Shown here: piece by piece, positions 1 through 64,000 of the stretch
Layout of the letters: every line of letters begins with the position of its first letter
Numbering within the stretch: the stretch's first letter is position 1
Assembly (NCBI GenBank): GCA_011525755.1
Contig: WYBS01000091.1
Span: 6,922 to 70,921 of the forward strand
Reading direction: 5' to 3'
Length of the DNA stretch: 64,000 nt
Source of the DNA: Planctomycetaceae bacterium
GTDB taxonomy: Bacteria; Planctomycetota; PLA2
The notes under the pieces: generated by a model
What the model saw: the letters and a program-made list of their open reading frames with translations, nothing else
Database searches by the model: none
Told to the model about the DNA's origin: nothing
Program-made: the position numbers and the translations under genes

Positions 1-1055
1 CGCCGCTCGTCCGCCGCCTGCGTGACCTCCTTCCCCGCCGCCCCTTCCTCTTCACGGTCACGTCGCGGTACGGCAAGGAGATGGCCGTCCGGAGGCTCTC
101 GGGCGTGGTGGACGCCATCGCGTTCTCGCCACTCGACCTCCCGCTCTTCTGCCGCCGCTTCCTCCGCCGCGTACGCCCGAGCCTCTACGTGATGGTCGAG
201 ACCGATCTCTGGCCGAACCTCGTCGTCCTCGCGAAGCGGCGCGGCGCGAAGGTCGCGGTCGCCTCCGGCCACGCCGGCCCGCGCACGTTCCCGCGCCCGT
301 TCTGGAGAAGCGTCTTCCGCAGCATCGACCTCCTCCTCATGCAGTCGGAGTCCGACGCGAGACACATCGTCGCCCGCGGGGCACCGGCGGAACGCGTGCG
401 GGTGGCGGGCAACCTCAAGTTCGACGGCGCGGCGCGCATGGAGGCCACCGCCCTCCCCGCCTGGCGCGCGGAGCTGAAGCTTCCCGGGGGCGCGCGCGTG
501 CTCGTCGCCGGCTCGACGCTTCTCGAGGACGAGGCGCCGGTCCTCGACGCGGTGCGGGCGCTCCGCGCGGAGGGCATCGATCTCGTGGCGGTGGTGGCGC
601 CGCGCCGGCAGGAGCGCGTGGCGCCGCTGCTCGAGGCGTGCGCGGCGCGCGGGCTTCCCGCGGCGACGCGAACCGGGGGGGGCTCGGGGGCCGTCCTCGT
701 GCTCGATACGATGGGGGAGCTGCAGCGGGCGTACGAGGTGGCGGACGTCGCGTACGTCGGCGGCGGCTTCACGCCGGAGGTCGGACTGCACAACGTGATC
801 GAGCCGCTCGTCTGCGAGGCGCCCGTGCTCATGGGGCCGCACCGCGGCAAGGCGCGCCGCCTCGCGGAGGAGGTGCTCCGCGCGGGCGCGGGCGTCGAGG
901 TCGTTGACGGCGCGGCGCTCGCGGCGGAGCTCCGCGCGCTCCTCCTCGACGGCGGGCGGCGCGACGCGCTCGCGGCGGCGGGGCGCGGGCTCCTCGCGGC
1001 CCACCGGGGGGCGGCGGACCGGCAGGCGGGGAGCCTCGCGGAGCTCCTCCGGTGA
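1..1055 (+). CDS. waaA: 3-deoxy-D-manno-octulosonic acid (Kdo) transferase, 5'-truncated at window edge
   Basis: Frame is open from base 1. 'FTVTSRYGKEMA...' matches the WaaA N-terminal region 'ITTMTPTGSE'. The C-terminal glycosyltransferase half has 'GGGFTPEVGLHNVIEPLVCEAPVLMGPH'. The neighbouring lpxB fits an LPS context. Confidence 0.85.
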   Translation, partial: PLVRRLRDLLPRRPFLFTVTSRYGKEMAVRRLSGVVDAIAFSPLDLPLFCRRFLRRVRPSLYVMVETDLWPNLVVLAKRRGAKVAVASGHAGPRTFPRPFWRSVFRSIDLLLMQSESDARHIVARGAPAERVRVAGNLKFDGAARMEATALPAWRAELKLPGGARVLVAGSTLLEDEAPVLDAVRALRAEGIDLVAVVAPRRQERVAPLLEACAARGLPAATRTGGGSGAVLVLDTMGELQRAYEVADVAYVGGGFTPEVGLHNVIEPLVCEAPVLMGPHRGKARRLAEEVLRAGAGVEVVDGAALAAELRALLLDGGRRDALAAAGRGLLAAHRGAADRQAGSLAELLR

Positions 1056-2503
1056 GGCTCCGCTCGCTGCTCCTCTGCTGCGCGGCGCTTGCGGCCGCCT
1101 GCTTCCTCCCGTCGGTGCGCGAGACGACGCTGCCGGAGGTCCGGAGCATCGACATGGGCGGGCGGGACAGCCCGGTGCCGCGCTCCTTCGCGTACGTCGA
1201 GGCGCCGAAGCGGGAGAAGGCCACGATCCTCTCGCCCTTCCACGACCTCGCGTACGCGGCCGCCGACGCCGGTCCGGAGGGCTGCCTCTGGGGGCTCGGG
1301 GCGGTCGTGCTCCTCGCGGTCGTGCGCGGCCTCTGGTCGCAGGGCGTCCGGGGCGCGCTGCGGAGGGCGGTCCTCGCGGTGGCGCTCGGGGCGCCGGTCT
1401 GCCTCGGGCTCCTCTATCTCTCGTGCCTCCTCGAAGGACGCGCGATCCGCCTCGGGCCGGACGCGGCGGAGTACGTCCCCGCGAGCCTCCACAACCACAC
1501 CGACGTCAGCACCGGGCTCCTCTCGCCGGGGCAGGTCGTGGCCTGGCACCTGAAGCGCGACTTCCGCGTGCTGAACATCAGCGACAAGGACTCGATCCGA
1601 GGGGGGGTGCGGGGGCAGGAGGCCTACCGCCGCCTCGAGAAGGAGAAGGGGCCCTTCCTGCCGCCGCTCCTCGTGGTCGTCGGCAACGAGTGGCACGGGC
1701 AGCCCGACATCGTGTTCGTGAACACGACGCACGAGCCGACGCTCCCGCCCGAGCCGCCGAAGGACCTTTCGAAGGAGGAGAGGCACGCGCAGCGCCTGCG
1801 CTACCTCGCGGAGCTCGCGCAGCGGATCCACGCGGAGGGCGGAGCGCTCTTCCTCGCGCACCCGTGGTCCAAGGTGCCGGGCGCGATGACGCTCGAGGAG
1901 ATCTTCCGGGCGGGCCTCGACGGCGTCGAGGTCGTGAACGGCGTGATCCACGGCGGCGACGCGCGCATCCGCGCCGCGCTGGACGCGAAGACGTCGCTCT
2001 TCGGCGTGATCGACTACAAGTTCGGGCCCCACGTGACCGCGATGACGCTGCTCGAGGAGCGGCTCGCGCGGACGCCGGAAGGCGTCGTCAAGGCCGTGCG
2101 CGAGGGGCGAAAGCTGGTCCTCTACGCGATCCCGGGCGGCCCCCTGAGCGCGGAGGAGTGGAAGGCGGGCCAGGTCGGGCTCCGTGGCGCGCTCGCCGGG
2201 CTCGACTCGCTCCGCGAGGCGCCGCGCGCGCGGCGCGCGGTCTGGTTCGCGTGGGGCGCGGGACTCCTCGCGCTCTGGTGGCTCGCGACGCGCCGGGAGG
2301 AGGGCCTCGGCAGGAACGCGGGTCGCATTCTCTTCGTCGCCTGCGCTGCCGCGCAGCTCCTCCTCCTGCTGCTTCTCTGGTCGGAGGTGCGTAAGACCGT
2401 CGGCGCGGTGCCGGTGCCGGTCCTCCTCGCCGCGCACGCCGTGATCGCGGTGCCCCTGCTCGCGGCGAGCCACTCCCTCGCGATCCTGGAGCGCAGGCAT
2501 TGA
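1052..2503 (+). CDS. PHP-domain (polymerase/histidinol-phosphatase-like) membrane protein
   Basis: GTG start overlaps the waaA stop (GTGA). 'HNHTDVS' is a PHP metal-binding motif. There are N- and C-terminal hydrophobic helices. GC3 is high. Confidence 0.6.
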   Translation: MRLRSLLLCCAALAAACFLPSVRETTLPEVRSIDMGGRDSPVPRSFAYVEAPKREKATILSPFHDLAYAAADAGPEGCLWGLGAVVLLAVVRGLWSQGVRGALRRAVLAVALGAPVCLGLLYLSCLLEGRAIRLGPDAAEYVPASLHNHTDVSTGLLSPGQVVAWHLKRDFRVLNISDKDSIRGGVRGQEAYRRLEKEKGPFLPPLLVVVGNEWHGQPDIVFVNTTHEPTLPPEPPKDLSKEERHAQRLRYLAELAQRIHAEGGALFLAHPWSKVPGAMTLEEIFRAGLDGVEVVNGVIHGGDARIRAALDAKTSLFGVIDYKFGPHVTAMTLLEERLARTPEGVVKAVREGRKLVLYAIPGGPLSAEEWKAGQVGLRGALAGLDSLREAPRARRAVWFAWGAGLLALWWLATRREEGLGRNAGRILFVACAAAQLLLLLLLWSEVRKTVGAVPVPVLLAAHAVIAVPLLAASHSLAILERRH

Positions 2504-3387
2504 GGCCGTGGGCGGACTTCGCGCTCCGGGCCGGCATCGCGTTCGTCGCCGCGGTCGCGCTCTCGCCGGTCCTCGGCGTCGTCTTCCCGGAGGCCCCCTT
2601 CCACCGGGTGATGACGCGCACCTTCCAGCTCGCGCTGGTCGTCGCGCTCGTCCTTCGCCGCGGCCCCGTGCGCGAGTGGCCGGGAAAGCTCCGCGCGATG
2701 GGATTCCGGGGCCCGGAGCGGCGGAGGCGCGCGCTTCTCGGCGCGGCCGTCGGCGCCTCGGCGCTCGTTCTCGTGCTCGCCGCCTCCTGGCTCCTCGGCG
2801 GGCGCGTGCTCGCGGGGCCGCACCGCGTCCCGTTCTGGAAGGATCTCGGGGAGGCGATCCTCACCGCGGTGTTCGTCTCGCTCTTCGAGGAGATCTTTTT
2901 CCGCGGCTACGTGAAGGCCGCGCTGGGCACATGGGCGAGCGCGGCGTTCTTCTCCGCGATCCACTTCGTGCAGCCGATCGGGAAGACGCCACCCGCCGGC
3001 GCGAGCTACGACCCGTTCCTCGCCGTGAAGCGCCTGCCGGAGGTCTTCGAGGCGTGGACCGAGCCGCGCCGGGCGACCCTCGGGTTCCTCTGCCTCTTCG
3101 TGCTCGGGCTCGCGCTGAACCGCCTCCGGGACCGGACCGGGACGCTCTACCTGGGGATGGGGATCCATGCCGGGGTGGTCTTCGTGATCCAGATCTACCG
3201 GCGCGTCCTCGAGGGGAACCCCACGATCCCGAAGGAAGGGGCCGCCGAGTTCCTCGGGACCCCGGTGCCGGTGTGGATCCACGGCGACGCGCTCATGCGA
3301 GGCGGCGGCGTCCTCCCCCTCCTCGCGCTCCTCCTCCTTCTCCTCGCGAGCTACCGCGCGCCGCTGCCGCCCTGGGCGCGCGCGTAG
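2500..3387 (+). CDS. CPBP family intramembrane metalloprotease (CAAX protease-like)
   Basis: 'EEIFFRG', 'FSAIHF' and 'GIHAGVVF' motifs. Multiple TM helices. Start overlaps the previous stop. Confidence 0.7.
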   Translation: MRPWADFALRAGIAFVAAVALSPVLGVVFPEAPFHRVMTRTFQLALVVALVLRRGPVREWPGKLRAMGFRGPERRRRALLGAAVGASALVLVLAASWLLGGRVLAGPHRVPFWKDLGEAILTAVFVSLFEEIFFRGYVKAALGTWASAAFFSAIHFVQPIGKTPPAGASYDPFLAVKRLPEVFEAWTEPRRATLGFLCLFVLGLALNRLRDRTGTLYLGMGIHAGVVFVIQIYRRVLEGNPTIPKEGAAEFLGTPVPVWIHGDALMRGGGVLPLLALLLLLLASYRAPLPPWARA

Positions 3388-4478
3388 GAGAGCACGACGT
3401 CCGCCGCGACCTCGGAAGGCTTCCTTCCCTTCAGCAGCCGCTCGCGGATCGCCGCGAATTCCCGCCGCTGCGCGTCGCGAAGCGATGCGTCGTCGAGCAG
3501 CCGCCGCGCCGCCTCCGCGACCGCGCGGCCCGAGCGGGTGGGCAGCAGGAACTCCGGCACGACGGTCCTCCCGGCGACGAGGTTCGGCTGCGCGATCGCG
3601 CAGGTGATGTGCGGCTTCGCGAAGAAGTAGCTCAGGGGCGAGAGCCGGTAGAGGACGACGGCGGGGCAGTCGTAGAAGACCGCCTCCATCGACGCGGAGC
3701 CTGACGTGATGAGCGCGACGTCGCTGCTCCGCAGGACCTCCGCGGTGCCGAAGTCGACGACCTCCGCGCCATCCGCGTGGCTCTCGATGAACGCGCGCGA
3801 CTCGGGGCGGCCCGCGGAGACGACGAGCGTCGGGCGCGGCGAGAGGCGGCGCGCGGCGTCGAGCATGACCGGGAGGCAGGCGGTGATCTCGGAGCGGCGG
3901 CTGCCGGGCAGGAGGCCGAGCCGCGGCCGCGGCAGCGCCTCGAGCCGGGAGAGCAGGAGGGGGTCCGGGGGCCGCAGCCGCTCGAACAGCGGGTGCCCGA
4001 TGAAGGTCGCCGGGATGCCGGCGCGGTCGTAGTAGGCCTTCTCGAACTCGTGGATCACGAGCACGTGGCTGTAGGCGCGACGGATCGGCTCGAGCGTGTA
4101 GTACCGCCGGGCCCAGAACTGCGAGCCGACGCAGTGGACGACCGGGATGCCGCGCGCGCGCGCGTGCGCGCCGACGAACAGGTGGAACGCCTGGTAGTCG
4201 ATCGTGACGACGACGTCGGGACGCTCGCGCTCCCAGTCCTCGATGCACGCCCGGAGCGCGCGGCGGTGGGCGGGGATGCGCTTCAGGTTCCCCCAGAGCC
4301 ACATGGCCGCCGTCGCGGCGGGGTCGTAGATCTGGCGGAGCCCTTCATCGAGCATCGCCTTCCCGCCGAGCCCGGCGAACGAGACATCGCCGGAGAGCCG
4401 CTCGCGGAGGGTGCGCATGAGCTGCGCTCCGATCGCGACGCCCGACGGCTCGCCGGCGCTCAGGAAGATCCGCGGCAA
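3351..4478 (-). CDS. lpxB: lipid-A-disaccharide synthase
   Basis: Full-length LpxB-like sequence ('IFLSAGEPSGVAIGAQLM...', 'GIPVVHCVGSQFWA', 'PGSRRSEI', 'LITSGSASMEA'). Confidence 0.9.
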   Translation of the reverse strand: MPRIFLSAGEPSGVAIGAQLMRTLRERLSGDVSFAGLGGKAMLDEGLRQIYDPAATAAMWLWGNLKRIPAHRRALRACIEDWERERPDVVVTIDYQAFHLFVGAHARARGIPVVHCVGSQFWARRYYTLEPIRRAYSHVLVIHEFEKAYYDRAGIPATFIGHPLFERLRPPDPLLLSRLEALPRPRLGLLPGSRRSEITACLPVMLDAARRLSPRPTLVVSAGRPESRAFIESHADGAEVVDFGTAEVLRSSDVALITSGSASMEAVFYDCPAVVLYRLSPLSYFFAKPHITCAIAQPNLVAGRTVVPEFLLPTRSGRAVAEAARRLLDDASLRDAQRREFAAIRERLLKGRKPSEVAADVVLSYARAQGGSGAR

Positions 4479-4589
4479 GGGTCGCGTAGGTTACCGGAGG
4501 GCGCCCGCTGTCGCGTCGTTTGACCCGCCCCTGGGCCGGGCGCCGTGTGCCCGGGCGGGTCCTCTCGGCGCGTGGCGGGCCTCGCGCCC

Positions 4590-4665
4590 GCGCGTGTGCG
4601 AACATCTGGCGCTCCGGGGCGGGGGCCGGGCGGGAGCGGCCGTGTGCGAACATCTGGCACCCGGT
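4590..4665. repeat. two direct copies of the 18-bp motif TGTGCGAACATCTGGCGC (second copy 16/18), about 50 bp apart, in the lpxB/S41-peptidase divergent intergenic region
   Basis: Direct reading. The same motif recurs in reverse orientation at 26283-26431. Confidence 0.6.
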
Positions 4666-4859
4666 CCGCGCGCGAGCGCCGTCGCCGGACGACCGGCCGG
4701 CGACCGGGAGCCCGCGGGCACGAGCATCCGTCGCCGAGGTGGGGACGGACCAAGTCCCCGCGGCAGAGCATCCGCCGTTTCCAACCATTCGCCCTTCCCC
4801 ATACGGCAGGGGTCCGACAGGTTCCCGGCAGCCGGGCCCGGCGGTACACTGGCGAGGCG

Positions 4860-6143
4860 ATGCTCGCGGCGGTCCTCGCGCTCCTGCTTGCGCCCCCGGG
4901 CCCCCCCGAAGTCTGCAAGAGCGACCTCGCGCACGCGTACGACGCGCTCGAGAAGCAGTGCGGCCACCTGCTCGAGCAGAAGGGCGTCTCCCTCGGAAAG
5001 ATCCGGAAGGAGCTCGCGAAGGCGGCGTCCTCCGTGCGCTCCACCGAGGACCACTGGGTCGTTCTCGTGCGGCTCGTCGCGCGGCTCAAGGACGGGCACG
5101 CGGCGGTGCTCACGACGGAGAAGACGAAGGACCTGAAGTGGCCGCTGCCGGGGCTCGACAGGGGGCCCGGCCTCTCTTGGTGCGAGGGCAAGGGGAAGGT
5201 CCATGTGAAGGGGGCGTGGGGGAAGGGAGCCGGCGCGGGCATCGAGGTCGGGATGGAGGTCGTGAAGGTCGAGGGGCTGCCTGCGGCGAAGTGGCTGGAG
5301 GGGCGTGTGGAGGAGATCTCGGACCTCGTCTCGTTCTCCACGCCGCAGCAGGCGCGCTACTTCGCCTGCCACTGGGGGCTCGGGGGCGCCGAGGGCTCGA
5401 CGCTCCAGCTCGAGCTCCGCCATCCGGTGACGAAGGACACGAAGAAGGCGACGCTCACGCGCGGCGACGGCGGGCTCGCGCCCGCGGGGCCGGTGTTCCC
5501 GCCGACGGGGCTCCAGGCGATCGGGCGGAACTCGTACGGGAAGCTCCCGTCGGGCCTCGGCTACATCCACCTGCGCGACGTCCCGCAGACGCTGCCCGAG
5601 GATCTGGACAGGATGCTCGAGGCGCTCGCGGATCCGCCGGGGCTCGTGCTCGACTGCCGCGCGAACGGCGGCGGAGGGTGCGACCACGATGCGGTGTTCG
5701 GGCGGTTCGTGCCCGCGGGCGCGACGCTCAAGTTCGAGAAGGAGTACGGGAGCGCGGGGCCGCGGCCGTACAAGGGGCCCGTGGTCGTGATCGTGGACGC
5801 AGGGGTCCGGAGCGCGGGCGAGACCGTTTCGGGGATGCTCAAGGAGGACGGCCGCGCGTACATGATCGGGCCGGAGCCCACAGCCGGCATGTCGTCCCAG
5901 AAGACGACGATCGACCTCCCGAGCGGACTCTTCCAGCTCTACGTGTCGGTCGGTTCGAACAAGGGCCGCTTCAACAAGGGCAAGGGGATCGAGGGGATCG
6001 GCGTGCCGCCGCACGAGATCGTGCCGTACGACCCCCAGGACCTCGCGAAGGGCGTCGACACGGAGATCAGGCGCGCGGAGGAGCTGCTTCAGAAGGGCTT
6101 CCCGAAGAACGCGGTGCCGTACCACCCGGAGCGGTACAAGTAG
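4860..6143 (+). CDS. S41 family (C-terminal processing/tail-specific-like) peptidase, secreted
   Basis: Signal peptide 'MLAAVLALLLAPPGPP'. The S41 catalytic region has 'PVVVIVDAGVRSAGE'. The ORF extends upstream to 4545, but the ATG at 4860 gives the signal peptide. Confidence 0.75.
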   Translation: MLAAVLALLLAPPGPPEVCKSDLAHAYDALEKQCGHLLEQKGVSLGKIRKELAKAASSVRSTEDHWVVLVRLVARLKDGHAAVLTTEKTKDLKWPLPGLDRGPGLSWCEGKGKVHVKGAWGKGAGAGIEVGMEVVKVEGLPAAKWLEGRVEEISDLVSFSTPQQARYFACHWGLGGAEGSTLQLELRHPVTKDTKKATLTRGDGGLAPAGPVFPPTGLQAIGRNSYGKLPSGLGYIHLRDVPQTLPEDLDRMLEALADPPGLVLDCRANGGGGCDHDAVFGRFVPAGATLKFEKEYGSAGPRPYKGPVVVIVDAGVRSAGETVSGMLKEDGRAYMIGPEPTAGMSSQKTTIDLPSGLFQLYVSVGSNKGRFNKGKGIEGIGVPPHEIVPYDPQDLAKGVDTEIRRAEELLQKGFPKNAVPYHPERYK

Positions 6144-6155
6144 CCGCCCGGCACG

Positions 6156-6845
6156 ATGCGGGAGGTCGGCGTCGTCCTCTGCCTCCTGTTCGCACTCGCC
6201 GGCTGCGCGCGACGCCGCGCCGAGCCCTACGTTGTCGACCGCACGCCGCTCGGAGCCGACGCTCGCCGCCACGGGGAGCGCGAGCTGCGGCGCATGCTCA
6301 AGGACCGCCCCGCCATGGGCCATGGCATCCGCGAAGGCGATGCGCTGTGGGAGTGGACCGTCGGCATGTTCGCCGGTCGCGGCAACGACAGGCCCGTTCC
6401 GTGGAGCGCAGCTCCGCCGCAACCCGGGTACGACGCGGACTGCCGCATGCCGCTCGACGGTTCTGCCGCGGTGATCCGAGTTCGCGCCGACACGGACGAC
6501 CTTGAGGTCCTATGGTCCCGCGCCGCGTACGAGCTGCACAACAGCCAGACCCGCGCCGCGAGCGAGCTGCTGGTTCGCGCCGCGATGGCGGGCTCCATCG
6601 ACAAACAGGCATACGTGGAGGGCGTGACCCGGTTGGAGTACGCCGCCCTCGGAAGGACCTGGGGGTTCTATCGCGCCATCTGGCGCCCGTGGGCGCATGA
6701 GCGTGGCATCCACACGGAGCGTCGGAAGTGGCCGTACCGGCTGCCATCGAGCTATGGGGCCTGGATCGGCGGGTTCGACGACCCGGACGGTTACCCTCGG
6801 GACTCGATCGGGGCGTACTACGACCGCGTCGTGGGGCGGCGATAG
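6156..6845 (+). CDS. hypothetical lipoprotein
   Basis: Lipobox 'LFALAGC'. It lies 12 nt after the S41 peptidase stop. High GC3. No recognisable domain. Confidence 0.5.
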   Translation: MREVGVVLCLLFALAGCARRRAEPYVVDRTPLGADARRHGERELRRMLKDRPAMGHGIREGDALWEWTVGMFAGRGNDRPVPWSAAPPQPGYDADCRMPLDGSAAVIRVRADTDDLEVLWSRAAYELHNSQTRAASELLVRAAMAGSIDKQAYVEGVTRLEYAALGRTWGFYRAIWRPWAHERGIHTERRKWPYRLPSSYGAWIGGFDDPDGYPRDSIGAYYDRVVGRR

Positions 6846-6928
6846 ACCGGCGCACGTGGCACCACCGCAGAGTCGCGCCCGCACGCGTGATGGCCGACCG
6901 GAGTCCTTGCGGATGTTAGAACTGGCGC

Positions 6929-7177
6929 ATGTCCACGGATGAGCTTCTTGCGACCATCCTCCGCCTCCCTCGCCACGAACGCGCGCGGATGGCCGAAGAG
7001 CTGCTGTCGAGCTTGGAGGAGCCTGAGGATGTCGTCGCGGCGGCTTGGGCCGAGGAGCTCCTGCGACGGAGCCGGGCCGTCGCAGAAGGGAAGGCGCAGA
7101 CCGTTCCTTGGGAGACCGCGCGCGCGCAGATCCTGAAGGATCTTGAGCAGAGACGTGCGGGTCGACCTCCATCCTGA
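6929..7177 (+). CDS. putative addiction-module antitoxin (TIGR02574-like 'addiction module component')
   Basis: 82 aa. 'ELLATILRLPRHERARMAEELLSSLEE...AWAEELLRRSRAVAEGKAQTVPWETA' is the typical pattern of this antitoxin family. It overlaps the toxin start. Confidence 0.7.
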   Translation: MSTDELLATILRLPRHERARMAEELLSSLEEPEDVVAAAWAEELLRRSRAVAEGKAQTVPWETARAQILKDLEQRRAGRPPS

Positions 7178-7477
7178 GGCGCTGAACGAACTTCATGCCG
7201 CTGCCGGCTGGTATGAGGAGCGGCGCGCCGGCCTCGGCGACGAGCTTGTCGCTGAGGTGTCGGCGGTGTTGACGCGGATCGCCGACGCGCCAGCCGCGTA
7301 CCCGCGGTGCCCGGGACGGAGAGTCCCGACGTGTCCATCCGCAGGGCACCCGTGCGGAGGTTCCCGTATCTGGTCGCTTTCGAGATGCACGCGGATCATG
7401 CGCTGGTCTTGGCCGTGGCGCATGCGAAGCGGCGACCGCTCTACTGGATTGGACGACTGCGCCGCGGGTCCGACTGA
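7143..7477 (+). pseudogene. ParE/RelE-family toxin interrupted by a frameshift
   Basis: The N-terminal part ('VDLHPEALNELHAAAGWY...LTRIADAPAAYP') is in frame (p-1)%3=2. The C-terminal part ('PGTESPDVSIRRAPVRRFPYLVAFEMHADHALVLAVAHAKRRPLYWIGRL*') is in frame 1, ending at the TGA at 7475-7477. The switch occurs in the CCCGGG run at about 7308-7316. Confidence 0.6.
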
Positions 7478-7500
7478 AGGTCGCGCCCGGCCGGCGCCCG

Positions 7501-7818
7501 CTACCGGAGAATGGCTCCCGCCGCGACCACGAACCACAGCGCGAGCCCGCACACGAACGCGATCGGGATCGAGTAGATCGTCGGCAGCAGGAAGAGGCCC
7601 TTCCGCGCGTCCACCGCGTGCACGGCGAGGTAGAGGCCCGGCGCGACCGCCAGCAGCGCGAAGACGACCGCGCCCCCCGGAGCCCCCAGGTATCGCGCCG
7701 CCGCGAAGGCCATCAGCGTCCAGTAGGCCGCGCCGCCCATCGCCGCGAGCCCGAACCGGCCGCGGAAGTAGATCCACGCAGAAGCCGCGTACGCAAGCGC
7801 CGCCAGGAGCAGGATCAT
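7501..7818 (-). CDS. small hypothetical membrane protein (105 aa)
   Basis: 'MILLLAALAYAASAWIYF...' gives about 3 TM helices. ATGA overlap with the upstream membrane protein. Confidence 0.5.
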   Translation of the reverse strand: MILLLAALAYAASAWIYFRGRFGLAAMGGAAYWTLMAFAAARYLGAPGGAVVFALLAVAPGLYLAVHAVDARKGLFLLPTIYSIPIAFVCGLALWFVVAAGAILR

Positions 7819-8384
7819 CGCCGGGGCGGCACGCGGGCCGCGCGCGGCGCGGGCGCCGGCGGGAGCCGCATTTTCGCGCGCACCTTCGCCGCGTAGGACT
7901 CGACCGTGTCCTCCTCGTCCCTGCGCACGCGCATCACGCGCCCGAGCTCGAGCACGAACGCCTCGTCCCCCTCGAGCGGGTAGTTGTGCGTCTCGATCAT
8001 GAAGCGGATGTTCTCGATGAACACCTTGTTGCTGAAGAAGCGCGCGATGCGGGAGAGCAGGAACGCGATCCCGAGCATCGCCACGACCGTGATGCCGATC
8101 ACGAGCCACCAGTTGTCGAAGCCCGACGGGCCCGGCTTCTCCCCGAGCGCCTGCACCTCGAGGTAGAGGAGCAGCGCGAACCCGAAGAAGCAGAACATGA
8201 ACCCGATCACCGAGTCGAGACGCTGGCTGATGTACTTCCGGAAGAAGCGGCTCCGGTTGACCTTGAACGAGAGCAGCTCGTGCAGGACGTACTTCGGCGT
8301 CTTGATCGAGATGCTCTTCGTGATGAAGAACGTGCCGAGGATCAGGCTGCAGATGGCGATGACGCGGATCGGGTCGGGCTGCAT
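7815..8384 (-). CDS. hypothetical membrane protein (189 aa)
   Basis: Hydrophobic helices ('ICSLILGTFFI', 'GFMFCFFGFALLLYL', 'WWLVIGITVVAMLGIAFLL'). Local GC is lower than surroundings (about 58%). Confidence 0.5.
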   Translation of the reverse strand: MQPDPIRVIAICSLILGTFFITKSISIKTPKYVLHELLSFKVNRSRFFRKYISQRLDSVIGFMFCFFGFALLLYLEVQALGEKPGPSGFDNWWLVIGITVVAMLGIAFLLSRIARFFSNKVFIENIRFMIETHNYPLEGDEAFVLELGRVMRVRRDEEDTVESYAAKVRAKMRLPPAPAPRAARVPPRR

Positions 8385-8428
8385 GTGAGCTCAAGGCCCC
8401 GCGGCCGGCCGAAAGGCTATGGCGGCCC

Positions 8429-9676
8429 GTGCCGCAAGTCAACGTGGCCGCTAGAATTCAGCCTGTGAACGAGGTTCGCGCGCTCCTCTCCGCGCACGCG
8501 AGGCGCCGGGCCACCGCCCGCGCCCGCCGCTCCGCGGGGCGGATCGTCCTCCTCGGCGGCGCGGCCGTCGCGGTCCTCCTCTTCCTCGAGCGCGCGGGAT
8601 ACCTCCCGGTGCCGTGGGTGGGGGGGCTCGGGGGGGAGGACAAGGTCCTCTCCTGGGTGGTCGTCTCGATCGCGGGGCTGCTGCAGGGCGTCGTCCTCCT
8701 GGCGGCGCTCTTCCTGCTCGCGTTCCTCGTGCGCGCCGCGGGGCCGCCGTTCCTGAAGCCCGGGATCCCGGCCGTCGCGCGCGAGATCGACGCGCGGCTC
8801 TCGACGGACCGATTCTCCTCCGCGCTCGAGGCGACGGGCCCGCTCGCGGCGCTCGCAGGCCGGCGCGCCGCGGAGAAGCCGCCGCCCGGCGATCTCTTCG
8901 CGCTCCCTTCACGCCGCGGCGAGCGCTGGCTCGCCCGCCTCGTCGTGCTCCTCGTCCTCCTCGTCGCCGTCCTTCCCGGGAAGGCGCCCGCGCAGGAGGG
9001 GGGGCTCGCCACGCGCGAGGAGGGCGGTCGCGAGGAGGGCGACCTCGTGCTCAGGCTCATCGGGACGAAGGAGATCGTCGATCCGAAGCTCCCGGTGCCG
9101 GTGCAGGTGATCCTCGAATCCTCCGTCGCGCCCGCCGCCGACTTCACGTTCCCGATTTCCATACGGATCGACGGGCGGAAGGACGACCCGACCGGCGCGA
9201 CGCTCTTCCTCCCGGCGGGGGCGCCGGGGCAGGACGCGGTCGGGCTCGACCTCCGCCCGTGGGTCGAGGATCTCCCGCCCGGCGAGCACGTCGCCGTCGC
9301 CCTTGCGGGGATCCTCGAGAGCAACGAGTACCGGTTCCGGATCGAGGGGCCGTCGGGCGGCGAGAGCGAGAGCCCGGAGTCGAAGCCCCCCCCGGAGCCC
9401 CCCCCGGTGCCGCAGCCGCAGGGGGGCGGACCGCAGGATGCGAAGCCCAAGTTCGTGGAGCCGCTGGTCAAGGGAGAGGACCAGGTCACGAAGAAAGCGA
9501 AGGTGCCGATCGAGGTGCCCGAGGGCGGCGGCGCGCAGCAGGAGAAGCCGATCGAGGAGGCGTGGCCGGAGCTGGAGCGCCGCCGCGAGGAGGCGCTCAA
9601 CAGGCCGGGGCTCTCGCCCGCCGCGAGAAAGCTCGTGCGCGAGTACTTCGAGCGGCTGCGGCCGGAGGGGAAGTGA
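8429..9676 (+). CDS. membrane protein with N-terminal 2-TM domain and C-terminal 'LVREYFERLRP' motif (possibly DUF4175-like), first gene of a DUF58/BatA cluster
   Basis: GTG start. TM helices 'IVLLGGAAVAVLLFL' and 'VVVSIAGLLQGVVLLAALFLLAFLV'. The N-terminal domain resembles that of the 752-aa protein at 55707-57965. The C-terminus resembles the 253-aa protein at 51608-52369. Stop overlaps the DUF58 start (GTGA). Confidence 0.55.
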   Translation: MPQVNVAARIQPVNEVRALLSAHARRRATARARRSAGRIVLLGGAAVAVLLFLERAGYLPVPWVGGLGGEDKVLSWVVVSIAGLLQGVVLLAALFLLAFLVRAAGPPFLKPGIPAVAREIDARLSTDRFSSALEATGPLAALAGRRAAEKPPPGDLFALPSRRGERWLARLVVLLVLLVAVLPGKAPAQEGGLATREEGGREEGDLVLRLIGTKEIVDPKLPVPVQVILESSVAPAADFTFPISIRIDGRKDDPTGATLFLPAGAPGQDAVGLDLRPWVEDLPPGEHVAVALAGILESNEYRFRIEGPSGGESESPESKPPPEPPPVPQPQGGGPQDAKPKFVEPLVKGEDQVTKKAKVPIEVPEGGGAQQEKPIEEAWPELERRREEALNRPGLSPAARKLVREYFERLRPEGK

Positions 9677-10527
9677 TCTTCACCGCGCAGGAGATCGCGC
9701 AGCTCCGGCATCTCGAGCTCCTCGCGGCGAAGGTCGTGCGCGGGCAGCTCTCGGGCGAGCGCGCGATGCGGAAGCCCGGCCCCGGGAGCGGGTTCCGCGA
9801 GCACCGCGCCTACCACCCGGGCGACGCGCTGCGCACGGTCGACTGGCACGCGTACGCGCGCATGGACGCGCTCGTCGTGAAGGAGTTCGACGCGGAGGAG
9901 GCGCTCGACCTCGTGCTGTTGCAGGACTGCTCGGGCAGCATGGCGGGCGCCGCGGCGGCGTGCGCGGCGAAGGTGTGCGCGGCGCTCGGCGCGATCGCGC
10001 TCCAGCAGCTCGACCGCGTGCTCTGGATCCCGGTCGGCGGCGGGCGCGCGGCGGAGTCGTTCTCCGGGCGAGCGCGGCTCGCGGACCTGCTCGAGAAGGC
10101 GGACGCGGAGGCATCGGGGCGGACGAATCTCCTCGGCGCGGCGCGCGCGTCGCTGCCGCGGGCGGCTCGCGGCGGCGTCGCGTTCCTCGTCTCGGACTTC
10201 TTCGACCCCTCGAGCGCGACGGCCGCGCTCACGTTCCTCCTCGGGAGGCGCTATCGCGTGCACGCGATCCTCGTCGAGGACCGCGAGGCGCTGAAGCCGC
10301 CGCCGCTCGGCCGCGTGAGACTCGTGGACCGCGAGACGGGCGAGGCGAAGACGCTCGACCTCACCGACCAGACCGTCGCGGAGTACCGCAGGTCGCGCGA
10401 GGCGCGGATCGAGGGGCTCCGCCACTTCTGCCGGCGCGCGGGCGCGGGGTTCCTGCGCGTGCGAGCGGACCAGCCCTTCTTCGAGATCGTGCGGGCGGCG
10501 ATCGCCCGAGGGTGGCTCGGCCGGTGA
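9673..10527 (+). CDS. DUF58 domain protein
   Basis: 'REHRAYHPGDALRTVDWHAYARMDALVVKEFDAEE' is the DUF58 signature. GTGA overlaps on both sides. Confidence 0.8.
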   Translation: MIFTAQEIAQLRHLELLAAKVVRGQLSGERAMRKPGPGSGFREHRAYHPGDALRTVDWHAYARMDALVVKEFDAEEALDLVLLQDCSGSMAGAAAACAAKVCAALGAIALQQLDRVLWIPVGGGRAAESFSGRARLADLLEKADAEASGRTNLLGAARASLPRAARGGVAFLVSDFFDPSSATAALTFLLGRRYRVHAILVEDREALKPPPLGRVRLVDRETGEAKTLDLTDQTVAEYRRSREARIEGLRHFCRRAGAGFLRVRADQPFFEIVRAAIARGWLGR

Positions 10528-12209
10528 TCGAGTTCCTCGACCCCCTTGGGTTCCTCCTCGGCATCGCGGCGGCGGGCGTGCTCGCCGCGCACCTCCTGCG
10601 GCGGCGCGCGCGGAAGCACGTCGTGCCCTTCCTGCAGCTCTGGACGGCGACGCTCGGCCTCCATCCGGGCGGCTTCGGTGCCCGCGTGGCGCGGTGGCTC
10701 GACCTCGCGCTCGTGCTCCTCGCGTGCGCGCTGATCGCCTTGGCCGCGGGGGGGCCGCGGCTGCCGGGCACCCCCGACCGCGTGCGCGACCTGGTCCTCG
10801 TGCTCGACGGCGGCGTGTCGCTGCGCGCCGGGAACCGTCACGCGAATCTGCGCAAGGTCGCCGAGGCGGAGATCCGGCGCCGCGCGAAGGGGACGCGGTT
10901 CGCGGTGATCGGCGTCGCGGACGAGGGCGCGACGCTCTGGACGGGAGCCGACGTGGCGGGCGCGGTCGCCGCCGTGCGCGCGCACGGCGCCGGCTGGACC
11001 GACGCCCCGCGCGACGAGGCGCTGGAGCTCGCGCGCGCCGCTGCGGAGGGGCTCTTCGATCCCGACGTCGTGCTCGTCGCGCACCGGCGCGGCCGCGCGG
11101 AGGGCATGCGCCTGCGGACGGTCGTCGAGGAGGTCGTCAACGCGGGGATCGCGTCGCTCGCGGTGGTCGGCGATCCCGAGAGCGGCGGCTCCGTGGCGCG
11201 CCTTCTCCTGCGCGGGGATGGGATGGTCTCCGTGGAAGGGAAGGGGGAGGTCGAGGTCCGCGGGACGGCGGAGGTGGCGGTGCCTCTCCCGGCGTCCGGC
11301 GAGAAGACGATCGCGGTCAAGGCCGCGGGCGACGGGTTCGCGCCGGACGACGTCGCCTACCTCCTGCTCTCGGAGCCCCCGCGCCCCCGGTTGATCGTCG
11401 TCTCGGAGGGCGATCCGTCGCCCTTCCTCGTCGCCGCGCTCTTGGCGCTCGAGAGCACGGGGATGATCCAGGGCCCGCTCGACCGGACGACGCCCGCGCA
11501 CGCGGTCGAGGCGGCAGGGCGGTACGACCTGCTCGTGTTCGACCGGTGCGCGCCGCCGGAGCGGATCCCGGGAGCGCCGGCGCTCTACCTCGCGCCGCCG
11601 GGCGGGGCGCTGCCGTTCCGCATGGGCGACGAGGGGGACGCGTCGGCGCTCTTCGGGGTGGAGAAGGAGCACCCGCTGCTGCTCGGATTCGACTTCTCGC
11701 GCGTGGCGCCGCTCAGGGCGCGTGCGATCCTCGGGGGCGACGCGGTGGCGACGGCGGCGCCGGGGCCGGTGGTCGCCGCGTCGCGGGGCTGGGTGGCGCT
11801 CGGCTTCGACCCGGACCGGTCGCTCCTCGCGGCGTCGCCCGCGTACCCGCTGCTCCTCCGGAACGCGGTCGAGTACCTCGCGCCAACGGCGTCGGCGGAG
11901 CGGCCGGAGTTCTACGCGATCGGCGAGGCGTCGCCGGAGACGGGGCTCGCGGCGATCGAGGGGCACGGGACGATCCGGGTCGCCGGCCAGCTGCTCGGCC
12001 CGCCGGGCTTCTGGCGGATGCAGGGCGCGACGCTCGCGGTGAACTTCCTCGCGAAGGATCTCGACCTCGCGCCGCCGGACGAGCCGTCGGACCCGCTGCC
12101 CGACGTGGGGGAGCCCGGCGTGCCGGCGCGCCCGCTCGCGCCGCACTTCGCGGCCGCGGCGATCGTGCTCCTGCTGCTCGCATGGTGGGCGTTCTGGAGG
12201 ACGCCGTGA
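10524..12209 (+). CDS. BatA-like aerotolerance-regulator N-terminal domain protein with large extracytoplasmic region
   Basis: N-terminus 'IEFLDPLGFLLGIAAAGVLAAHLLRRRARKHVVPFLQLW' matches the BatA N-terminal double-TM pattern. C-terminal TM 'AAAIVLLLLAWWAF'. Confidence 0.7.
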   Translation: MIEFLDPLGFLLGIAAAGVLAAHLLRRRARKHVVPFLQLWTATLGLHPGGFGARVARWLDLALVLLACALIALAAGGPRLPGTPDRVRDLVLVLDGGVSLRAGNRHANLRKVAEAEIRRRAKGTRFAVIGVADEGATLWTGADVAGAVAAVRAHGAGWTDAPRDEALELARAAAEGLFDPDVVLVAHRRGRAEGMRLRTVVEEVVNAGIASLAVVGDPESGGSVARLLLRGDGMVSVEGKGEVEVRGTAEVAVPLPASGEKTIAVKAAGDGFAPDDVAYLLLSEPPRPRLIVVSEGDPSPFLVAALLALESTGMIQGPLDRTTPAHAVEAAGRYDLLVFDRCAPPERIPGAPALYLAPPGGALPFRMGDEGDASALFGVEKEHPLLLGFDFSRVAPLRARAILGGDAVATAAPGPVVAASRGWVALGFDPDRSLLAASPAYPLLLRNAVEYLAPTASAERPEFYAIGEASPETGLAAIEGHGTIRVAGQLLGPPGFWRMQGATLAVNFLAKDLDLAPPDEPSDPLPDVGEPGVPARPLAPHFAAAAIVLLLLAWWAFWRTP

Positions 12210-12583
12210 TCCGGCCGGCGAGACCGACGGACTGGGGGAGCCAGGTCTTCCGCACCGCGCTGCTGCTGGGAGGGTGCTCGGTCTTCGAGCGGGAGGGCGA
12301 GGTCCTCGGCTACGTGGGCCTCGACTACTCGTTCTACGGCAACGGGTTCGTGTCGCACCTCTTCGTGCGCGAGGACGCGCGGCGCGAGGGCATCGGCGAG
12401 GCGCTCCTGCGCCACGCGATGGCGTCGTGCCGGACGGAGAAGCTCTTCACGTCGACGAACCTGTCGAACGCGCCGATGCAGGCGCTGCTCGGGAAGCTCG
12501 GTTTCGAGCTGACCGGCGTGGTCCACAACCTCGACCGCGGCGACCCGGAGCTCGTGTACCTGCGCCGCGCGGCCACGGGGTAG
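12206..12583 (+). CDS. GNAT family N-acetyltransferase
   Basis: 'VIRPARPTDW' is a typical GNAT start (GTG in a GTGA overlap). 'LFVREDARREGIGEALLRHAM' is the acetyl-CoA-binding motif. Confidence 0.7.
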   Translation: MIRPARPTDWGSQVFRTALLLGGCSVFEREGEVLGYVGLDYSFYGNGFVSHLFVREDARREGIGEALLRHAMASCRTEKLFTSTNLSNAPMQALLGKLGFELTGVVHNLDRGDPELVYLRRAATG

Positions 12584-12872
12584 GTCGTGCGCTCAACGCT
12601 TCGATGGGCGGCGAGCCCGCGCGCTTGCGCATCTCGGCGAGCGTGAGGTCCTCCCCTTCCGCCGGACCTCGATCAGCTTCCTGAAGGCTCCGCGGCTGGC
12701 TCGCGCGGGTGGTGCGCAACGCCGCGCGCAGCCGGTAGGCGGCGCCCTGCTCGGTGTAACACCCGTGTGACCTCGTTCCGAAGAGGGAGATCGCCACGGT
12801 CCTTCTGATCGCGCATCGCCGGTCCGTGCACGACCGAGTGACCGCCCGCATGCGGTCGAAGCCCTGATCCGC

Positions 12873-14009
12873 CTACGCGGAGAGGGACCGTTCCAGATCC
12901 CCTGCGAGCGTCTCGTACGGCTCGAGGCCGACCGAGAGGCGGATGAGGCCGTCGGCGATGCCCGCCCGCGCGCGATCCGCCGGCGGCACCATCGCGTGAG
13001 ACGTGTGCAGGGGCAGCGACGCGATCGACTCCACGCCGCCGAGCGACGGGGCCCGGCCGATCACACGGAACCGGTCATATACCCGCGCCGCCCCCGCGAG
13101 ACCGCCAAGGACCTCGAACGTGAGCATCGCCCCCGGCAATTCCATCTGCCGCTTCGCCACCGCGAAGTCCGGATGGCCCTCGAGCCCCGGGTAGTGCACG
13201 GCCGCGACGCCCTTCCGGCCCGCGAGCCACCGCGCCAGCCGCCCCGCCGTCTCCGCCTGCTGCCGCGCGCGGAGCGCAAGCGTCTTCATCGATCGCGCGA
13301 CGAGCCAAGCCGTGTCCGGGCCGAGGATCCCGCCCGTCCGCCGCCGGAACCCCTCGATCGCCGCGAGCTGCTCGTGTTGTCCCCCTAGGACCCCCCCGAT
13401 CGCGTCCGAATGGCCGCCGAGATACTTCGTCGCGCTGTGCATCACGAGATCCGCGCCGAGCGAGCACACCCTTTGCAGGGGCGGCGGCGCGAAGGTCGCG
13501 TCCACCGAGAGCAGCGCGCCCTTCGCGTGCGCGACCTCCGCGACGCGCGCGACGTCGACCACCCGGCAGAGCGGGTTCGTCGGCGTCTCGATGTGCACGA
13601 GCCGCACGTGGTCCGGCAGCGCGAGGTCGCCGAACGGGTCGAACCGCACGACGCGGATCCCGAAACGCGACAGATCCTTGTCGATCATCGCCATCGTCCC
13701 GCCGTACAGGTCGCGCGCGACCGCGATCGGACCCTCGCCGAGCGGCGCGCAGAAGAGCGCGTGGAGCGCGGCCATGCCCGACGCGAACGACACCGCTCCG
13801 TCGCAGCCCTCCGCCTCGGCGACCGCGCTCTCGAACGCGCGCGCCGCCGGGTGGCCGTAGCGGGCGTAGAACTCGCCCGGGCGCTCCCCGGCGCCCACGG
13901 CGCGGAGCGCCTCGGCACTCTCGTGCGCGAACGTCGTCGCGCGGGCAAGGGTGGGGGCGAGGGGGCCCAGGGGGGGCGCGGCATCGCCGCGGCAGCCGTA
14001 GGGTTTCAT
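12873..14009 (-). CDS. PLP-dependent trans-sulfuration enzyme (cystathionine gamma-synthase/beta-lyase family)
   Basis: 'MHSATKYLGGHSD' carries the PLP lysine. 'VHIETPTNPL'. Start chosen at 'MKPYGC...'. Confidence 0.85.
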   Translation of the reverse strand: MKPYGCRGDAAPPLGPLAPTLARATTFAHESAEALRAVGAGERPGEFYARYGHPAARAFESAVAEAEGCDGAVSFASGMAALHALFCAPLGEGPIAVARDLYGGTMAMIDKDLSRFGIRVVRFDPFGDLALPDHVRLVHIETPTNPLCRVVDVARVAEVAHAKGALLSVDATFAPPPLQRVCSLGADLVMHSATKYLGGHSDAIGGVLGGQHEQLAAIEGFRRRTGGILGPDTAWLVARSMKTLALRARQQAETAGRLARWLAGRKGVAAVHYPGLEGHPDFAVAKRQMELPGAMLTFEVLGGLAGAARVYDRFRVIGRAPSLGGVESIASLPLHTSHAMVPPADRARAGIADGLIRLSVGLEPYETLAGDLERSLSA

Positions 14010-14179
14010 GCGTGCCTCACTTGCCCTGCGCGAGGCGCCGGCTCGAAATCGTGTAGACCGGGAGGATCCCGTACTCGGCAGGGACCCGTTCCAGCAGCTC
14101 GCGGCGCGACATGCCGCCATTCTATCCGCGGGACCGGCGGGATTTTGCACCCCGCGGCCCGCGCGGCACAATAGGCGCC

Positions 14180-14995
14180 ATGAGAAGAGCCCTCCTCCTC
14201 TCCCTCGCGCTCCCTCTCCTCCTCGCCACCTGCAAGACGAGCCCGTATACGGGCCGGAAGCAACTCCACCTCTTCAGCGAATCGCAGATGAACGAGATGG
14301 GAGCGCAGGCGTACGTGGAGATGACGAGCTCCTCCTCGGTGAAGCTCATCACGGATGCGACGTACTTCGGCCCCCTCCAGGAGGTCGGCGGCGCGATCGC
14401 GCAGGCCGCGAACAAGCCGTCGTTCAAGTGGGAGTTCAAACTGATCGACGACCCGGAGACGGTCAACGCGTGGTGCCTGCCGGGCGGGAAGATCGCGTTC
14501 TACACCGCGATCTATCCGGTCCTCGTGGACACGAACGGGATGGCGATCGTCATGGGCCACGAGGTGATGCACGCGCTCCTCGAGCACGGGAACGAGCGGA
14601 TGAGCCAGAGCACGTTCGCGAACGGGATCCTCGCGGCGAGCTCGATCGCGCTCTCGAGCAACCAGTACCACGACCAGATCATCGGGCTCATCGGCGCGGG
14701 CGCGACCATCGGCGTGCTCCTGCCGTACAGCCGGAAGCACGAGAGCGAGGCGGACGAACAGGGGCTCTACCTCGCGGCGAAGGCGGGCTACGACCCGGAG
14801 GCGGGAATCCAGGTGTGGGAGCGCATGGCGAAGCTCTCGGAGGGCGCGCGGCCGCCGGAGTTCCTCTCGACGCACCCGGACCCGCGGAACCGCATCAAGA
14901 ACATGCAGAAGTGGATGCCCAAGGCGAAGCAGCTCTACGCGCAGTCGCAGAGGAAGACGAACCGGAAGCTCGCGATCCCGCCGGGCGTGAAGTAG
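14180..14995 (+). CDS. M48 family metallopeptidase lipoprotein
   Basis: Lipobox 'LLLATCK'. HExxH in 'MGHEVMHALLEHGNER'. A downstream Glu is in 'HESEADEQG'. Confidence 0.8.
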   Translation: MRRALLLSLALPLLLATCKTSPYTGRKQLHLFSESQMNEMGAQAYVEMTSSSSVKLITDATYFGPLQEVGGAIAQAANKPSFKWEFKLIDDPETVNAWCLPGGKIAFYTAIYPVLVDTNGMAIVMGHEVMHALLEHGNERMSQSTFANGILAASSIALSSNQYHDQIIGLIGAGATIGVLLPYSRKHESEADEQGLYLAAKAGYDPEAGIQVWERMAKLSEGARPPEFLSTHPDPRNRIKNMQKWMPKAKQLYAQSQRKTNRKLAIPPGVK

Positions 14996-15020
14996 GTGGG
15001 GGTGGGGCGCGGGGAGGGGG

Positions 15021-16319
15021 TCAGCCCCCGAACCGCCAGACGATCTCGTACTCCTCCGGCATGTCCTTGAACGCCTCCGGGACCGGAACCGCCGCCTGGA
15101 GGCGCACGCCGGGCTCGTACTGGAGCCGTTCGCCGGTGTAGGGGTCCTCGACCCACTTCTCCCCGACGAGCGGGACCACGGCGTCGAGCGACTCGGGCCA
15201 ATCGCCCGTCTCCTGCTTGAGTGCGAGGAGCGCGAGTCCGACGCGGGCGATGCGGATGCTCGCCTGATGTCTCAGGCGGTTCTTGAAGGCGGCGACGCTC
15301 AGCCCACCGAAGATGTTGCGGAAGAGCATGCCGCCGCGGTGCTCCTCGTCCAGCCGCTTCGCGGCCGTCAGCGCCTCCCGCGGGGGCGGGTCCACGAGAC
15401 GCAGGTTCTCCTCCATCAGGCTCAGGACGAGCAGCGCCTCCCGGTACGCGAGCGGCCGGGCGAGCCAAGAGGCCGAGATTGTGTCTGCGGTCGTCCAATC
15501 GATCTCGTCCGGCGAGGTGCCGCTTCTCTCCTCGGCGATCCGGAAGAGGCTGTCGCCATCGATCCAGCGGCGCATGGTGCTCAACCCCAGCACTCTCTGG
15601 CCACGGAACGCTTCCGTCAGCGGGCCGGGGTCGTCCGCCGATGCGAGGCGGCCGTCGAGGAGCGCCCGCGCCGCGGCAGCGTCGAAGCCAGGTTTCCTCG
15701 CCGCCTCTTCGAGCATTTCGGCGGCAGTGTGCTGGAAGGTCCACCGCACGAAAGCCTCGATCACGGTTGAACACTCGAGCTTCGGCGCGAGGTCCAGCAT
15801 GATGGCGACGAGGCGGAGGGCGTCGGGCGCGCGCTCGGCGTAGCGAGCGCGGTGCCGAAGGTAGGCGTGCGTGTCCCAGGCCATGCCGATGACTGGCACC
15901 TCCATGTCCCAGCCCTTCTCCCACTTGAGGTCCTGCCACATGTCCGCCTTCGCGGCGGCGCGGGCGAGGAGATCGATGTACGGGTCGCCGCCGCCAAGGT
16001 ACTCGGCCACCGCCTCCCGGTCGCCCTCATCCCACTCCTCCTCAGGGCGGGCGGTGAGGAGCACCGCGGGGATGTGAAGGTTCGCCTGATACCAGGCGTG
16101 CGCCTCCTCCCACAGAGGCGCGGCGTTGTCCTCGTCCGGGGGCTTCGGGCGGCAGAGGTCCTTCAGTTCCACCGGCTCGCCGGCGGCGCGCAGCTCCTCG
16201 ATCCGCCTCTCGAACTCCCACTTGAGCGCGAGCGTCCAGCCCGCGTGCGCCGTAAGCAGCGCCGCGACCGGCAGCACCAGCCAGCGCACCCACCAGCGGC
16301 GCAACAGCCGACGGATCAA
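15021..16319 (-). CDS. hypothetical Trp-rich secreted/membrane-anchored protein
   Basis: Long ORF with a plausible TTG start giving 'MIRRLLRRWWVRWLVLPVAALLTAHA'. No recognised domain. High GC3. Confidence 0.45.
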   Translation of the reverse strand: MIRRLLRRWWVRWLVLPVAALLTAHAGWTLALKWEFERRIEELRAAGEPVELKDLCRPKPPDEDNAAPLWEEAHAWYQANLHIPAVLLTARPEEEWDEGDREAVAEYLGGGDPYIDLLARAAAKADMWQDLKWEKGWDMEVPVIGMAWDTHAYLRHRARYAERAPDALRLVAIMLDLAPKLECSTVIEAFVRWTFQHTAAEMLEEAARKPGFDAAAARALLDGRLASADDPGPLTEAFRGQRVLGLSTMRRWIDGDSLFRIAEERSGTSPDEIDWTTADTISASWLARPLAYREALLVLSLMEENLRLVDPPPREALTAAKRLDEEHRGGMLFRNIFGGLSVAAFKNRLRHQASIRIARVGLALLALKQETGDWPESLDAVVPLVGEKWVEDPYTGERLQYEPGVRLQAAVPVPEAFKDMPEEYEIVWRFGG

Positions 16320-16768
16320 AGGCGCCTCCGCAGCGCTTCGTACAACGTGATGCCCACCGCCGTGCTCACGTTCAGCGACCGCGCGCGCGGGTCCACGATC
16401 GGGAGGCGCGTGAGCCGGTCCCGGTAGCGCTCGCGCGCGGCGGGGGGGAGGCCCTTGCTCTCGCTCCCGAACACGAACACCGCCTCGTCCGGGATCTCCA
16501 CCTCGAACAGGTTCCCGGGGCCCTCCACCGTCATGAAGAACGGGACGCCGAGCCTCGGAATCTCGGCCTCGAACGCCTCGAAGGAGTCGTGCACGACCGG
16601 GTCCACGTGCTCCCAGTAGTCGAGCCCGGCCCGCCGGAGCCACCGCTCGCCCAGGTGGAACCCGAGCGGCCGCACGAGGTGGAGTTTCGCCCCCGCCGCG
16701 AGGCACGTGCGACCGGCATTCCCCGTGTTCCACGGGATCTCCGGCTCGACGAGTACGACGTGCAACAT
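16316..16768 (-). CDS. trmL: tRNA (cytidine/uridine-2'-O-)-methyltransferase, SpoU/TrmL family
   Basis: 'MLHVVLVEPEIPWNTGNAGRTC...LHLVRPLGF' is TrmL-like (about 150 aa). Confidence 0.8.
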   Translation of the reverse strand: MLHVVLVEPEIPWNTGNAGRTCLAAGAKLHLVRPLGFHLGERWLRRAGLDYWEHVDPVVHDSFEAFEAEIPRLGVPFFMTVEGPGNLFEVEIPDEAVFVFGSESKGLPPAARERYRDRLTRLPIVDPRARSLNVSTAVGITLYEALRRRL

Positions 16769-16919
16769 CCTGCTACCCGGCCGTAGCCGGGAAGGTCCCA
16801 TCCTAGGCGCCGTGCCGCCCCCGGACCCGCTGTTTTTCGCGGCACGAGCCGTGCAACAAACGCGTTGCGCGTGCGTTTCCAATCTTCGGGAGCGCAGGGC
16901 TCCCGGGAGGTGCAGACGA

Positions 16920-18548
16920 ATGCGAAGCCTACGGTGCGGCATCGCGGCGGCGTTCCTCTTCGCCCCGCTCGCGGCGGCGGGGGAAGGGCGCTACGACCCC
17001 AAGGTGGAGCTCGGACGGCGGCTCTTCATGGACCCGACCGTCAGCCGGGGCGGGAAGTTCTCCTGCGCCTCGTGCCACGACCCCGAGCGCGGGTTTTCCG
17101 ACCCGCGCAGGTTCTCCGAGGACGAGACCGGCACGTCGCGGCGGCACAGCCAGCCCGTCGTCGACCTCTCCCATGAGCAGCCGCTCCACTGGGACGGCGA
17201 GTTCGGCTCCCTGAATGAGCTCCTGACCGCGCGCATCGCGCCGCCCGCGGAGGCGCTCCAGGTCGCCATCGGCTCCCGCACGCGGCAGTTCGAGCGCTCG
17301 CGCGCCACGGGCCTCGAGCCGAACGAGCAGCAGTTCCAGCAGACGATCTCCCGGCTCACGCCGCCCTACTACGGCCCCGTGACGCCCGGCCGCCCGCCGC
17401 CCGTCTCGCCGGTCCTCCGCCTCGGCGAGGACGACCGCTACGACGCCGCCTTCCGCGCCGCCTACGGCTCCTCGGAGGTGACGACGAAGCGCATCATCGA
17501 CGCGCTCCACGCGTACGTCCTCTCGATCCGGTCCCTTGAGAACGCCTACGACCGCTACGCCGCGGGCGACCCGGCCGCGCTCGGCCCCGCGGAGCGCCGC
17601 GGCCTCTCGCTCTTCACCGGCAAGGCCGACTGCGCGTCGTGCCACACGATCGGCGAGTCGAGGCGCTTCACCGACGACCTCTTCCACAACACCGGCGTCG
17701 CGTTCCGCGACATCACGCTCGAGTTCGGCGGAGCCCTCGGCGGCGACGGAGGCGCGGGCGAGCTGACTTTCGTCGCGCAAGACCTCGGGAAGTTCAAGAC
17801 CCCCTCGCTCCGGGACGTCGCGCGCCGCGCGCCCTACATGCACAACGGCGCCTTCGCGACGCTCGAGGAGGTCGTCGACTACTACGACAAGGGCGGCACC
17901 CTCAACGGACGCCTCGACAAGCACGTCCGCCCGCTCGCGCTCACGGAAGGCGAGCGGGGGGATCTCGTCGCGTTCCTGAAGGCGCTCACGGGCGACGAGC
18001 GGCCGGGCGTGGGGCCCCTTCCGAAGCAGTCCCGCCGCTCGCGTCTGAAGGTCGTCGACCTGAAGGGCCGGCCGATGAAGGGGCTCACGGTCGAGGTCCA
18101 CGCCGCGGGCGACCGGCTCGACGGCGGCCGCAGGGAACCGCCGCAGATCGCGGTCACGGATCCGGAGGGTTTTCTCGCCTTCGACTTCCCGGCGTGGACC
18201 CACGTGCGCCTCGCGAGCGAGGGACATGAGATCCAGTACGGCTGGATGATCCCCGACAGCGTGCGGCAGATGACCGTCACCGCGGCGCCGACGGGAGCGG
18301 TCGCGCTCAAGGTGCGGCCGGCCGAGGGCCAGAAGCTCCCGGACCACCTCCTCGCGGGCGAGGGCGAGTCGGGGAAGCGGAAGGCCTACTTCGAGCGCGT
18401 GCGCGTGCTGCCCGACCGGAGCGCCATCTACGTCGCCGGCGCGCGCGGCGGCAAGGGGATGGCCAACGTGATGGGCCGCGAGTTCGAGATCGACCTCTCC
18501 GGCGGCTGGGCGGAGCCCCTCGACCTCCGGCCGGAGCCGCAGGGATAG
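16920..18548 (+). CDS. di-haem cytochrome c peroxidase family protein with C-terminal extension
   Basis: Two CxxCH motifs ('CASCHDP', 'CASCHTIG'). Signal peptide '[21 protein letters not shown]'. 'PYMHNGAF' conserved. About 150-aa extra C-terminal beta-rich region. Confidence 0.85.
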
Positions 18549-18552
18549 ACGA

Positions 18553-18598
18553 TCGAGGGGGGGGCGGGGGCGCGGCCCTCGGAGCCCCCCCTTTTCTT
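18553..18598 (+). terminator. Rho-independent terminator (GC-rich hairpin followed by a TTTTCTT tract)
   Basis: 'gggggggcgggggcgcggccctcggagccccccc ttttcttcc' lies immediately after the peroxidase stop. Confidence 0.5.
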
Positions 18599-18623
18599 CC
18601 CGCGCAGGCGAAGATCGCGCTCC

Positions 18624-19730
18624 ATGAAGAGCGTGCTCGTCGTCGGCGCGGGCCGCGTCGGCAGGACCATCGTCCATATGCTCTCGGTCGAGGGCAGCTA
18701 CCGCGTCCGCATCGCCGACGCGGATGCCGTCGCCGCCGCGCGGGTCGCGAGAGAGGCCGAGCGGGTGGAGGCCTTCCCCGAGAGCGTGGAGGAGCGCGCG
18801 AGACTCCTGCGGGCGATGGAGGGGTGCGCGGCGGTCGTGTCCGCGGCGCCGTTCGCCGCGAACCCGCGGATCGCCGAGGCCGCCGCCGCGCAGGGCATCG
18901 CCTACCTCGACCTCACGGAGGATGTGCGGGTCACGCAGTTCGTGAAGGAGATCGCGGGGAAGGCGAAGTCCGCGTTCATCCCGCAGTGCGGCGTCGCGCC
19001 GGGCTTCGTCACCCTCGCGGGGATCCACATCATCGAGCAGTTCGACGAGGTGGACACGCTGACGCTCCGGGTCGGCGCGCTCCCCGAGCAGCCGAACAAC
19101 CGGCTCAAGTACAACCTCACCTGGTCGACGGAGGGGCTCGTCAACGAGTACCTGCACCCGTGCGAGGCGCTCCGCGAGGGGAAGCTGACCCTCGTGCCGC
19201 CCCTCGAGCAGCGCGAGGAGGTCGTGATCGGCGGCGTCACCTACGAGGCCTTCACGACCTCGGGGGGCGTCGGGACGCTCTGCCACAGCTACCAGGGCAG
19301 GATCCGCCAGCTCGACTACAAGACGATCCGGTACCCGGGGCACCTCGACCTGATCCGGTTCCTCGTGGACGACCTCGGCTTCAAGGACCACCCGGAGGAG
19401 CTCGTCCGCATCTTCCAGCGATCGATCCCCGCGACCCTCGACGACTTCGTGATCGTCTCCGTGCGCGGCCTCGGCACCTCGCAGGGGCGGTACATGGAGA
19501 AGACCTACTGGCGGCGCGTGAACGGGCGCTACCTCGGGAAGCACTTCTTCACCGGGATCGAGATCTCGACGGCCGCGGGGGTGTGCGGCGTCCTCCACCT
19601 GCTGCTCCTCGGCGAGCTGCCGCAGAAGGGGCTCGTGATGACCGAGCAGGTCTCCTACGAGCGGTTCATGGAGACGCCCTTCGGGCTCTACTACGCCCGC
19701 CCGGGCCAGGCCGGCCGCCAGCCGGACTGA
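18624..19730 (+). CDS. saccharopine dehydrogenase family protein
   Basis: Rossmann '[14 protein letters not shown]'. Saccharopine dehydrogenase-like C-terminal region. Confidence 0.8.
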
Positions 19731-19810
19731 GGCGCGCCTCGCAGCCGGGGGCCTGCAGCCTTAGGAGTGGACGGGGGGCCGGCGGGCGGTATACTCATGC
19801 CGATTCAAGA

Positions 19811-19840
19811 TCGGGCGCGGGAGAGCGCCCCTTTTTGTTT
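19811..19840 (+). terminator. Rho-independent terminator-like hairpin between the saccharopine-DH-like gene and guaB
   Basis: 'gggcgc ggga ga gcgccc' stem followed by 'ctttttgttt'. It is preceded by a TATACT -10-like hexamer at about 19790. Confidence 0.5.
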
Positions 19841-19885
19841 CGTACCGGATCGCGCGCCCTCCCGAACCCGGGAACCGAGGTGCGC

Positions 19886-21349
19886 ATGCTGGACCGGATC
19901 GTTGGCGAGGCCATCACCTTCGACGACGTCCTTCTCGTGCCGACGTACAGCGAGGTCGTCGGCTCGGACGTGGACGTGACAAGCCAGGCGACCCGCCGCG
20001 TCGGCCTGAAGATCCCCATCGTGAGTTCCGCGATGGACACGGTCACCGAGTCCGCGCTCGCGATCTCGCTCGCGCAGCAGGGCGGCCTCGGGATCATCCA
20101 CAAGAACCTCTCGATCGACCGGCAGGTGAAGGAGGTCTACCTCGTCAAGCGCTCGGTCAACGGGATCATCTACGACCCGATCACGCTGCCGCCGCACGAG
20201 AAGGTGGGCACGGCGCGCCGCCTCATGGAGGAGAACAAGATCTCCGGCATTCCGATCGTGGAGGGGAGGCGGGTCGTGGGCATCCTCACGAGCCGCGACC
20301 TCCGATTCCGCCGCGACGAGAACGCCCGGATCGCCGACGTGATGACGCGCGACAACCTCGTCACGGGACCGATCGACACCACGCTCGAGGACGCGAAGGA
20401 CGTCCTCCACAAGTCGAAGGTCGAGAAGCTGCTCCTCGTCGACAAGCAGTACAACCTCCAGGGGCTCATCACGATCAAGGACATCAACAAGCTGATGGAG
20501 TTCCCGTTCTCGAACCTCGACCCCAAGGGGCGGCTCCGGGCGGGGGCGGCCGTCGGCGCGACCGGCGACGCGCGCGAGCGCGCCGCGGCGCTCGTCGAGC
20601 AGGGCGTGGACGTGCTCGTCGTGGACACCGCCCACGGCCACAGCCGGAACGTCGGGCGGATGGTCGAGCACCTGAAGGCGCACCACGACGTGGACGTGAT
20701 CGCGGGCAACGTGGCGACGGCGGACGGGGCCAAGTATCTCGCGGACGCCGGCGCGGACGGCGTGAAGGTCGGGATCGGCCCGGGCTCGATCTGCACGACG
20801 CGCGTCATCGCTGGCGTCGGCGTGCCGCAGCTCTCCGCGATCGCGGGGGCCGTCGGGGCCCTGCGCGACCGCGACATCCCCGTGATCGCCGACGGCGGCA
20901 TCCGCTACAGCGGCGACATCGTGAAGGCGATCGGCGCCGGCGCCCACTGCGTGATGGTCGGCTCCCTCTTCGCGGGCACGGAGGAGAGCCCCGGCGAGAC
21001 CGTCCTCTTCCGAGGCCGGACGTTCAAGAGCTACCGCGGGATGGGGAGCCTCGGCGCGATGGCGCAGGGGAGCAAGGACCGCTACGGCCAGGAGGAGATC
21101 CGCGCGACCGAGAAGTTCGTCCCGGAGGGCGTCGAGGGGCGCGTGCCCTACAAGGGCCACCTGAAGGATCTCGTGCACCAGCTCGTCGGCGGGCTCAGGC
21201 AGGGGATGGGGTACTGCGGCACGCGCACGGTCCCGGAGCTCCGGACGAAGGCGCGCTTCCTCCGGGTGAGCCAGGCGGGCGTCGTCGAGAACCACCCGCA
21301 CGACATCGAGATCACGAAGGAAGCGCCGAACTACCGGACCGAGCGGTGA
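19886..21349 (+). CDS. guaB: IMP dehydrogenase
   Basis: Full-length IMPDH with CBS pair. Catalytic '[11 protein letters not shown]'. Confidence 0.95.
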
Positions 21350-22881
21350 GCCACGAAACCGTCTTCATCCTCGACTTCGGCGCGCAGTACGCGCAGCTGA
21401 TCGCCCGGCGGGTGCGCGAGCACCACTGCTACTGCGAGATCGTGCCCGCCTCGATCGACCCCGCGCGCCTCGCGGGCGCGAAGGGGATCATCCTCACCGG
21501 CGGCCCCGCGAGCGTCTATGCGAAGGGCGCCCCGCGCTGCGACCGGAGGGTCTTCGACCTCGGCGTCCCCGTGCTCGGCATCTGCTACGGCATGCAGCTC
21601 ATGTGCCACGAGCTCGGCGGCAAGGTGGTGGCGGCGGAGCGGCGCGAGTACGGCCACGCGCGGCTCGACGTCGCGGAGGAGGGCGACCTCTTCCACAAGA
21701 TCCCCCCGCGGACGCAGGTCTGGATGAGCCACGGGGACAGCGTGGAGGACCCGGGGCCCGGCTTCGAGACGCTCGCGCGCACGACGAACACGCCGTTCGC
21801 CGCCGTCCGTCACCCGGAGCGCCGGCTCTACGGCATCCAGTTCCACCCCGAGGTGACGCACACCGAGAAGGGGCGCGAGATCCTCGGCAACTTCCTCCTC
21901 CGCATCTGCAGGCTCTCGGGCGACTGGCAGATGGGCTCCTTCATCGAGGAGACCGTCGGGCGGATCCGGGAGAGGGTCGGGGAGAGCGGGGTCGTGCTCG
22001 GCCTCTCGGGCGGCGTCGATTCGATGGTGGTCGCGAAGCTCTGCGAGCGCGCGATCGCGGCGCACGTGCACCCGATCTTCGTGGACAACGGTCTCCTGCG
22101 GAAGGGCGAGGCCGAGGACGTGAAGAAGACGTTCGCGGACCACTTCTCGGTGCAACTCGACTTCGTGGATGCGAGCGCGCTCTTCCTCGACCGGCTGCGC
22201 GGCGTGGTCGATCCCGAGCGGAAGCGGAAGATCATCGGCCACACCTTCATCGAGGTCTTCAAGGCCGAGGCGAAGCGGTTCAAGGACGCGAGGTTCCTCG
22301 CGCAGGGCACGCTCTACCCGGACGTGATCGAGTCGGTCGCCGCGCACGGCGGCCCGACGGCGACGATCAAGACGCACCACAACGTCGGGGGGTTGCCGGA
22401 GGAACTCGGCTTCGAGCTGCTGGAGCCGCTGCGCGAGCTCTTCAAGGACGAGGTCCGCACCATCGGCCGCGCGCTCGGCCTTCCCGAGAGGATCGTGTCG
22501 CGCCACCCCTTCCCGGGCCCCGGCCTCGCGGTGCGTGTGCTCGGCGAGGTCACGCCCGAGCGGCTGCGGCTGCTGCAGGAGGCGGACGACCGCGTCCAGC
22601 AGGAGATCCGGGCCTCTGGCCTCTATCCGTCCCTCTGGCAGGCGTTCGCCGTGCTCCTCCCCGTCCAGAGCGTCGGCGTGATGGGGGACGAGCGGACCTA
22701 CGAGCACGTGGTCGCGGTCCGCGCGGTGACCTCGCTCGACGCGATGACCGCCGACGTGGCCGAGCTCCCCTACGACCTCCTGAAGCGCATCTCGAACCGG
22801 ATCATCAACGAGGTGCGCGGCATCAACCGCGTCGCGTACGACATCTCGAGCAAGCCGCCCGCGACGATCGAGTGGGAGTAG
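21346..22881 (+). CDS. guaA: GMP synthase (glutamine-hydrolysing)
   Basis: GATase 'GICYGMQ'. PP-loop 'SGGVDS'. Ends '...PATIEWE'. GTGA overlap with guaB. Confidence 0.95.
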
Positions 22882-22896
22882 GCCCTGACGCTCGAG

Positions 22897-23436
22897 GTGC
22901 TCCTCACCTGCGCGGCGATCGTCGTCGGCCGCGTCGCGGACGTGACCCTCGGCACGATCCGGACGGTCTTCGTCGTCCACGGCCGGCGCGGCGTCGCGTG
23001 CCTCCTCGGCTTCTTCGAGCTGCTCATCTGGGTCGTCGTCGTCTCGCGCGTCGTCCGGAACCTGGACCAGCCGATCTACGCCGTCAGCTACGCGGGCGGG
23101 TTCGCGCTGGGCACATTCCTGGGGATCACGGTCGAGGGCTGGTTCGGCGCGGGCGACCAGGTGATCCGCGTCTTCTCGCGGGTCGGCCCCCAGCTCGTGA
23201 AGGACCTCCGCGGGCAGGGCTACGTCGTGACCCAGTTCGACGGGACGGGCAAGCAGGGCCCGATCACCATGCTCTTCCTCCAGGCGCCGCGGCGGAAGAT
23301 GCGCCCCGTGATCGAGCACGTCGTCCGCGCCGACCCCGAGTGCTTCTACATCGTGGACGACATCCGCCTGAGCTCGGGGAGAAAGGTCCGGTTCAACCCG
23401 CCGACCGGCTGGCGCGCGCTCCTACGGAAGAAGTAG
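22897..23436 (+). CDS. DUF2179/UPF0316-like small membrane protein
   Basis: 179 aa. N-terminal TM helices plus a C-terminal region resembling DUF2179 (YebE/YitT-like). Confidence 0.55.
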   Translation: MLLTCAAIVVGRVADVTLGTIRTVFVVHGRRGVACLLGFFELLIWVVVVSRVVRNLDQPIYAVSYAGGFALGTFLGITVEGWFGAGDQVIRVFSRVGPQLVKDLRGQGYVVTQFDGTGKQGPITMLFLQAPRRKMRPVIEHVVRADPECFYIVDDIRLSSGRKVRFNPPTGWRALLRKK

Positions 23437-23699
23437 GAGCCCCGCGGCGGGGCGAGTCCGAGGGGGTCCGGGGGCACGCCGGCCGTACGCCGGGCACCCT
23501 CCCCCCGGAGCCCCCCTCCCTCGTGACGGAATCGATGGACGCGCGCACCACGCAGGGGTCCTCCTCCCTCCTCAGGGCTTGCGCTTCGCGGCGCGCGGGA
23601 GTTAAAAAAGGACCGCCGCGCGCGTGCGAGGAAGGCGCGGCGAAGCGAGTGAGGGCCGTGCGAGACGAGGGACAACGAATCCGGTACGCTGAGGGGTCC

Positions 23700-24533
23700 A
23701 TGCCCGCGTTCGAGCAGATCCGGCGCGACCTGGACGAATCCCCTTCCGACGTCGTCCAGTGGGAGGCCGCATGCCTGAAGGACATGGCGAGCCTCCTCGA
23801 TAGCCTCGAGCGGGCGCGGTCCGAATGGCAGTCGCTCTCGGCGCAGCTCGCGGAGGCGCGGTCGCTCGCTGCGGAGGCGCGCCGCACGCGCGAGGAGCTC
23901 GGGCTCGCGCGCGAGGAGGTCACGGCCCTCCGTCGCGAGGCGGACACGCTGCGCGACGAGGCCGGGCGTGTCGTTTTCGCCGAGGCGGCGGCGGCGGCGG
24001 CGCTCGAGCGCGTGGCGGAGCTCGAGCGGCGGCTCGGCGAGGCGCGAGCGAACACGGACACGGCCGAGGCGGAGCTCGTCCGCATGGCGGAGCGGCTCGC
24101 GACGGTCCAGCGGGAGCGCGACGTGCTCGCCGAGAACGAGCAGACGTGCGCGCAGCTCAAGGCCGAGGCGGCGGAGCTGCGCACCCGCCTGAAGCGCGCG
24201 GAGGGGGCGAGGAAGGAGCTCGACGAGGAGCGCGACCGCGCGGCGTCGATCGAGCGCGAGCTCGAGCGCGTGCGACGCGACGCGGGGCAGGCGAAGAAGG
24301 AGGCCGAGGCGCAGATGATCCTCGCCTGCGACCTGCGCGTGCAGCTGAACCGGCTCGAGAAGGAGCGCGACGAGGCGGCGGAGCGGGGGAAGAGGAAGCT
24401 CCGGGCGACGCTCGAGAAGGTGCACGCGGCGCTCGACGAGACCGGCGCCCCGCGCGGCGACGACCTGTCGTTCAGCGAGCGGATCCGCTGGGTCGCGGGC
24501 CGGCTCGCCGAGCGCGGCGGCGCGGCGGGCTGA
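23700..24533 (+). CDS. hypothetical coiled-coil protein
   Basis: 277 aa, heptad-rich ('LAEARSLAAEARRTREELGLAREEVTALRREADTLRDE...'). Start has an upstream purine-rich stretch. Chosen over the 912-aa antisense ORF. Confidence 0.55.
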   Translation: MPAFEQIRRDLDESPSDVVQWEAACLKDMASLLDSLERARSEWQSLSAQLAEARSLAAEARRTREELGLAREEVTALRREADTLRDEAGRVVFAEAAAAAALERVAELERRLGEARANTDTAEAELVRMAERLATVQRERDVLAENEQTCAQLKAEAAELRTRLKRAEGARKELDEERDRAASIERELERVRRDAGQAKKEAEAQMILACDLRVQLNRLEKERDEAAERGKRKLRATLEKVHAALDETGAPRGDDLSFSERIRWVAGRLAERGGAAG

Positions 24534-24594
24534 GCCGGGCGACGGGCTGAGGCGGGAGACGGGCTGAGCCGGGCGACGGGTTGAGCCGGGCGAA
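24527..24594. repeat. 4 tandem copies of a 17-bp unit (GGGCTGAGCCGGGCGAC)
   Basis: U1 24527-24543 contains the TGA stop of the coiled-coil gene. U2 'gggctgaggcgggagac'. U3 is identical to U1. U4 'gggttgagccgggcgaa'. Confidence 0.8.
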
Positions 24595-24626
24595 TACGGC
24601 CGGGCCGCCGCGAGTATCATCCATTC

Positions 24627-26138
24627 GTGCGGCGGGTCGCCCTCGCGTGCGTCGTTGTCGTCGCCGCGCTGGTGCTCCTGCTTGCCGGCGATCATGTGGC
24701 GCGGGCGCGCGCCCGGATGCCGCGGGCGGAAGCGGGCCAGGCTGACGGTGGGCGGGCGGCCGCACGAGGCGAAGCCGGGACCGCGCGGGCAGGCCGGGAG
24801 CGCGTGTCGGCCGCGCCGCCGGTCGTCCGCCTGCGCGCCGCCGGCGTCCTGCTCCTCGACGGCGAGGCCACGACGCTCGGCGGCCTCCGGCGCGCCTGCG
24901 CGGGGAGGGACGCCGTCGACCTCCGTGTCGACGAGGGGGCGCCGTGGGCGCGGATCCAGTGGGTGCTCGCTGCGCTCGAGCGGGCCCCGGTGGCGCGCGT
25001 CCGTTTCGAGCTCGCCGACGGCGCGGCGGAGGCCTGTTTCCGGTCGGACTTCTGGAAGCAGGATGCGCGCCACCTCGTGGGCGGGCACACCGCGGCAGTC
25101 CTCGCCGTGGACGCCAGGAGGCTCGTCGACCCCGGGCTTGCGGCGGACCTCGCGGACGAGGCCTTGGCGACCGGGCGGGAGCGCGGCCTCAGGCCTCTCG
25201 GGGAGCTGCGCCCGGCCCCGTCGCAGCCCTTCGGCGACGTCGCTCCCGCGCTGCGCGCCTTCCGTGACGCGGACGTCGAGCTGGAGTTCCGCTTCCTCCT
25301 CCCAGACGATCCGGTCCCCGAGTCGATCCCGGCGCTCGCCGACGACGTCTCGGAGTGGCCGGATCTCGCCGGGTGGTGGAACCCGCCCTGCTCCTGCGCT
25401 CCCGGTTTCATCGCCGTGGACCTGCCCGTCGCGGACTTGGGGGAGGCGAACAGGGGAGAGGAGGACGATAGGGTCATCATCCAGCTCGGCCGCGACGGGA
25501 ACCTGTTCCGGTATGGGGAGGTGAGCCTCGACGCGTTGGGCGAGCAGCTCGTCGCCGCCAAGGAGCGCTACGACCTCAAGATGAAGCAGCAGGGGAGACG
25601 TGGCGTCGAGGAGCTCCCGGACGGGACGTTCGCCTCGAAGCTCTACGTCCTGATCCGGGCCGACAGCGCCGCGCCGGCGCGGCAATTGGGCTGGATCCTG
25701 CATGTGCTCGCGAGGGAGCGCCTGTACAAGGTGCAGTACGCCGTGAGGCGGGCGCCGCCGGCGGGCGAGGAGCCCTGTGTCGACCCCGGCTACGTGATCC
25801 TCCGTTCGTTCCTGCCGACGGACAACCTGCCGGATCTCGCCGGGGCGACGCCGCCCGTCGTGCGCGTCTACGTCGATCCCGGCGCCTACGGCATCGGCCC
25901 CACGGGCGGGTTGGATCTCGAGACGGTCGAGAAGCTCGCGCGCGAGGAGCACGAGCGCGCGCGGGCAGGCGACAGCGCGAGCTTCGTCGCGGCCGTCCAC
26001 ATCGCTCCCGGCGTCGAGTGGGGGCGCGTCATCGCCGCGATCAACGTGCTCGCCCGCGCCGGCTTCGGAAAGATCGACTTCCACGGTCTTCCGGCGCCGG
26101 ACGAGGCGACGCGGCGGTTGAGCCCGCTCCCGCGCTGA
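24627..26138 (+). CDS. membrane-anchored protein with three ExbD/TolR-like domains
   Basis: N-terminal TM 'VALACVVVVAALVLLLAG'. Three segments resemble ExbD cores (e.g. 'VLLLDGEATTLGGLRRACAG...VDLRVDEGAPWARIQWVLAALE', 'VIIQLGRDGNLFRYG...LYVLIRADSAAPARQLGWILHVLA', 'VRVYVDPGAYGIG...VAAVHIAPGVEWGRVIAAINVLARAGF'). Confidence 0.45.
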   Translation: MRRVALACVVVVAALVLLLAGDHVARARARMPRAEAGQADGGRAAARGEAGTARAGRERVSAAPPVVRLRAAGVLLLDGEATTLGGLRRACAGRDAVDLRVDEGAPWARIQWVLAALERAPVARVRFELADGAAEACFRSDFWKQDARHLVGGHTAAVLAVDARRLVDPGLAADLADEALATGRERGLRPLGELRPAPSQPFGDVAPALRAFRDADVELEFRFLLPDDPVPESIPALADDVSEWPDLAGWWNPPCSCAPGFIAVDLPVADLGEANRGEEDDRVIIQLGRDGNLFRYGEVSLDALGEQLVAAKERYDLKMKQQGRRGVEELPDGTFASKLYVLIRADSAAPARQLGWILHVLARERLYKVQYAVRRAPPAGEEPCVDPGYVILRSFLPTDNLPDLAGATPPVVRVYVDPGAYGIGPTGGLDLETVEKLAREEHERARAGDSASFVAAVHIAPGVEWGRVIAAINVLARAGFGKIDFHGLPAPDEATRRLSPLPR

Positions 26139-26282
26139 GGCCGTGGGGCTCCCCGGTTCCTGTCGGACCCACGCCGTACGAATGTCCTTGAATGGAAAAG
26201 GGATCGAGTCCCCGCAGGGGAATCCCTGTTCATACGGTCACGCCTCGGCGAGGGCGCGGGCGGGCAGAGCGCCGCCGGGGCG

Positions 26283-26431
26283 AGCGCCAGATGTTCGCAC
26301 ACCGCCTTCCGCCGACGCGGGGCCCCGCGCTGGCGTCCGGGCGGCAGATGTCCGTACGCGGCGCCGCGCGCAGCGCAGGGCGCCCGTGGCATCGGGCGCG
26401 ATCGCCGCCAGGCGCCAGATGTTCGCACAAG
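26283..26431. repeat. three copies (two perfect, one degenerate) of the 18-bp motif GCGCCAGATGTTCGCACA, about 60 bp apart, in a convergent intergenic region
   Basis: Reverse complement of the motif at 4590-4665. Middle copy 'ggcagatgtccgtacgc'. Confidence 0.6.
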
Positions 26432-26551
26432 GATCCGCCCACGGCGGACCAGGGAAGTGCAGGAGCGGCACGCGTTCGTGCCTACGCCCGGATCCGCCGG
26501 GGCGCCCGGACGAGTCCTGGTCCTGCGCGGACCGCGCTCGCTCCGGCAGCG

Positions 26552-27904
26552 CTACCGGCCGTCGCCGCGGCCCGCGTCCTGCGGAATGTCGTCGCGGCGG
26601 GCGGGGTCGTCCCGGTCCTCCCAGAAGAGGAACCACGCCCCGCGGCCGAAGTCGCCCGACTCGCCGCGCAGGATGCGCATCGCCGTGCGGACGAAGTTCT
26701 TGCCGTTGTCGTCGTGCTGGTCCTCGAGGATCTTCCGGAAGACCGGCTCCGTCGTCTTCGGGTCGCCGACGTAGGCGAGCGTGAACACGATCCCGCCGCG
26801 CACGGCGCGGTCCTTCGTCTTCAGCGCCGCCTGCTCGAGCTTCGTCCGCACGAGCGGCGCCGCCTTCTCGCCCGTGTAGGAGCGGAGCGAGAGGGCCGCG
26901 TGCTTCCGGACCATGTTCTGCTTGTCGCCGTTGAGCGTCTTGAGGAGCGCCGCGGCCGCATCCTCGTGCGCCACGGGCCCGCCGCATGCACCCGCCGCCC
27001 GGCACGCGTTCTTGCGCGCGACCGGGTCGCTCTCCTTCTTCACGCGCTTCAGGAGCGGCTCGATCGACTCCTTCTGCGCGAGATACTCGAGCGCCACCGC
27101 CGCGAAGGAGCGCACGACCGCGTCCTTGTGCTCGAGGTGCTCCTCGATCGGCACCCGCGCGTCCAGCACCTGCGCGCGCCCGAGGCAGCGGATGGCGTCG
27201 CACTTCACCTCGGCGTCGTTCGTGCGCCGGAGAAGCTCGATCATCGCGGCGCGGGCCGCGGGCTTCTCGGTCGCGAGGAGGTTCCCCATCGCCATCCGGC
27301 GCGCCTCGCGGTCCTTGCCCTCGGCCCTCGCGAGGTCGTTCCGCTCCGCATCGGAGAGGGGGGTGCCCGCGGGGGGAGAACCCTCCGGCGTCCCCTCTTC
27401 CCCGGGCCCCTTCTCCTTCTCCTCGAGCGCGCGCCGCATCCGGGCGAGCAGCTCGCGCTTGTCCATCCAGTACTCCTTGCGGGCAAGGAGCGTCCCGTCG
27501 GAGGCGAACCACGCGTGCTGCGGCGAGATCATCTCGCCCCTCGCCTCGGCGGAGACGAACCGGTCGCCGTACTTCGCGGCGAGCGCCTGCCAGCAGTGGA
27601 GGTGCTCCGCGCAGGTCACGATCCCGAAGCGCGGGCAGGGGCCGCTCTCCCTGTGCGCCGGGACGCTCAGGACGACCATCACGAAGCTCTTCGAGAGCTC
27701 CACGAACTCCGGGTCCCGGTAGATCTCCTTCGCGGTCGCCTCGCTCGCCTTCTCCCCGTCGTTGCTGTTGATGCAGACCATGACCGGGCACTTCCGCTCC
27801 TTCGCGAGCTCGAAGGCCTTGTCGAAGTCGGGGACCCACTCGACCTGCGGGTCGGCCGCCGCGGCGGGGAGCGCCGCGAGGAGGAGGACGATCGCGATTC
27901 TCAT
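26552..27904 (-). CDS. secreted thioredoxin-like domain plus HEAT-repeat protein
   Basis: Signal peptide 'MRIAIVLLLAALPAAAADP'. 'KCPVMVCINSNDG' thioredoxin-fold-like. HEAT/PBS-lyase-like repeats ('DAVVRSFAAVALEYL...DPVARKNACRAAGACG'). ATGA overlap with the gatB stop. Confidence 0.65.
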   Translation of the reverse strand: MRIAIVLLLAALPAAAADPQVEWVPDFDKAFELAKERKCPVMVCINSNDGEKASEATAKEIYRDPEFVELSKSFVMVVLSVPAHRESGPCPRFGIVTCAEHLHCWQALAAKYGDRFVSAEARGEMISPQHAWFASDGTLLARKEYWMDKRELLARMRRALEEKEKGPGEEGTPEGSPPAGTPLSDAERNDLARAEGKDREARRMAMGNLLATEKPAARAAMIELLRRTNDAEVKCDAIRCLGRAQVLDARVPIEEHLEHKDAVVRSFAAVALEYLAQKESIEPLLKRVKKESDPVARKNACRAAGACGGPVAHEDAAAALLKTLNGDKQNMVRKHAALSLRSYTGEKAAPLVRTKLEQAALKTKDRAVRGGIVFTLAYVGDPKTTEPVFRKILEDQHDDNGKNFVRTAMRILRGESGDFGRGAWFLFWEDRDDPARRDDIPQDAGRGDGR

Positions 27905-29349
27905 GCGAGCAGGCGCCTCAACGTCGCCTCGACCACGGCCGGGTCGGCCTTGCCTTTCATCTCGCGCATCACGAAGCCCTTGATCGCGTTGAGCGCCGCC
28001 TGCTTGCCCCCGCGGTAGTCCGCGACGGCCTTCGCGTTCGCCGCGATCGCGCGGCGCGCGGTCTCCTCGATCTGCCCGAGGTCGTCGATCCGCGCGAGGC
28101 CGAGCTTCTGGACGAGCGCCGCGGGGTCGTCGCCGCCTTCGAGGAGGCGCGGCAGGAGGTCCTTCGCCGCGGCCTGGCGCGAGACCTTGCCCTCCTCGAC
28201 CAGCCGCACGAGCGCGGCGAGGCGCGCGGGCGGAAGGCGGAGCTCCGCGACCGTCTTCTTCGCCTCGTTCGCGTGACGCGCGAGGTCGCTGACGATCCAG
28301 TTCGCCGCGGGCTTCGGCGGCGCGCCGGCGGCGGTCACCTGCTCGAAGTAGTCCGCGGTCGAGCGCTCGCGGGTGAGCGCGTCGGCGTCGTAGTCGGAGA
28401 GCCCGAACTCCGCCGCGAAGCGGCCGCGCCGCGCGGCCGGGAGCTCCGGCACGCGCGCGCTCGCCTCGGCGCGCCATTGGTCGTCGATCGAGAAGGTCGG
28501 GATGTCCGGCTCCGGGAAGTACCGGTAGTCGTGCGCCTCCTCCTTCTCGCGCATCACGAAGGTCTGGTCCCGCTGGTCGTCGTAGCCGCGGGTGGCGCGC
28601 GGCCGCGCCGCGACCGCGGCCCCGAGCTCCCGGTACTCGGCGAGCTGGCGGTCGATCTCGAACTTGAGCGCGCGCTCGACGTTCCGTACGGAGTTCAGGT
28701 TCTTCACCTCGATGATCGGCGTCTTCACGATCGTGCCGCCGCTCTCGATGTGGAGATTGACGTTCGGCTCGCAGCGGAGGTTCCCCTCCTGCATGTTCGC
28801 GTCGCTCACGTCGAGGTACTGGACGAGCGCCCGGAGCGCGTTCAGGTAGGCGCGCGCCTCCTCGGGGGAGGCGATGTCGGGCTCGGAGACGATCTCGACG
28901 AGCGGCGTGCCCGCGCGGTTGAAGTCCACGCGCGAGAGCCCCTTCGCGTCGTCGTGGAGGTTCTTGCCGACGTCCTCCTCGATGTGCAGGCGGCGCAGCC
29001 GCACGACCTTAGCGCCCGCCTCGGTCACGACCTCGATCCCGCCGCCGGTCGCGAGCGGGCGATCGTACTGGCTGATCTGGTAGCCCTTCGGGAGGTCGGG
29101 ATAGAAGTAGTTCTTGCGGTCGAACTTCGTGAGGCCCGCGATCTCGCAGCCCATCGCGGTCGCGAGCGCGAGCGCCATCGTGATCGCCTCGCGGTTCGGC
29201 ACGGGGAGCGAGCCGGGCATGCCGAGGCAGACCGGGCAGACGAGCGTGTTCACGGGCGCGCCGAACTTCACCGGGCAGCCGCAGAACATCTTGCTCCGCG
29301 TCCGGAGCTGGAGGTGGACCTCCATGCCGACCAGCACCTTGTGCTTCAT
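27901..29349 (-). CDS. gatB: Asp-tRNA(Asn)/Glu-tRNA(Gln) amidotransferase subunit B
   Basis: 'MKHKVLVGMEVHLQLRTRSKMFCGCP...'. 483 aa. Confidence 0.95.
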   Translation of the reverse strand: MKHKVLVGMEVHLQLRTRSKMFCGCPVKFGAPVNTLVCPVCLGMPGSLPVPNREAITMALALATAMGCEIAGLTKFDRKNYFYPDLPKGYQISQYDRPLATGGGIEVVTEAGAKVVRLRRLHIEEDVGKNLHDDAKGLSRVDFNRAGTPLVEIVSEPDIASPEEARAYLNALRALVQYLDVSDANMQEGNLRCEPNVNLHIESGGTIVKTPIIEVKNLNSVRNVERALKFEIDRQLAEYRELGAAVAARPRATRGYDDQRDQTFVMREKEEAHDYRYFPEPDIPTFSIDDQWRAEASARVPELPAARRGRFAAEFGLSDYDADALTRERSTADYFEQVTAAGAPPKPAANWIVSDLARHANEAKKTVAELRLPPARLAALVRLVEEGKVSRQAAAKDLLPRLLEGGDDPAALVQKLGLARIDDLGQIEETARRAIAANAKAVADYRGGKQAALNAIKGFVMREMKGKADPAVVEATLRRLLA

Positions 29350-30833
29350 CGGGGGGGCTCCTGCCTTCGCCCCGGTTCCGGCGGGGCCGGGGGCCAGGAG
29401 AACAGCGGAAGCAGCGCCTCCGCCGCCCGCGCCGCGCGGAAGAGCGTGGCCTCGCCGAACCGCGGCGCGGTGAGCTGGAGGCCCACGGGCAGGCCCGCCG
29501 GCGTGCGGCCGCACGGGAGCGAGAGAGCCGGCACGCCGCAGAGGTTCGCGGTGACGGTGAGCACGTCCGAGAGGTACATCGCCAGCGGATCCGCGGCCTT
29601 CTCGCCGAGCGCGAAGGCCGCCGTCGGCGTCGTCGCGCTCGCGAGGAGGTCGACCTTCCGGAAGCACTCCTCCATCTCGTGGCGCATCGCCGCGCGCACC
29701 TTCTGGGCGCGGCCGTAATAGGCCTCGTAGTAGCCGCTCGAGAGCGCGAAGGTCCCGAGGAGGATCCGGCGCTTCACCTCGGCGCCGAACCCCTCGCCGC
29801 GCGTCTCCGCGAACATCTCCTCGACGCTCGCTCCCTCGCCGCGGATTCCGTAGCGCACGCCGTCGTAGCGCGCGAGGTTGCTCGACGCCTCGCTCGGCGC
29901 CACGATGTAGTAGACGGCGATCCCGTGCACCGAGAGCGGCAGCGAGACCTCCTCGATCCGCGCGCCCGCGGCCGTGAGCTTGCCGAGCGCGCCGTCGACG
30001 AGCGTGCGCACGTCGGCCGAGAGCCCCTCGCCGAAGCACTCCTTCGGCACGCCGATGCGGAGGCCCTTCAGGTCGCCGCGCTGCCGGAGGTCGGGCACGG
30101 CCTCCGCCGAGGAGGTCGCGTCGCGCGCGTCGCGGCCCGCGATCGCCTCGAGCAGCAGCGCCGCGTCGTCCACCGTCCTCGCGAAGGGACCGATCTGGTC
30201 GAGCGACGACGCGAACGCGATGAGGCCGTAGCGGGATACGAGGCCGTACGTGGGCTTCATCCCGACGACGCCGCAAAGCGCCGCGGGCTGGCGGATCGAG
30301 CCGCCCGTGTCGCTTCCGAGCGCGAGCGGCGCGAGCCCCGCCGCGACGGCCGCCGCGCTGCCGCCCGACGAGCCGCCCGCGGTGCGCGCGAGGTCGAACG
30401 GGTTGCGCGTCGGCCCGAACGCGGAGTTCTCCGTGCTCGAGCCCATCGCGAACTCGTCGAGGTTCGTCTTGCCGAAGAGGATCGCGCCCGCCGCCCGCAG
30501 CCGCTCGACGACGTGCGCGTCGTAGGGGGGGTGGAACGGCTCGAGGATCCTCGACGCGCAGGTGGTCGGCTGGCCGCGGACGCAGAGGTTGTCCTTGATC
30601 GCGACCGGGACGCCCGCGAGCGGGCCCGGATCCTCGCCGGCGGAGATCCGCCGGTCGATCTCGCGCGCCTGCCTCCGGACCTCCTCGGGCTCGAGGTGGA
30701 GGAAGGCCTCGACATGGTCGTTCCACCGGAGCGCGCGCTCGAGGTGCGCGTCGGCGACATCGACCGCGCTCGCCTCGCGGCCGCGGACGGCGGCGGCGAG
30801 GGCCGCGGCGCCCTCCTGCCAGAGCTCGCTCAC
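29346..30833 (-). CDS. gatA: Asp-tRNA(Asn)/Glu-tRNA(Gln) amidotransferase subunit A
   Basis: GTG start 'VSELWQ'. Amidase signature 'GGSSGGSAAAVAAG'. ATGA overlap with gatB. Confidence 0.95.
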   Translation of the reverse strand: MSELWQEGAAALAAAVRGREASAVDVADAHLERALRWNDHVEAFLHLEPEEVRRQAREIDRRISAGEDPGPLAGVPVAIKDNLCVRGQPTTCASRILEPFHPPYDAHVVERLRAAGAILFGKTNLDEFAMGSSTENSAFGPTRNPFDLARTAGGSSGGSAAAVAAGLAPLALGSDTGGSIRQPAALCGVVGMKPTYGLVSRYGLIAFASSLDQIGPFARTVDDAALLLEAIAGRDARDATSSAEAVPDLRQRGDLKGLRIGVPKECFGEGLSADVRTLVDGALGKLTAAGARIEEVSLPLSVHGIAVYYIVAPSEASSNLARYDGVRYGIRGEGASVEEMFAETRGEGFGAEVKRRILLGTFALSSGYYEAYYGRAQKVRAAMRHEMEECFRKVDLLASATTPTAAFALGEKAADPLAMYLSDVLTVTANLCGVPALSLPCGRTPAGLPVGLQLTAPRFGEATLFRAARAAEALLPLFSWPPAPPEPGRRQEPPR

Positions 30834-31126
30834 GCCTCCTCCTTGTCCACGATCTTCGGGACGAGGAAGAAGTCGCCGTCCTGCATCGGCGCGTTCCGGA
30901 GCGCGTCCTCCCGCGGCAGGCATGTGCCCGGCTCGTCCGCGCGGTGCACGTCCCGGCCGAAGCAGGTGAGCGCCTCGGAGCCCTCCGGGAGTTCCACGGC
31001 TCTCAGGCTGTCGATATGCCCGACGATCCGGTCGAGGTCTTTCGCGAGCCGTCGCGCCTCGTCCGGATCGACCTTCAACCGGGCGAGCCGGGCGATGCGC
31101 AGGACCTCGGCGGGATCGATCGCCAT
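30830..31126 (-). CDS. gatC: Asp-tRNA(Asn)/Glu-tRNA(Gln) amidotransferase subunit C
   Basis: 'MAIDPAEVLRIARLARL...'. The upstream in-frame ATG at 31144 is an alternative start. Confidence 0.85.
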   Translation of the reverse strand: MAIDPAEVLRIARLARLKVDPDEARRLAKDLDRIVGHIDSLRAVELPEGSEALTCFGRDVHRADEPGTCLPREDALRNAPMQDGDFFLVPKIVDKEEA

Positions 31127-31267
31127 GGCCGGCCTTTGTAGCACAGGGGACGCGATCCGGGGGGGGCCGGGGGGGGTGGACGGGAGGGCCCGGCCCGGGT
31201 GGTTCGCGAGGATCGAGCGACGGCCAGGATGGACTGCGCGGAACCGCGAGACCCGTGAAGATCCGGG

Positions 31268-32335
31268 CTAGGGGGCGCGGGAGAGCCGGAGCTGGCCGCA
31301 GGCCGCCGCCACGTCGTCGCCGCGCTGGCGCCGCGCGTGGACCACGACGCCCGCCTTGCGGAGGATCTCCTCGAAGCGCGCGACGCGCTCCGGCGCCGGG
31401 CTCTTCAGGTCCGGCGCGAACGAGACGGGGTTCATCGGGATCAGGTTGACGTTCCGGTGGGGGCCCGCGAGACGGGCGAGCGCGCGCGCGTCCTCGTCCC
31501 GGTCGTTGATCCCGCCGAGCAGCACGTACTCGAACGTCACGTCGCGCCCGGTCGTCTCGAACCAGCGGCGGGCCATGTCGAGGAGATCCGCGACGGTCCC
31601 CGTGCCGCCCCTGGGCACGAGGCGGCGCCGCATCTCGTCGGTCGGGGCGTGGAGCGAGATCGCGAGGTTCACGCGGAGGCCCGAGGCGAGAAGCTCCTCG
31701 AAGCCCCGGAGCGGCCCCGACGTCGAGACCGTGATCCGCCGCGAGCCGAGGTCGATCCCCTCCGGGTCCTGGACGATCCGGAGCGCGCGCACGAGGTTTG
31801 CGACGTTGTGGAGCGGCTCTCCCATCCCCATCACGACGATGTTCGTGAGCCGCGCCTGAGGCCCGGAGGGGCCGTCCGCCGGCGCCGCGGCGTCGCGGAG
31901 CCAGAGCACCTGCTCCACGATCTCGAACGCCTCGAGGTTGCGGACGACGCCCTTCGCGCCCGAGGCGCAGAAGACGCAGCCGACGCCGCAGCCCACCTGC
32001 GTCGAGATGCACGCGGTGCGGCGGTCGCCCTCCGGGATGAGCACGCACTCGACGCGTTCCCCGTCGGAGAGGCCGACGAGCAGCTTCACGGTCCCGTCCT
32101 CGGAGCGGTGCGTCTCGATCACGCGGCTCGACCGGACGGGGAGCCGCGCTGCGAGCGCCTCGCGGAGCGCTTTCGGGACGTCCGTCATGGCCTCGTAGGA
32201 GACGGCGCCGCGGACGTGGACCCAACGGAACACCTGCCTCGCGCGGTAGGGGGGATCCACGAGCGACTCGATCTCCTTCGTCGAGAGGCCCGCGAGCGAG
32301 CCTGCCCCCGAAGCCCCCTCACCTCGAGGCGCCAC
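31268..32335 (-). CDS. rlmN: 23S rRNA (adenine2503-C2)/tRNA methyltransferase, radical SAM
   Basis: 'RARQVFRWVHVRGA'. Radical-SAM 'CISTQVGCGVGCVFCASG'. Putative GTG start 2 nt after the clpX stop. Confidence 0.85.
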   Translation of the reverse strand: MAPRGEGASGAGSLAGLSTKEIESLVDPPYRARQVFRWVHVRGAVSYEAMTDVPKALREALAARLPVRSSRVIETHRSEDGTVKLLVGLSDGERVECVLIPEGDRRTACISTQVGCGVGCVFCASGAKGVVRNLEAFEIVEQVLWLRDAAAPADGPSGPQARLTNIVVMGMGEPLHNVANLVRALRIVQDPEGIDLGSRRITVSTSGPLRGFEELLASGLRVNLAISLHAPTDEMRRRLVPRGGTGTVADLLDMARRWFETTGRDVTFEYVLLGGINDRDEDARALARLAGPHRNVNLIPMNPVSFAPDLKSPAPERVARFEEILRKAGVVVHARRQRGDDVAAACGQLRLSRAP

Positions 32336-32337
32336 GG

Positions 32338-33621
32338 CTATGCGCTGTCGCGCTGGGGCGGACGCTTCACGTCGGCGCGCAGCACCTTCCCGACGGGCTC
32401 CTCGCCCCGGTAGGCCGCGGCGGTGACGATGTAGCGCGCGACCTTGTCCTTGTTCTCGGGCAGGTCGTAGAGGAGGTCGCGGAGGAAGTCCTCGACGAGC
32501 GCGCGGACGGCGCGCACGCCGGTCTCGCGCTTGAGCGCGTCCCTGGCGATCGCGCGGAGCGCGTCGTCGTCGAAGGCGAGCTCGACACCCTCGATCTCGA
32601 AGAATTTCTGGTACTGGCGGATGATCGCGTTCCTCGGCTCGACCATCACGCGCAGGATCTCGTCCTCGCCGAGCGGGTCGAGGACGGTCACCGCCGGGAG
32701 GCGGCCGATGAACTCGGGGATCATCCCGAAGGCGAGGAGGTCCTCCGTCTCGATCAGCGGGAGGTAGTGCGCGGCGCCCTCCTGGCCCTGTTCCCTGCCG
32801 TCGTCGACGAACCCGATCCGCTTCTTCCCGACGCGCTTCTTGATGAGCTCCTCGATGCCCGAGAAGGTGCCGCCGCAGATGAAGAGGATGTTCGTCGTGT
32901 CGATCTGGAGGTACTGCTGCTCGGGGTGCTTCCGCCCCCCCTGGGGCGGGATGTTGCTGACCGTGCCCTCGATGATCTTCAGGAGCCCCTGCTGCACGCC
33001 TTCGCCGGAGACGTCGCGCGTGATCGACTGGTTGTTCTGGGTCTTCGCGATCTTGTCGATCTCGTCGATGTAGACGATCCCGCGCTCGGCGCGCTCGCGG
33101 TCGAAGTCGGCCGCCTGGAGGAGCCGCAGGAGCACGTTCTCCACGTCCTCGCCGACATATCCCGCCTCGGTGAGCGTGGTCGCGTCGCTGATCGCGAAGG
33201 GCACGTCGAGGAAGCGCGCGAGGGAGCGGGCGAGGAGCGTCTTCCCCGAGCCGGTCGGCCCCACGAGGAGGATGTTGCTCTTCTCGAGCTCGACCTCGTC
33301 GGTCTTGAAGCCGACCGAGATGCGGCGGTAGTGGTTGTAGACGGCGACCGCGAGCGTCCGCTTGGCCCGCTCCTGGCCGATCACATACTCGTTCAGGAAG
33401 GAATGGATCTCGCGCGGCGTCCGGAGCCGGAAGGTGACGCCGGGCTCGCGGCGCGTCGTCCCGCCCTTGCGCGTCTCTTCGAGGAGGATCGTGTTGCAGA
33501 GCTCGACGCACTCGTTGCAGATGTAGACGTCCGGCGGGCCGGCCACGAGCGAGTCGACCATGTGGCGCGACTTGCCGCAGAAGGTGCACCGCTCGGTGTA
33601 GGTTCGCCGGCCCTTTGACAT
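32338..33621 (-). CDS. clpX: ATP-dependent Clp protease ATP-binding subunit ClpX
   Basis: Zn-finger 'CTFCGKS...CNEC'. Walker A 'GPTGSGKT'. Confidence 0.95.
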
Positions 33622-33635
33622 CCGTGCCCCGGATT

Positions 33636-34265
33636 CTAGCTGATCTTTCCCGGCGTGGGCGGGCCGCCCTTCAGCGGCTCGATCACCTCGTCCACGAGTC
33701 CGTACTTCTTGGCCTCCTGGGCGTTCAGGAAGAAGTCCCGATCCGAGTCGCGGTCGATCCGGTCGAGGGGCTGGCCCGTGTGGCGGGAGAAGATCTCGTT
33801 CATCTCCTTGCGGAGCTTGATGATCTCCTCGGCGTGCCGCTCGATGTCGGCCGCCGTTCCCCCGACGCCCCCGCTCGGCTGGTGGAGCATGACTCGCGCG
33901 TGGGGAAGGATGAACCTTTTGCCCGGCGCGCCGGCAGCGAGGAGCAGGGCGCCCATGGACATCGCCTGCCCGATGCAGTAGGTCGCGATGTCGCACGTGA
34001 TGAACTGCATCGTGTCGTAGATCGCGAGGCCGTCCGAGACGTATCCCCCGGGAGAGTTGATGTAGAGGCTGATCTCCTGGTTCTTGTTCTCCTTCTGGAG
34101 GAACAGGAGCTGCGCGATCACGATGTTCGCCACCGTGTCCGTGATCGGGGTGCCCACGAAGACGATGCGGTCCTCGAGGAGGCGCGAGTAGATGTCGTAG
34201 GCGCGTTCCCCCCGGCCCGTCTTCTCGATGACCGTCGGGATCCAGATGCTGGACGTGGGGTTCAT
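33636..34265 (-). CDS. clpP: ATP-dependent Clp protease proteolytic subunit
   Basis: '[20 protein letters not shown]...[14 protein letters not shown]'. Confidence 0.95.
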
Positions 34266-35707
34266 TTCTCCGCCTTCTTCTTCGTGGCCTTCTTCTTCGC
34301 GGGCTCGGCCGCCTCGGCCTCGGCCTCGCTCTTCTTCTTCGGCTGCTTCGGGGGGGCTCCCGCCTTCGCCGAGGCTTCGGCGGGCAGGCCGGGGGCCCCG
34401 GACTCCGTGACCTTGACCTGGGAGCGCAGCCGGGCCCGGGCCTTCTTCACCTTCAGGTGGTTCCGCAGCGAGGAGAGCCGCCCGGAGTCGCGCAGGAGCA
34501 CGTACATCTGCTCGGGCGACTGCCCCTGGTAGGCGGCGATCTGCGCGACCGCCTCGCGGACCTCGGTCTCGGGCACGAGGATCTTCTCCTTCTCCACGAG
34601 CTTATCGAGGAGGAACCACATCTTCAGCTCGTTCGCCGACTCCTCGCTCCGCCGGGCGCGCACCTCGGCGACCTGCTTCGCGATCTCCTCCTCGGGCTTC
34701 CCCTGGAGCTGGAGCTCGTAGGCGACCCGGCGCGCGATCTCGTCGCCCTCCTTCCGGATCAGGTCGTCCGGGAGGTCGATCGCGGTCTTCTGGAGGAGCT
34801 GCGCGAGGGCGAGGTCCTCGACCATCTTGTCGCGCTCCCCTGCCTTGTGGCGCGCGACGTCCTCGCGCACGAAGGCGAGGAACTCGTCCTTCGTCTTGAA
34901 GTCGTATGCCTCCGCGAGCTGGTCGTCCACCTCGGGCAGCTCCGGGCGCTTCAGGTCGACGATCTCCGCGTGCAGCGCGAGGTCCGCGCCCGCAAGCGGG
35001 TGGTTCTCGACGTGGGGCGGGACGAAGGCCTTCGCCGTGACCGTCGCGCCGACGTCCTTCCCGAGGAGCGCCTCGTCGAGGCCGTCGGTGAGGAGGTCCG
35101 CGAGCATCCGCGAGCCGACCTCGTAGGGGAGCCCCTCGTGCTGGAAGGCCTCCTTCTCCCCGGCCGTGCCCTTCACCTTGATCGTGACGACGTCGCCGTT
35201 CTCGACGCCGCCCTTCTTCACCGGCCTGAGCGTCGCCTTGCGCTTGCGCAGCGCGAGGACCGCGCCGTCCACCTCCTCGTCGGTGGGGGCGGCCGAGGGG
35301 ACCGAGACCTGGATGGCATGGAACTCCGGGAGGTCGAACTCGGGCTTGACCGTGACCGTGAAGTCGAAGTCCACCGCCTGGCTCGGCTCGACGCTCACCT
35401 TCTCGAGATCGACCTCGGGGTCGGCGATCGGGGAGAGCTTGTTCTCCTTGATCGCCTCGTTGTACGCGTTGTCGAGGAGCGACTGCTTCACCTCGACCGC
35501 GACCTGCTTGCCGAATCGCTTCTCCACGAGCTTCCGCGGCGCCTTGCCCGGCCGGAAGCCGGGGATCGGGACCGAACGGGTCCACTGGCGGTAGGACTTG
35601 TCGAACTCCTCGGTCACGATCTCCGGCGGGATCGTGACCTTGATCCGTTTGCGGCAGGGGCCAATAGGCTCGACCGAGAAGCGCATCGCCGTGGTGGTCT
35701 CCGTCAT
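34262..35707 (-). CDS. tig: trigger factor
   Basis: '[20 protein letters not shown]' is the ribosome-binding signature. Lys/Ala-rich tail. ATGA overlap with clpP. Confidence 0.9.
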
Positions 35708-36008
35708 GGAATCTCCAGGGAACGTTCCAGTGTAGAGTCTAGGGGCAAGCCCCAGCTAGCTTCGGTCCCTCGCGTGTCGGGCTCCGGGGCCCAGGATTTC
35801 GGGCCGGTGCGCGAAGGGGGCGGGGGGGCCTGTGATTTCTGCTTGCCGTCTCCCCCGGTCGGGTATGATGTCGGCAGTTACGGACCGGCTAGGCGCGGGC
35901 CCCCCGCAGGAGCGGAGGCGGGCCCCCTGTGCGGCGCCTCCCCGGTCGCGGCCCCAGAAGGTCCCACGTGCGGGACCGTTTGCAGCGGCTGCATTGGAGT
36001 TCGATTTG

Positions 36009-37211
36009 ATGAACGGGCAAGGTCCCCATGCGCCCCACGCAGGCAGGCGCCGTCGGCGCCGGCGGAGGCGCGGAGGTGCGAAGCTCACCGACCCGACGCC
36101 GGTCGCCCCGGTCGCCGGGATCCTCGCGGTCGCCCGCGAGGGCCATGGCTTCCTGCGCAACCCGAAACGCGACTGCCAGATCCAGGACGGGGATCCCTAC
36201 GTCCACCGGGAGCTGATCCAGCGCCACGGCCTCCGCGAGGGCCAGATGATCGAGGCCCACGTCTCGCGCCAGATGCGCGGGCCGGCCCCGATGGTCGCGA
36301 CCATCGACCGGGTCGAGGGACTCGACCCGGCGCAGGCGCGGGATATCCCGCGGATCGAGGAGCTGACGGTCGTGGACCCGGACAGGGCCTTCCAGCTCGT
36401 CGGCGGCGAACACCAGGACATGACGCTGCGCGTCATCGACCTCGTGACCCCGATCGGCATGGGCCAGCGCGCGCTCATCGTCGCGCCGCCTCGCACCGGC
36501 AAGACCGTGATCCTCCAGAAGCTCGCGAACGCGATCACGACCTTCCACCCCGACGTCAAGCTCCTCGTCTGCCTCGTGGACGAACGTCCCGAGGAGGCGA
36601 CGGACATGAAGCGCGCGGTGAAGGGCGAGGTCTACGCGAGCACGAACGACCTGCCCGCCGTGAACCACGTCGCGATGACCGAGCTCGTCACCGCGCGAGC
36701 GAAGCGTCTCTGCGAGCTGGGCAACAACGTGGTCGTCCTGATCGACTCGCTCACGCGCCTCGGCCGCGCGTACAACATCGAGGCGCGCGGGTCGGGGCGG
36801 ACGCTCACCGGCGGCCTCGACGCCAAGGTCCTCGAGAAACCCAAGGCGCACTTCGGCGCCGCGAGAAACATCGAGCACGGCGGCTCGCTCACCGTGATCG
36901 CCACCGCGCTCATCGACACGGGCTCGCGGATGGACCAGGTGATCTTCGAGGAGTTCAAGGGCACGGGCAACATGGAGCTCGTCCTCGACCGCGACGCGGC
37001 CGACCGGCGCATCTGGCCGGCGATCGACGTCACGACCTCCGGCACGCGCAAGGAGGAGAAGCTCGTCGCGGAGGCGAAGCTGAAGCGCATGTGGGCGCTC
37101 CGGCGGCTGCTCACGAAGATGAAGCCGCTCGAAGGGCTCGAGACGCTCATCGACCGGCTGAACAAGACGCGCAGCAACGAGGAGTTCCTCTCGCTCTTCG
37201 ACCCGAAGTGA
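36009..37211 (+). CDS. rho: transcription termination factor Rho (short N-terminus with 9-Arg tract)
   Basis: Walker A 'APPRTGKT'. OB/CSD-like region. An N-terminal extension to 35832 is possible. Confidence 0.9.
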   Translation: MNGQGPHAPHAGRRRRRRRRRGGAKLTDPTPVAPVAGILAVAREGHGFLRNPKRDCQIQDGDPYVHRELIQRHGLREGQMIEAHVSRQMRGPAPMVATIDRVEGLDPAQARDIPRIEELTVVDPDRAFQLVGGEHQDMTLRVIDLVTPIGMGQRALIVAPPRTGKTVILQKLANAITTFHPDVKLLVCLVDERPEEATDMKRAVKGEVYASTNDLPAVNHVAMTELVTARAKRLCELGNNVVVLIDSLTRLGRAYNIEARGSGRTLTGGLDAKVLEKPKAHFGAARNIEHGGSLTVIATALIDTGSRMDQVIFEEFKGTGNMELVLDRDAADRRIWPAIDVTTSGTRKEEKLVAEAKLKRMWALRRLLTKMKPLEGLETLIDRLNKTRSNEEFLSLFDPK

Positions 37212-37525
37212 ACCGCGCGGACGTCCTTGTCGAATTCGTGAAGGCGGGGGGGCCCGGGGGCCAGCACCGCAACAAGAGCGAGACGGGCGTGCGCCTCGTT
37301 CACGTCCCGACCGGGATCACGGTCACGGCGACCGAGCGCCGCGAGCGTACGCGCAACCTCGCGCTGGCCTGGGAGCGCCTCGAGGAAGCCCTGGAGCGCC
37401 GGGCGAGGAAACCGAAGCCGCGCCGCAAGACGAAGCCCTCGCGGACGTCCGTGCGCCGGCGGCTCGAGGGGAAGGCGCGGCGCGCGCGCACCAAGGAAGG
37501 CCGGCGCGCACCGGCGGCGGAGTAG
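37208..37525 (+). CDS. ArfB-like GGQ-motif peptidyl-tRNA hydrolase domain protein
   Basis: 'GGPGGQHRNKSETGVRLVHVPTGI' is the class-I release-factor GGQ domain. Basic C-terminal tail. GTGA overlap with the rho stop. Confidence 0.7.
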   Translation: MNRADVLVEFVKAGGPGGQHRNKSETGVRLVHVPTGITVTATERRERTRNLALAWERLEEALERRARKPKPRRKTKPSRTSVRRRLEGKARRARTKEGRRAPAAE

Positions 37526-37528
37526 CCC

Positions 37529-37867
37529 TCACGGGCGCCCGCCCTTCGCGCCTTTCGTCCGACCGGGCGGCGCCTTGCCGTGCCGGAGCGCGGCGACGCA
37601 GTCGTCCCAGGCCGCCTCCGCCGCGTGCGCGCGGGCAGCGAGGATGCTCGTGCCGTGCTCGTCGAAGGGGGGCGGCGCGCCCTCGTGGGGCGTGTCGCCC
37701 CCCTGCAGGCACCTTCCCGAGAGGCAGGCGCTGATCGCCTTCTCGATCACGCCCTGCTTTGCGGGCCTGGCCCGGCGCACGGCCCGCTGGATCTGCTCCA
37801 GGTGCGCGCGCGCCGTCGGGCCCCGCGGCGCGGGGATGCGGAGATCGGGCCACGCCTCGTCGGCCAT
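37529..37867 (-). CDS. small hypothetical Cys-containing protein, paralog A (113 aa)
   Basis: Shares 'AIxAC..G.C....PP...EH......A...AAE..W..C..L.HG' with the adjacent 37885-38169 ORF. Confidence 0.45.
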   Translation of the reverse strand: MADEAWPDLRIPAPRGPTARAHLEQIQRAVRRARPAKQGVIEKAISACLSGRCLQGGDTPHEGAPPPFDEHGTSILAARAHAAEAAWDDCVAALRHGKAPPGRTKGAKGGRP

Positions 37868-37884
37868 TGCCGTCCAGCCTCGGG

Positions 37885-38169
37885 CTAGGCGCCGTGCTCG
37901 AGCTCGTCGGCGCAGAGGCCCCAGTTGCTCTCGGCGGCGAGGCAGCGCGCCCAGAGCACGTGCTGCTCGTGCACGCCGGGGGCCGGCGGAGGCGTGCCGG
38001 TGGGCCTGCAGATCCCGCCCTTGCAGGCGTTGATCGCGAGCAAGATGCGGTTGAGCAGCGTCGGGTTGCTCGCGAGCTCCGTCTGCGCCCTGGTCCTGAT
38101 CCAGTCCAGGTGGTCCGCGGCGGTGTAGGTCGGACTGCCATGGGGACAAGGGTCGTTCGGCCACGCCAT
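37885..38169 (-). CDS. small hypothetical Cys-containing protein, paralog B (94 aa)
   Basis: GGGAGG RBS 5 nt upstream of the ATG. Paralogous to 37529-37867. Confidence 0.5.
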   Translation of the reverse strand: MAWPNDPCPHGSPTYTAADHLDWIRTRAQTELASNPTLLNRILLAINACKGGICRPTGTPPPAPGVHEQHVLWARCLAAESNWGLCADELEHGA

Positions 38170-38194
38170 GCCATACCTCCCGTTCCGACGGTCT

Positions 38195-38404
38195 TCTCAG
38201 AGCTTGTGAAGAGATCCCGGCGTCGGCCCGAGGCCGAGCGAGAAGCCGGTCCCGAAGGGACGCCGCTCTGCGCGGCCGCGTTGCGCGCCGGCGAGGCGCG
38301 CAGCCGACCTGGGTTGACGGAGAAACCCAGCGAGGCGGCGCGCCGAAGCCGGGCGGCTTCGTAGCCGGCCGAAGCCGGCAGGGATCTGTTCACAAGCTCT
38401 CAGA
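38195..38404. repeat. about 22-bp inverted repeats (TCTCAGAGCTTGTGAAGAGATC / GATCTGTTCACAAGCTCTCAGA, 20/22) flanking a 166-bp GC-rich segment
   Basis: Direct reading. It lies between the 3' end of the kinase gene and the 5' end of the small-protein pair. Confidence 0.5.
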
Positions 38405-38494
38405 CGTCAGCGTGCGCAGGATACCATATGGCACAGTTGCGTGCGCCGCCGGGCGGCCGGCCCTCCCCCGGGCCCCCTCCCTTCCACGGGTCGC

Positions 38495-41400
38495 TCAGGC
38501 CGGACCGGACCACGCCGCGACGAACATGCGCCGCTCCTCCTCCGTCGGGAGGCGGGCGGCAAGCTGGTGCAGCTCGTCCTTGCGGATCGTCGCGTGCTGC
38601 GACTCGCCGAGCCGAGCGAGCATCCCGCGGAGCCGCAGCGTGAGCCAGACGTGGCCGAGGCGGCGGGCGTCCGCGAGCGCGCGCTCCGCGCGGCCCTTGG
38701 CCCCGTCGAGGTAGCCCGCCCGTGCGCGCCCCTCGGCCTCGAGAACGCCGCCGAGCACGCGAAAGGCCGCGCGCCGGAGGCCCACGTCCTCCCCGCAGAG
38801 CCGCTCGGCCGCGGCGAGCAGCAGGGACGGATCCTTTTCGCGTGCGGCGAGCGCGCGTGCGGCACGTGCGAGCGCGAGGGGCCGGAGGACGACGTGCGCG
38901 TCGTCTGCGCGCGCATCCGCGACCAGCGCCTCCGCCTCCTCCAGCAGCTCCGCCGGCGCGCCGTAGACGCACGCCTCGGCGAGCCACAGCACGGCCTCGG
39001 CGCGCGGCGGGAGCTCCTTCACGGCCCTCGCCGTGGCGAGCGTCTGCCGCGCCGCGCTCGTGGCGCGGGCGAGGTCGCCCGCGAAGCACGCCACGTGGCA
39101 GGCCAACGCGTGGCCCTGGAGGATGTTGATCCTGTCGTCGCGGAGCTGGGCGAGACGCTGCATCTCGGCGAGGGCCTCCAGGGCCACGTCGAGGAACCCC
39201 TCGACCGCGGCGAGGTGCGCGCGCTGGCGGAGGGCGGGGATGAGGCCGCCGAGATACCGCTCCCGTCGCAGCGTCGGCAGGGCGTCGTCGATGGCGGCCT
39301 TCGCGCCCGGGAGGTCGCCGATCGCGTAGCGCGTTTCCGCGAGGAGGACGCGGGCGGCCGACGCATGGTGGAAGGAGCCCTCGCGAAGCAGCACCCGGAC
39401 CACGTCCTCGAGCCGCCCGCAAACCCCGTCGACGGCGCCGCGCTGCAGGGAGGCGAGGGCGCGGTTCCCCTCGGAGAGGGCGGCGTTGCTGCGCCGGCCG
39501 ACCATGGCGGAGATCCGGGCCGCGTCGCCGTAGAGGGCCTCCGCCTCACGCCACCGGCCCCGCCGGAGGGCGACCGATCCGAGCTGGTCGAGCGCCGAGG
39601 AGTGGTGCCCGAGATCGCCCGAGGCGACGTAGGCGTCGTCGGCGAGCCGGAACCGCCGCTCCGCCTCGTCGAGGTCGCCGCGGTACTTGGAGACCTGGCC
39701 GAGCAGGTACCAGGCCCGGCCCTGGTAGCTGCAGGGGGGGAGGGTCCGCACGGCCTGCCGGAGCGCTTCCTCGTCGAGGCCCACGAGCCCCTGCGACTGG
39801 TAGCGGGTGGTGGCGCGGAGGATCATCACCTTGAGGTCCAGGTGGGTGTCGTTCGCGAGCTTCGCGCCCTCGCTCAGCCGGGCGTACACCGCCTCGATCT
39901 CCTCGAGCCGTCCGACCTGCCCCAGGGCGACGCAGAGCCCGAGGAGCAGCTCGGAGTGGCGGACGGCGGTCTCCGGGTCGAGGCGTTCCGGGCCGAGGCC
40001 GGCGCGACGTGCGAGATCCAGCGCGCGGAGGGACTCCTGCCGCGCCAGGGCCTCCTGGGCCGCCCGCATGAGGTGCGGCCCCGCCTTCGCGGGCTCCCCC
40101 GCGCGCTCCCAGTGGATGCCGAGACGGGCCGCCGCGCCCGCCGTCCCGTCGGCGCGCGTTTCCAGGTGCTCGGCGAGGCAGCGATGGAGCGTCCGGCGCA
40201 GGTCCGGCACCAGATCCTCGTAGATCCCCTCCTGGACGGCCGCGTTCGCGAAGCGGAATCCCTTGGCCCGCGGCACGACGAGCCCCGTCGCCCGGTAGAT
40301 CCGCTGCGCGCCCCGGAGCACGTCGAGCACCGGCCGGCCCCAGGCGGCCGCGACGGCTTCGGCATCGAACTCGACGCCGTCGACCGCCGCGGTATCGAGG
40401 ATCGCCCGCTCGTCGTCCCCGAGCTCCCTCGCTCGAAGCAGCACGAGGTCGCGCACGCGGCTCGGGAGGGTGACGTCATGGAAGGCCGGGCCGGGGACCA
40501 GCATGCCCCTGTCGTTCGAGAGCGCTCCCGCCTCCTGGAGGTGGCGGAAGACCTCGATCGTCAGGAGGGGATTGCCCTCGGCGACGTCGAGTACGCGGCG
40601 CAGGACCTCCGGAGCCACGCGGGACCCGTGGGCACGTTCCTGGAGGAGCCGCGACACGGCGTCGGGGTCGAGAGGCCCCAGCTCGAGGATGGCCGCGCCG
40701 TCCTGCGCGAATCCGGAGAACGCGTCCGCCGCACGGTCCGGGCGCAGCGTGATCAGGAGGAGGACGCGCGCATCCCTGAGGCGACGCGCGATCTCCTGCA
40801 GCAGTCGCAGATCCGCCTCGTCAGCCTGGTGGGCGTCCTCGACGAGGATCCCCAGCGGGCGATCCTCCGCGAGGCCCGCGAGCAGGTCCTCCACGCCCCA
40901 GAACACCTGCTGGCGGCTGTCGATCCGCACCGGGCTCTCCTCCTCGAGCAGCGCCCGCAACAGGTTCGTCGCGGTCCCGAAGAGCCTCGACTCGACGAGG
41001 CCTTCCCCCTCTCGGCCCTGCGACGCACCGAGGAGGTCGCGCGCACTGGTCAGCAGCGGCCGGAGCAGCCCCTCGATCGGACTCGATCGCGCCTGGATCC
41101 ACCGGTAGCCGTGACGTCCGGAGCGAGCCATGAGGTCATGGGCGAGCGCGCTCTTGCCCAGCCCCGCCTCCCCCCGCAGGAGGACGGTCGTGCCGTGGGC
41201 CTCGGCCGCCCGCTGCGCCGCCTTGTCCAGCGCGTCCTGCTCGGCGCGGCGGCCGTGGAGCCGGGACGCCGGCGCCACCCTCGGCACGGCGGCCCGGGGC
41301 GCCGCCTCGGCGACCGTCGTCGCCGGATCGAGATCGGAGAGCGCCTCCGCGCACGACGCCGGCCGCTCCTCGGGCGCCTTCGACAGGCAGCGCATCGCGA

Positions 41401-42136
41401 GGTCGGCGAGGGGGCGCGGGAGGTCCGGGTCGAGCGGCGGGGGGTCGCCGTTCTGGATCGCGTAGAAGAGCGTGGCAAGCGTCTTCGCGAAGAACGGCAG
41501 CCGGCCCGAGAGGATCCGGTACAGCACGGCGCCGACGCTCCAGAGGTCGCTCGCGCGGGTCGGCTGCTCGCCCATGACGATCTCGGGGGCCATGTAGACC
41601 GGCGTGCCCACGACCGCCGCGAGCGGGACGCGGAGCGAGAGGTCGCCGGTGAGCCGCGAGAGCCCGAAATCGACGAGCTTCACCGTGCCGTCCCTCGCGA
41701 AGAGGACGTTGCCGGGCTTCACGTCGCCATGCACGACCCCCTGACCGTGCGCCTCCTTGAGACCGAGAAGGATCCCGCGGACGATGCGCCGCGCCTCGTC
41801 GAAGGGGATCCGCGGGGTCGAGTGGATCCGATCCTCGAGCGATCCGCCCTCGACGTACTCGAGCTCGAAGGCCCAGCCCCGCTCCGGCAGCGGATGCACG
41901 CGGTAGAGCGTGGCGACGTGCGATCCCTTCAGCTTGCCGACGAGCCGCGCCTCGCGGAGAAGCGCATCCTTCTCCTCCTCGACCGGCCCGCTCCCGGGCA
42001 GCTCGACGACCTTCAGGGCGACGTGCCGGCCAAGGAGCAGATCGCGGGCGAGATAGACCTGGCCGAATGCGCCGCTCCCGAGCGCACGGACGATCTCGAG
42101 GTCACCGAAGCGGGATCCGGATCGCCACGCCTCCAC
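38495..42136 (-). CDS. Ser/Thr protein kinase fused to AAA+ ATPase and TPR/regulatory C-terminal region
   Basis: Kinase motifs 'LGSGAFGQVYLA', 'VALK', 'HGDVKPGNVL', 'DFGLS', 'APE'. P-loop 'GEAGLGKS'. 1213 aa. Confidence 0.85.
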   Translation of the reverse strand: MEAWRSGSRFGDLEIVRALGSGAFGQVYLARDLLLGRHVALKVVELPGSGPVEEEKDALLREARLVGKLKGSHVATLYRVHPLPERGWAFELEYVEGGSLEDRIHSTPRIPFDEARRIVRGILLGLKEAHGQGVVHGDVKPGNVLFARDGTVKLVDFGLSRLTGDLSLRVPLAAVVGTPVYMAPEIVMGEQPTRASDLWSVGAVLYRILSGRLPFFAKTLATLFYAIQNGDPPPLDPDLPRPLADLAMRCLSKAPEERPASCAEALSDLDPATTVAEAAPRAAVPRVAPASRLHGRRAEQDALDKAAQRAAEAHGTTVLLRGEAGLGKSALAHDLMARSGRHGYRWIQARSSPIEGLLRPLLTSARDLLGASQGREGEGLVESRLFGTATNLLRALLEEESPVRIDSRQQVFWGVEDLLAGLAEDRPLGILVEDAHQADEADLRLLQEIARRLRDARVLLLITLRPDRAADAFSGFAQDGAAILELGPLDPDAVSRLLQERAHGSRVAPEVLRRVLDVAEGNPLLTIEVFRHLQEAGALSNDRGMLVPGPAFHDVTLPSRVRDLVLLRARELGDDERAILDTAAVDGVEFDAEAVAAAWGRPVLDVLRGAQRIYRATGLVVPRAKGFRFANAAVQEGIYEDLVPDLRRTLHRCLAEHLETRADGTAGAAARLGIHWERAGEPAKAGPHLMRAAQEALARQESLRALDLARRAGLGPERLDPETAVRHSELLLGLCVALGQVGRLEEIEAVYARLSEGAKLANDTHLDLKVMILRATTRYQSQGLVGLDEEALRQAVRTLPPCSYQGRAWYLLGQVSKYRGDLDEAERRFRLADDAYVASGDLGHHSSALDQLGSVALRRGRWREAEALYGDAARISAMVGRRSNAALSEGNRALASLQRGAVDGVCGRLEDVVRVLLREGSFHHASAARVLLAETRYAIGDLPGAKAAIDDALPTLRRERYLGGLIPALRQRAHLAAVEGFLDVALEALAEMQRLAQLRDDRINILQGHALACHVACFAGDLARATSAARQTLATARAVKELPPRAEAVLWLAEACVYGAPAELLEEAEALVADARADDAHVVLRPLALARAARALAAREKDPSLLLAAAERLCGEDVGLRRAAFRVLGGVLEAEGRARAGYLDGAKGRAERALADARRLGHVWLTLRLRGMLARLGESQHATIRKDELHQLAARLPTEEERRMFVAAWSGPA

Positions 42137-42253
42137 GGGACCATTAGACCCTCGCGGGCGTGAAGAGGGGAGGGGGTCCTCGGTGGACGACCCCTTCGCG
42201 GAGGCTTCGGCGGGCGGGCCCGCCCCCCGGAGCCGGACCGGGGAGCGGCGCGC

Positions 42254-44371
42254 TCAGCGCTTCTCGCGACGGGCCTTCGCTTCCTTGAGGATCTCCTCGG
42301 CCATGGCCTGGGGCACGGGGGCGTACATCGCGGGTTCCATCGTGTACGTGCCGCGGCCCGAGGTCAGCGACCGGAGCAGCGTGGCATACTGGAACATCTC
42401 CGCGAGCGGGACCTTGCCCTGGACCTGCGAGAAGTCGCCCTTCCCCTCGGTGATCGACTCGATCTCCGCGCGGCGCGCGTTGAGCGAGCCGATGACGTCG
42501 CCGAGGTTCGCGGACGGCGTCTGCGCGGTCACGCGCATGATCGGCTCGAGGAGCGTGACGCCGACCTTCTCGATCGCCGCCTGGAAGGCGAGGCGGCCCG
42601 CCTGCTGGAAGGCGATGTCGCTCGAGTCCACGGCGTGCGCCTTGCCGTCGTAGAGCTCGGCCTTGACCTGGACGAAGGGGAAACCGGCCTCGCCGCCGCG
42701 GGCCATGGCCGCCTCGATGCCCTTCCGGACCGGCGCGATGAACTCGCGCGGCACCGAGCCGCCCTTGACGCCGTCGATGAACTCGAGGTCGTCGGTCTCC
42801 GCGAGGTCGAACTTCACGTTGCAGACGCCGTACTGGCCGCTGCCGCCCGTCTGCTTGATATGGCGGCCCTCGGCGTCGCACGGACGGCGGAGACGCTGCC
42901 GGTAGGCGACGCGCGGCGCGCCGACCTCCACCTCGACCTTGAACTCGCCGAGGAGGCGGCTGCAGATGATCTCGAGGTGCAGCTCGCCCATGCCGGCGAT
43001 GATCGTCTCGCTCGTCTCCTCGTCCACGAAGTGGCGGAAGGTCGGGTCCTCCCGGCCGAGCGCCGCCAGGGCGTCGCCCATGCGGTCCCGCTCGGCGCGC
43101 TTCTTCGGCGCGATGGCCATCGAGATGACCGCGCGCGGGAACTGCATCGCCTCGAGGAGGATCTTGCCGTCGCGCGGGCAGAGCGTGTCGCCCGTCACGG
43201 TCTCCTTGAGCCCGATCGCCGCGACGATCTGCCCCGCGACGGCATGGTCCACGGGGAGGCGCTCGTCCGCCTTCATCACGCAGAGCCGTCCGACGCGCTC
43301 CTGGACGCTCCGGCGGGTGTTCCACACGCTGTCGCCCTGGCGCAACGTGCCCGAGTAGATGCGGAGGAACGTGAGGTCGCCGGTGCGGTCGTGGATGGTC
43401 TTGAAGGCGAGGGCCGCGAGCGGGCCCTTCGCGTCGCACGACCGCTCGATCGCCGTTCCCGCATCGTCCGTCCCCTTCATGGGGGGGACGTCGAGAGGCG
43501 ACGGGAGCAGGGCGACGAGCCCGTCCAGCAGCCGGTGGATGCCCTTGTTGCGGAGCGCCGCCCCGCAGAACACGGGATAGAGGTCGTTGGCGATCACGGC
43601 CTTCCTGAGCACGGCCACGACGTCGGCGGTCGGGATCTCCTCGCCGGCGGCATAGCGCTCGAGAAGGCTCTCGTCGCGCTCCGCGGCGGCCTCCACGAAC
43701 GCGCGCCGTCCTGCCTCGACCGCCTCGCGCATGTCCTCGGGGATCGGGATCTCCTCGCGCTCCTCGAGCGACGTGTATCGCCACGCCTTCATGCGCACGA
43801 GGTCGACGATGCCCTCGAACGAGTTGCCGAACCCGATCGGGAGCTGGACCGGCACCGCGTTGGCGCCGAGCTTCGTCCGGATCGACTCGACCGCCTTCAG
43901 GAAGTCGGCGCCCGGCTTGTCCATCTTGTTGATGAAGCAGATGCGGGGGACCTCGTACCGGTCGGCCTGGCGCCAGACGGTCTCGGACTGCGGCTCGACG
44001 CCCTCGCTCGCGTCGAAGACGCAGATCGCGCCGTCGAGGACGCGGAGGCTGCGCTCGACCTCGGCCGTGAAGTCGACGTGGCCGGGCGTGTCGATGAGCG
44101 TGATCGTGTGGTCGTTCCACATCACGTTGACCGCCGCGGAGGTGATCGTGATGCCACGGGCGCGCTCCTCGGCCATGTAGTCCATCGTGGCTTGGCCGTC
44201 GTGCACCTCGCCCATCTTGTGGATCTGGCCGGTGAGCTTCAGGATGCGCTCCGTCACCGTCGTCTTGCCCGCATCGATGTGGGCCATGATGCCCACGTTG
44301 CGGTGGTAGAGGAGCGGGTTCGCACCCTTGGGGCGTTCCATCTTCGTCGTCTCGGTCACGGCAGAGGTCAT
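42254..44371 (-). CDS. elongation factor G paralog
   Basis: 'AHIDAGKTT', 'DTPGHVDF', full EF-G domain set. The true start may be the internal Met at 44341. Confidence 0.9.
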
Positions 44372-44594
44372 ACGTGGATTGGGGAAGGAAGGGAAGAAAA
44401 CCTCCGGCAGGGGCCCGGAGGGAAACGGGGCATTCCAACACGAGATTTCGGTTTGTCCAGCGGGGAACCGCAGCGGGCGGCTTCCCGGGACGCGCCAAGA
44501 AGACGTGGAACCGCTTGGCCGCGCCGTCCGGAACCCGCCGGACCCCGCATGGGAGGCCCGATCCTGTCGCTCTTGCCTGCCACCCTAGCCGGGC

Positions 44595-46259
44595 ATGGCT
44601 TGGCACGGTCCCGATCCCGAGACGCGGCTCGAGCACGCGATCGACCGGTTCCACGAAGGCGACGTGACGGCCGCCGAGCAGGCGCTCCGGGCGCTGGCGG
44701 CGGTCGGGTATCGCTGCGCCGAGGTCGTGATCTACCTCGCGCACTGCGCGCTCGCCGGGGAACGGCTCGCGGAGGCGATGCGCCTCTACCGGGAGGCGAG
44801 AAGGATCGAGCCCGCGCGCCCCGACCCGAGCCTCGGGCTCGCGATCGTGGCCGCGCGGCGCCTGCACTTCGCGCGCGCGATCCGCCTCCTCGAGCGCGCG
44901 ATCCGGCTCGATCCGGAGCTGCAGGAGGCCTACGACAACCTGATCCTCTGCCATGCGGCGCTCGGCGCCCACGAGGACGCGGAGCGCGCCTACCGCCGTT
45001 CCGTCGAGATCGATCCCGACTCCCCGCACCCCTACTACAATCTGGGCTTCGTGCACTTCGACCGCGGGGACGCGGAGCGGGCACGCGGCTGCTGGATGAA
45101 GGCGATCGAGCTCGCGCCCAACTACCCCGACGCCGAACGCCTCGTGGCGAGCTGCGACCGGACGCTCGGGAACCTCCCCGCGGCCCGGCGGCGCCTCGAG
45201 GCGCTCCTGAAGCGCGAGCCCAGGAACGTGGATGCCCTCTCGGACCTCGGGCTCGTGCACGAGGAGCGCGACGAGTGGCAGTCCGCGGTGTTCGCCTACA
45301 CGCGCCTGCTCGAGGTCGACCCGACCCACGCGCGCGTGCGGTCCCGGCTCGGCGTCCTCCTCTCCCGGCACGGCAGCGGCGAGGAGGGTCTCTTCCACCT
45401 CCGGCGCGCCGCGCACGAGGACGGGACGGATCCCGATATCGGGGAGCCGCTCGCGATCGCGCTCGTCGAGCGGGGCGATGCCGACGGTGCGCTGCGCGCC
45501 CTGCGCGGGCCCGTGCGCGCGCGTGCAGGCGAAGCGGCGCCCCGGCTCGCCCGCGCCCGCGTGCTCGAGCTGCTCGGGCGGCACGGGCGGGCGGCGGCGG
45601 AGTACGCGCGCGCGTGCCGCCTCGAGGGAAAGGTCGTCGGTCACCGGTGCGCGCTCGCGAAGGCGCTCTTCCGCGCCGGGGCGGCGACCCGTGCCGTCGG
45701 CGTGCTCGAAGCGTCGCTCGCGATCGCGGAGGAGCCCGCGCCCTACCGGCTGCTCGCCCACGTGGCGCTCGGCCGGGGAGACCCGCGGGAGGCGTCCCGC
45801 CACCTCGCGCGGGGGCTTCGTCGCTTCCCCGACGATCCGGAGCTGCTCGTTCGCGAGGCGGAGTGCCGCCTCAGGCTTGGCGACGCTGCGCGCGCGATCG
45901 CGGTGGCGAGACGGGCGCGGCGGCATGAGCAGGTGCGTGCGGACTGCCTCGACGTCCTCGCCCGCGCCCACCTCGCCCTCGGCGAGCAGCGTCAGGCGAT
46001 GGAGATCGCGAACTCGCTCCTCTCCCGCTTCCCGGACGACCCCCGCGGCCTCCGCCTGCGCGGCTGCGCGAGCCTCGCGCAAGGCAACGCGAAGGCGGCG
46101 GCGCGCGACCTCGAGCGCTACGTGCGCGAGAGGCCGGGGGATCCCGCCGGCTACGGCGACCTCGCCATGGCGCTCGCCGCTCTCGGCGAGCGGGAGAAGG
46201 CGGCGGCGCAGGAGAGGATCGGCGCCTTCGTGGCCCAGGGGGCGGGGAGGGGGGCATGA
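44595..46259 (+). CDS. TPR repeat protein
   Basis: Repeated TPR-like 34-aa units. ATGA overlap with the next gene. Confidence 0.7.
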   Translation: MAWHGPDPETRLEHAIDRFHEGDVTAAEQALRALAAVGYRCAEVVIYLAHCALAGERLAEAMRLYREARRIEPARPDPSLGLAIVAARRLHFARAIRLLERAIRLDPELQEAYDNLILCHAALGAHEDAERAYRRSVEIDPDSPHPYYNLGFVHFDRGDAERARGCWMKAIELAPNYPDAERLVASCDRTLGNLPAARRRLEALLKREPRNVDALSDLGLVHEERDEWQSAVFAYTRLLEVDPTHARVRSRLGVLLSRHGSGEEGLFHLRRAAHEDGTDPDIGEPLAIALVERGDADGALRALRGPVRARAGEAAPRLARARVLELLGRHGRAAAEYARACRLEGKVVGHRCALAKALFRAGAATRAVGVLEASLAIAEEPAPYRLLAHVALGRGDPREASRHLARGLRRFPDDPELLVREAECRLRLGDAARAIAVARRARRHEQVRADCLDVLARAHLALGEQRQAMEIANSLLSRFPDDPRGLRLRGCASLAQGNAKAAARDLERYVRERPGDPAGYGDLAMALAALGEREKAAAQERIGAFVAQGAGRGA

Positions 46260-46915
46260 GCGCCGGCGAGCAGGTCTACGTCGTGCCGCGCGCGGAGCTC
46301 TTCCCCGACGGCGCGCCCCACGGCTTCTTCCGCGGGGGGCCGGAACTCTTCGCGCGCATCTACGCGCGCGGCTTCTTCGCAGGGCGGGACCGTGTCGAGG
46401 AGGACCCGTCGCTCAAGCAGGTGATCCCGTATGCGCTCGTCGCTCGCGACGACGCGATCTTCCTGTGCCGCCGGAGCCACAAGGGGGGCGAGCGCCGGCT
46501 CCACGGCCTGCTGTCGGTGGGCGTGGGGGGGCACGTCAACCCCGAGGACCGTGCCGATGTCATCGGGGACGCGCTCCGGCGGGAGCTCCAGGAGGAGCTC
46601 GTGCTCCCCGCGCGCTACGACGCGCGCATCGTGGGGCTCGTCAACAACGACACGACGCCCGTCGGGTCGGTGCACATCGGCGTCGTCGCCGTCGTCGATC
46701 CGGGTCCCCATCCCGTGAAGGTTCGCGAGGAGGATACGATGTCCGGCGGCTTCGTGAGCAGGGCCGACCTCCTCGCGCTGCACGCGCGTTCGCGCGAGAG
46801 CTTCGAGGGCTGGTCGGCCCTGCTCATCGACCGGCTCGACGAGGTGCTCGAATGGGGAAGACAGCCCGGCTCATCTACGCCGATTCCGAGAGCAACGCCG
46901 ACCTCTACTACCTGA
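46256..46915 (+). CDS. NUDIX-fold hydrolase family protein
   Basis: Nudix-box-like 'GGHVNPEDRADVIGDALRRELQEELVL'. 3' end overlaps the next gene by about 60 nt. Confidence 0.6.
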   Translation: MSAGEQVYVVPRAELFPDGAPHGFFRGGPELFARIYARGFFAGRDRVEEDPSLKQVIPYALVARDDAIFLCRRSHKGGERRLHGLLSVGVGGHVNPEDRADVIGDALRRELQEELVLPARYDARIVGLVNNDTTPVGSVHIGVVAVVDPGPHPVKVREEDTMSGGFVSRADLLALHARSRESFEGWSALLIDRLDEVLEWGRQPGSSTPIPRATPTSTT

Positions 46916-47991
46916 CGCGGTTCCTCGCCGGCGATCCGTTCCTCTACGCGGAGGAGGGCGGGAAGAAGACGCTCCTCCTCTCCGACCTGGAGATCGACCG
47001 TGGGCGCCGGGAGGCCTCGGTGGACGAGGTCGTGCGGCTCCAGAAGATCACCGAGGAGGTGAGGAAGCGCTTCCCCGTGGCGCCGCGCGACCCCGCGGTG
47101 CGGATCGGCGCGCACATCCACGTGTTCGCACAGGAGCGGGGCATCGCCTCGTTCGAGGTCCCGGGGAGCTTCCCGGTCGCGGTCGCGGACGTCCTGCGGG
47201 GCCACGGCCTCGGCGTCCACTGGCTGCCGCCGCCGTTCGTGCCGAAGCGGGCGACGAAGACCGCCGCGGAGGTGAAGCACATCCGGCGCGCGATCGCCCA
47301 CACCGAGGCTGCGATGACCGCCGCGATCGAGCGGATCCGCCGGGCGACGATCCGCGGGAGCCGTCTCTACGAGGGGAGCACGCCCCTCACGAGCGAGGAG
47401 GTGCGAAAGACCGTCGAGCGGGTCCTCCACGAGCGCGGTTGCTACCCCTACCAGGCGATCATCGCGGGCGGCGACCAGGGCGTGGACCCTCACGAGCGCG
47501 GCCACGGTCCGCTCCCCGCGAACCTGCCGATCATCCTCGACATCTTCCCGCGCGACAACGCGACCCGGTACCACGGCGACATGACGCGCACGGTCGTGCG
47601 CGGCCGGGCGAGCAAGACGGCGAAGCGGATGTTTCACGCGGTACGCGAGGCCAAGGCGCGGGCGGAGGACATGCTCCGGGACGGCGTCGACGGCAAGGAT
47701 GTCCACGAGGCGGTCCGGAAGACCTTCGAGAAGGCGAAGTTCAAGACCGGCGAGCGCGGGGGGCGCATGGTCGGGTTCTTCCACGGCACCGGCCACGGCC
47801 TCGGGCTTGCGGTCCACGAGTACCCGGGCCTCGGGCAGGTCTCCGACACGATGCGCGCGGGCCACGTCGTGACGGTGGAGCCGGGCCTCTACTATCCGGG
47901 CGCCGGGGGGGTGCGGCTCGAGGACGATGTGCTTGTCACGATGAGGGGCTCCGAGAACCTCTGCACGCTGCCGGACGAGTTCGAGATCTGA
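46852..47991 (+). CDS. M24 family Xaa-Pro aminopeptidase/creatinase-like peptidase
   Basis: 'HGTGHGLGLAVHE...VEPGLY...GGVRLEDDVLVT' are M24 metal-binding motifs. Confidence 0.85.
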   Translation: MGKTARLIYADSESNADLYYLTRFLAGDPFLYAEEGGKKTLLLSDLEIDRGRREASVDEVVRLQKITEEVRKRFPVAPRDPAVRIGAHIHVFAQERGIASFEVPGSFPVAVADVLRGHGLGVHWLPPPFVPKRATKTAAEVKHIRRAIAHTEAAMTAAIERIRRATIRGSRLYEGSTPLTSEEVRKTVERVLHERGCYPYQAIIAGGDQGVDPHERGHGPLPANLPIILDIFPRDNATRYHGDMTRTVVRGRASKTAKRMFHAVREAKARAEDMLRDGVDGKDVHEAVRKTFEKAKFKTGERGGRMVGFFHGTGHGLGLAVHEYPGLGQVSDTMRAGHVVTVEPGLYYPGAGGVRLEDDVLVTMRGSENLCTLPDEFEI

Positions 47992-48168
47992 CGGGGTGCC
48001 CCGGGGGAGGCTCCGGGATCCGCCTCCGCAGGCGCTCCGGCGAAGGAGACGGGGGACAAGTCGGGGGCTGGGCGGTTAGGCTTTCGCCGTGCGACTCCCT
48101 CCCGCCGAGCCCCCTCGGTGTCCGGGCATGCCGCCCTCGCGGGTCCTTCCGGAGGCCCCTCGCTGACC

Positions 48169-48723
48169 ATGGACCAGAAGGCGGCACGGGATCTCCTAGG
48201 CGTCGCGCACGACGCGGGCGCGGTCGAGGTGCTCGCGGCGTACGGTCGCCGGAGCCGGAGGCTCAAGCAGGATGTCATGGAGGCGGGAAGCCTCGAGGCG
48301 CGGGACCGCGCCCGCCGCGCGCTCAGGAACCTCGTAACGGTCCGCGACCTTGCGCTTGGCCCGCACGACGCGGAGAGGTTCCGGCAGCGGCGCGCCGCGG
48401 AGCGCGCCGTGCTCGTGGACGACTGGTGGCGGCCGGAGGACGGCGTGCCGATGGCCGTCCCCGACCGCGCGGGCGCGCTGCGCTGGCTCGGCTTCGCCGG
48501 CAACCCCGCGGGCCCGACGATCCGGCGCGTGCTCGACGCGCGCGCGAGGGGGATCAAGCTTCGGATCGCCCGCGCGACGACGGACTACGACCTCCGCCAG
48601 TGGCAGCAGACGCTCACGGACCTCCGGCGCATCGCCGCGGCGGCGCTCGGCGCCGAGTCCGGGATCCCGTACATCCCGGTGGACTTCGAGGACACGATGA
48701 CCGACACGCCGCCGAAGGCGTGA
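48169..48723 (+). CDS. hypothetical protein with J-domain-like N-terminus
   Basis: 'ARDLLGVAHDAGAVEVLAAYGRRSRRLKQD' resembles a degenerate DnaJ domain. Confidence 0.45.
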   Translation: MDQKAARDLLGVAHDAGAVEVLAAYGRRSRRLKQDVMEAGSLEARDRARRALRNLVTVRDLALGPHDAERFRQRRAAERAVLVDDWWRPEDGVPMAVPDRAGALRWLGFAGNPAGPTIRRVLDARARGIKLRIARATTDYDLRQWQQTLTDLRRIAAAALGAESGIPYIPVDFEDTMTDTPPKA

Positions 48724-48735
48724 CCGGCGCGCCCC

Positions 48736-50130
48736 TCAGCCTTCCTGCACGAGCCCGAAGCGAGCGAGGAACGCGGCAAGGACCTCGTGGAACTTCGCGT
48801 TCTCCTCGACGAACGGCATCGCCTTCGTCTCCCGGATCGGCGCGACCATCGAGCGCGGGAAGATCCGCTGGATCCGCTCGGCGTCCACGTGCCCGCTGAA
48901 CGGGCTCGACGCGCTGGAGAGGAAGAGGGCCGGCACGTCGAGCCGCCCTTCCCGGCTCCACGAGATCTCGGGCACCGTCGCGAACCCCTGCGGTTCGCGG
49001 GCGCGGTGGAAGAGCCACGCGATCTCGAGGTCGGCGGGGTCGAGGAACCCCTGCGCGAGCCCGATCGCGTGGAGTTTCGCGAGGAGCCCCTCGTCGAACC
49101 GCGCGCCGGTCTCGCGGAGCAGCGTGCGCGCGACGAACTTCTCGTTCGCGTCGCCCGCCGCCGCGCCGCGCCGCAGCGCGTCGGCGTACGCCCGCTTGTC
49201 GAGCGCCGTGTCGATGAGCACGAGGCCGCTGCACCGGTCGGGATGGAGCACGGCGTAGCGGAGCGCGATCCAGCCCGAGGCCCCGTTCGCGAGCACGACG
49301 AACCGCTCGATCGAAAGCGACGCGCGGAACGCGTCGAGCGCGCGCACGAGCCGGTCGACGGGGTACTCCGGGAGATCGTCGCCGTACCCGCTCCTCCCGG
49401 TCAGCTCCTGCACGCCGGGCAGCCGCACCCATGTGATGGCCGCCCTGTCCCGGAGCGGGAGGAGGTAGGGCCCGAACGCGGCGGTCGTGAATCCGAACGC
49501 CGGCAGCACGAGGATGTGGGGGGGCTTCGGGGGCGGGCCGCCCTTCCTCTCCGTCGGGACCGGCGCGACGGTCCGCGTCTCGAGCTTCACCCCCTCGTAC
49601 TCCCCCTGCTTCGCCTCCTCGTCGGCGGGTGCGAACCGCGGGTCGCCCTCGTTCTTCTTCCACCACTCGCTCCAACGTGCAGGGTCGAGGAGGCACGGCG
49701 CGGGCGTGAGCGCGCGGAGCGTCTCCACGATCTGGAGCGCCGTGCGGCGGTCGGTCTCCTTGCCGAGGGCCTCGACGAGCGCGCTGACGGCCCGCCGGTC
49801 CCTGTGGCGCGCGAGGGCGCGCGCCGCGGCGCGCCGGACGGCCGGGGTCCCGTCCTTGAGCGCGAGCGCGAGCACGGTGGCGTTCCCGAGGTCGGGCTCA
49901 AGAAGGCACGCCCAGGCGACCGCCTCGCGCGCTTTCGGCCTCCCGTCCCGGAGGAGCGCCGCCCGCGCCCGGAAGACCTCCTCGGTCCCGGCAAGCCGGG
50001 CGAGCCCCTCTACCGCCTCCCACCGGGTCTCCCAGCGAGGGGCGTCGGCCCTCTCGAGCAGGACGTCGAGGGAGCCCTCGGCGGGGGCCCTCGCCGCGAA
50101 AAGGAGGAGAACGGGCAGGAGGCGCCGCAT
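48736..50130 (-). CDS. secreted HEAT-repeat plus alpha/beta-hydrolase fold protein
   Basis: Signal peptide 'MRRLLPVLLLFAARAPAEG'. HEAT-like 'AVRRAAARALARHRDRRAVSALVEAL'. Hydrolase-like 'VVLANGASGWIALRYAVLHPDR'. Confidence 0.65.
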   Translation of the reverse strand: MRRLLPVLLLFAARAPAEGSLDVLLERADAPRWETRWEAVEGLARLAGTEEVFRARAALLRDGRPKAREAVAWACLLEPDLGNATVLALALKDGTPAVRRAAARALARHRDRRAVSALVEALGKETDRRTALQIVETLRALTPAPCLLDPARWSEWWKKNEGDPRFAPADEEAKQGEYEGVKLETRTVAPVPTERKGGPPPKPPHILVLPAFGFTTAAFGPYLLPLRDRAAITWVRLPGVQELTGRSGYGDDLPEYPVDRLVRALDAFRASLSIERFVVLANGASGWIALRYAVLHPDRCSGLVLIDTALDKRAYADALRRGAAAGDANEKFVARTLLRETGARFDEGLLAKLHAIGLAQGFLDPADLEIAWLFHRAREPQGFATVPEISWSREGRLDVPALFLSSASSPFSGHVDAERIQRIFPRSMVAPIRETKAMPFVEENAKFHEVLAAFLARFGLVQEG

Positions 50131-50371
50131 CGGCTTCCTTGGAAACGTCCCAAGGCCCGTGCAGTTTCGCACGCTTTGGCCGTGCGGCTCGGCACCGGGT
50201 GCTCAGGGAAAGGGGCTTCCCAAGCGGGTTCCCGAAGTCGTAGGATTGGCAAGCCCTGTGCATCAGGGCCTTTGGGCACCGCGGGGATCCGCCCCGCGGG
50301 GCGTGTGGCAAGCGTCCGATCCGAGAGACTCGTAGGCGAACGGGGCCGTTGCCGAGGGAGGCCCCGGTAGC

Positions 50372-50406
50372 CCGAGGGCGTCCGGTCGAGAGCCGGACGC
50401 CCTCGG
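50372..50406. terminator. perfect 14-bp stem-loop (CCGAGGGCGTCCGG-N7-CCGGACGCCCTCGG), candidate factor-independent terminator after the minus-strand prenyltransferase-like gene
   Basis: Direct reading. No U-tract. Confidence 0.4.
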
Positions 50407-50465
50407 ACCGCTCCTTCGTTCGGGCCGACGGCCCCCCTTGCCCCCGGACCCCCTGATTCCCCCCG

Positions 50466-51548
50466 CTAGCGCTGGAAGATCGGCAGATAGCCCTCGTCCA
50501 CCGAGAGGGCGAGCACCGCGAACGCGGTCGCGTGGTGGCGGCCGTGCGAGCCGCGACGCGCGTCGGCCGTGAGGCGGTCGTCCCAGAATCCCTCGCGCTG
50601 CTGCTCGTCGAGGAGGCGCGGGATCCCGTACCGCTTCCAGGTCTCCCAGTGCGCGCCGCCAGCGCGGTAGAAAGCCTGCGCCGCGTAGTAGTGGCAGTAG
50701 AACGGCCACTGCAGGTGGAAGAGGTCGCGGCCGCGGTAGGAGCGGTCGAGGTACTCGAGCCCCTTCGTGATGGGGCGGGAGTAGTACTCGCCGAAGCCGT
50801 GCATCGCGGTGAGCGCCGCGGCCGTGAGCGCGGGCGTGGACGTGTCCGCCATGTGGCTGTACTTGAACGAGCCGTCGGGCTTTTGCGAATCGCGCAGGTA
50901 CTTGAGGCCGCGCTCCTGCACCTCGCGGTCGACGACGAAGCCCGCATCCGCCGCGAGGCGGAGCGCCTGCACGACGGTGACCGTGACCGAGCCCTCGTGC
51001 ATCGTCGAGGAGCGCGGCTCGTAGCCCCAGCCGCCCGTGATCGTCTGCGAATCCTCGATCACCTGCACCGCGCGCTTGATCTTCTCCCTGAGCTCGCGCT
51101 CGCGCGCCGCGTCGGCCCTGCCCGTGCCGTAGACGAGGATGAGCGCCTGCGTGGCGTAGCCGTGGCCGTGCATCCGGGAGTCCGCGTCGCCCTCGGCGAA
51201 GATGTAGCCCGCGGGATTTCCCTGGAGGGGCGTCGGTGCGCTGTTCTTGAGCAGGAAGTCGACCGCGCGGCGCACGACGTCGCCGCGACCGGGGAAGTCG
51301 GCGTAGGGGCCGAACCCCTCCTGGTGGCCCTGCGCGAGGAACGCGAGCACGCCGAGCGCGGTGATGCCGATGATGCCGCGGTCCGGGGCGCCCCACGATC
51401 CTTCCTTGCTCTGCTCCTGCGCGAGGTAGTCGAGGCCCCTGCGGACCGCCCTCGCCCGGTCCCCCTCGAGCTCGCGGGGGGGCGCCGAGATGTCCTGCGG
51501 CCGCGCCAGGGGCGCGAGTGCCAGGAGGAGGGCGAGGGACGCGCGCAC
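50466..51548 (-). CDS. secreted prenyltransferase/squalene-oxidase-repeat (terpenoid-cyclase-fold) protein, paralog 1
   Basis: GTG start giving signal peptide 'MRASLALLLALAPLARPQ'. 'QEQSKEGSWG' and 'DSQKPDGSFKY' are PFTB-type repeats. C-terminus '...EGYLPIFQR'. Confidence 0.65.
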   Translation of the reverse strand: MRASLALLLALAPLARPQDISAPPRELEGDRARAVRRGLDYLAQEQSKEGSWGAPDRGIIGITALGVLAFLAQGHQEGFGPYADFPGRGDVVRRAVDFLLKNSAPTPLQGNPAGYIFAEGDADSRMHGHGYATQALILVYGTGRADAARERELREKIKRAVQVIEDSQTITGGWGYEPRSSTMHEGSVTVTVVQALRLAADAGFVVDREVQERGLKYLRDSQKPDGSFKYSHMADTSTPALTAAALTAMHGFGEYYSRPITKGLEYLDRSYRGRDLFHLQWPFYCHYYAAQAFYRAGGAHWETWKRYGIPRLLDEQQREGFWDDRLTADARRGSHGRHHATAFAVLALSVDEGYLPIFQR

Positions 51549-51607
51549 CCGTAGAGGGTACCCCGCGGCGGGGCCGAGACGATCGAATCCCGCGCGGGGC
51601 CGCCGCG

Positions 51608-52369
51608 TTACCGGTCCCCCTCGGGTTCCTTCTCCGCCTCGCGCTTCGCGCGCTGCGCGGTGTACTCCTCGACGAGACGTCGGTACTGGATCGGGATGCG
51701 GCTGAAGTCGTTCCGGTTGATCCGCTCCTGGTCCTCCGGCGGCAGGCGGGCGATCCACGCCTCCACCCGCTTCACCTTCGCCGCCGCCGTGTCCTCGGGA
51801 GCCTGCGGCCGCCGTTGCCGGTCGAGCTGGCGCTTGTCCTTCTGTTCGTCCTTCTGCTGGCGCGGGGACCGGGGCTGGTGCTGCTTCCGGTCCTCTTCCT
51901 CGCGCTCGCGGAGCTGCTTCTCCCGCTCCTCGGCGGACTTCTTCTCCTTCGAGTCGGAGGACGTGCCCTGCATCTGCTGCTGGCGAGGGAGGGAGTTGAG
52001 CAGCTCCTCGAGCTGCTTGACCGTGAGGTCCGCCTTCTCCCGCTCGCTCCGGAGCATCTCCTCGAGGCGCTGCGAGATCTCGCCGTGCTTCGACTCGAGC
52101 TGTTGCCGCTGCTGCGCGCGCTCCTCGGCGCCGGCGCCGCCCTCGCCTCCCTGCTCGGGCGGGAGCAGCTTCTTCATCTCCTCCTCGACCTGCTTCTGCG
52201 CCTCGACCAGGCGGTCGACGCGCGTGATCTCGAGGAGGAGGCGCTCGCTCTCGCGCATGAGGCGGGAGATCTCGGCGACCTGCTGCCGGAGCTTCTCCTC
52301 GACGGATTCCTGCTGCGCCGCGGCGGTTGCCGCCGCGAGGAGCAGCGCGAGGAAGGTCTTTCGGATCAT
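51608..52369 (-). CDS. secreted coiled-coil protein (253 aa) with C-terminal 'RRLVEEY' motif
   Basis: Signal peptide 'MIRKTFLALLLAAATAAAQQ'. Highly charged E/R/Q/K-rich. The C-terminus resembles that of the 8429-9676 protein. ATGA overlap with the upstream giant gene. Confidence 0.55.
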   Translation of the reverse strand: MIRKTFLALLLAAATAAAQQESVEEKLRQQVAEISRLMRESERLLLEITRVDRLVEAQKQVEEEMKKLLPPEQGGEGGAGAEERAQQRQQLESKHGEISQRLEEMLRSEREKADLTVKQLEELLNSLPRQQQMQGTSSDSKEKKSAEEREKQLREREEEDRKQHQPRSPRQQKDEQKDKRQLDRQRRPQAPEDTAAAKVKRVEAWIARLPPEDQERINRNDFSRIPIQYRRLVEEYTAQRAKREAEKEPEGDR

Positions 52370-55300
52370 CGTCCGTCCTCCTTGTCGTCGCCGGGCGCGT
52401 CGCCGTTCCCGGCCCCGCCGCCCTCCTCCGGACCCGCGCCGCCGCCCTCGGGCGGCGTCTCGCCCCCGGCCCCGTGGCCCTCGTCGGAGGGCCCGAGGGG
52501 GTGGTCCTCCTCCGAGCCGAAGAGCGACTGGGAGAGCGAGTCGAAGAGCTCCGCGAGCGATCCCTGCTGGTGGTACATCCGCTCGACGCGCGCCTTGTCC
52601 GCGTCCGTCGGCGGCTCCTTGCCGAATTCGGGCCGGTTCGCGAAGAAGTTCTCGCGCTCCTGGTTGAGCGACTGCTGGAGCACGAGCATCATGCGGATCT
52701 CGGCGTCCGGCGGCACGAGCACCGGCTTGTTCTGCACGTCGGTCGGCCGCTCGCCCTGCTGCTGCTGTTGCTGCTGCTGCTGGCGACGGTCCTGGAGGTC
52801 GCGTTCGAGGCCCTTGATCGCGAGGTCGAACCGGCGCACGACGTCGCCGAGGAGCTCCTGCGGGAGCAGGCCGACCTCGCTCATCTCGAGCTGCGCGGCC
52901 GTCTCCTTCAGGTCCGCGGAGCAGCCCTTGAGGATGTAGGTGTAGACGACCGCACCCTCGCCCTCGACGGCCCCCGCCTTGTCCGCGACGTCGCGCTGGA
53001 GCGCCGAGACCTGGTCGATGAGCTTCTTGAGGTCGCCCCTCCGGATGTCGCGCGTCACGCGCCCGCGCTTCTTCACCTCGGCCTCGATCGCCATCAGCAT
53101 CTCGCGATGGCCCTGCGCGGCGCGGCGGAAGTTCCGGAGCTCCTCCTTGAGCTTGTAGAGCAGCTCGTGCTGGCGGAGCTGGCGGTAGCGGCGCTCCTCC
53201 TTGTCGAGCTGCTGCTGCGCCTGCTCGAGCGCCTTCTCCGCGCGCTCCTGCGAGCGCTCGGCCTCGTCCGGGTCGCCCTCCTCGAGGGCCTGACGCGCCT
53301 GCCGCATCGCGGCCTGCGCGTCCTGGAGCGATTCGACCCCCGGCTTCTGGTCCTGCCGGCGCAGCCGCTGCTCGAGCTTTTTCACCTGGTCCTCGAGCTC
53401 CGCCTGCCGCTCGCCGATCTTCTTCATCGCCTCGCGCCCGCCGGGCGTCGTGTCGCGGTGCGACTCGCGGAGGCCGTCGAGGCTCCGCTTCGCGGCATCG
53501 ACCTTCTCGTCGGCCTCGCGGCGGTCCTGCTCCGCGCTCTTCGGCAGCCCCTGCCGGAGCCGGCGCAGCGAGCGACGGAGGGCCTCCGTGGCCTCCTTCG
53601 TCCGCTCGGCGGCATCCTCGAGGCGGCCGCGGGAATCGCTCTCGCGGGCCGCGCGGGCCCCTTCCCCGAGCCCCTTCCCGATCTCCTCCGCGCGACGCGC
53701 GGCCGCCTCCGTGGCCTTCTCGATCCTCTGCAGCGCCTCGGCGTTCCTCTCGGCGGTCGCCTGCGCCTCGCGCTGCGCGTCGGCGACGAGCTTGTCGAGC
53801 TGCCGGATGACCTCGTCCTGTCGCTTCTGCGCGGCGACCGGGTCGTCGCGGCGGATCTCGTCGCGGGCGGCAGCAGCCTCGTTCGCGGCGGCCTCAAGCA
53901 CCTCGCGCTGCGCCTCGCCGGGCCGCTCCGCGAGGCCCTTCAGGTCGTCCGCCACGAGCCCCTGCCGCCCGGCGAGGTCCTCGCTCGGGCGCGTGGCCGC
54001 GGCGATCTCGCGCATCGCGCGCTCGGCCCGCTCGGCGGCGGCGCGCGCCCGCTCCTCCGCGCGGCCGGCCTGCCCCTCGCGGGCCGACGCGGCGGCCGCC
54101 TCGAGATCCTCCTTGGCGCGCTCGGCGGCGGCGCGGGCGGCGTCGGCGGCGGCCGCCATCCCGCCCTCCTTCGCCTTCGGGTGGTCGGCGAGCGCCTTGA
54201 GCCTCTCCGCGAGAGCCTCGGCGCGGGCTGCGGCCTCCTCTGCCTTCCGGTCCTCGCCCGCGGCAGGCCCTTGGGTCTCCTTCGACGCTCCGGCGAGCGC
54301 ATCGTGCGCGCGGCGGAGGGCGTCCGCGGACTTCCGGGCGGCGGCCTCGGACGGGCGCCCCTGCTCGAGCCCCTCGGCCGCCTTCCTGGACTCAGCGGCG
54401 GCCTCCTTCAGCGCGCTCTCCGCGGCCTCCGGGGCGCCGGCGACGGCGGATTCGGCCTCGCGAGCGACGCTCTCCTCGTCCCGCGCGAGCGTCTCCCTGG
54501 ACGGCGCGCGAGCGAGCGCCGCCTCGATCGCCTCGCGCGCCCGCTCCAGGGTGAGCGCCTGCGTGCCGAGCGCCTCCGCGATCCTGCGCAGCGCGTCCGC
54601 CTCGCCCTCGCGCGCTGCCGCCGCGGCCTTCTCGATCTCCTCCTTGGCCTTGGTCGTGTCCGCCGCGTCGCGCGCTCGCTCGAGCGCCTCGCGCGCGGCG
54701 ATCTCCCTGGCCACGGCGTCCTGGCGCCGGGCGAGCGCGTCGATGGCCCGTGCCTTCTCGCCGAGGGCGTTCCTCTTCGCGGCGGCCTCTTCGGCGGCCC
54801 GGGCATCCCGCGCGAGCGCCTCGAGCTCCGCGAGGGCCTCGTTCGCCTGAGGCGTGAGGGCGTCCGCCTCGCCGCGCCGGGCGCCGGTCTCCTGGCGCAG
54901 GCGCTGCTGGCGCGTGAGGAGATCCGCGAGCCGCGTGGCGCGCTCCCGCGCCGCGTCGATCTCCTTCAACTCCGCGGCGGCGCGCCGGTCCAGATCCTCG
55001 ATCTGCCTGCCGAGCTGGTCGAGTTCCTTCGCGCCCTTCCGCGCGGCCTCCTCGGCTGGCGTGCGGGCCACGGCGTCTTGCGTCTCCTTCCGGAGCTCGC
55101 GCTGGCGCCGCGTGAGGGCGTCGGCCTCGGCGCGCGCGTCGCGGAGCGCCGCCTCGCGGTCGCCGAGCTCCTTCAGGTCGTCCGGTCCCGTGAGGACGTG
55201 GAGGATCTCCTCGAGCGTTCCCACCACGCCCTGCCCGAGCTCCTGCACCTCCTCGGTCGCGTCGGGGCGCTCCTCGAGGGTGCGCGCCATCTGTTCCATC

Positions 55301-55608
55301 GCGCGCTGGAGGTTCACGAGCATCAGCTCGGTCTCCTCGCTCCCCGCGACGCCGCCCACCTTGATCTTCTGCTGGAGGATGATCGCGCGGACGCGTTCGA
55401 GGATCTCGGCCTTCTCCTGCTCGTTGCGGCGGCGCAGGTCCTCCTTGAGCACGTCCATCTTGTCGAGGAGGTCGCCGAGCTGCTCGGCCGCGCGCCTCTG
55501 GCGCGCCGCGAGCTTCTGGAGCGTCGAGCGCGCCTCCGGCTCCTGGCCGCCCGCGGGGAGCGCGAGCGCGCAGGCGAGGGCGAAGAGGAGGATCGGGGGG
55601 ATTCGCAT
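52366..55608 (-). CDS. giant secreted Ala/Glu/Arg-rich coiled-coil protein (1080 aa) with Q9 tract
   Basis: ATG at 55608 has a GGAGG RBS 7 nt upstream. Signal peptide 'MRIPPILLFALACALALPAG'. Low complexity. The (CTG)4TTG(CTG)4 run at 52756-52782 encodes the poly-Q. Confidence 0.6.
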   Translation of the reverse strand: MRIPPILLFALACALALPAGGQEPEARSTLQKLAARQRRAAEQLGDLLDKMDVLKEDLRRRNEQEKAEILERVRAIILQQKIKVGGVAGSEETELMLVNLQRAMEQMARTLEERPDATEEVQELGQGVVGTLEEILHVLTGPDDLKELGDREAALRDARAEADALTRRQRELRKETQDAVARTPAEEAARKGAKELDQLGRQIEDLDRRAAAELKEIDAARERATRLADLLTRQQRLRQETGARRGEADALTPQANEALAELEALARDARAAEEAAAKRNALGEKARAIDALARRQDAVAREIAAREALERARDAADTTKAKEEIEKAAAAAREGEADALRRIAEALGTQALTLERAREAIEAALARAPSRETLARDEESVAREAESAVAGAPEAAESALKEAAAESRKAAEGLEQGRPSEAAARKSADALRRAHDALAGASKETQGPAAGEDRKAEEAAARAEALAERLKALADHPKAKEGGMAAAADAARAAAERAKEDLEAAAASAREGQAGRAEERARAAAERAERAMREIAAATRPSEDLAGRQGLVADDLKGLAERPGEAQREVLEAAANEAAAARDEIRRDDPVAAQKRQDEVIRQLDKLVADAQREAQATAERNAEALQRIEKATEAAARRAEEIGKGLGEGARAARESDSRGRLEDAAERTKEATEALRRSLRRLRQGLPKSAEQDRREADEKVDAAKRSLDGLRESHRDTTPGGREAMKKIGERQAELEDQVKKLEQRLRRQDQKPGVESLQDAQAAMRQARQALEEGDPDEAERSQERAEKALEQAQQQLDKEERRYRQLRQHELLYKLKEELRNFRRAAQGHREMLMAIEAEVKKRGRVTRDIRRGDLKKLIDQVSALQRDVADKAGAVEGEGAVVYTYILKGCSADLKETAAQLEMSEVGLLPQELLGDVVRRFDLAIKGLERDLQDRRQQQQQQQQQGERPTDVQNKPVLVPPDAEIRMMLVLQQSLNQERENFFANRPEFGKEPPTDADKARVERMYHQQGSLAELFDSLSQSLFGSEEDHPLGPSDEGHGAGGETPPEGGGAGPEEGGGAGNGDAPGDDKEDGR

Positions 55609-55706
55609 GGGGGTGCCTCCGCTGACGGACCGCCGCGGGTCGCCCGGATGCGCGCCCGCCGCGCCGCGGGCGCGGGGGAGCCGGGGAGATCTCGTCGGGC
55701 GCACGG

Positions 55707-57965
55707 CTACTTCTTCTCCTTGCGCAGCTCGTCCACGATGCCCTGCTCCGTCTCCTTGAGACCCTTGAACCAGCTGATGACCCCCTCGTAGCTCTCCCAC
55801 TCGCGCATGAGGCGCTCGAGCTTCTCGAGCCCGGCGAGGATCGTCCGCAGGGCGGCGTCGGCCTCGGCGAGGGCCGTGCCACGCTCCGCGGAGTCCGCGG
55901 CGGAGCCGGCGCGGCCGAGGGCGCGGTAGGTGCGCGGTCCCTCGTCCGTCGCGAGGTCGTCGGCGAGGAACGCCATCTCGAGCAGCTTCATCTGGGCGTC
56001 GCCGAGGCGGATGCGCTTCTCGACGAACGCGACCCAGAGCTCGCGGTAGAGCTCGCCGCGGAACGGCAACGCGCCGGCGTCGGACGGGGCGAGGAGGTGC
56101 CGCTCGTAGAACGGGAGGATCTGCTCGGCGGCCGAGCGGTCGTCGAGCCGGTTGAAGACGTACAGGTTGACGACGGTGCCCACGCGCGCGGCGAGCGTCT
56201 CGAGCTGCTCGAGGACCCGCCCCTGCGAGGCCTGGGCGAGGTCGTTCGCGTGCCGGAACTCCTGGGGCACGTCCGAGACGTCGCGCGCGAGCGTGAGCTT
56301 CTCGCCCGTCTCCCGCGCGCGACCGTCGGCGCGCCGCACCGTCTCGCGCAGCTCCTGCTGCCGCGCCTGGAGGATCTGCGCGAGCTCCTCGTCGCCGACC
56401 ACGTCGATACGCTGCTGGCTCCGCGTCTCGCGGGTCTTCCCGCCCGAGTCGAGCGCCTCGAGGGTATAGGTGAGCTTGTCGCCCTTGTCGATCAGCTTGC
56501 CGTCCTCGCGCAGGAGCCGCGCGAGGTCGATCGCGAAGATGCCGTGGAGCTCGGTGCCCGTGCGCGCCGCGGGGACGAGAGCGCGGATCGCGTCCCCGCC
56601 CGACTCGCCCGCCTTCACGCTGCGCGGGGACTCCTCGTTGACGCGGTACCGGAGCGTCACGCTCTCGACGCGGTAGTCGTCCTGGGCGGAGAACGCGACG
56701 AGGACGATGCCCCCTTCGAGGTACTCCGACTGGGCGGCCGGCGTCCGCACGCGGATCGACGGCGGCTGGTCCTGCACGACCTGGAGGAGGAACGTGTCCG
56801 CGCCCGGGTCATTCTCCTCGCCGTTCGTGCCGACGAGGCGCAGCGCGTACCGGAGGTTCTTCTCGGCCACGACGTCGAGGACCGCGAGGTCGGGCTCGAG
56901 GAGCTCCATCGGCCGGGGCTCCTCGGTGCCGAGGACGGCCGAGGCCTCGCGCAGCGGCAGGTTCGTGCGCACGCGGACCTTGAGCTTCGTCCCCTGCGGG
57001 ATTCGCTGTCCGCCCCCCTCGAGCTTCGCGGGGGGCCTCGCCAGGTAGTCGGGGTACGTCGCCTCCATCTCGATCCCGAGCACGGAGGGCGGCGTGAGCG
57101 CCTCGATCCCGTAGTTCTCCGCGCGATCGTCGTCCCCGCCGGTCACGGTGAACCGGTAGGAGGAGTAGACCTTCAGCGTGAACGCGAAGAGCGAGGGGTC
57201 GTCCGCCGAGGGCGTGAGGTCGATCTCGTCGGCCCGGCCGGGGCCGGCGGTCGTCTCCCAGAACGTGAAGCGGACGCGGTCGGGGACCGAGCCCTCCGCG
57301 CGCACGCGGAGGGTCGTCTCGTGCCCCAGCGTCACGCGACGCGAGACGCCCGGCTCCATCCCCTCGACGACGAGCACCGTGCGGCGCGGCCACGAGATCT
57401 CCCGCAGGAGCAGGGAGCGCTGCACGAAGATCCTCGCGAGGTCGGCGCGCGCGACCGCGGCCGTGCCGACGAGGAGCGCGACCGCTCCGGCCGCCGCCGC
57501 CCAGCGCGCCGGGATCCGCCCGGCCGCGACACGCCGGAAGGGGATCGTCGCGACCTCGCGCACCGTCTCCTCGACGACCGCGCGCATGAGCTCCCGCGAG
57601 TCCTCGTTCTCCGGGTCGTCGGCCGCGCTTGCGAAGGCGAGGCTCGAGCGCAGCCGGTCGTTCAGGCGCGGGTGCGCGCGCTCCACGCTCGCGGCGAGCG
57701 TCTCGTCGGGAAGCTTCCTGAGGAGCGGCCGGAGCAGGTTGCGGACGATCACGGTCCCCGCGCCGAGCAGGAGCATCAGGAGGAGCACCGCGCGGACGGA
57801 CAGCGGCAGGCGGAGCACGTAGTCGAGCCCGAAGAGGAGGGCGAGCGCCGCGCCGAGGAAGATCGCGAGGCGGCCCGCGCCCAGCACGAGCATGAGCCCG
57901 CGGACGCGCGTCCGCAGGCTCCCGAGGCCCCGGCGCAGCGGGCGGACGAGCTCCGCGAGGCTCAT
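55707..57965 (-). CDS. large membrane protein (752 aa), 2 N-terminal TM helices (possibly DUF4175-like)
   Basis: TMs 'LMLVLGAGRLAIFLGAALALLFGL' and 'AVLLLMLLLGAGTVIV'. The segment 'RNLLRPLLRKLPDETLAASVERAHPRLNDRLRSSL' parallels 'FLKPGIPAVAREIDARLSTDRFSSAL' of the 8429-9676 protein. ATGA overlap with the anti-sigma stop. Confidence 0.6.
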   Translation of the reverse strand: MSLAELVRPLRRGLGSLRTRVRGLMLVLGAGRLAIFLGAALALLFGLDYVLRLPLSVRAVLLLMLLLGAGTVIVRNLLRPLLRKLPDETLAASVERAHPRLNDRLRSSLAFASAADDPENEDSRELMRAVVEETVREVATIPFRRVAAGRIPARWAAAAGAVALLVGTAAVARADLARIFVQRSLLLREISWPRRTVLVVEGMEPGVSRRVTLGHETTLRVRAEGSVPDRVRFTFWETTAGPGRADEIDLTPSADDPSLFAFTLKVYSSYRFTVTGGDDDRAENYGIEALTPPSVLGIEMEATYPDYLARPPAKLEGGGQRIPQGTKLKVRVRTNLPLREASAVLGTEEPRPMELLEPDLAVLDVVAEKNLRYALRLVGTNGEENDPGADTFLLQVVQDQPPSIRVRTPAAQSEYLEGGIVLVAFSAQDDYRVESVTLRYRVNEESPRSVKAGESGGDAIRALVPAARTGTELHGIFAIDLARLLREDGKLIDKGDKLTYTLEALDSGGKTRETRSQQRIDVVGDEELAQILQARQQELRETVRRADGRARETGEKLTLARDVSDVPQEFRHANDLAQASQGRVLEQLETLAARVGTVVNLYVFNRLDDRSAAEQILPFYERHLLAPSDAGALPFRGELYRELWVAFVEKRIRLGDAQMKLLEMAFLADDLATDEGPRTYRALGRAGSAADSAERGTALAEADAALRTILAGLEKLERLMREWESYEGVISWFKGLKETEQGIVDELRKEKK

Positions 57966-58969
57966 CGGCGTGCCTCCGCGCGGACGCCTCCTCGCGGGTA
58001 CGAAACGAAAAGCGCCTCCCCATCCGTCACCGGACGCGGGAGGCGCAGGTCGAAGGTCCGCTCTGCCCCGGGCGCGAGCGGGAAGGGCTGGAAGTCGTCC
58101 GGCGCGAGGGGGAAATCGTGGCCCGCATAGCTCGCGAAGAAGAGCGGCTCGCCGCCCTTCGAGGGCGCGAGGTCGATGGGGTCGGGCATCTCGTTCCGCA
58201 GCGTGACCCGGATCGTCGAGGCGTCAAGGGTCCGGGCTTCGAGCGAGGGGCGGCGGAACCAGGAGCGGGGGGAGGGGGGCAGGGGGGGAGGGGGGGCGGT
58301 CGATGCGAAGAAGGCCTCGCCGGGGCCGGCGACGGCCTCCCGGCCTTGCCACGAGCATCGCACGTGGCCGGACTCCGTCCAGACGAACGTGTGCTCCCTC
58401 CGCTCGACGAGAAACGCGGTCCCGGTCGTCACCGCGACGAGGTCCCCGGCCGTCACGGAAAACCCCGACTGCTCCGGAGGAACCTCCAAAAAGACGCGGC
58501 CCGCGCCGAGCGCGAGCCGTGTCTTCGAGAGCAGCCGGATGTCCGTGCCGGCGTCCATCGTGATCGTGATGCCGTCCGCCGTGACGACGCGGGCCACGTC
58601 CGACGCCTCGTAGACGCCCGGCTCGCGCTCCGCGACGTGGCCGTGCACGCGCGTGAGGCCCGTGGCGCCCTGCGGCCACAGGAGCGCGAACACGATGAGC
58701 GCGGCGGCGGCCAGCGGCAGCCGGAAGCGGTGGAGGAGGGAACGCTGCCTCGGCGCGGGCTCCTCGATGCGTTCGCGGATCGAGGACCAGAGTGCCGGGG
58801 GAGGCTCGAGCCGGGGCGCCTTGTCATGGAGACGCATGTGGCGCTCGATCTCCCGGAGCTCCTTCGCGAGGTCCTTGTCGCTCGCGACCGCCGCCGCCAC
58901 GCGAGGCGCGTCGCCGGGAGGAAGCCCGCCGAGGGCGAAGGCGACGAGATCCTCCCGCGTGATGTCCAT
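57962..58969 (-). CDS. anti-sigma factor, FecR-domain
   Basis: N-terminal anti-sigma segment. TM 'LPLAAAALIVFALLW'. FecR-like 'TADGITITMDAGTDIRLL...GRVFLEV...TGTAFLVER'. Start abuts the sigma stop. Confidence 0.75.
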   Translation of the reverse strand: MDITREDLVAFALGGLPPGDAPRVAAAVASDKDLAKELREIERHMRLHDKAPRLEPPPALWSSIRERIEEPAPRQRSLLHRFRLPLAAAALIVFALLWPQGATGLTRVHGHVAEREPGVYEASDVARVVTADGITITMDAGTDIRLLSKTRLALGAGRVFLEVPPEQSGFSVTAGDLVAVTTGTAFLVERREHTFVWTESGHVRCSWQGREAVAGPGEAFFASTAPPPPLPPSPRSWFRRPSLEARTLDASTIRVTLRNEMPDPIDLAPSKGGEPLFFASYAGHDFPLAPDDFQPFPLAPGAERTFDLRLPRPVTDGEALFVSYPRGGVRAEARR

Positions 58970-59563
58970 TCACTCCTCCAGATACGATGCGAGCCGGTCT
59001 CGCAGCAGGCGTTCCGCCAGCGCCACCCGGCTCTTCACGGTCCCCACGGGGATGTCGAGGATCTGCGCGATCTCCGCGTAGGGGAGCTGCTGGTAGCGTG
59101 CGAGCACGAAGGCCGCGCGCAGCTTCTCCGATAGCCCGGCGACGGCGCGACCGACCGCCTCGGACAGCTCCTTCGCCCGCGCCCCGCCGAACGGCGACCC
59201 GTCGCCGCGCGCGTCGGGCACGAGCGAGAGCTGCGCCTGCGCCTCCTCGCCGCCGGCACCCGTCGCGAACGGGCGGCGCCGGATCTTCTCCCGCTCGTTG
59301 AACCAGAAGTTCTTCGCGATCTCGAAGAGCCAGGTCGACACCTTCCCGATGGGGCGGTAGGTCGCGCGGGCGCGCCAGACGCGGAGGAAGGTCTCCTGGA
59401 GGTAGTCCTCGGCCGCGATGCGGTCGAAGCACATCTGGTGGAAGAAGTTCAGGAGGGGGTGCGCGTAGCGGCCGTAGAGCAACTCGAAGGCCCTCACGTC
59501 GCCCGCTTGAACGCGGGCCATGAGCTCCTGGTCGGAACGGTCGTCGGAAATCCCACTGGCCAT
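58970..59563 (-). CDS. ECF-type RNA polymerase sigma-70 factor
   Basis: Region 2 'LLYGRYAHPLLNFFHQMC...DYLQETFLRVWR'. Region 4 'LARYQQLPYAEIAQILDIPVGTVKSRVALA'. Confidence 0.9.
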   Translation of the reverse strand: MASGISDDRSDQELMARVQAGDVRAFELLYGRYAHPLLNFFHQMCFDRIAAEDYLQETFLRVWRARATYRPIGKVSTWLFEIAKNFWFNEREKIRRRPFATGAGGEEAQAQLSLVPDARGDGSPFGGARAKELSEAVGRAVAGLSEKLRAAFVLARYQQLPYAEIAQILDIPVGTVKSRVALAERLLRDRLASYLEE

Positions 59564-59709
59564 ATAACCGCTCCGGTTCCCGGGGGTTCGGCGCGAGCCT
59601 AGCACCGGGCCGGGATACGCGCAAATGTCTGTACACCAAAGGCTTATGTCGTCCGGTCTACTGCGGGGGGCTCCGGGGGCCCGGCCTCGCGTGTCCGGCG
59701 CAAAGAGGC

Positions 59710-60882
59710 CTACCGCTGGAAGATCGGGAGGTAGTGCTTCGGCACCTGGAGGATGATCGCGGCCACCGAGGTCGAGAACGCATCCCCGACGTGGCGGGCG
59801 CGCCAGGAGGTTTCGCTGCCGCGCGGGCCGCCGGCCGTCGTGTAGGCCCTCTCGAGCAGGTGGTCGCGCACCATCGAGTACCACGCCCGCCATGTCTCCC
59901 CGCCGCGGGTGTACATCGCCTGGGCGGCGTAGTAGTTCCCGTAGAAGTAGAAGTAGTGGTCGTCGAACTCCTGGAGCACGGCGTCGTAGGTGCGCTCGAG
60001 GTAGAGGAGGCAGTCGCTGATCTTCGGGATCTTCGTGATCCCGTTCTGCATGCAGAATCGGTGGACGTCGGCGTCGGAGTAGAGCCCGGCCTGGTAGATC
60101 GTCGTGAGGCCGGCGGCCGTCAGCGCGAAGCTGTTCCTGTTGAACGGGACGTCCTTGTGCTGGTAGAGGAACGCGCCCCGCTCGTTGGGCCGCGTGACCG
60201 CGGAGTTCATCACGTATTCGAGCGCCTTGTCGATGTGGATCTTCGGGACCTTGATCCCGATGTTTCTGGCCTCGCGCAGCGCGACCACCTGGCAGACGGT
60301 GATCGACATGTCGGCGTCCTGCGCCCCGGGCGCGTAGCGCCAGCCACCCAGCGCGTTCTGCGAGTTGTAGGTGAACTCGACGGCGCGGTCGAGCCGCTCC
60401 CGGAGGATCGGGTTGCCCGTCATGCCGTACATCTCCGCGAGGAAGAGCAGGCTGAAGGCGTGGCTGTACATGCGGCTTCCGTTGCGCGTGATGTAGCCGT
60501 CCTCGTGCACGGAGGAGAGCACGAAGTCGAGCGCGTCCTTGACGACCACGCCGTACGGACCCTCGCCCGGCAGGTGACCGCCCGCGAGGAATGCCATGCC
60601 GGCCAGCGCGGTCACGCCGAGGTGCGGCAGCCCGCCCGGCGGCTGGTGGACGGGATCGGGACGGTAGCCGTCGTTGATCTTGAAGCCGAGGGTCGCGTTC
60701 CACGAGCCCTTCGCGTCCCCCGTCCGGTTCTGGCGCTCGGCGAGCCAGCGGAGCGCGCCTTCGACCGCGTCGTCCGTCCGGTCGGTGTAAAGGGTCTCCC
60801 GCGGCCGGATCTCCTCCTGGGCCCACGCACCGCCGCCCAAGGCGGCCATGAGGCTCAGGAGCGCTGTCAGGCGAAGGTGCAT
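59710..60882 (-). CDS. secreted prenyltransferase/squalene-oxidase-repeat protein, paralog 2
   Basis: Signal peptide 'MHLRLTALLSLMAALGGGAWAQ'. 'RQNRTGDAKGSW', 'NSQNALGGWRY'. C-terminus '...PKHYLPIFQR', same tail as paralog 1. Confidence 0.65.
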   Translation of the reverse strand: MHLRLTALLSLMAALGGGAWAQEEIRPRETLYTDRTDDAVEGALRWLAERQNRTGDAKGSWNATLGFKINDGYRPDPVHQPPGGLPHLGVTALAGMAFLAGGHLPGEGPYGVVVKDALDFVLSSVHEDGYITRNGSRMYSHAFSLLFLAEMYGMTGNPILRERLDRAVEFTYNSQNALGGWRYAPGAQDADMSITVCQVVALREARNIGIKVPKIHIDKALEYVMNSAVTRPNERGAFLYQHKDVPFNRNSFALTAAGLTTIYQAGLYSDADVHRFCMQNGITKIPKISDCLLYLERTYDAVLQEFDDHYFYFYGNYYAAQAMYTRGGETWRAWYSMVRDHLLERAYTTAGGPRGSETSWRARHVGDAFSTSVAAIILQVPKHYLPIFQR

Positions 60883-60987
60883 CGGCCTCTCATCCACAGT
60901 ATACGTGCCTCGCGGTCTCTTGGGCGGGCCCCACGATAGATCCATCGGCCGACAGGGCGGCGCGGGTAAGAGGAGGGCGGGAGTCCG

Positions 60988-63900
60988 CTACCGGGGCCCG
61001 TAGGCGAAGACCCAATTCGTGTCGGTCGCGACGAGCAGGACGCCGTTCTGGACCCTCGCGCTCGTCGACTTCATGTCGGCCCGGGGCAGCACGATCTCCT
61101 CGAGAAGATCGCCGGACAGGGGGTCGAGAAGCCGCAGGCGATGCTCGCCGACGCGCCTCCGGGGCGCGATCGAGACGACGAGGACGCCTTGTGCCTCGAC
61201 CAGCTTCGGGATCTCGCTGCTCGTCTCCGTCAGCTCGACCGAGAACCGGACCCGGAGGTCGGGCATCTCGTAGGCGGTGAGCCGCGCCGGCGCCTCCCCG
61301 GTCGTCGGGGTGACGACGAGGAGCAGCGAGTCGTGACGCGGCTGCGGGTCGGGATCGAGGTAGCGCTCCTCGTCGTCCCCGGCGCGGGGAACGTCGAGCC
61401 TCGGGACCGACTTCACCTCGCGCCCGGTCTCGAGCTCCAGGACCGTGGCGCCGCGCGTGTCGTCGACCGCCGCCACGAAGTCGCCGGCCACGTTGAGGTG
61501 GCGGAGGGAGCGGTTCTCGTCGTCGGCGCGCGAGCGGTGCCTCCATACGATGGCGGACTCGCCGGACTCGGCGGGGTCGAGGAGGAAGAGCGAGTAGGCG
61601 TGCCGGTACTGGAACCCCTGCGCCTGCTGGCGGGTGCCGACGCCGACGAGGATCCGGCCGCCGGGGAGCAGGAACGGCTCGAGTCGCCGCTCCGCGCCCG
61701 GCGAGGACTCGAGCCCGATCCGGTTCTCGACCGCGCCGCTCGTGGGGTCGAGGACCCAGACCTCCACGGGCTGCGTGCTGAGGAGGAGGAGCCGCTCCTC
61801 GTGCGCGACGATCTGGTAGCTGGCGCCCGGCGGGTCCATCGCGCCGGCCGGAAGCAGCCGGAACCAGAGGAAGCTCCCGTCCACGGGGTGGAGCGCCGCG
61901 ACGCCCACCTGGCCGTGGATGCCGCGCTCGCGGTAGAGCAGGAAGACCTGCCCGCGGTGCTCGGCGAGCGAGAGCGCGCGTCCGCGGTCGGGCACGGGCC
62001 GGCGCGCGATCGCGCGGCCCGTGGCCGCGTCGAAGACGTGCACGAACCCCTCCGTCACGGCGCAGAGGCGATCCCCCGCAAGCACGAGCGGGCCTTTCGG
62101 CTGGTCGTGCGCGAAGTCGATCGCGTAGCGCTCCGCGCCCGTGCGGGCGTCGAGGACGCGCACGCGCATGCCGGCCTTGAGGACGACGGTCCCCGCGAGG
62201 GCCTCGGGGATCTGGCCGAGCAGGTCGGGGACCTCCGGCGTCGAGTCGTTCAGGAGTTCCTGCTCGAAGAGGAGTCCGAGCTTCGGGGGGAGGTCGCGCC
62301 GCCGCGCGCTCCGCGCGAGGGAGGCATAGGGCTCCCGGGCCAGCCACTCGCCGGCGATCGTGCCCGCCCGCATCTTCGTCCCGTCCGGCCGCGGCCATGT
62401 CGCGTCGGGGTGGCGGGCGCGGAGCCTCAGGAGGGCTGCGTAGGCCGGGCCGTACGAGCCCCGCGCGTGGAGCGCCTCGACCATGAGGACCAGCGCCTCG
62501 GGGACACGCGGCGACGTCCCGTGCTCGGCGAGGAACCCCTGCATCGTCCGCGCGGCCCCGGTCGCGTCCTTCGCGCGCAGCTGGCGGCGCGCGAGCTCGA
62601 TCGAGGCCGCGTCTGCCGCCGCGGCGTTGGCGTAGATCTTGAGTCCGCGCTCGAGTGCCTCGAGGTCGTTGCTCGCGAGCGCGGCCTCGAAGAGCTTCCC
62701 CGCCCTCTTCTCGTAGGGTTCGTAGGCGTCCCGGTGCTGCTCGAGCAGCCTCCGGATGCGGCGGCTCGCGATGCGGCCGTCCTCGCCGTCGGGGTCGTTC
62801 TCGACGAGCTGCTGCAGGAACGCGAGTGCGCGGCGCGGCGACCCCTCATCCACCTGGAGCTCGGCGAGACGGAGGAGCGCCCAGCTGCGCAGCGGCCTCC
62901 CGGTCGTCTCGTCCGTCGCGTCGCCGTGGTCCCGCTCGATCGCCTTCAGGTTCCGCGCCCGCCACTTGCGCGCCTCGTCCTCGCCCGCGCCCGCGAGGGC
63001 CTCCTCCAGCGCCCGTCGCGCCCGGATCCGCGACCGGTCGTCCTGCACGGCGCGGAGCGCGGCGTCGAACTCGCCCTCGGCGCGCTCGAACGCGCGCTCG
63101 TCGAGGGATGCCCACGCCCTCCGGAGCAACGCGCGGTGGAGCCCCTGCTCGGCGCGTCGCGACGCGGCCGCCGCCCCGCGCGCGTCGGCAAGCGCCTTGG
63201 CGCGCCGGAAGAGGTCCACCGCGGGGCTCACCTGGCCCGCCGCCAGGTGGATGTCCCCGGCCTCGAGCAGCGGAAGCGGCTCGTCCGGGTGGAGCCGCGC
63301 CCGCTCGCGGGCCTCGTCGAGGACCGCCGCCCCGTCGAAGCGCGCGCCGACCAGCAGGCGGCTCGCGGTCACGAGCACGCCGTCGCCCCAGGCGAGGTGG
63401 ACATGGAGGTTCCCGTCCCGTCCGACGCGCTCCGGCGCCGCCTTGCACTTGCCGGTCACGGGATCGATCAGGTAGATGGCGTCGGCGGTCGGGACCCAGA
63501 GCGCGTCCTCGGCGAGGAAGCCGCGGCCCGCGCCCACGTCCCGCTCGAACCATGTCGTCCACGCGATCTCCCCGGGCTCCGCGCCCCGCTTCGGATCGCG
63601 GATGAGCCAGATCGCGGCGACGCCCCTGGGGCCGCCCACGTAGGCCCGCTCCGCATCGACCGCGTGGAGGATCTCGATCTCCATGGGCCGGTCGCCTGAA
63701 AACATCTCCTGCGGCACGGTGAAGACCCGCTCGCCGTTCCTGCGGTCGAGGCCGAGGAGGCCCGTGCTGTCGATCGGCGCCGCGACGACGACGTCCCCCG
63801 ACACGAGCGGGGGGCCGTTCGCGAACCGGGGCCAGCGGCGGGGCGCCTCGAACCAGTAGAACGTCGAGGGGATCCGCTCGGTCTCGTAGCCGGTCGCCCA

Positions 63901-64000
63901 GAGCGGCGTGCCGAGGAGCGCGTCCACGGCGCAGACGACGCCGAGGTTCGTCCCGAGGTAGAGGACGCCGTCGACCTCGGTGACGGGCATCGGCATGCAC
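60988..64000 (-). CDS. giant PQQ-like beta-propeller plus TPR protein, N-terminus beyond window
   Basis: ORF open to the window edge. Repeated 'G.L.A.D..TG...W' propeller-like units in both terminal thirds. Central TPR/helical region. Confidence 0.6.
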   Translation of the reverse strand, partial: CMPMPVTEVDGVLYLGTNLGVVCAVDALLGTPLWATGYETERIPSTFYWFEAPRRWPRFANGPPLVSGDVVVAAPIDSTGLLGLDRRNGERVFTVPQEMFSGDRPMEIEILHAVDAERAYVGGPRGVAAIWLIRDPKRGAEPGEIAWTTWFERDVGAGRGFLAEDALWVPTADAIYLIDPVTGKCKAAPERVGRDGNLHVHLAWGDGVLVTASRLLVGARFDGAAVLDEARERARLHPDEPLPLLEAGDIHLAAGQVSPAVDLFRRAKALADARGAAAASRRAEQGLHRALLRRAWASLDERAFERAEGEFDAALRAVQDDRSRIRARRALEEALAGAGEDEARKWRARNLKAIERDHGDATDETTGRPLRSWALLRLAELQVDEGSPRRALAFLQQLVENDPDGEDGRIASRRIRRLLEQHRDAYEPYEKRAGKLFEAALASNDLEALERGLKIYANAAAADAASIELARRQLRAKDATGAARTMQGFLAEHGTSPRVPEALVLMVEALHARGSYGPAYAALLRLRARHPDATWPRPDGTKMRAGTIAGEWLAREPYASLARSARRRDLPPKLGLLFEQELLNDSTPEVPDLLGQIPEALAGTVVLKAGMRVRVLDARTGAERYAIDFAHDQPKGPLVLAGDRLCAVTEGFVHVFDAATGRAIARRPVPDRGRALSLAEHRGQVFLLYRERGIHGQVGVAALHPVDGSFLWFRLLPAGAMDPPGASYQIVAHEERLLLLSTQPVEVWVLDPTSGAVENRIGLESSPGAERRLEPFLLPGGRILVGVGTRQQAQGFQYRHAYSLFLLDPAESGESAIVWRHRSRADDENRSLRHLNVAGDFVAAVDDTRGATVLELETGREVKSVPRLDVPRAGDDEERYLDPDPQPRHDSLLLVVTPTTGEAPARLTAYEMPDLRVRFSVELTETSSEIPKLVEAQGVLVVSIAPRRRVGEHRLRLLDPLSGDLLEEIVLPRADMKSTSARVQNGVLLVATDTNWVFAYGPR

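Follow-up and report, generated by a model that had tools for sequence, protein, structure and literature searches.

Two exported (alpha/alpha)6 toroid proteins ending in YLPIFQR are part of one conserved MoxR-VWA gene cluster in Planctomycetota

Bat-type operons, which combine MoxR, DUF58 and BatA/VWA genes, have been described as batA-E in B. fragilis, bat in Leptospira, BB0170-BB0176 in Borrelia and a conserved envelope-integrity operon in R. leguminosarum (the last cited in PMC5700661). The VWA domain of one BatA-type protein, BB0173, was experimentally shown to be periplasmic (PMC5700661). The Planctomycetota cluster analysed here has in common with these operons, in the same order, a MoxR AAA_3 ATPase, a DUF58 protein, a BatA protein with double TM and VWA/MIDAS, a second membrane VWA protein and TPR partners, and both have links to envelope integrity. 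Going by the descriptions of Bat operons, the cluster in Planctomycetota has two to three times their size, with a toroid gene as its last. To our knowledge, the classical Bat operons as described contain no toroids, and neither a 1470-aa PQQ/TPR giant nor a ~1100-aa coiled-coil protein nor an embedded ECF sigma/anti-sigma pair. In our literature search, no publication dealt with this Planctomycetota cluster.

The toroids themselves have described relatives in fold. Class II terpene cyclases and their single-domain relatives (SHC 1sqc/2sqc, myxobacterial 8paj/8pak, MstE 6sbe and drimenyl-PP synthase) share with them the (alpha/alpha)6 barrel and QW-like Q-x-x-G-x-W repeats, with sequence similarity to SHC residues 494-602. 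The cluster toroids differ in lacking the DxDD general acid, in their identity of 15-19%, in being exported with signal peptides and in pocket composition. Complement C3d and the alpha-2-macroglobulin TED are non-enzymatic alpha/alpha toroid binding modules, bound by an integrin I (VWA) domain; C3d contacts the CR3 I-domain. C3d is among the fold matches of the cluster toroids, and Pfam gives a weak TED_complement match. In both settings toroids are found together with VWA domains that bear a MIDAS, an analogy only for a possible VWA-toroid contact, whereas the cluster toroids have no macroglobulin domains and the CGEQ thioester occurs in 0/387 members of their family. The chaperone pairs NorQ/NorD, CbbQ/CbbO and RavA/ViaA also join a MoxR AAA+ ATPase to a VWA adaptor, whose MIDAS binds an acidic group of the client (PMC9976466). 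Those pairs are cytoplasmic and have a defined enzyme client; here the BatA-type VWA domains and all candidate clients appear to be extracytoplasmic, and force or signal would therefore cross the membrane.

The window, by which we mean the whole stretch of 64,000 nucleotides analysed (72% GC), holds the second half of the cluster (Table 1). Both of the duplicated secreted ORFs named in the original prediction are present, with coding-type GC3 (0.95-0.96) and the strings quoted from them, QEQSKEGSWG and GYLPIFQR in torA, NSQNALGGWRY and HYLPIFQR in torB. The signal peptides claimed for them are of the Sec type (...ARP before QD in torA, ...AWA before QE in torB). Aligned by BLASTP, the two proteins are 32% identical over their full length (E 3e-38), far beyond chance, and both AF2 models are (alpha/alpha)6 toroids with 12 barrel helices, the fold that had been predicted (torB, m5c40b970aadc, pLDDT 94.1, pTM 0.90; torA, ma199e371a6af, pLDDT 93.1, pTM 0.90). 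On these results, torA and torB are genuine paralogues that share an alpha/alpha toroid fold of the terpenoid-cyclase type. The prenyltransferase/squalene-oxidase-type repeats first noticed in them correspond to weak Pfam matches to SQHop_cyclase_C/N and Prenyltrans. The closest PDB folds are SHC, the single-domain SHC-like 8paj/8pak, MstE, drimenyl-PP synthase and AprG, with TM-scores of only 0.55-0.66; for torA, matches to the class II terpene cyclase folds fall in the same range, at E 7e-9 to 3e-7. At least 2490 torB homologues were found, and the two proteins are ancient paralogues in a very large family whose members are exported (alpha/alpha)6 toroids of a single domain; in other proteins of the family toroid domains are fused to beta-propellers.

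Table 1. Features of the toroid gene cluster within the window.
Feature	Position	Strand	Description
PQQ-type beta-propeller/TPR giant	60988-64000	minus	C-terminal 1003 aa of ~1470 aa; 5' end beyond window
torB	59710-60882	minus	390 aa, Sec-exported single-domain (alpha/alpha)6 toroid, C-terminus HYLPIFQR
torB tail codons, YLPIFQR	59713-59733	minus	stop codon at 59710-59712
ECF sigma factor	58970-59563	minus	197 aa; Pfam Sigma70_r2 and r4_2, NCBIfam sigma70-ECF
FecR-domain anti-sigma factor	57962-58969	minus	335 aa, one TM segment
p752	55707-57965	minus	membrane protein, N-terminal TM helices and large extracytoplasmic part
1080-aa protein	52366-55608	minus	exported, A/E/R-rich, presumed coiled-coil, poly-Q run near C-terminus
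p253	51608-52369	minus	253 aa, exported, charged, signal peptide, GC3 0.94
torA	50466-51548	minus	360 aa, Sec-exported single-domain (alpha/alpha)6 toroid, C-terminus GYLPIFQR, last gene of cluster
GC-rich hairpin	50369-50409	minus	~55 nt past torA stop; no T-run

torA and torB each have a fixed place in a single conserved, co-directional cluster of ~25 kb. As read from the gene tables of seven orthologous loci (L001, L002, L004, L005, L086-L088), it begins with a MoxR AAA+ ATPase, DUF58, a BatA-like periplasmic VWA/MIDAS membrane protein and a second membrane VWA protein, continues with the exported ~1470-aa PQQ/TPR giant, torB, the ECF sigma and FecR-type anti-sigma factors (not in all loci) and p752, and closes with the 1080-aa presumed coiled-coil protein, p253 and torA; in the window, the hairpin follows. 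This order is largely common to ~80 loci from MAGs of uncultured Planctomycetota. The MoxR-to-VWA half lies outside the window, and we infer it from orthologues 70-88% identical; MoxR (AAA_3, 1e-64), DUF58 and BatA/two_anch were identified in locus L056. In L002, BatA and VWA836 carry a DxSxS MIDAS directly behind TM segments and have C-terminal TM anchors, and VWA domains of the BatA type are predicted to be periplasmic.

Synteny was counted by tblastn across 80 species-level genome loci. The PQQ giant was found upstream of the torB homologue in 59/62 loci, VWA in 52/58, DUF58 in 43/55, a p752 homologue downstream of torB in 52/72 and a second toroid downstream in 32/48. The recurrent pairing of a giant with an accessory protein was thus partly right: the association with giants is conserved (first and last of these counts), but the genes form one cluster and not two equivalent modules; the giants bear no relation to one another, and torA does not directly adjoin its own. 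The 1080-aa gene exists as described, but p253 intervenes between it and torA.

The protein upstream of torB is indeed a PQQ/TPR protein of more than 1000 aa (Pfam PQQ_2 1.7e-15, TPR_6/TPR_19); L002:5507-9919 (1470 aa), an orthologue at full length, carries a signal peptide and matches PQQ_2 (2.3e-29) and YfiO/BamD-like TPR. The ECF sigma gene sits in the gap downstream of torB; it is found in closer relatives (L001-L005, L086-L088) and is absent in most distant clusters (3/72 loci). Directly adjoining it, and overlapping the next gene by 4 nt, the anti-sigma gene matches Pfam FecR (1.4e-06) and the NCBIfam anti-sigma model (3.6e-13; 50 bits, under the model's curated 100-bit cut-off). For p752, no family was found in Pfam or NCBIfam. 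The conserved C-terminal part of the 1080-aa protein was detected in orthologous loci, and its L001 orthologue gave a weak DUF4175 match. The p253 gene, which overlaps the coiled-coil gene by 4 nt, has orthologues of 218-291 aa in the same position in L001, L002, L004, L005, L086-L088 and L157. The hairpin past torA (-46.3 kcal/mol, z -3.3 versus shuffles) was not flagged by a simple terminator scan and is probably a transcript end or a stabilising stem.

A minimal form of the cluster, on Phycisphaerae-type contigs (L157, L135), combines the MoxR-to-VWA genes with a single ~1100-aa TM/coiled-coil protein, a p253-like gene and a single toroid; the N-terminus of the ~1100-aa protein resembles the N-terminal 440 aa of p752 (L135, E 8e-13). 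Since this form has one toroid and no PQQ giant, the lineage of the window would have added the PQQ giant and the second toroid. There are also stand-alone toroids (L076, L078, L183), which have no strict need for an adjoining cluster.

YLPIFQR is a family-wide end-of-fold motif and the normal terminus of these proteins, whatever their position in the cluster. Among the matches listed, it ends 239/240 close homologues (120/120 for torA, 119/120 for torB); it was found in every toroid ORF of 88 loci, and 105/147 representatives at 50% identity end exactly on it. An unbiased DNA scan for YLPIFQR followed by a stop gave 121 matches; of these, 117 are toroids, and the remaining four are either short ORFs (9-18 aa) or truncated. 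Further YLPIFQR-tailed proteins, for which a search had been proposed, therefore exist, but the tail is not special to these two proteins: it is confined to the toroid family and present throughout it regardless of context, the stand-alone toroids far from any cluster included. Some members run 2-17 residues past the motif, which in multidomain relatives has extensions of ~10 aa. Among all 7-residue segments of the family it ranks second in conservation (mean top-residue frequency 0.86 versus 0.57 overall), weak covariation links its columns 379-387 to helix positions 146-150, and the last ten residues are ordered in both AF2 models (pLDDT 88 in torB, 90 in torA). The tail would be a structural closing segment that packs back on the barrel and not a sorting tag. 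Its position on the fold, like that of the pocket considered below, is a prediction that draws only on secondary structure, conservation and weak covariation.

Each toroid would present a conserved funnel pocket comprising R137, H141, D/E191, S193, R203 and several Tyr (torB numbering), with a lining that may differ systematically between A and B types. The strongest family covariation links pocket positions 139/176/182/191/192, a signal that may partly mirror the A/B subfamily split. It is possible, if doubtful, that with D/E191, R137, H141 and the tyrosines this pocket makes the toroids periplasmic enzymes with an envelope glycan or lipid as substrate (such as a metal-independent lyase, isomerase or epimerase, or else a hydrolase), and the cluster a pathway of envelope remodelling. 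The combination of D/E191, Arg, His and several Tyr might just as well be an active site, and the conserved polar residues are at the N-termini of alternate (inner) helices, the active-site place in (alpha/alpha)6 enzymes. Fold neighbours include the GH76 mannanases, YihS and cellobiose-2-epimerase isomerases and AprG; weak Pfam matches to Pec_lyase occur, and some relatives carry Tat-type signals and are therefore exported already folded. However, position 191 is the only universally acidic column, whereas GH-type mechanisms require two carboxylates. TM-scores to any enzyme are 0.5-0.66 at 9-19% identity, no Pfam or NCBIfam enzyme family reached its cut-off except the generic SQHop_cyclase_C repeat match in torA, and the cluster holds no substrate-pathway genes.

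We regard it as unlikely that the C-terminus is a docking peptide, with the free end of ...LPIFQR-COOH or D/E191 captured by a cluster partner (such as the MIDAS metal of a periplasmic VWA or a TPR groove of the PQQ/TPR giant). Such capture would tie the toroids to the machine that MoxR drives, and it corresponds to the interaction signal of the original prediction. That the protein stops exactly after the motif in ~99% of the close homologues listed and in most distant representatives would suit such capture, as would the acidic-group binding by MIDAS sites of MoxR-system VWA proteins (PMC9976466). The extended cluster has two periplasm-facing MIDAS VWA proteins and two toroids, the minimal cluster L157 one intact MIDAS and one toroid (an anecdotal match), and the TPR-rich giant adjoins torB. 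Against this, the tail is confidently ordered in both models and covaries, if weakly, with barrel helices, some members and multidomain relatives continue beyond it, and stand-alone toroids retain it.

Strict C-terminal position and high conservation would be in keeping with a sorting signal that directs secretion or anchors proteins at the surface, on the lines of PEP-CTERM, LPXTG, the T9SS CTD or the OMP beta-signal. This now seems very improbable: a sorting tag would mark diverse cargo, whereas 117 of the 121 scan matches belong to one fold family; the tail is ordered in the models and lacks the TM helix, basic cluster or terminal aromatic residue of known C-terminal sorting signals; and the cluster has no sortase, exosortase or dedicated secretion gene. 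There is equally little to commend torA and torB as active class II terpene cyclases, or prenyltransferases, with hopanoid or isoprenoid lipids as substrates, despite the SQHop_cyclase_C score of torA (52.6 bits), the QW-like repeats and SHC as its top PDB fold match, since no catalytic Asp-rich motif was retained (no DxDD, DDxxD or CGEQ in either protein, no DxDTT, and no conserved Cys/His Zn-ligand triad), the proteins are single-domain and exported by Sec/Tat away from prenyl-diphosphate pools, and the NCBIfam models for cyclases, whose cut-offs are 322-851, give 20-44 bits.

We favour, with modest confidence, the reading that the toroids of this one cluster are not cyclases and would act as periplasmic subunits that bind a ligand or a partner within an envelope complex of the Bat/MoxR type, their tail being structural. 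The embedded sigma/anti-sigma pair would put the distal half of the cluster, from p752 to torA, under envelope-signal control.

Two minus-strand genes put forward in the original prediction, torA and torB, which encode secreted toroid paralogues, proved to be real, with third-position GC of 0.95–0.96. The quoted sequence strings and Sec-type signal peptides were all found in their translations, and alignment bore out their paralogy, with 32% identity over the full length (BLASTP E 3e-38). The G+C content of the window is 72%, so that long spurious ORFs are plentiful, and real frames were chosen by codon-position GC. Many long antisense or shadow ORFs are present; one of them, a 618-aa minus-strand frame at 58970-60826, overlaps torB and includes the sigma factor gene as its 3' part. 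This gene annotation changed the predicted neighbourhood at two points. The torA gene does not directly follow the gene for the 1080-aa, presumably coiled-coil protein, as a real gene for an exported protein, p253, intervenes, and the supposed gap after torB is filled by an ECF sigma factor gene.

Genes of the toroid cluster and its surroundings in the window
Feature	Coordinates	Strand	Size and codon-position GC	Context
Ser/Thr kinase-AAA_16-TPR protein	38495-42253	minus	1252 aa	adjoins cluster
EF-G-family GTPase	42254-44371	minus		adjoins cluster
TPR protein	44595-46259	plus	554 aa	adjoins cluster
NUDIX protein	46256-46915	plus		adjoins cluster
HEAT-repeat + alpha/beta-hydrolase fusion	48736-50172	minus	478 aa	~290 nt downstream of torA, past hairpin
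torA	50466-51548	minus	360 aa; GC1/2/3 0.71/0.49/0.96	
p253, exported	51608-52369		253 aa; GC3 0.94	between 1080-aa protein and torA
A/E/R-rich protein, signal peptide, without Pfam family	52366-55608		1080 aa	
p752, membrane protein	55707-57965		752 aa	after anti-sigma gene
FecR-domain anti-sigma factor	57962-58969			next after ECF sigma gene
ECF sigma factor	58970-59563			fills "gap" after torB
torB	59710-60882	minus	390 aa; GC1/2/3 0.63/0.45/0.95	
PQQ_2/TPR protein	60988 to past 64000			upstream of torB; gene cut by window end

A strong hairpin lies 3' of torA (-46 kcal/mol, z -3.3). Consensus scans of 50000-61200 found nothing resembling a promoter, and the terminator-like matches all fell within genes; neither tRNA genes nor Rfam families at the gathering threshold were detected in the 64-kb window. 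The HEAT/hydrolase fusion gene probably lies outside the cluster, because it is present in a close relative (L001) but absent from another homologous locus (L002). On the far side of it, the TPR/EF-G neighbourhood may be conserved too, since a distant locus, L086 (16182-20183), also has the cluster flanked by a TPR protein and an EF-G paralogue. At another locus (L088:11359-16414) the toroid cluster is directly followed by a second, different MoxR system, comprising DUF4129, DUF4350, MoxR and DUF58 and, after them, a protein that matches DUF8413 and, weakly, SpoIIM.

The gene order is identical on contigs carrying torB homologues at 88%, 70%, 49% and 48% identity: DUF58, a BatA-like protein, a VWA protein of ~830 aa, a PQQ/TPR protein of ~1470 aa (the PQQ giant), torB, ECF sigma, FecR, and proteins of ~760 aa, 1064-1150 aa and ~250 aa, ending with torA. 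This terminal position is also kept by more distant torA-type homologues (39-43% identity). Linkage was counted by tblastn with the cluster proteins against the best 80 loci, taking as denominator the loci long enough to show the gene. Upstream of the torB homologue, the PQQ giant was found in 59/62 loci, the second VWA protein in 52/58 and DUF58 in 43/55; downstream, p752 was found in 52/72, a second toroid at more than 3 kb in 32/48 and the sigma factor in 3/72. Where the upstream sequence reaches far enough, a MoxR AAA_3 ATPase is the first cluster gene (L056, AAA_3 1.2e-64; DUF58 4.8e-45), and the MoxR and DUF58 pair is also present in L157; this head was seen in orthologous loci, as the window stops inside the PQQ gene. 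A scan of one genome per species yielded at least 557 relatives, every one in a metagenome-assembled genome (MAG) and nearly all labelled Planctomycetota, including Planctomycetia and Phycisphaerales. The Planctomycetota cluster is an expanded one that invariably carries one or two exported toroids. The proposed recurrent pairing of a toroid with a giant protein stands as conserved linkage, within one operon-like system rather than as two equivalent modules. Long stop-to-stop ORFs spanning the PQQ and torB genes at 12 loci were considered as natural fusions and rejected as open-frame artefacts of high-GC DNA, because the PQQ and toroid matches lie in different frames and a separate signal peptide begins each toroid.

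The BatA-like protein has a double-transmembrane N-terminus (Pfam BatA 2.5e-15, TIGR02226 3.5e-16). In the L002 representative, the MIDAS motif DxSxS appears as DTSTS at residue 100, directly after the double-transmembrane segment, and a C-terminal transmembrane anchor follows; the second VWA protein of that locus (VWA836) has the same layout, with DTSSS at residue 90 and a C-terminal anchor. Because the loop between the two N-terminal transmembrane segments is basic, the sequences suggest that the large VWA-containing part is on the periplasmic side. This orientation agrees with that of BB0173, a BatA-type protein of Borrelia, whose VWA part was found by experiment to be periplasmic (PMC5700661).

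All five non-membrane products (PQQ giant, torB, coiled-coil protein, p253 and torA) carry signal peptides. The cleavage-site contexts are AWA|QEE in the PQQ giant (L002:5507-9919) and torB, AGG|QEP in the coiled-coil protein, AAA|QQE in p253 and ARP|QD in torA, so each signal peptide stops just before a Gln followed by an acidic residue or Gln. Across the aligned toroids, D or E occupies the position following the cleavage site in 96% of sequences. These contexts suggest a common mature N-terminus, possibly pyroglutamate, or a common processing preference. Low-complexity linkers recur among the exported partners: the 1080-aa coiled-coil protein has a poly-Gln run (QQQQQQQQQ) near its C-terminus (~52500-52700, minus strand), and a p253-like protein (L157:10547-11422) of the simpler cluster described below has a poly-Gln/poly-Ser run.

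That simpler, minimal cluster is found on lower-GC contigs, on which the toroids are annotated as Phycisphaerae. It consists of MoxR, DUF58, BatA, a VWA-like protein, a protein of 1086-1192 aa, another of 209-291 aa and a single tailed toroid. The large protein matches p752 at its N-terminus (E 8e-13) and has a C-terminal motif similar to that of the coiled-coil protein. Because the minimal cluster ends in this way, with a large protein resembling both p752 and the coiled-coil protein, the 'giant, small protein, toroid' ending is concluded to be ancestral. The lineage of the window gained the PQQ giant together with a second toroid, and close relatives gained a sigma/anti-sigma pair as well. 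No cultured host was found among the best 120 matches to a low-GC minimal-cluster toroid, all of which were proteins either MAG-derived or unnamed. The torB-type gene is tandemly duplicated in a few genomes (L009:10001-12229, L033:2869-4975, L048:3-1651 and L176:7168-9269), the copies being adjacent and the tail kept in both.

A profile search of 1.84 billion representatives gave 24,937 matches at E <= 1e-3 and 6,037 at E <= 1e-30, the latter placing the toroid family at no fewer than 6,000 clusters (50% identity). Searches of Pfam, NCBIfam, PDB sequences and the literature returned no studied member of the family, and the literature searched (Bat/MoxR in Planctomycetes, related families, myxobacterial single-domain SHC structures) contained nothing on either the cluster or the toroids. 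Some distant tailed toroids (P0217, P0218, P0224, P0236-P0238; L135:1795-2898, minus strand) have twin-arginine, Tat-type signals, such as TRRQVLASGAALGAGL, in place of Sec signals, which means that folding precedes export in at least part of the family. Five relatives of 1100-1900 aa contain two or three toroid domains each; in four of them (P0274, P0277, P0296 and P0286) these are joined to PD40/WD40-like beta-propeller repeats and the protein ends in LEVYYRYLP plus a short extension, whereas P0243 has toroids only and does not end in this way.

Structure prediction gave 12-helix (alpha/alpha)6 barrels for both torB and torA (AF2 pLDDT 94.1 and 93.1, pTM 0.90), and neither has a close solved relative. 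The best Foldseek matches of torA in the PDB were SHC, the single-domain myxobacterial 'SHC' structures 8paj and 8pak, drimenyl-PP synthase, MstE and AprG (TM 0.55-0.66, 15-20% identity); those of torB were AprG, 8paj, GH76 and YihS (TM ~0.5-0.6). Foldseek E values for SHC, MstE and DMS were 1e-9 to 1e-6. A PDB sequence search gave no match for torB and, for torA, solely a 100-residue SHC repeat. Pfam SQHop_cyclase_C scored 52.6 bits in torA, above its cut-off of 26.1; the other Pfam matches of both proteins fell below theirs.

Despite sharing the barrel and QW repeats of class II terpene cyclases, the toroids are missing the defining catalytic features of these enzymes. The cyclases need DxDD or DxDTT, but neither D.DD nor D.DT occurs in torA or torB, and the originally proposed check for retained Asp-rich motifs found no DxDD, DxDT or DDxxD. 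The NCBIfam cyclase models TIGR01787, TIGR01507 and TIGR03463 scored 20-44 bits over ~100 residues, against cut-offs of 322.7, 431.1 and 851. Protein prenyltransferase beta subunits bind Zn through an Asp/Cys/His triad, while the toroid family has no conserved Cys and H141 (torB numbering throughout) as its only conserved His; Pfam Prenyltrans scored 18.1 bits, below its cut-off of 26.5. The thioester of alpha-2-macroglobulin/complement TED domains is likewise missing, with C[GA]EQ in 0/387 family sequences, no CGEQ in either torA or torB, and TED_complement at 16.2 bits (cut-off 22). In metagenome surveys, the toroids should therefore be left out of the count of terpenoid enzymes.

A 99-sequence alignment showed no conserved acidic cluster. 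A complete lack of conserved acidic residues was ruled out, as D or E occupies column 191 in every sequence (100%); this is the only universally acidic column besides column 23, which adjoins the signal-peptide cleavage site. The invariant or nearly invariant polar residues (R137, H141, Q175, W181, Y183, S193, T195, R203, Y223, S227, Y240, Y268, Y314, Y318 and T371) are placed on alternate helices, at the N-terminal start or close to it. Such positions line the funnel of the (alpha/alpha)6 fold, and the secondary structure thus predicts a funnel lined by these residues. The strongest covariation in a 436-sequence alignment (MI-APC z 8-11) links positions 139, 176, 182, 191 and 192 (~60307-60468, minus strand), which switch jointly from Y, N, R, D, M in torB-like toroids to H, T, G, E, G in torA-like ones. 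This pattern, to which phylogeny contributes, suggests that the two types have a pocket in common, adapted to different ligands, with the five positions as candidate specificity-determining residues.

Many bacteria carry MoxR-DUF58-BatA/VWA ('Bat') operons, which have been linked to stress and to the integrity of the envelope; we know of no established mechanism or clients for them. Among known systems, the cluster comes nearest to the Bat/MoxR-DUF58-VWA operon of Bacteroides, spirochaetes and rhizobia, and to our knowledge no Bat operon with toroid subunits has been described, nor was one found in the literature searched. In the cluster described here, the toroids are exported, fixed among MoxR, DUF58 and BatA-VWA genes, and without cyclase, prenyltransferase or thioester motifs. 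We consider it about an even chance that they serve a Bat-type envelope complex as periplasmic binding subunits; the three membrane proteins would anchor this complex and the exported giants would be its scaffold. The proposed membership of the complex is based on the conserved gene order and on toroid-propeller fusions elsewhere in the family; the PD40 fusions are a weak Rosetta-stone hint of a toroid-propeller partnership. MoxR-VWA systems generally grip an acidic group of the client with the VWA MIDAS site (PMC9976466), and the two MIDAS domains of the cluster are predicted to face the periplasm, the same side as the toroids.

According to the main rival explanation, which we consider less likely than a binding role though not remote, the toroids would be enzymes, with the pocket as active site and an envelope glycan or lipid as substrate. 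The (alpha/alpha)6 glycoside hydrolases, polysaccharide lyases and AGE-type isomerases carry conserved catalytic residues in the funnel, either a carboxylate pair or a His/Tyr/Arg set. The toroids have a single universally acidic column, D/E191, along with R137, H141 and several invariant Tyr, and their fold resembles that of these enzymes only at TM 0.5-0.6 and 9-16% identity.

The tail, the shared YLPIFQR end, is conserved well beyond torA and torB. The motif [YHQF]LP[IV][FHL][QE][RK] ends 119 of the 120 best torB homologues (to 46% identity), and a like motif, mostly LP[IL]FQ[RK], ends all 120 of the best torA homologues (to 39%). The tail is present on every toroid ORF across 88 loci, and a loose tail pattern matched a single unrelated ORF in ~2 Mb. 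The proposed search for further tailed proteins, run as an unbiased scan of metagenome contigs for YLPIFQR plus a stop codon, gave at least 121 matches; among those listed, 117 were toroid-family ORFs by profile search and the others were 9-18-aa or truncated ORFs. The exact motif ends 105 of the top 147 profile-search representatives, most others having close variants. Stand-alone toroids in unrelated neighbourhoods (L076, L078 and L183) have the tail too. The last seven residues rank second in conservation among the windows of the protein (0.86 versus a mean of 0.57) and are modelled as ordered in both predicted structures (pLDDT 88 and 90); their columns covary weakly with helix positions 146-150 (MI-APC z <= 4.8). 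Alignments and models together indicate that these proteins end in a closing segment peculiar to their toroid family rather than in a modular tag for sorting. Under the refutation criterion given with the original prediction, its reading of the tail as a sorting signal is refuted.

The usually free C-terminus may also act in docking. Against a strict need for a free end, a few relatives extend 2-17 residues past the motif, and multidomain relatives (1000-2300 aa) end in LEVYYRYLP[LM]Y plus ~10 residues; the universally acidic column 191 weakens the case for the C-terminal carboxylate as the only acidic handle. A bolder reading, to which we assign a low probability, is that the toroids are periplasmic clients or heads of an undescribed trans-envelope MoxR-VWA machine. 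The terminal LPIFQR-COOH or D/E191 would dock on the MIDAS metal of either VWA protein, or on the TPR of the PQQ giant, and the MoxR ATPase, relayed across the membrane, would load or remodel the toroids on giant propeller/solenoid and coiled-coil scaffolds, so that an envelope structure is built or repaired. If true, these would be the first defined periplasmic substrates for this operon class. Known C-terminal sorting signals (PEP-CTERM, LPXTG, GlyGly-CTERM, T9SS CTD and OMP beta-signal) occur on diverse cargo and are marked by a terminal aromatic residue, by a CTD of ~80 aa or by a transmembrane helix that a basic tail follows. The originally proposed sorting signal is rejected on this comparison: 117 of the 121 matches listed belong to one fold family, the tail is ordered in the models, and the last 40 residues show no hydrophobic span after the motif and end in Gln-Arg.

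On present evidence, the pattern is solid comparative genomics in uncultured bacteria and reveals no surprising new mechanism; its use lies in annotation and in the choice of experiments. For annotation, the label 'prenyltransferase/squalene oxidase repeat' is a trap for these toroids, and a toroid ending in LP[IL]FQ[RK] is a simple sequence signature for finding such clusters. As fixed components, the toroids become tangible candidates for the periplasmic partners or clients of a Bat-type system.
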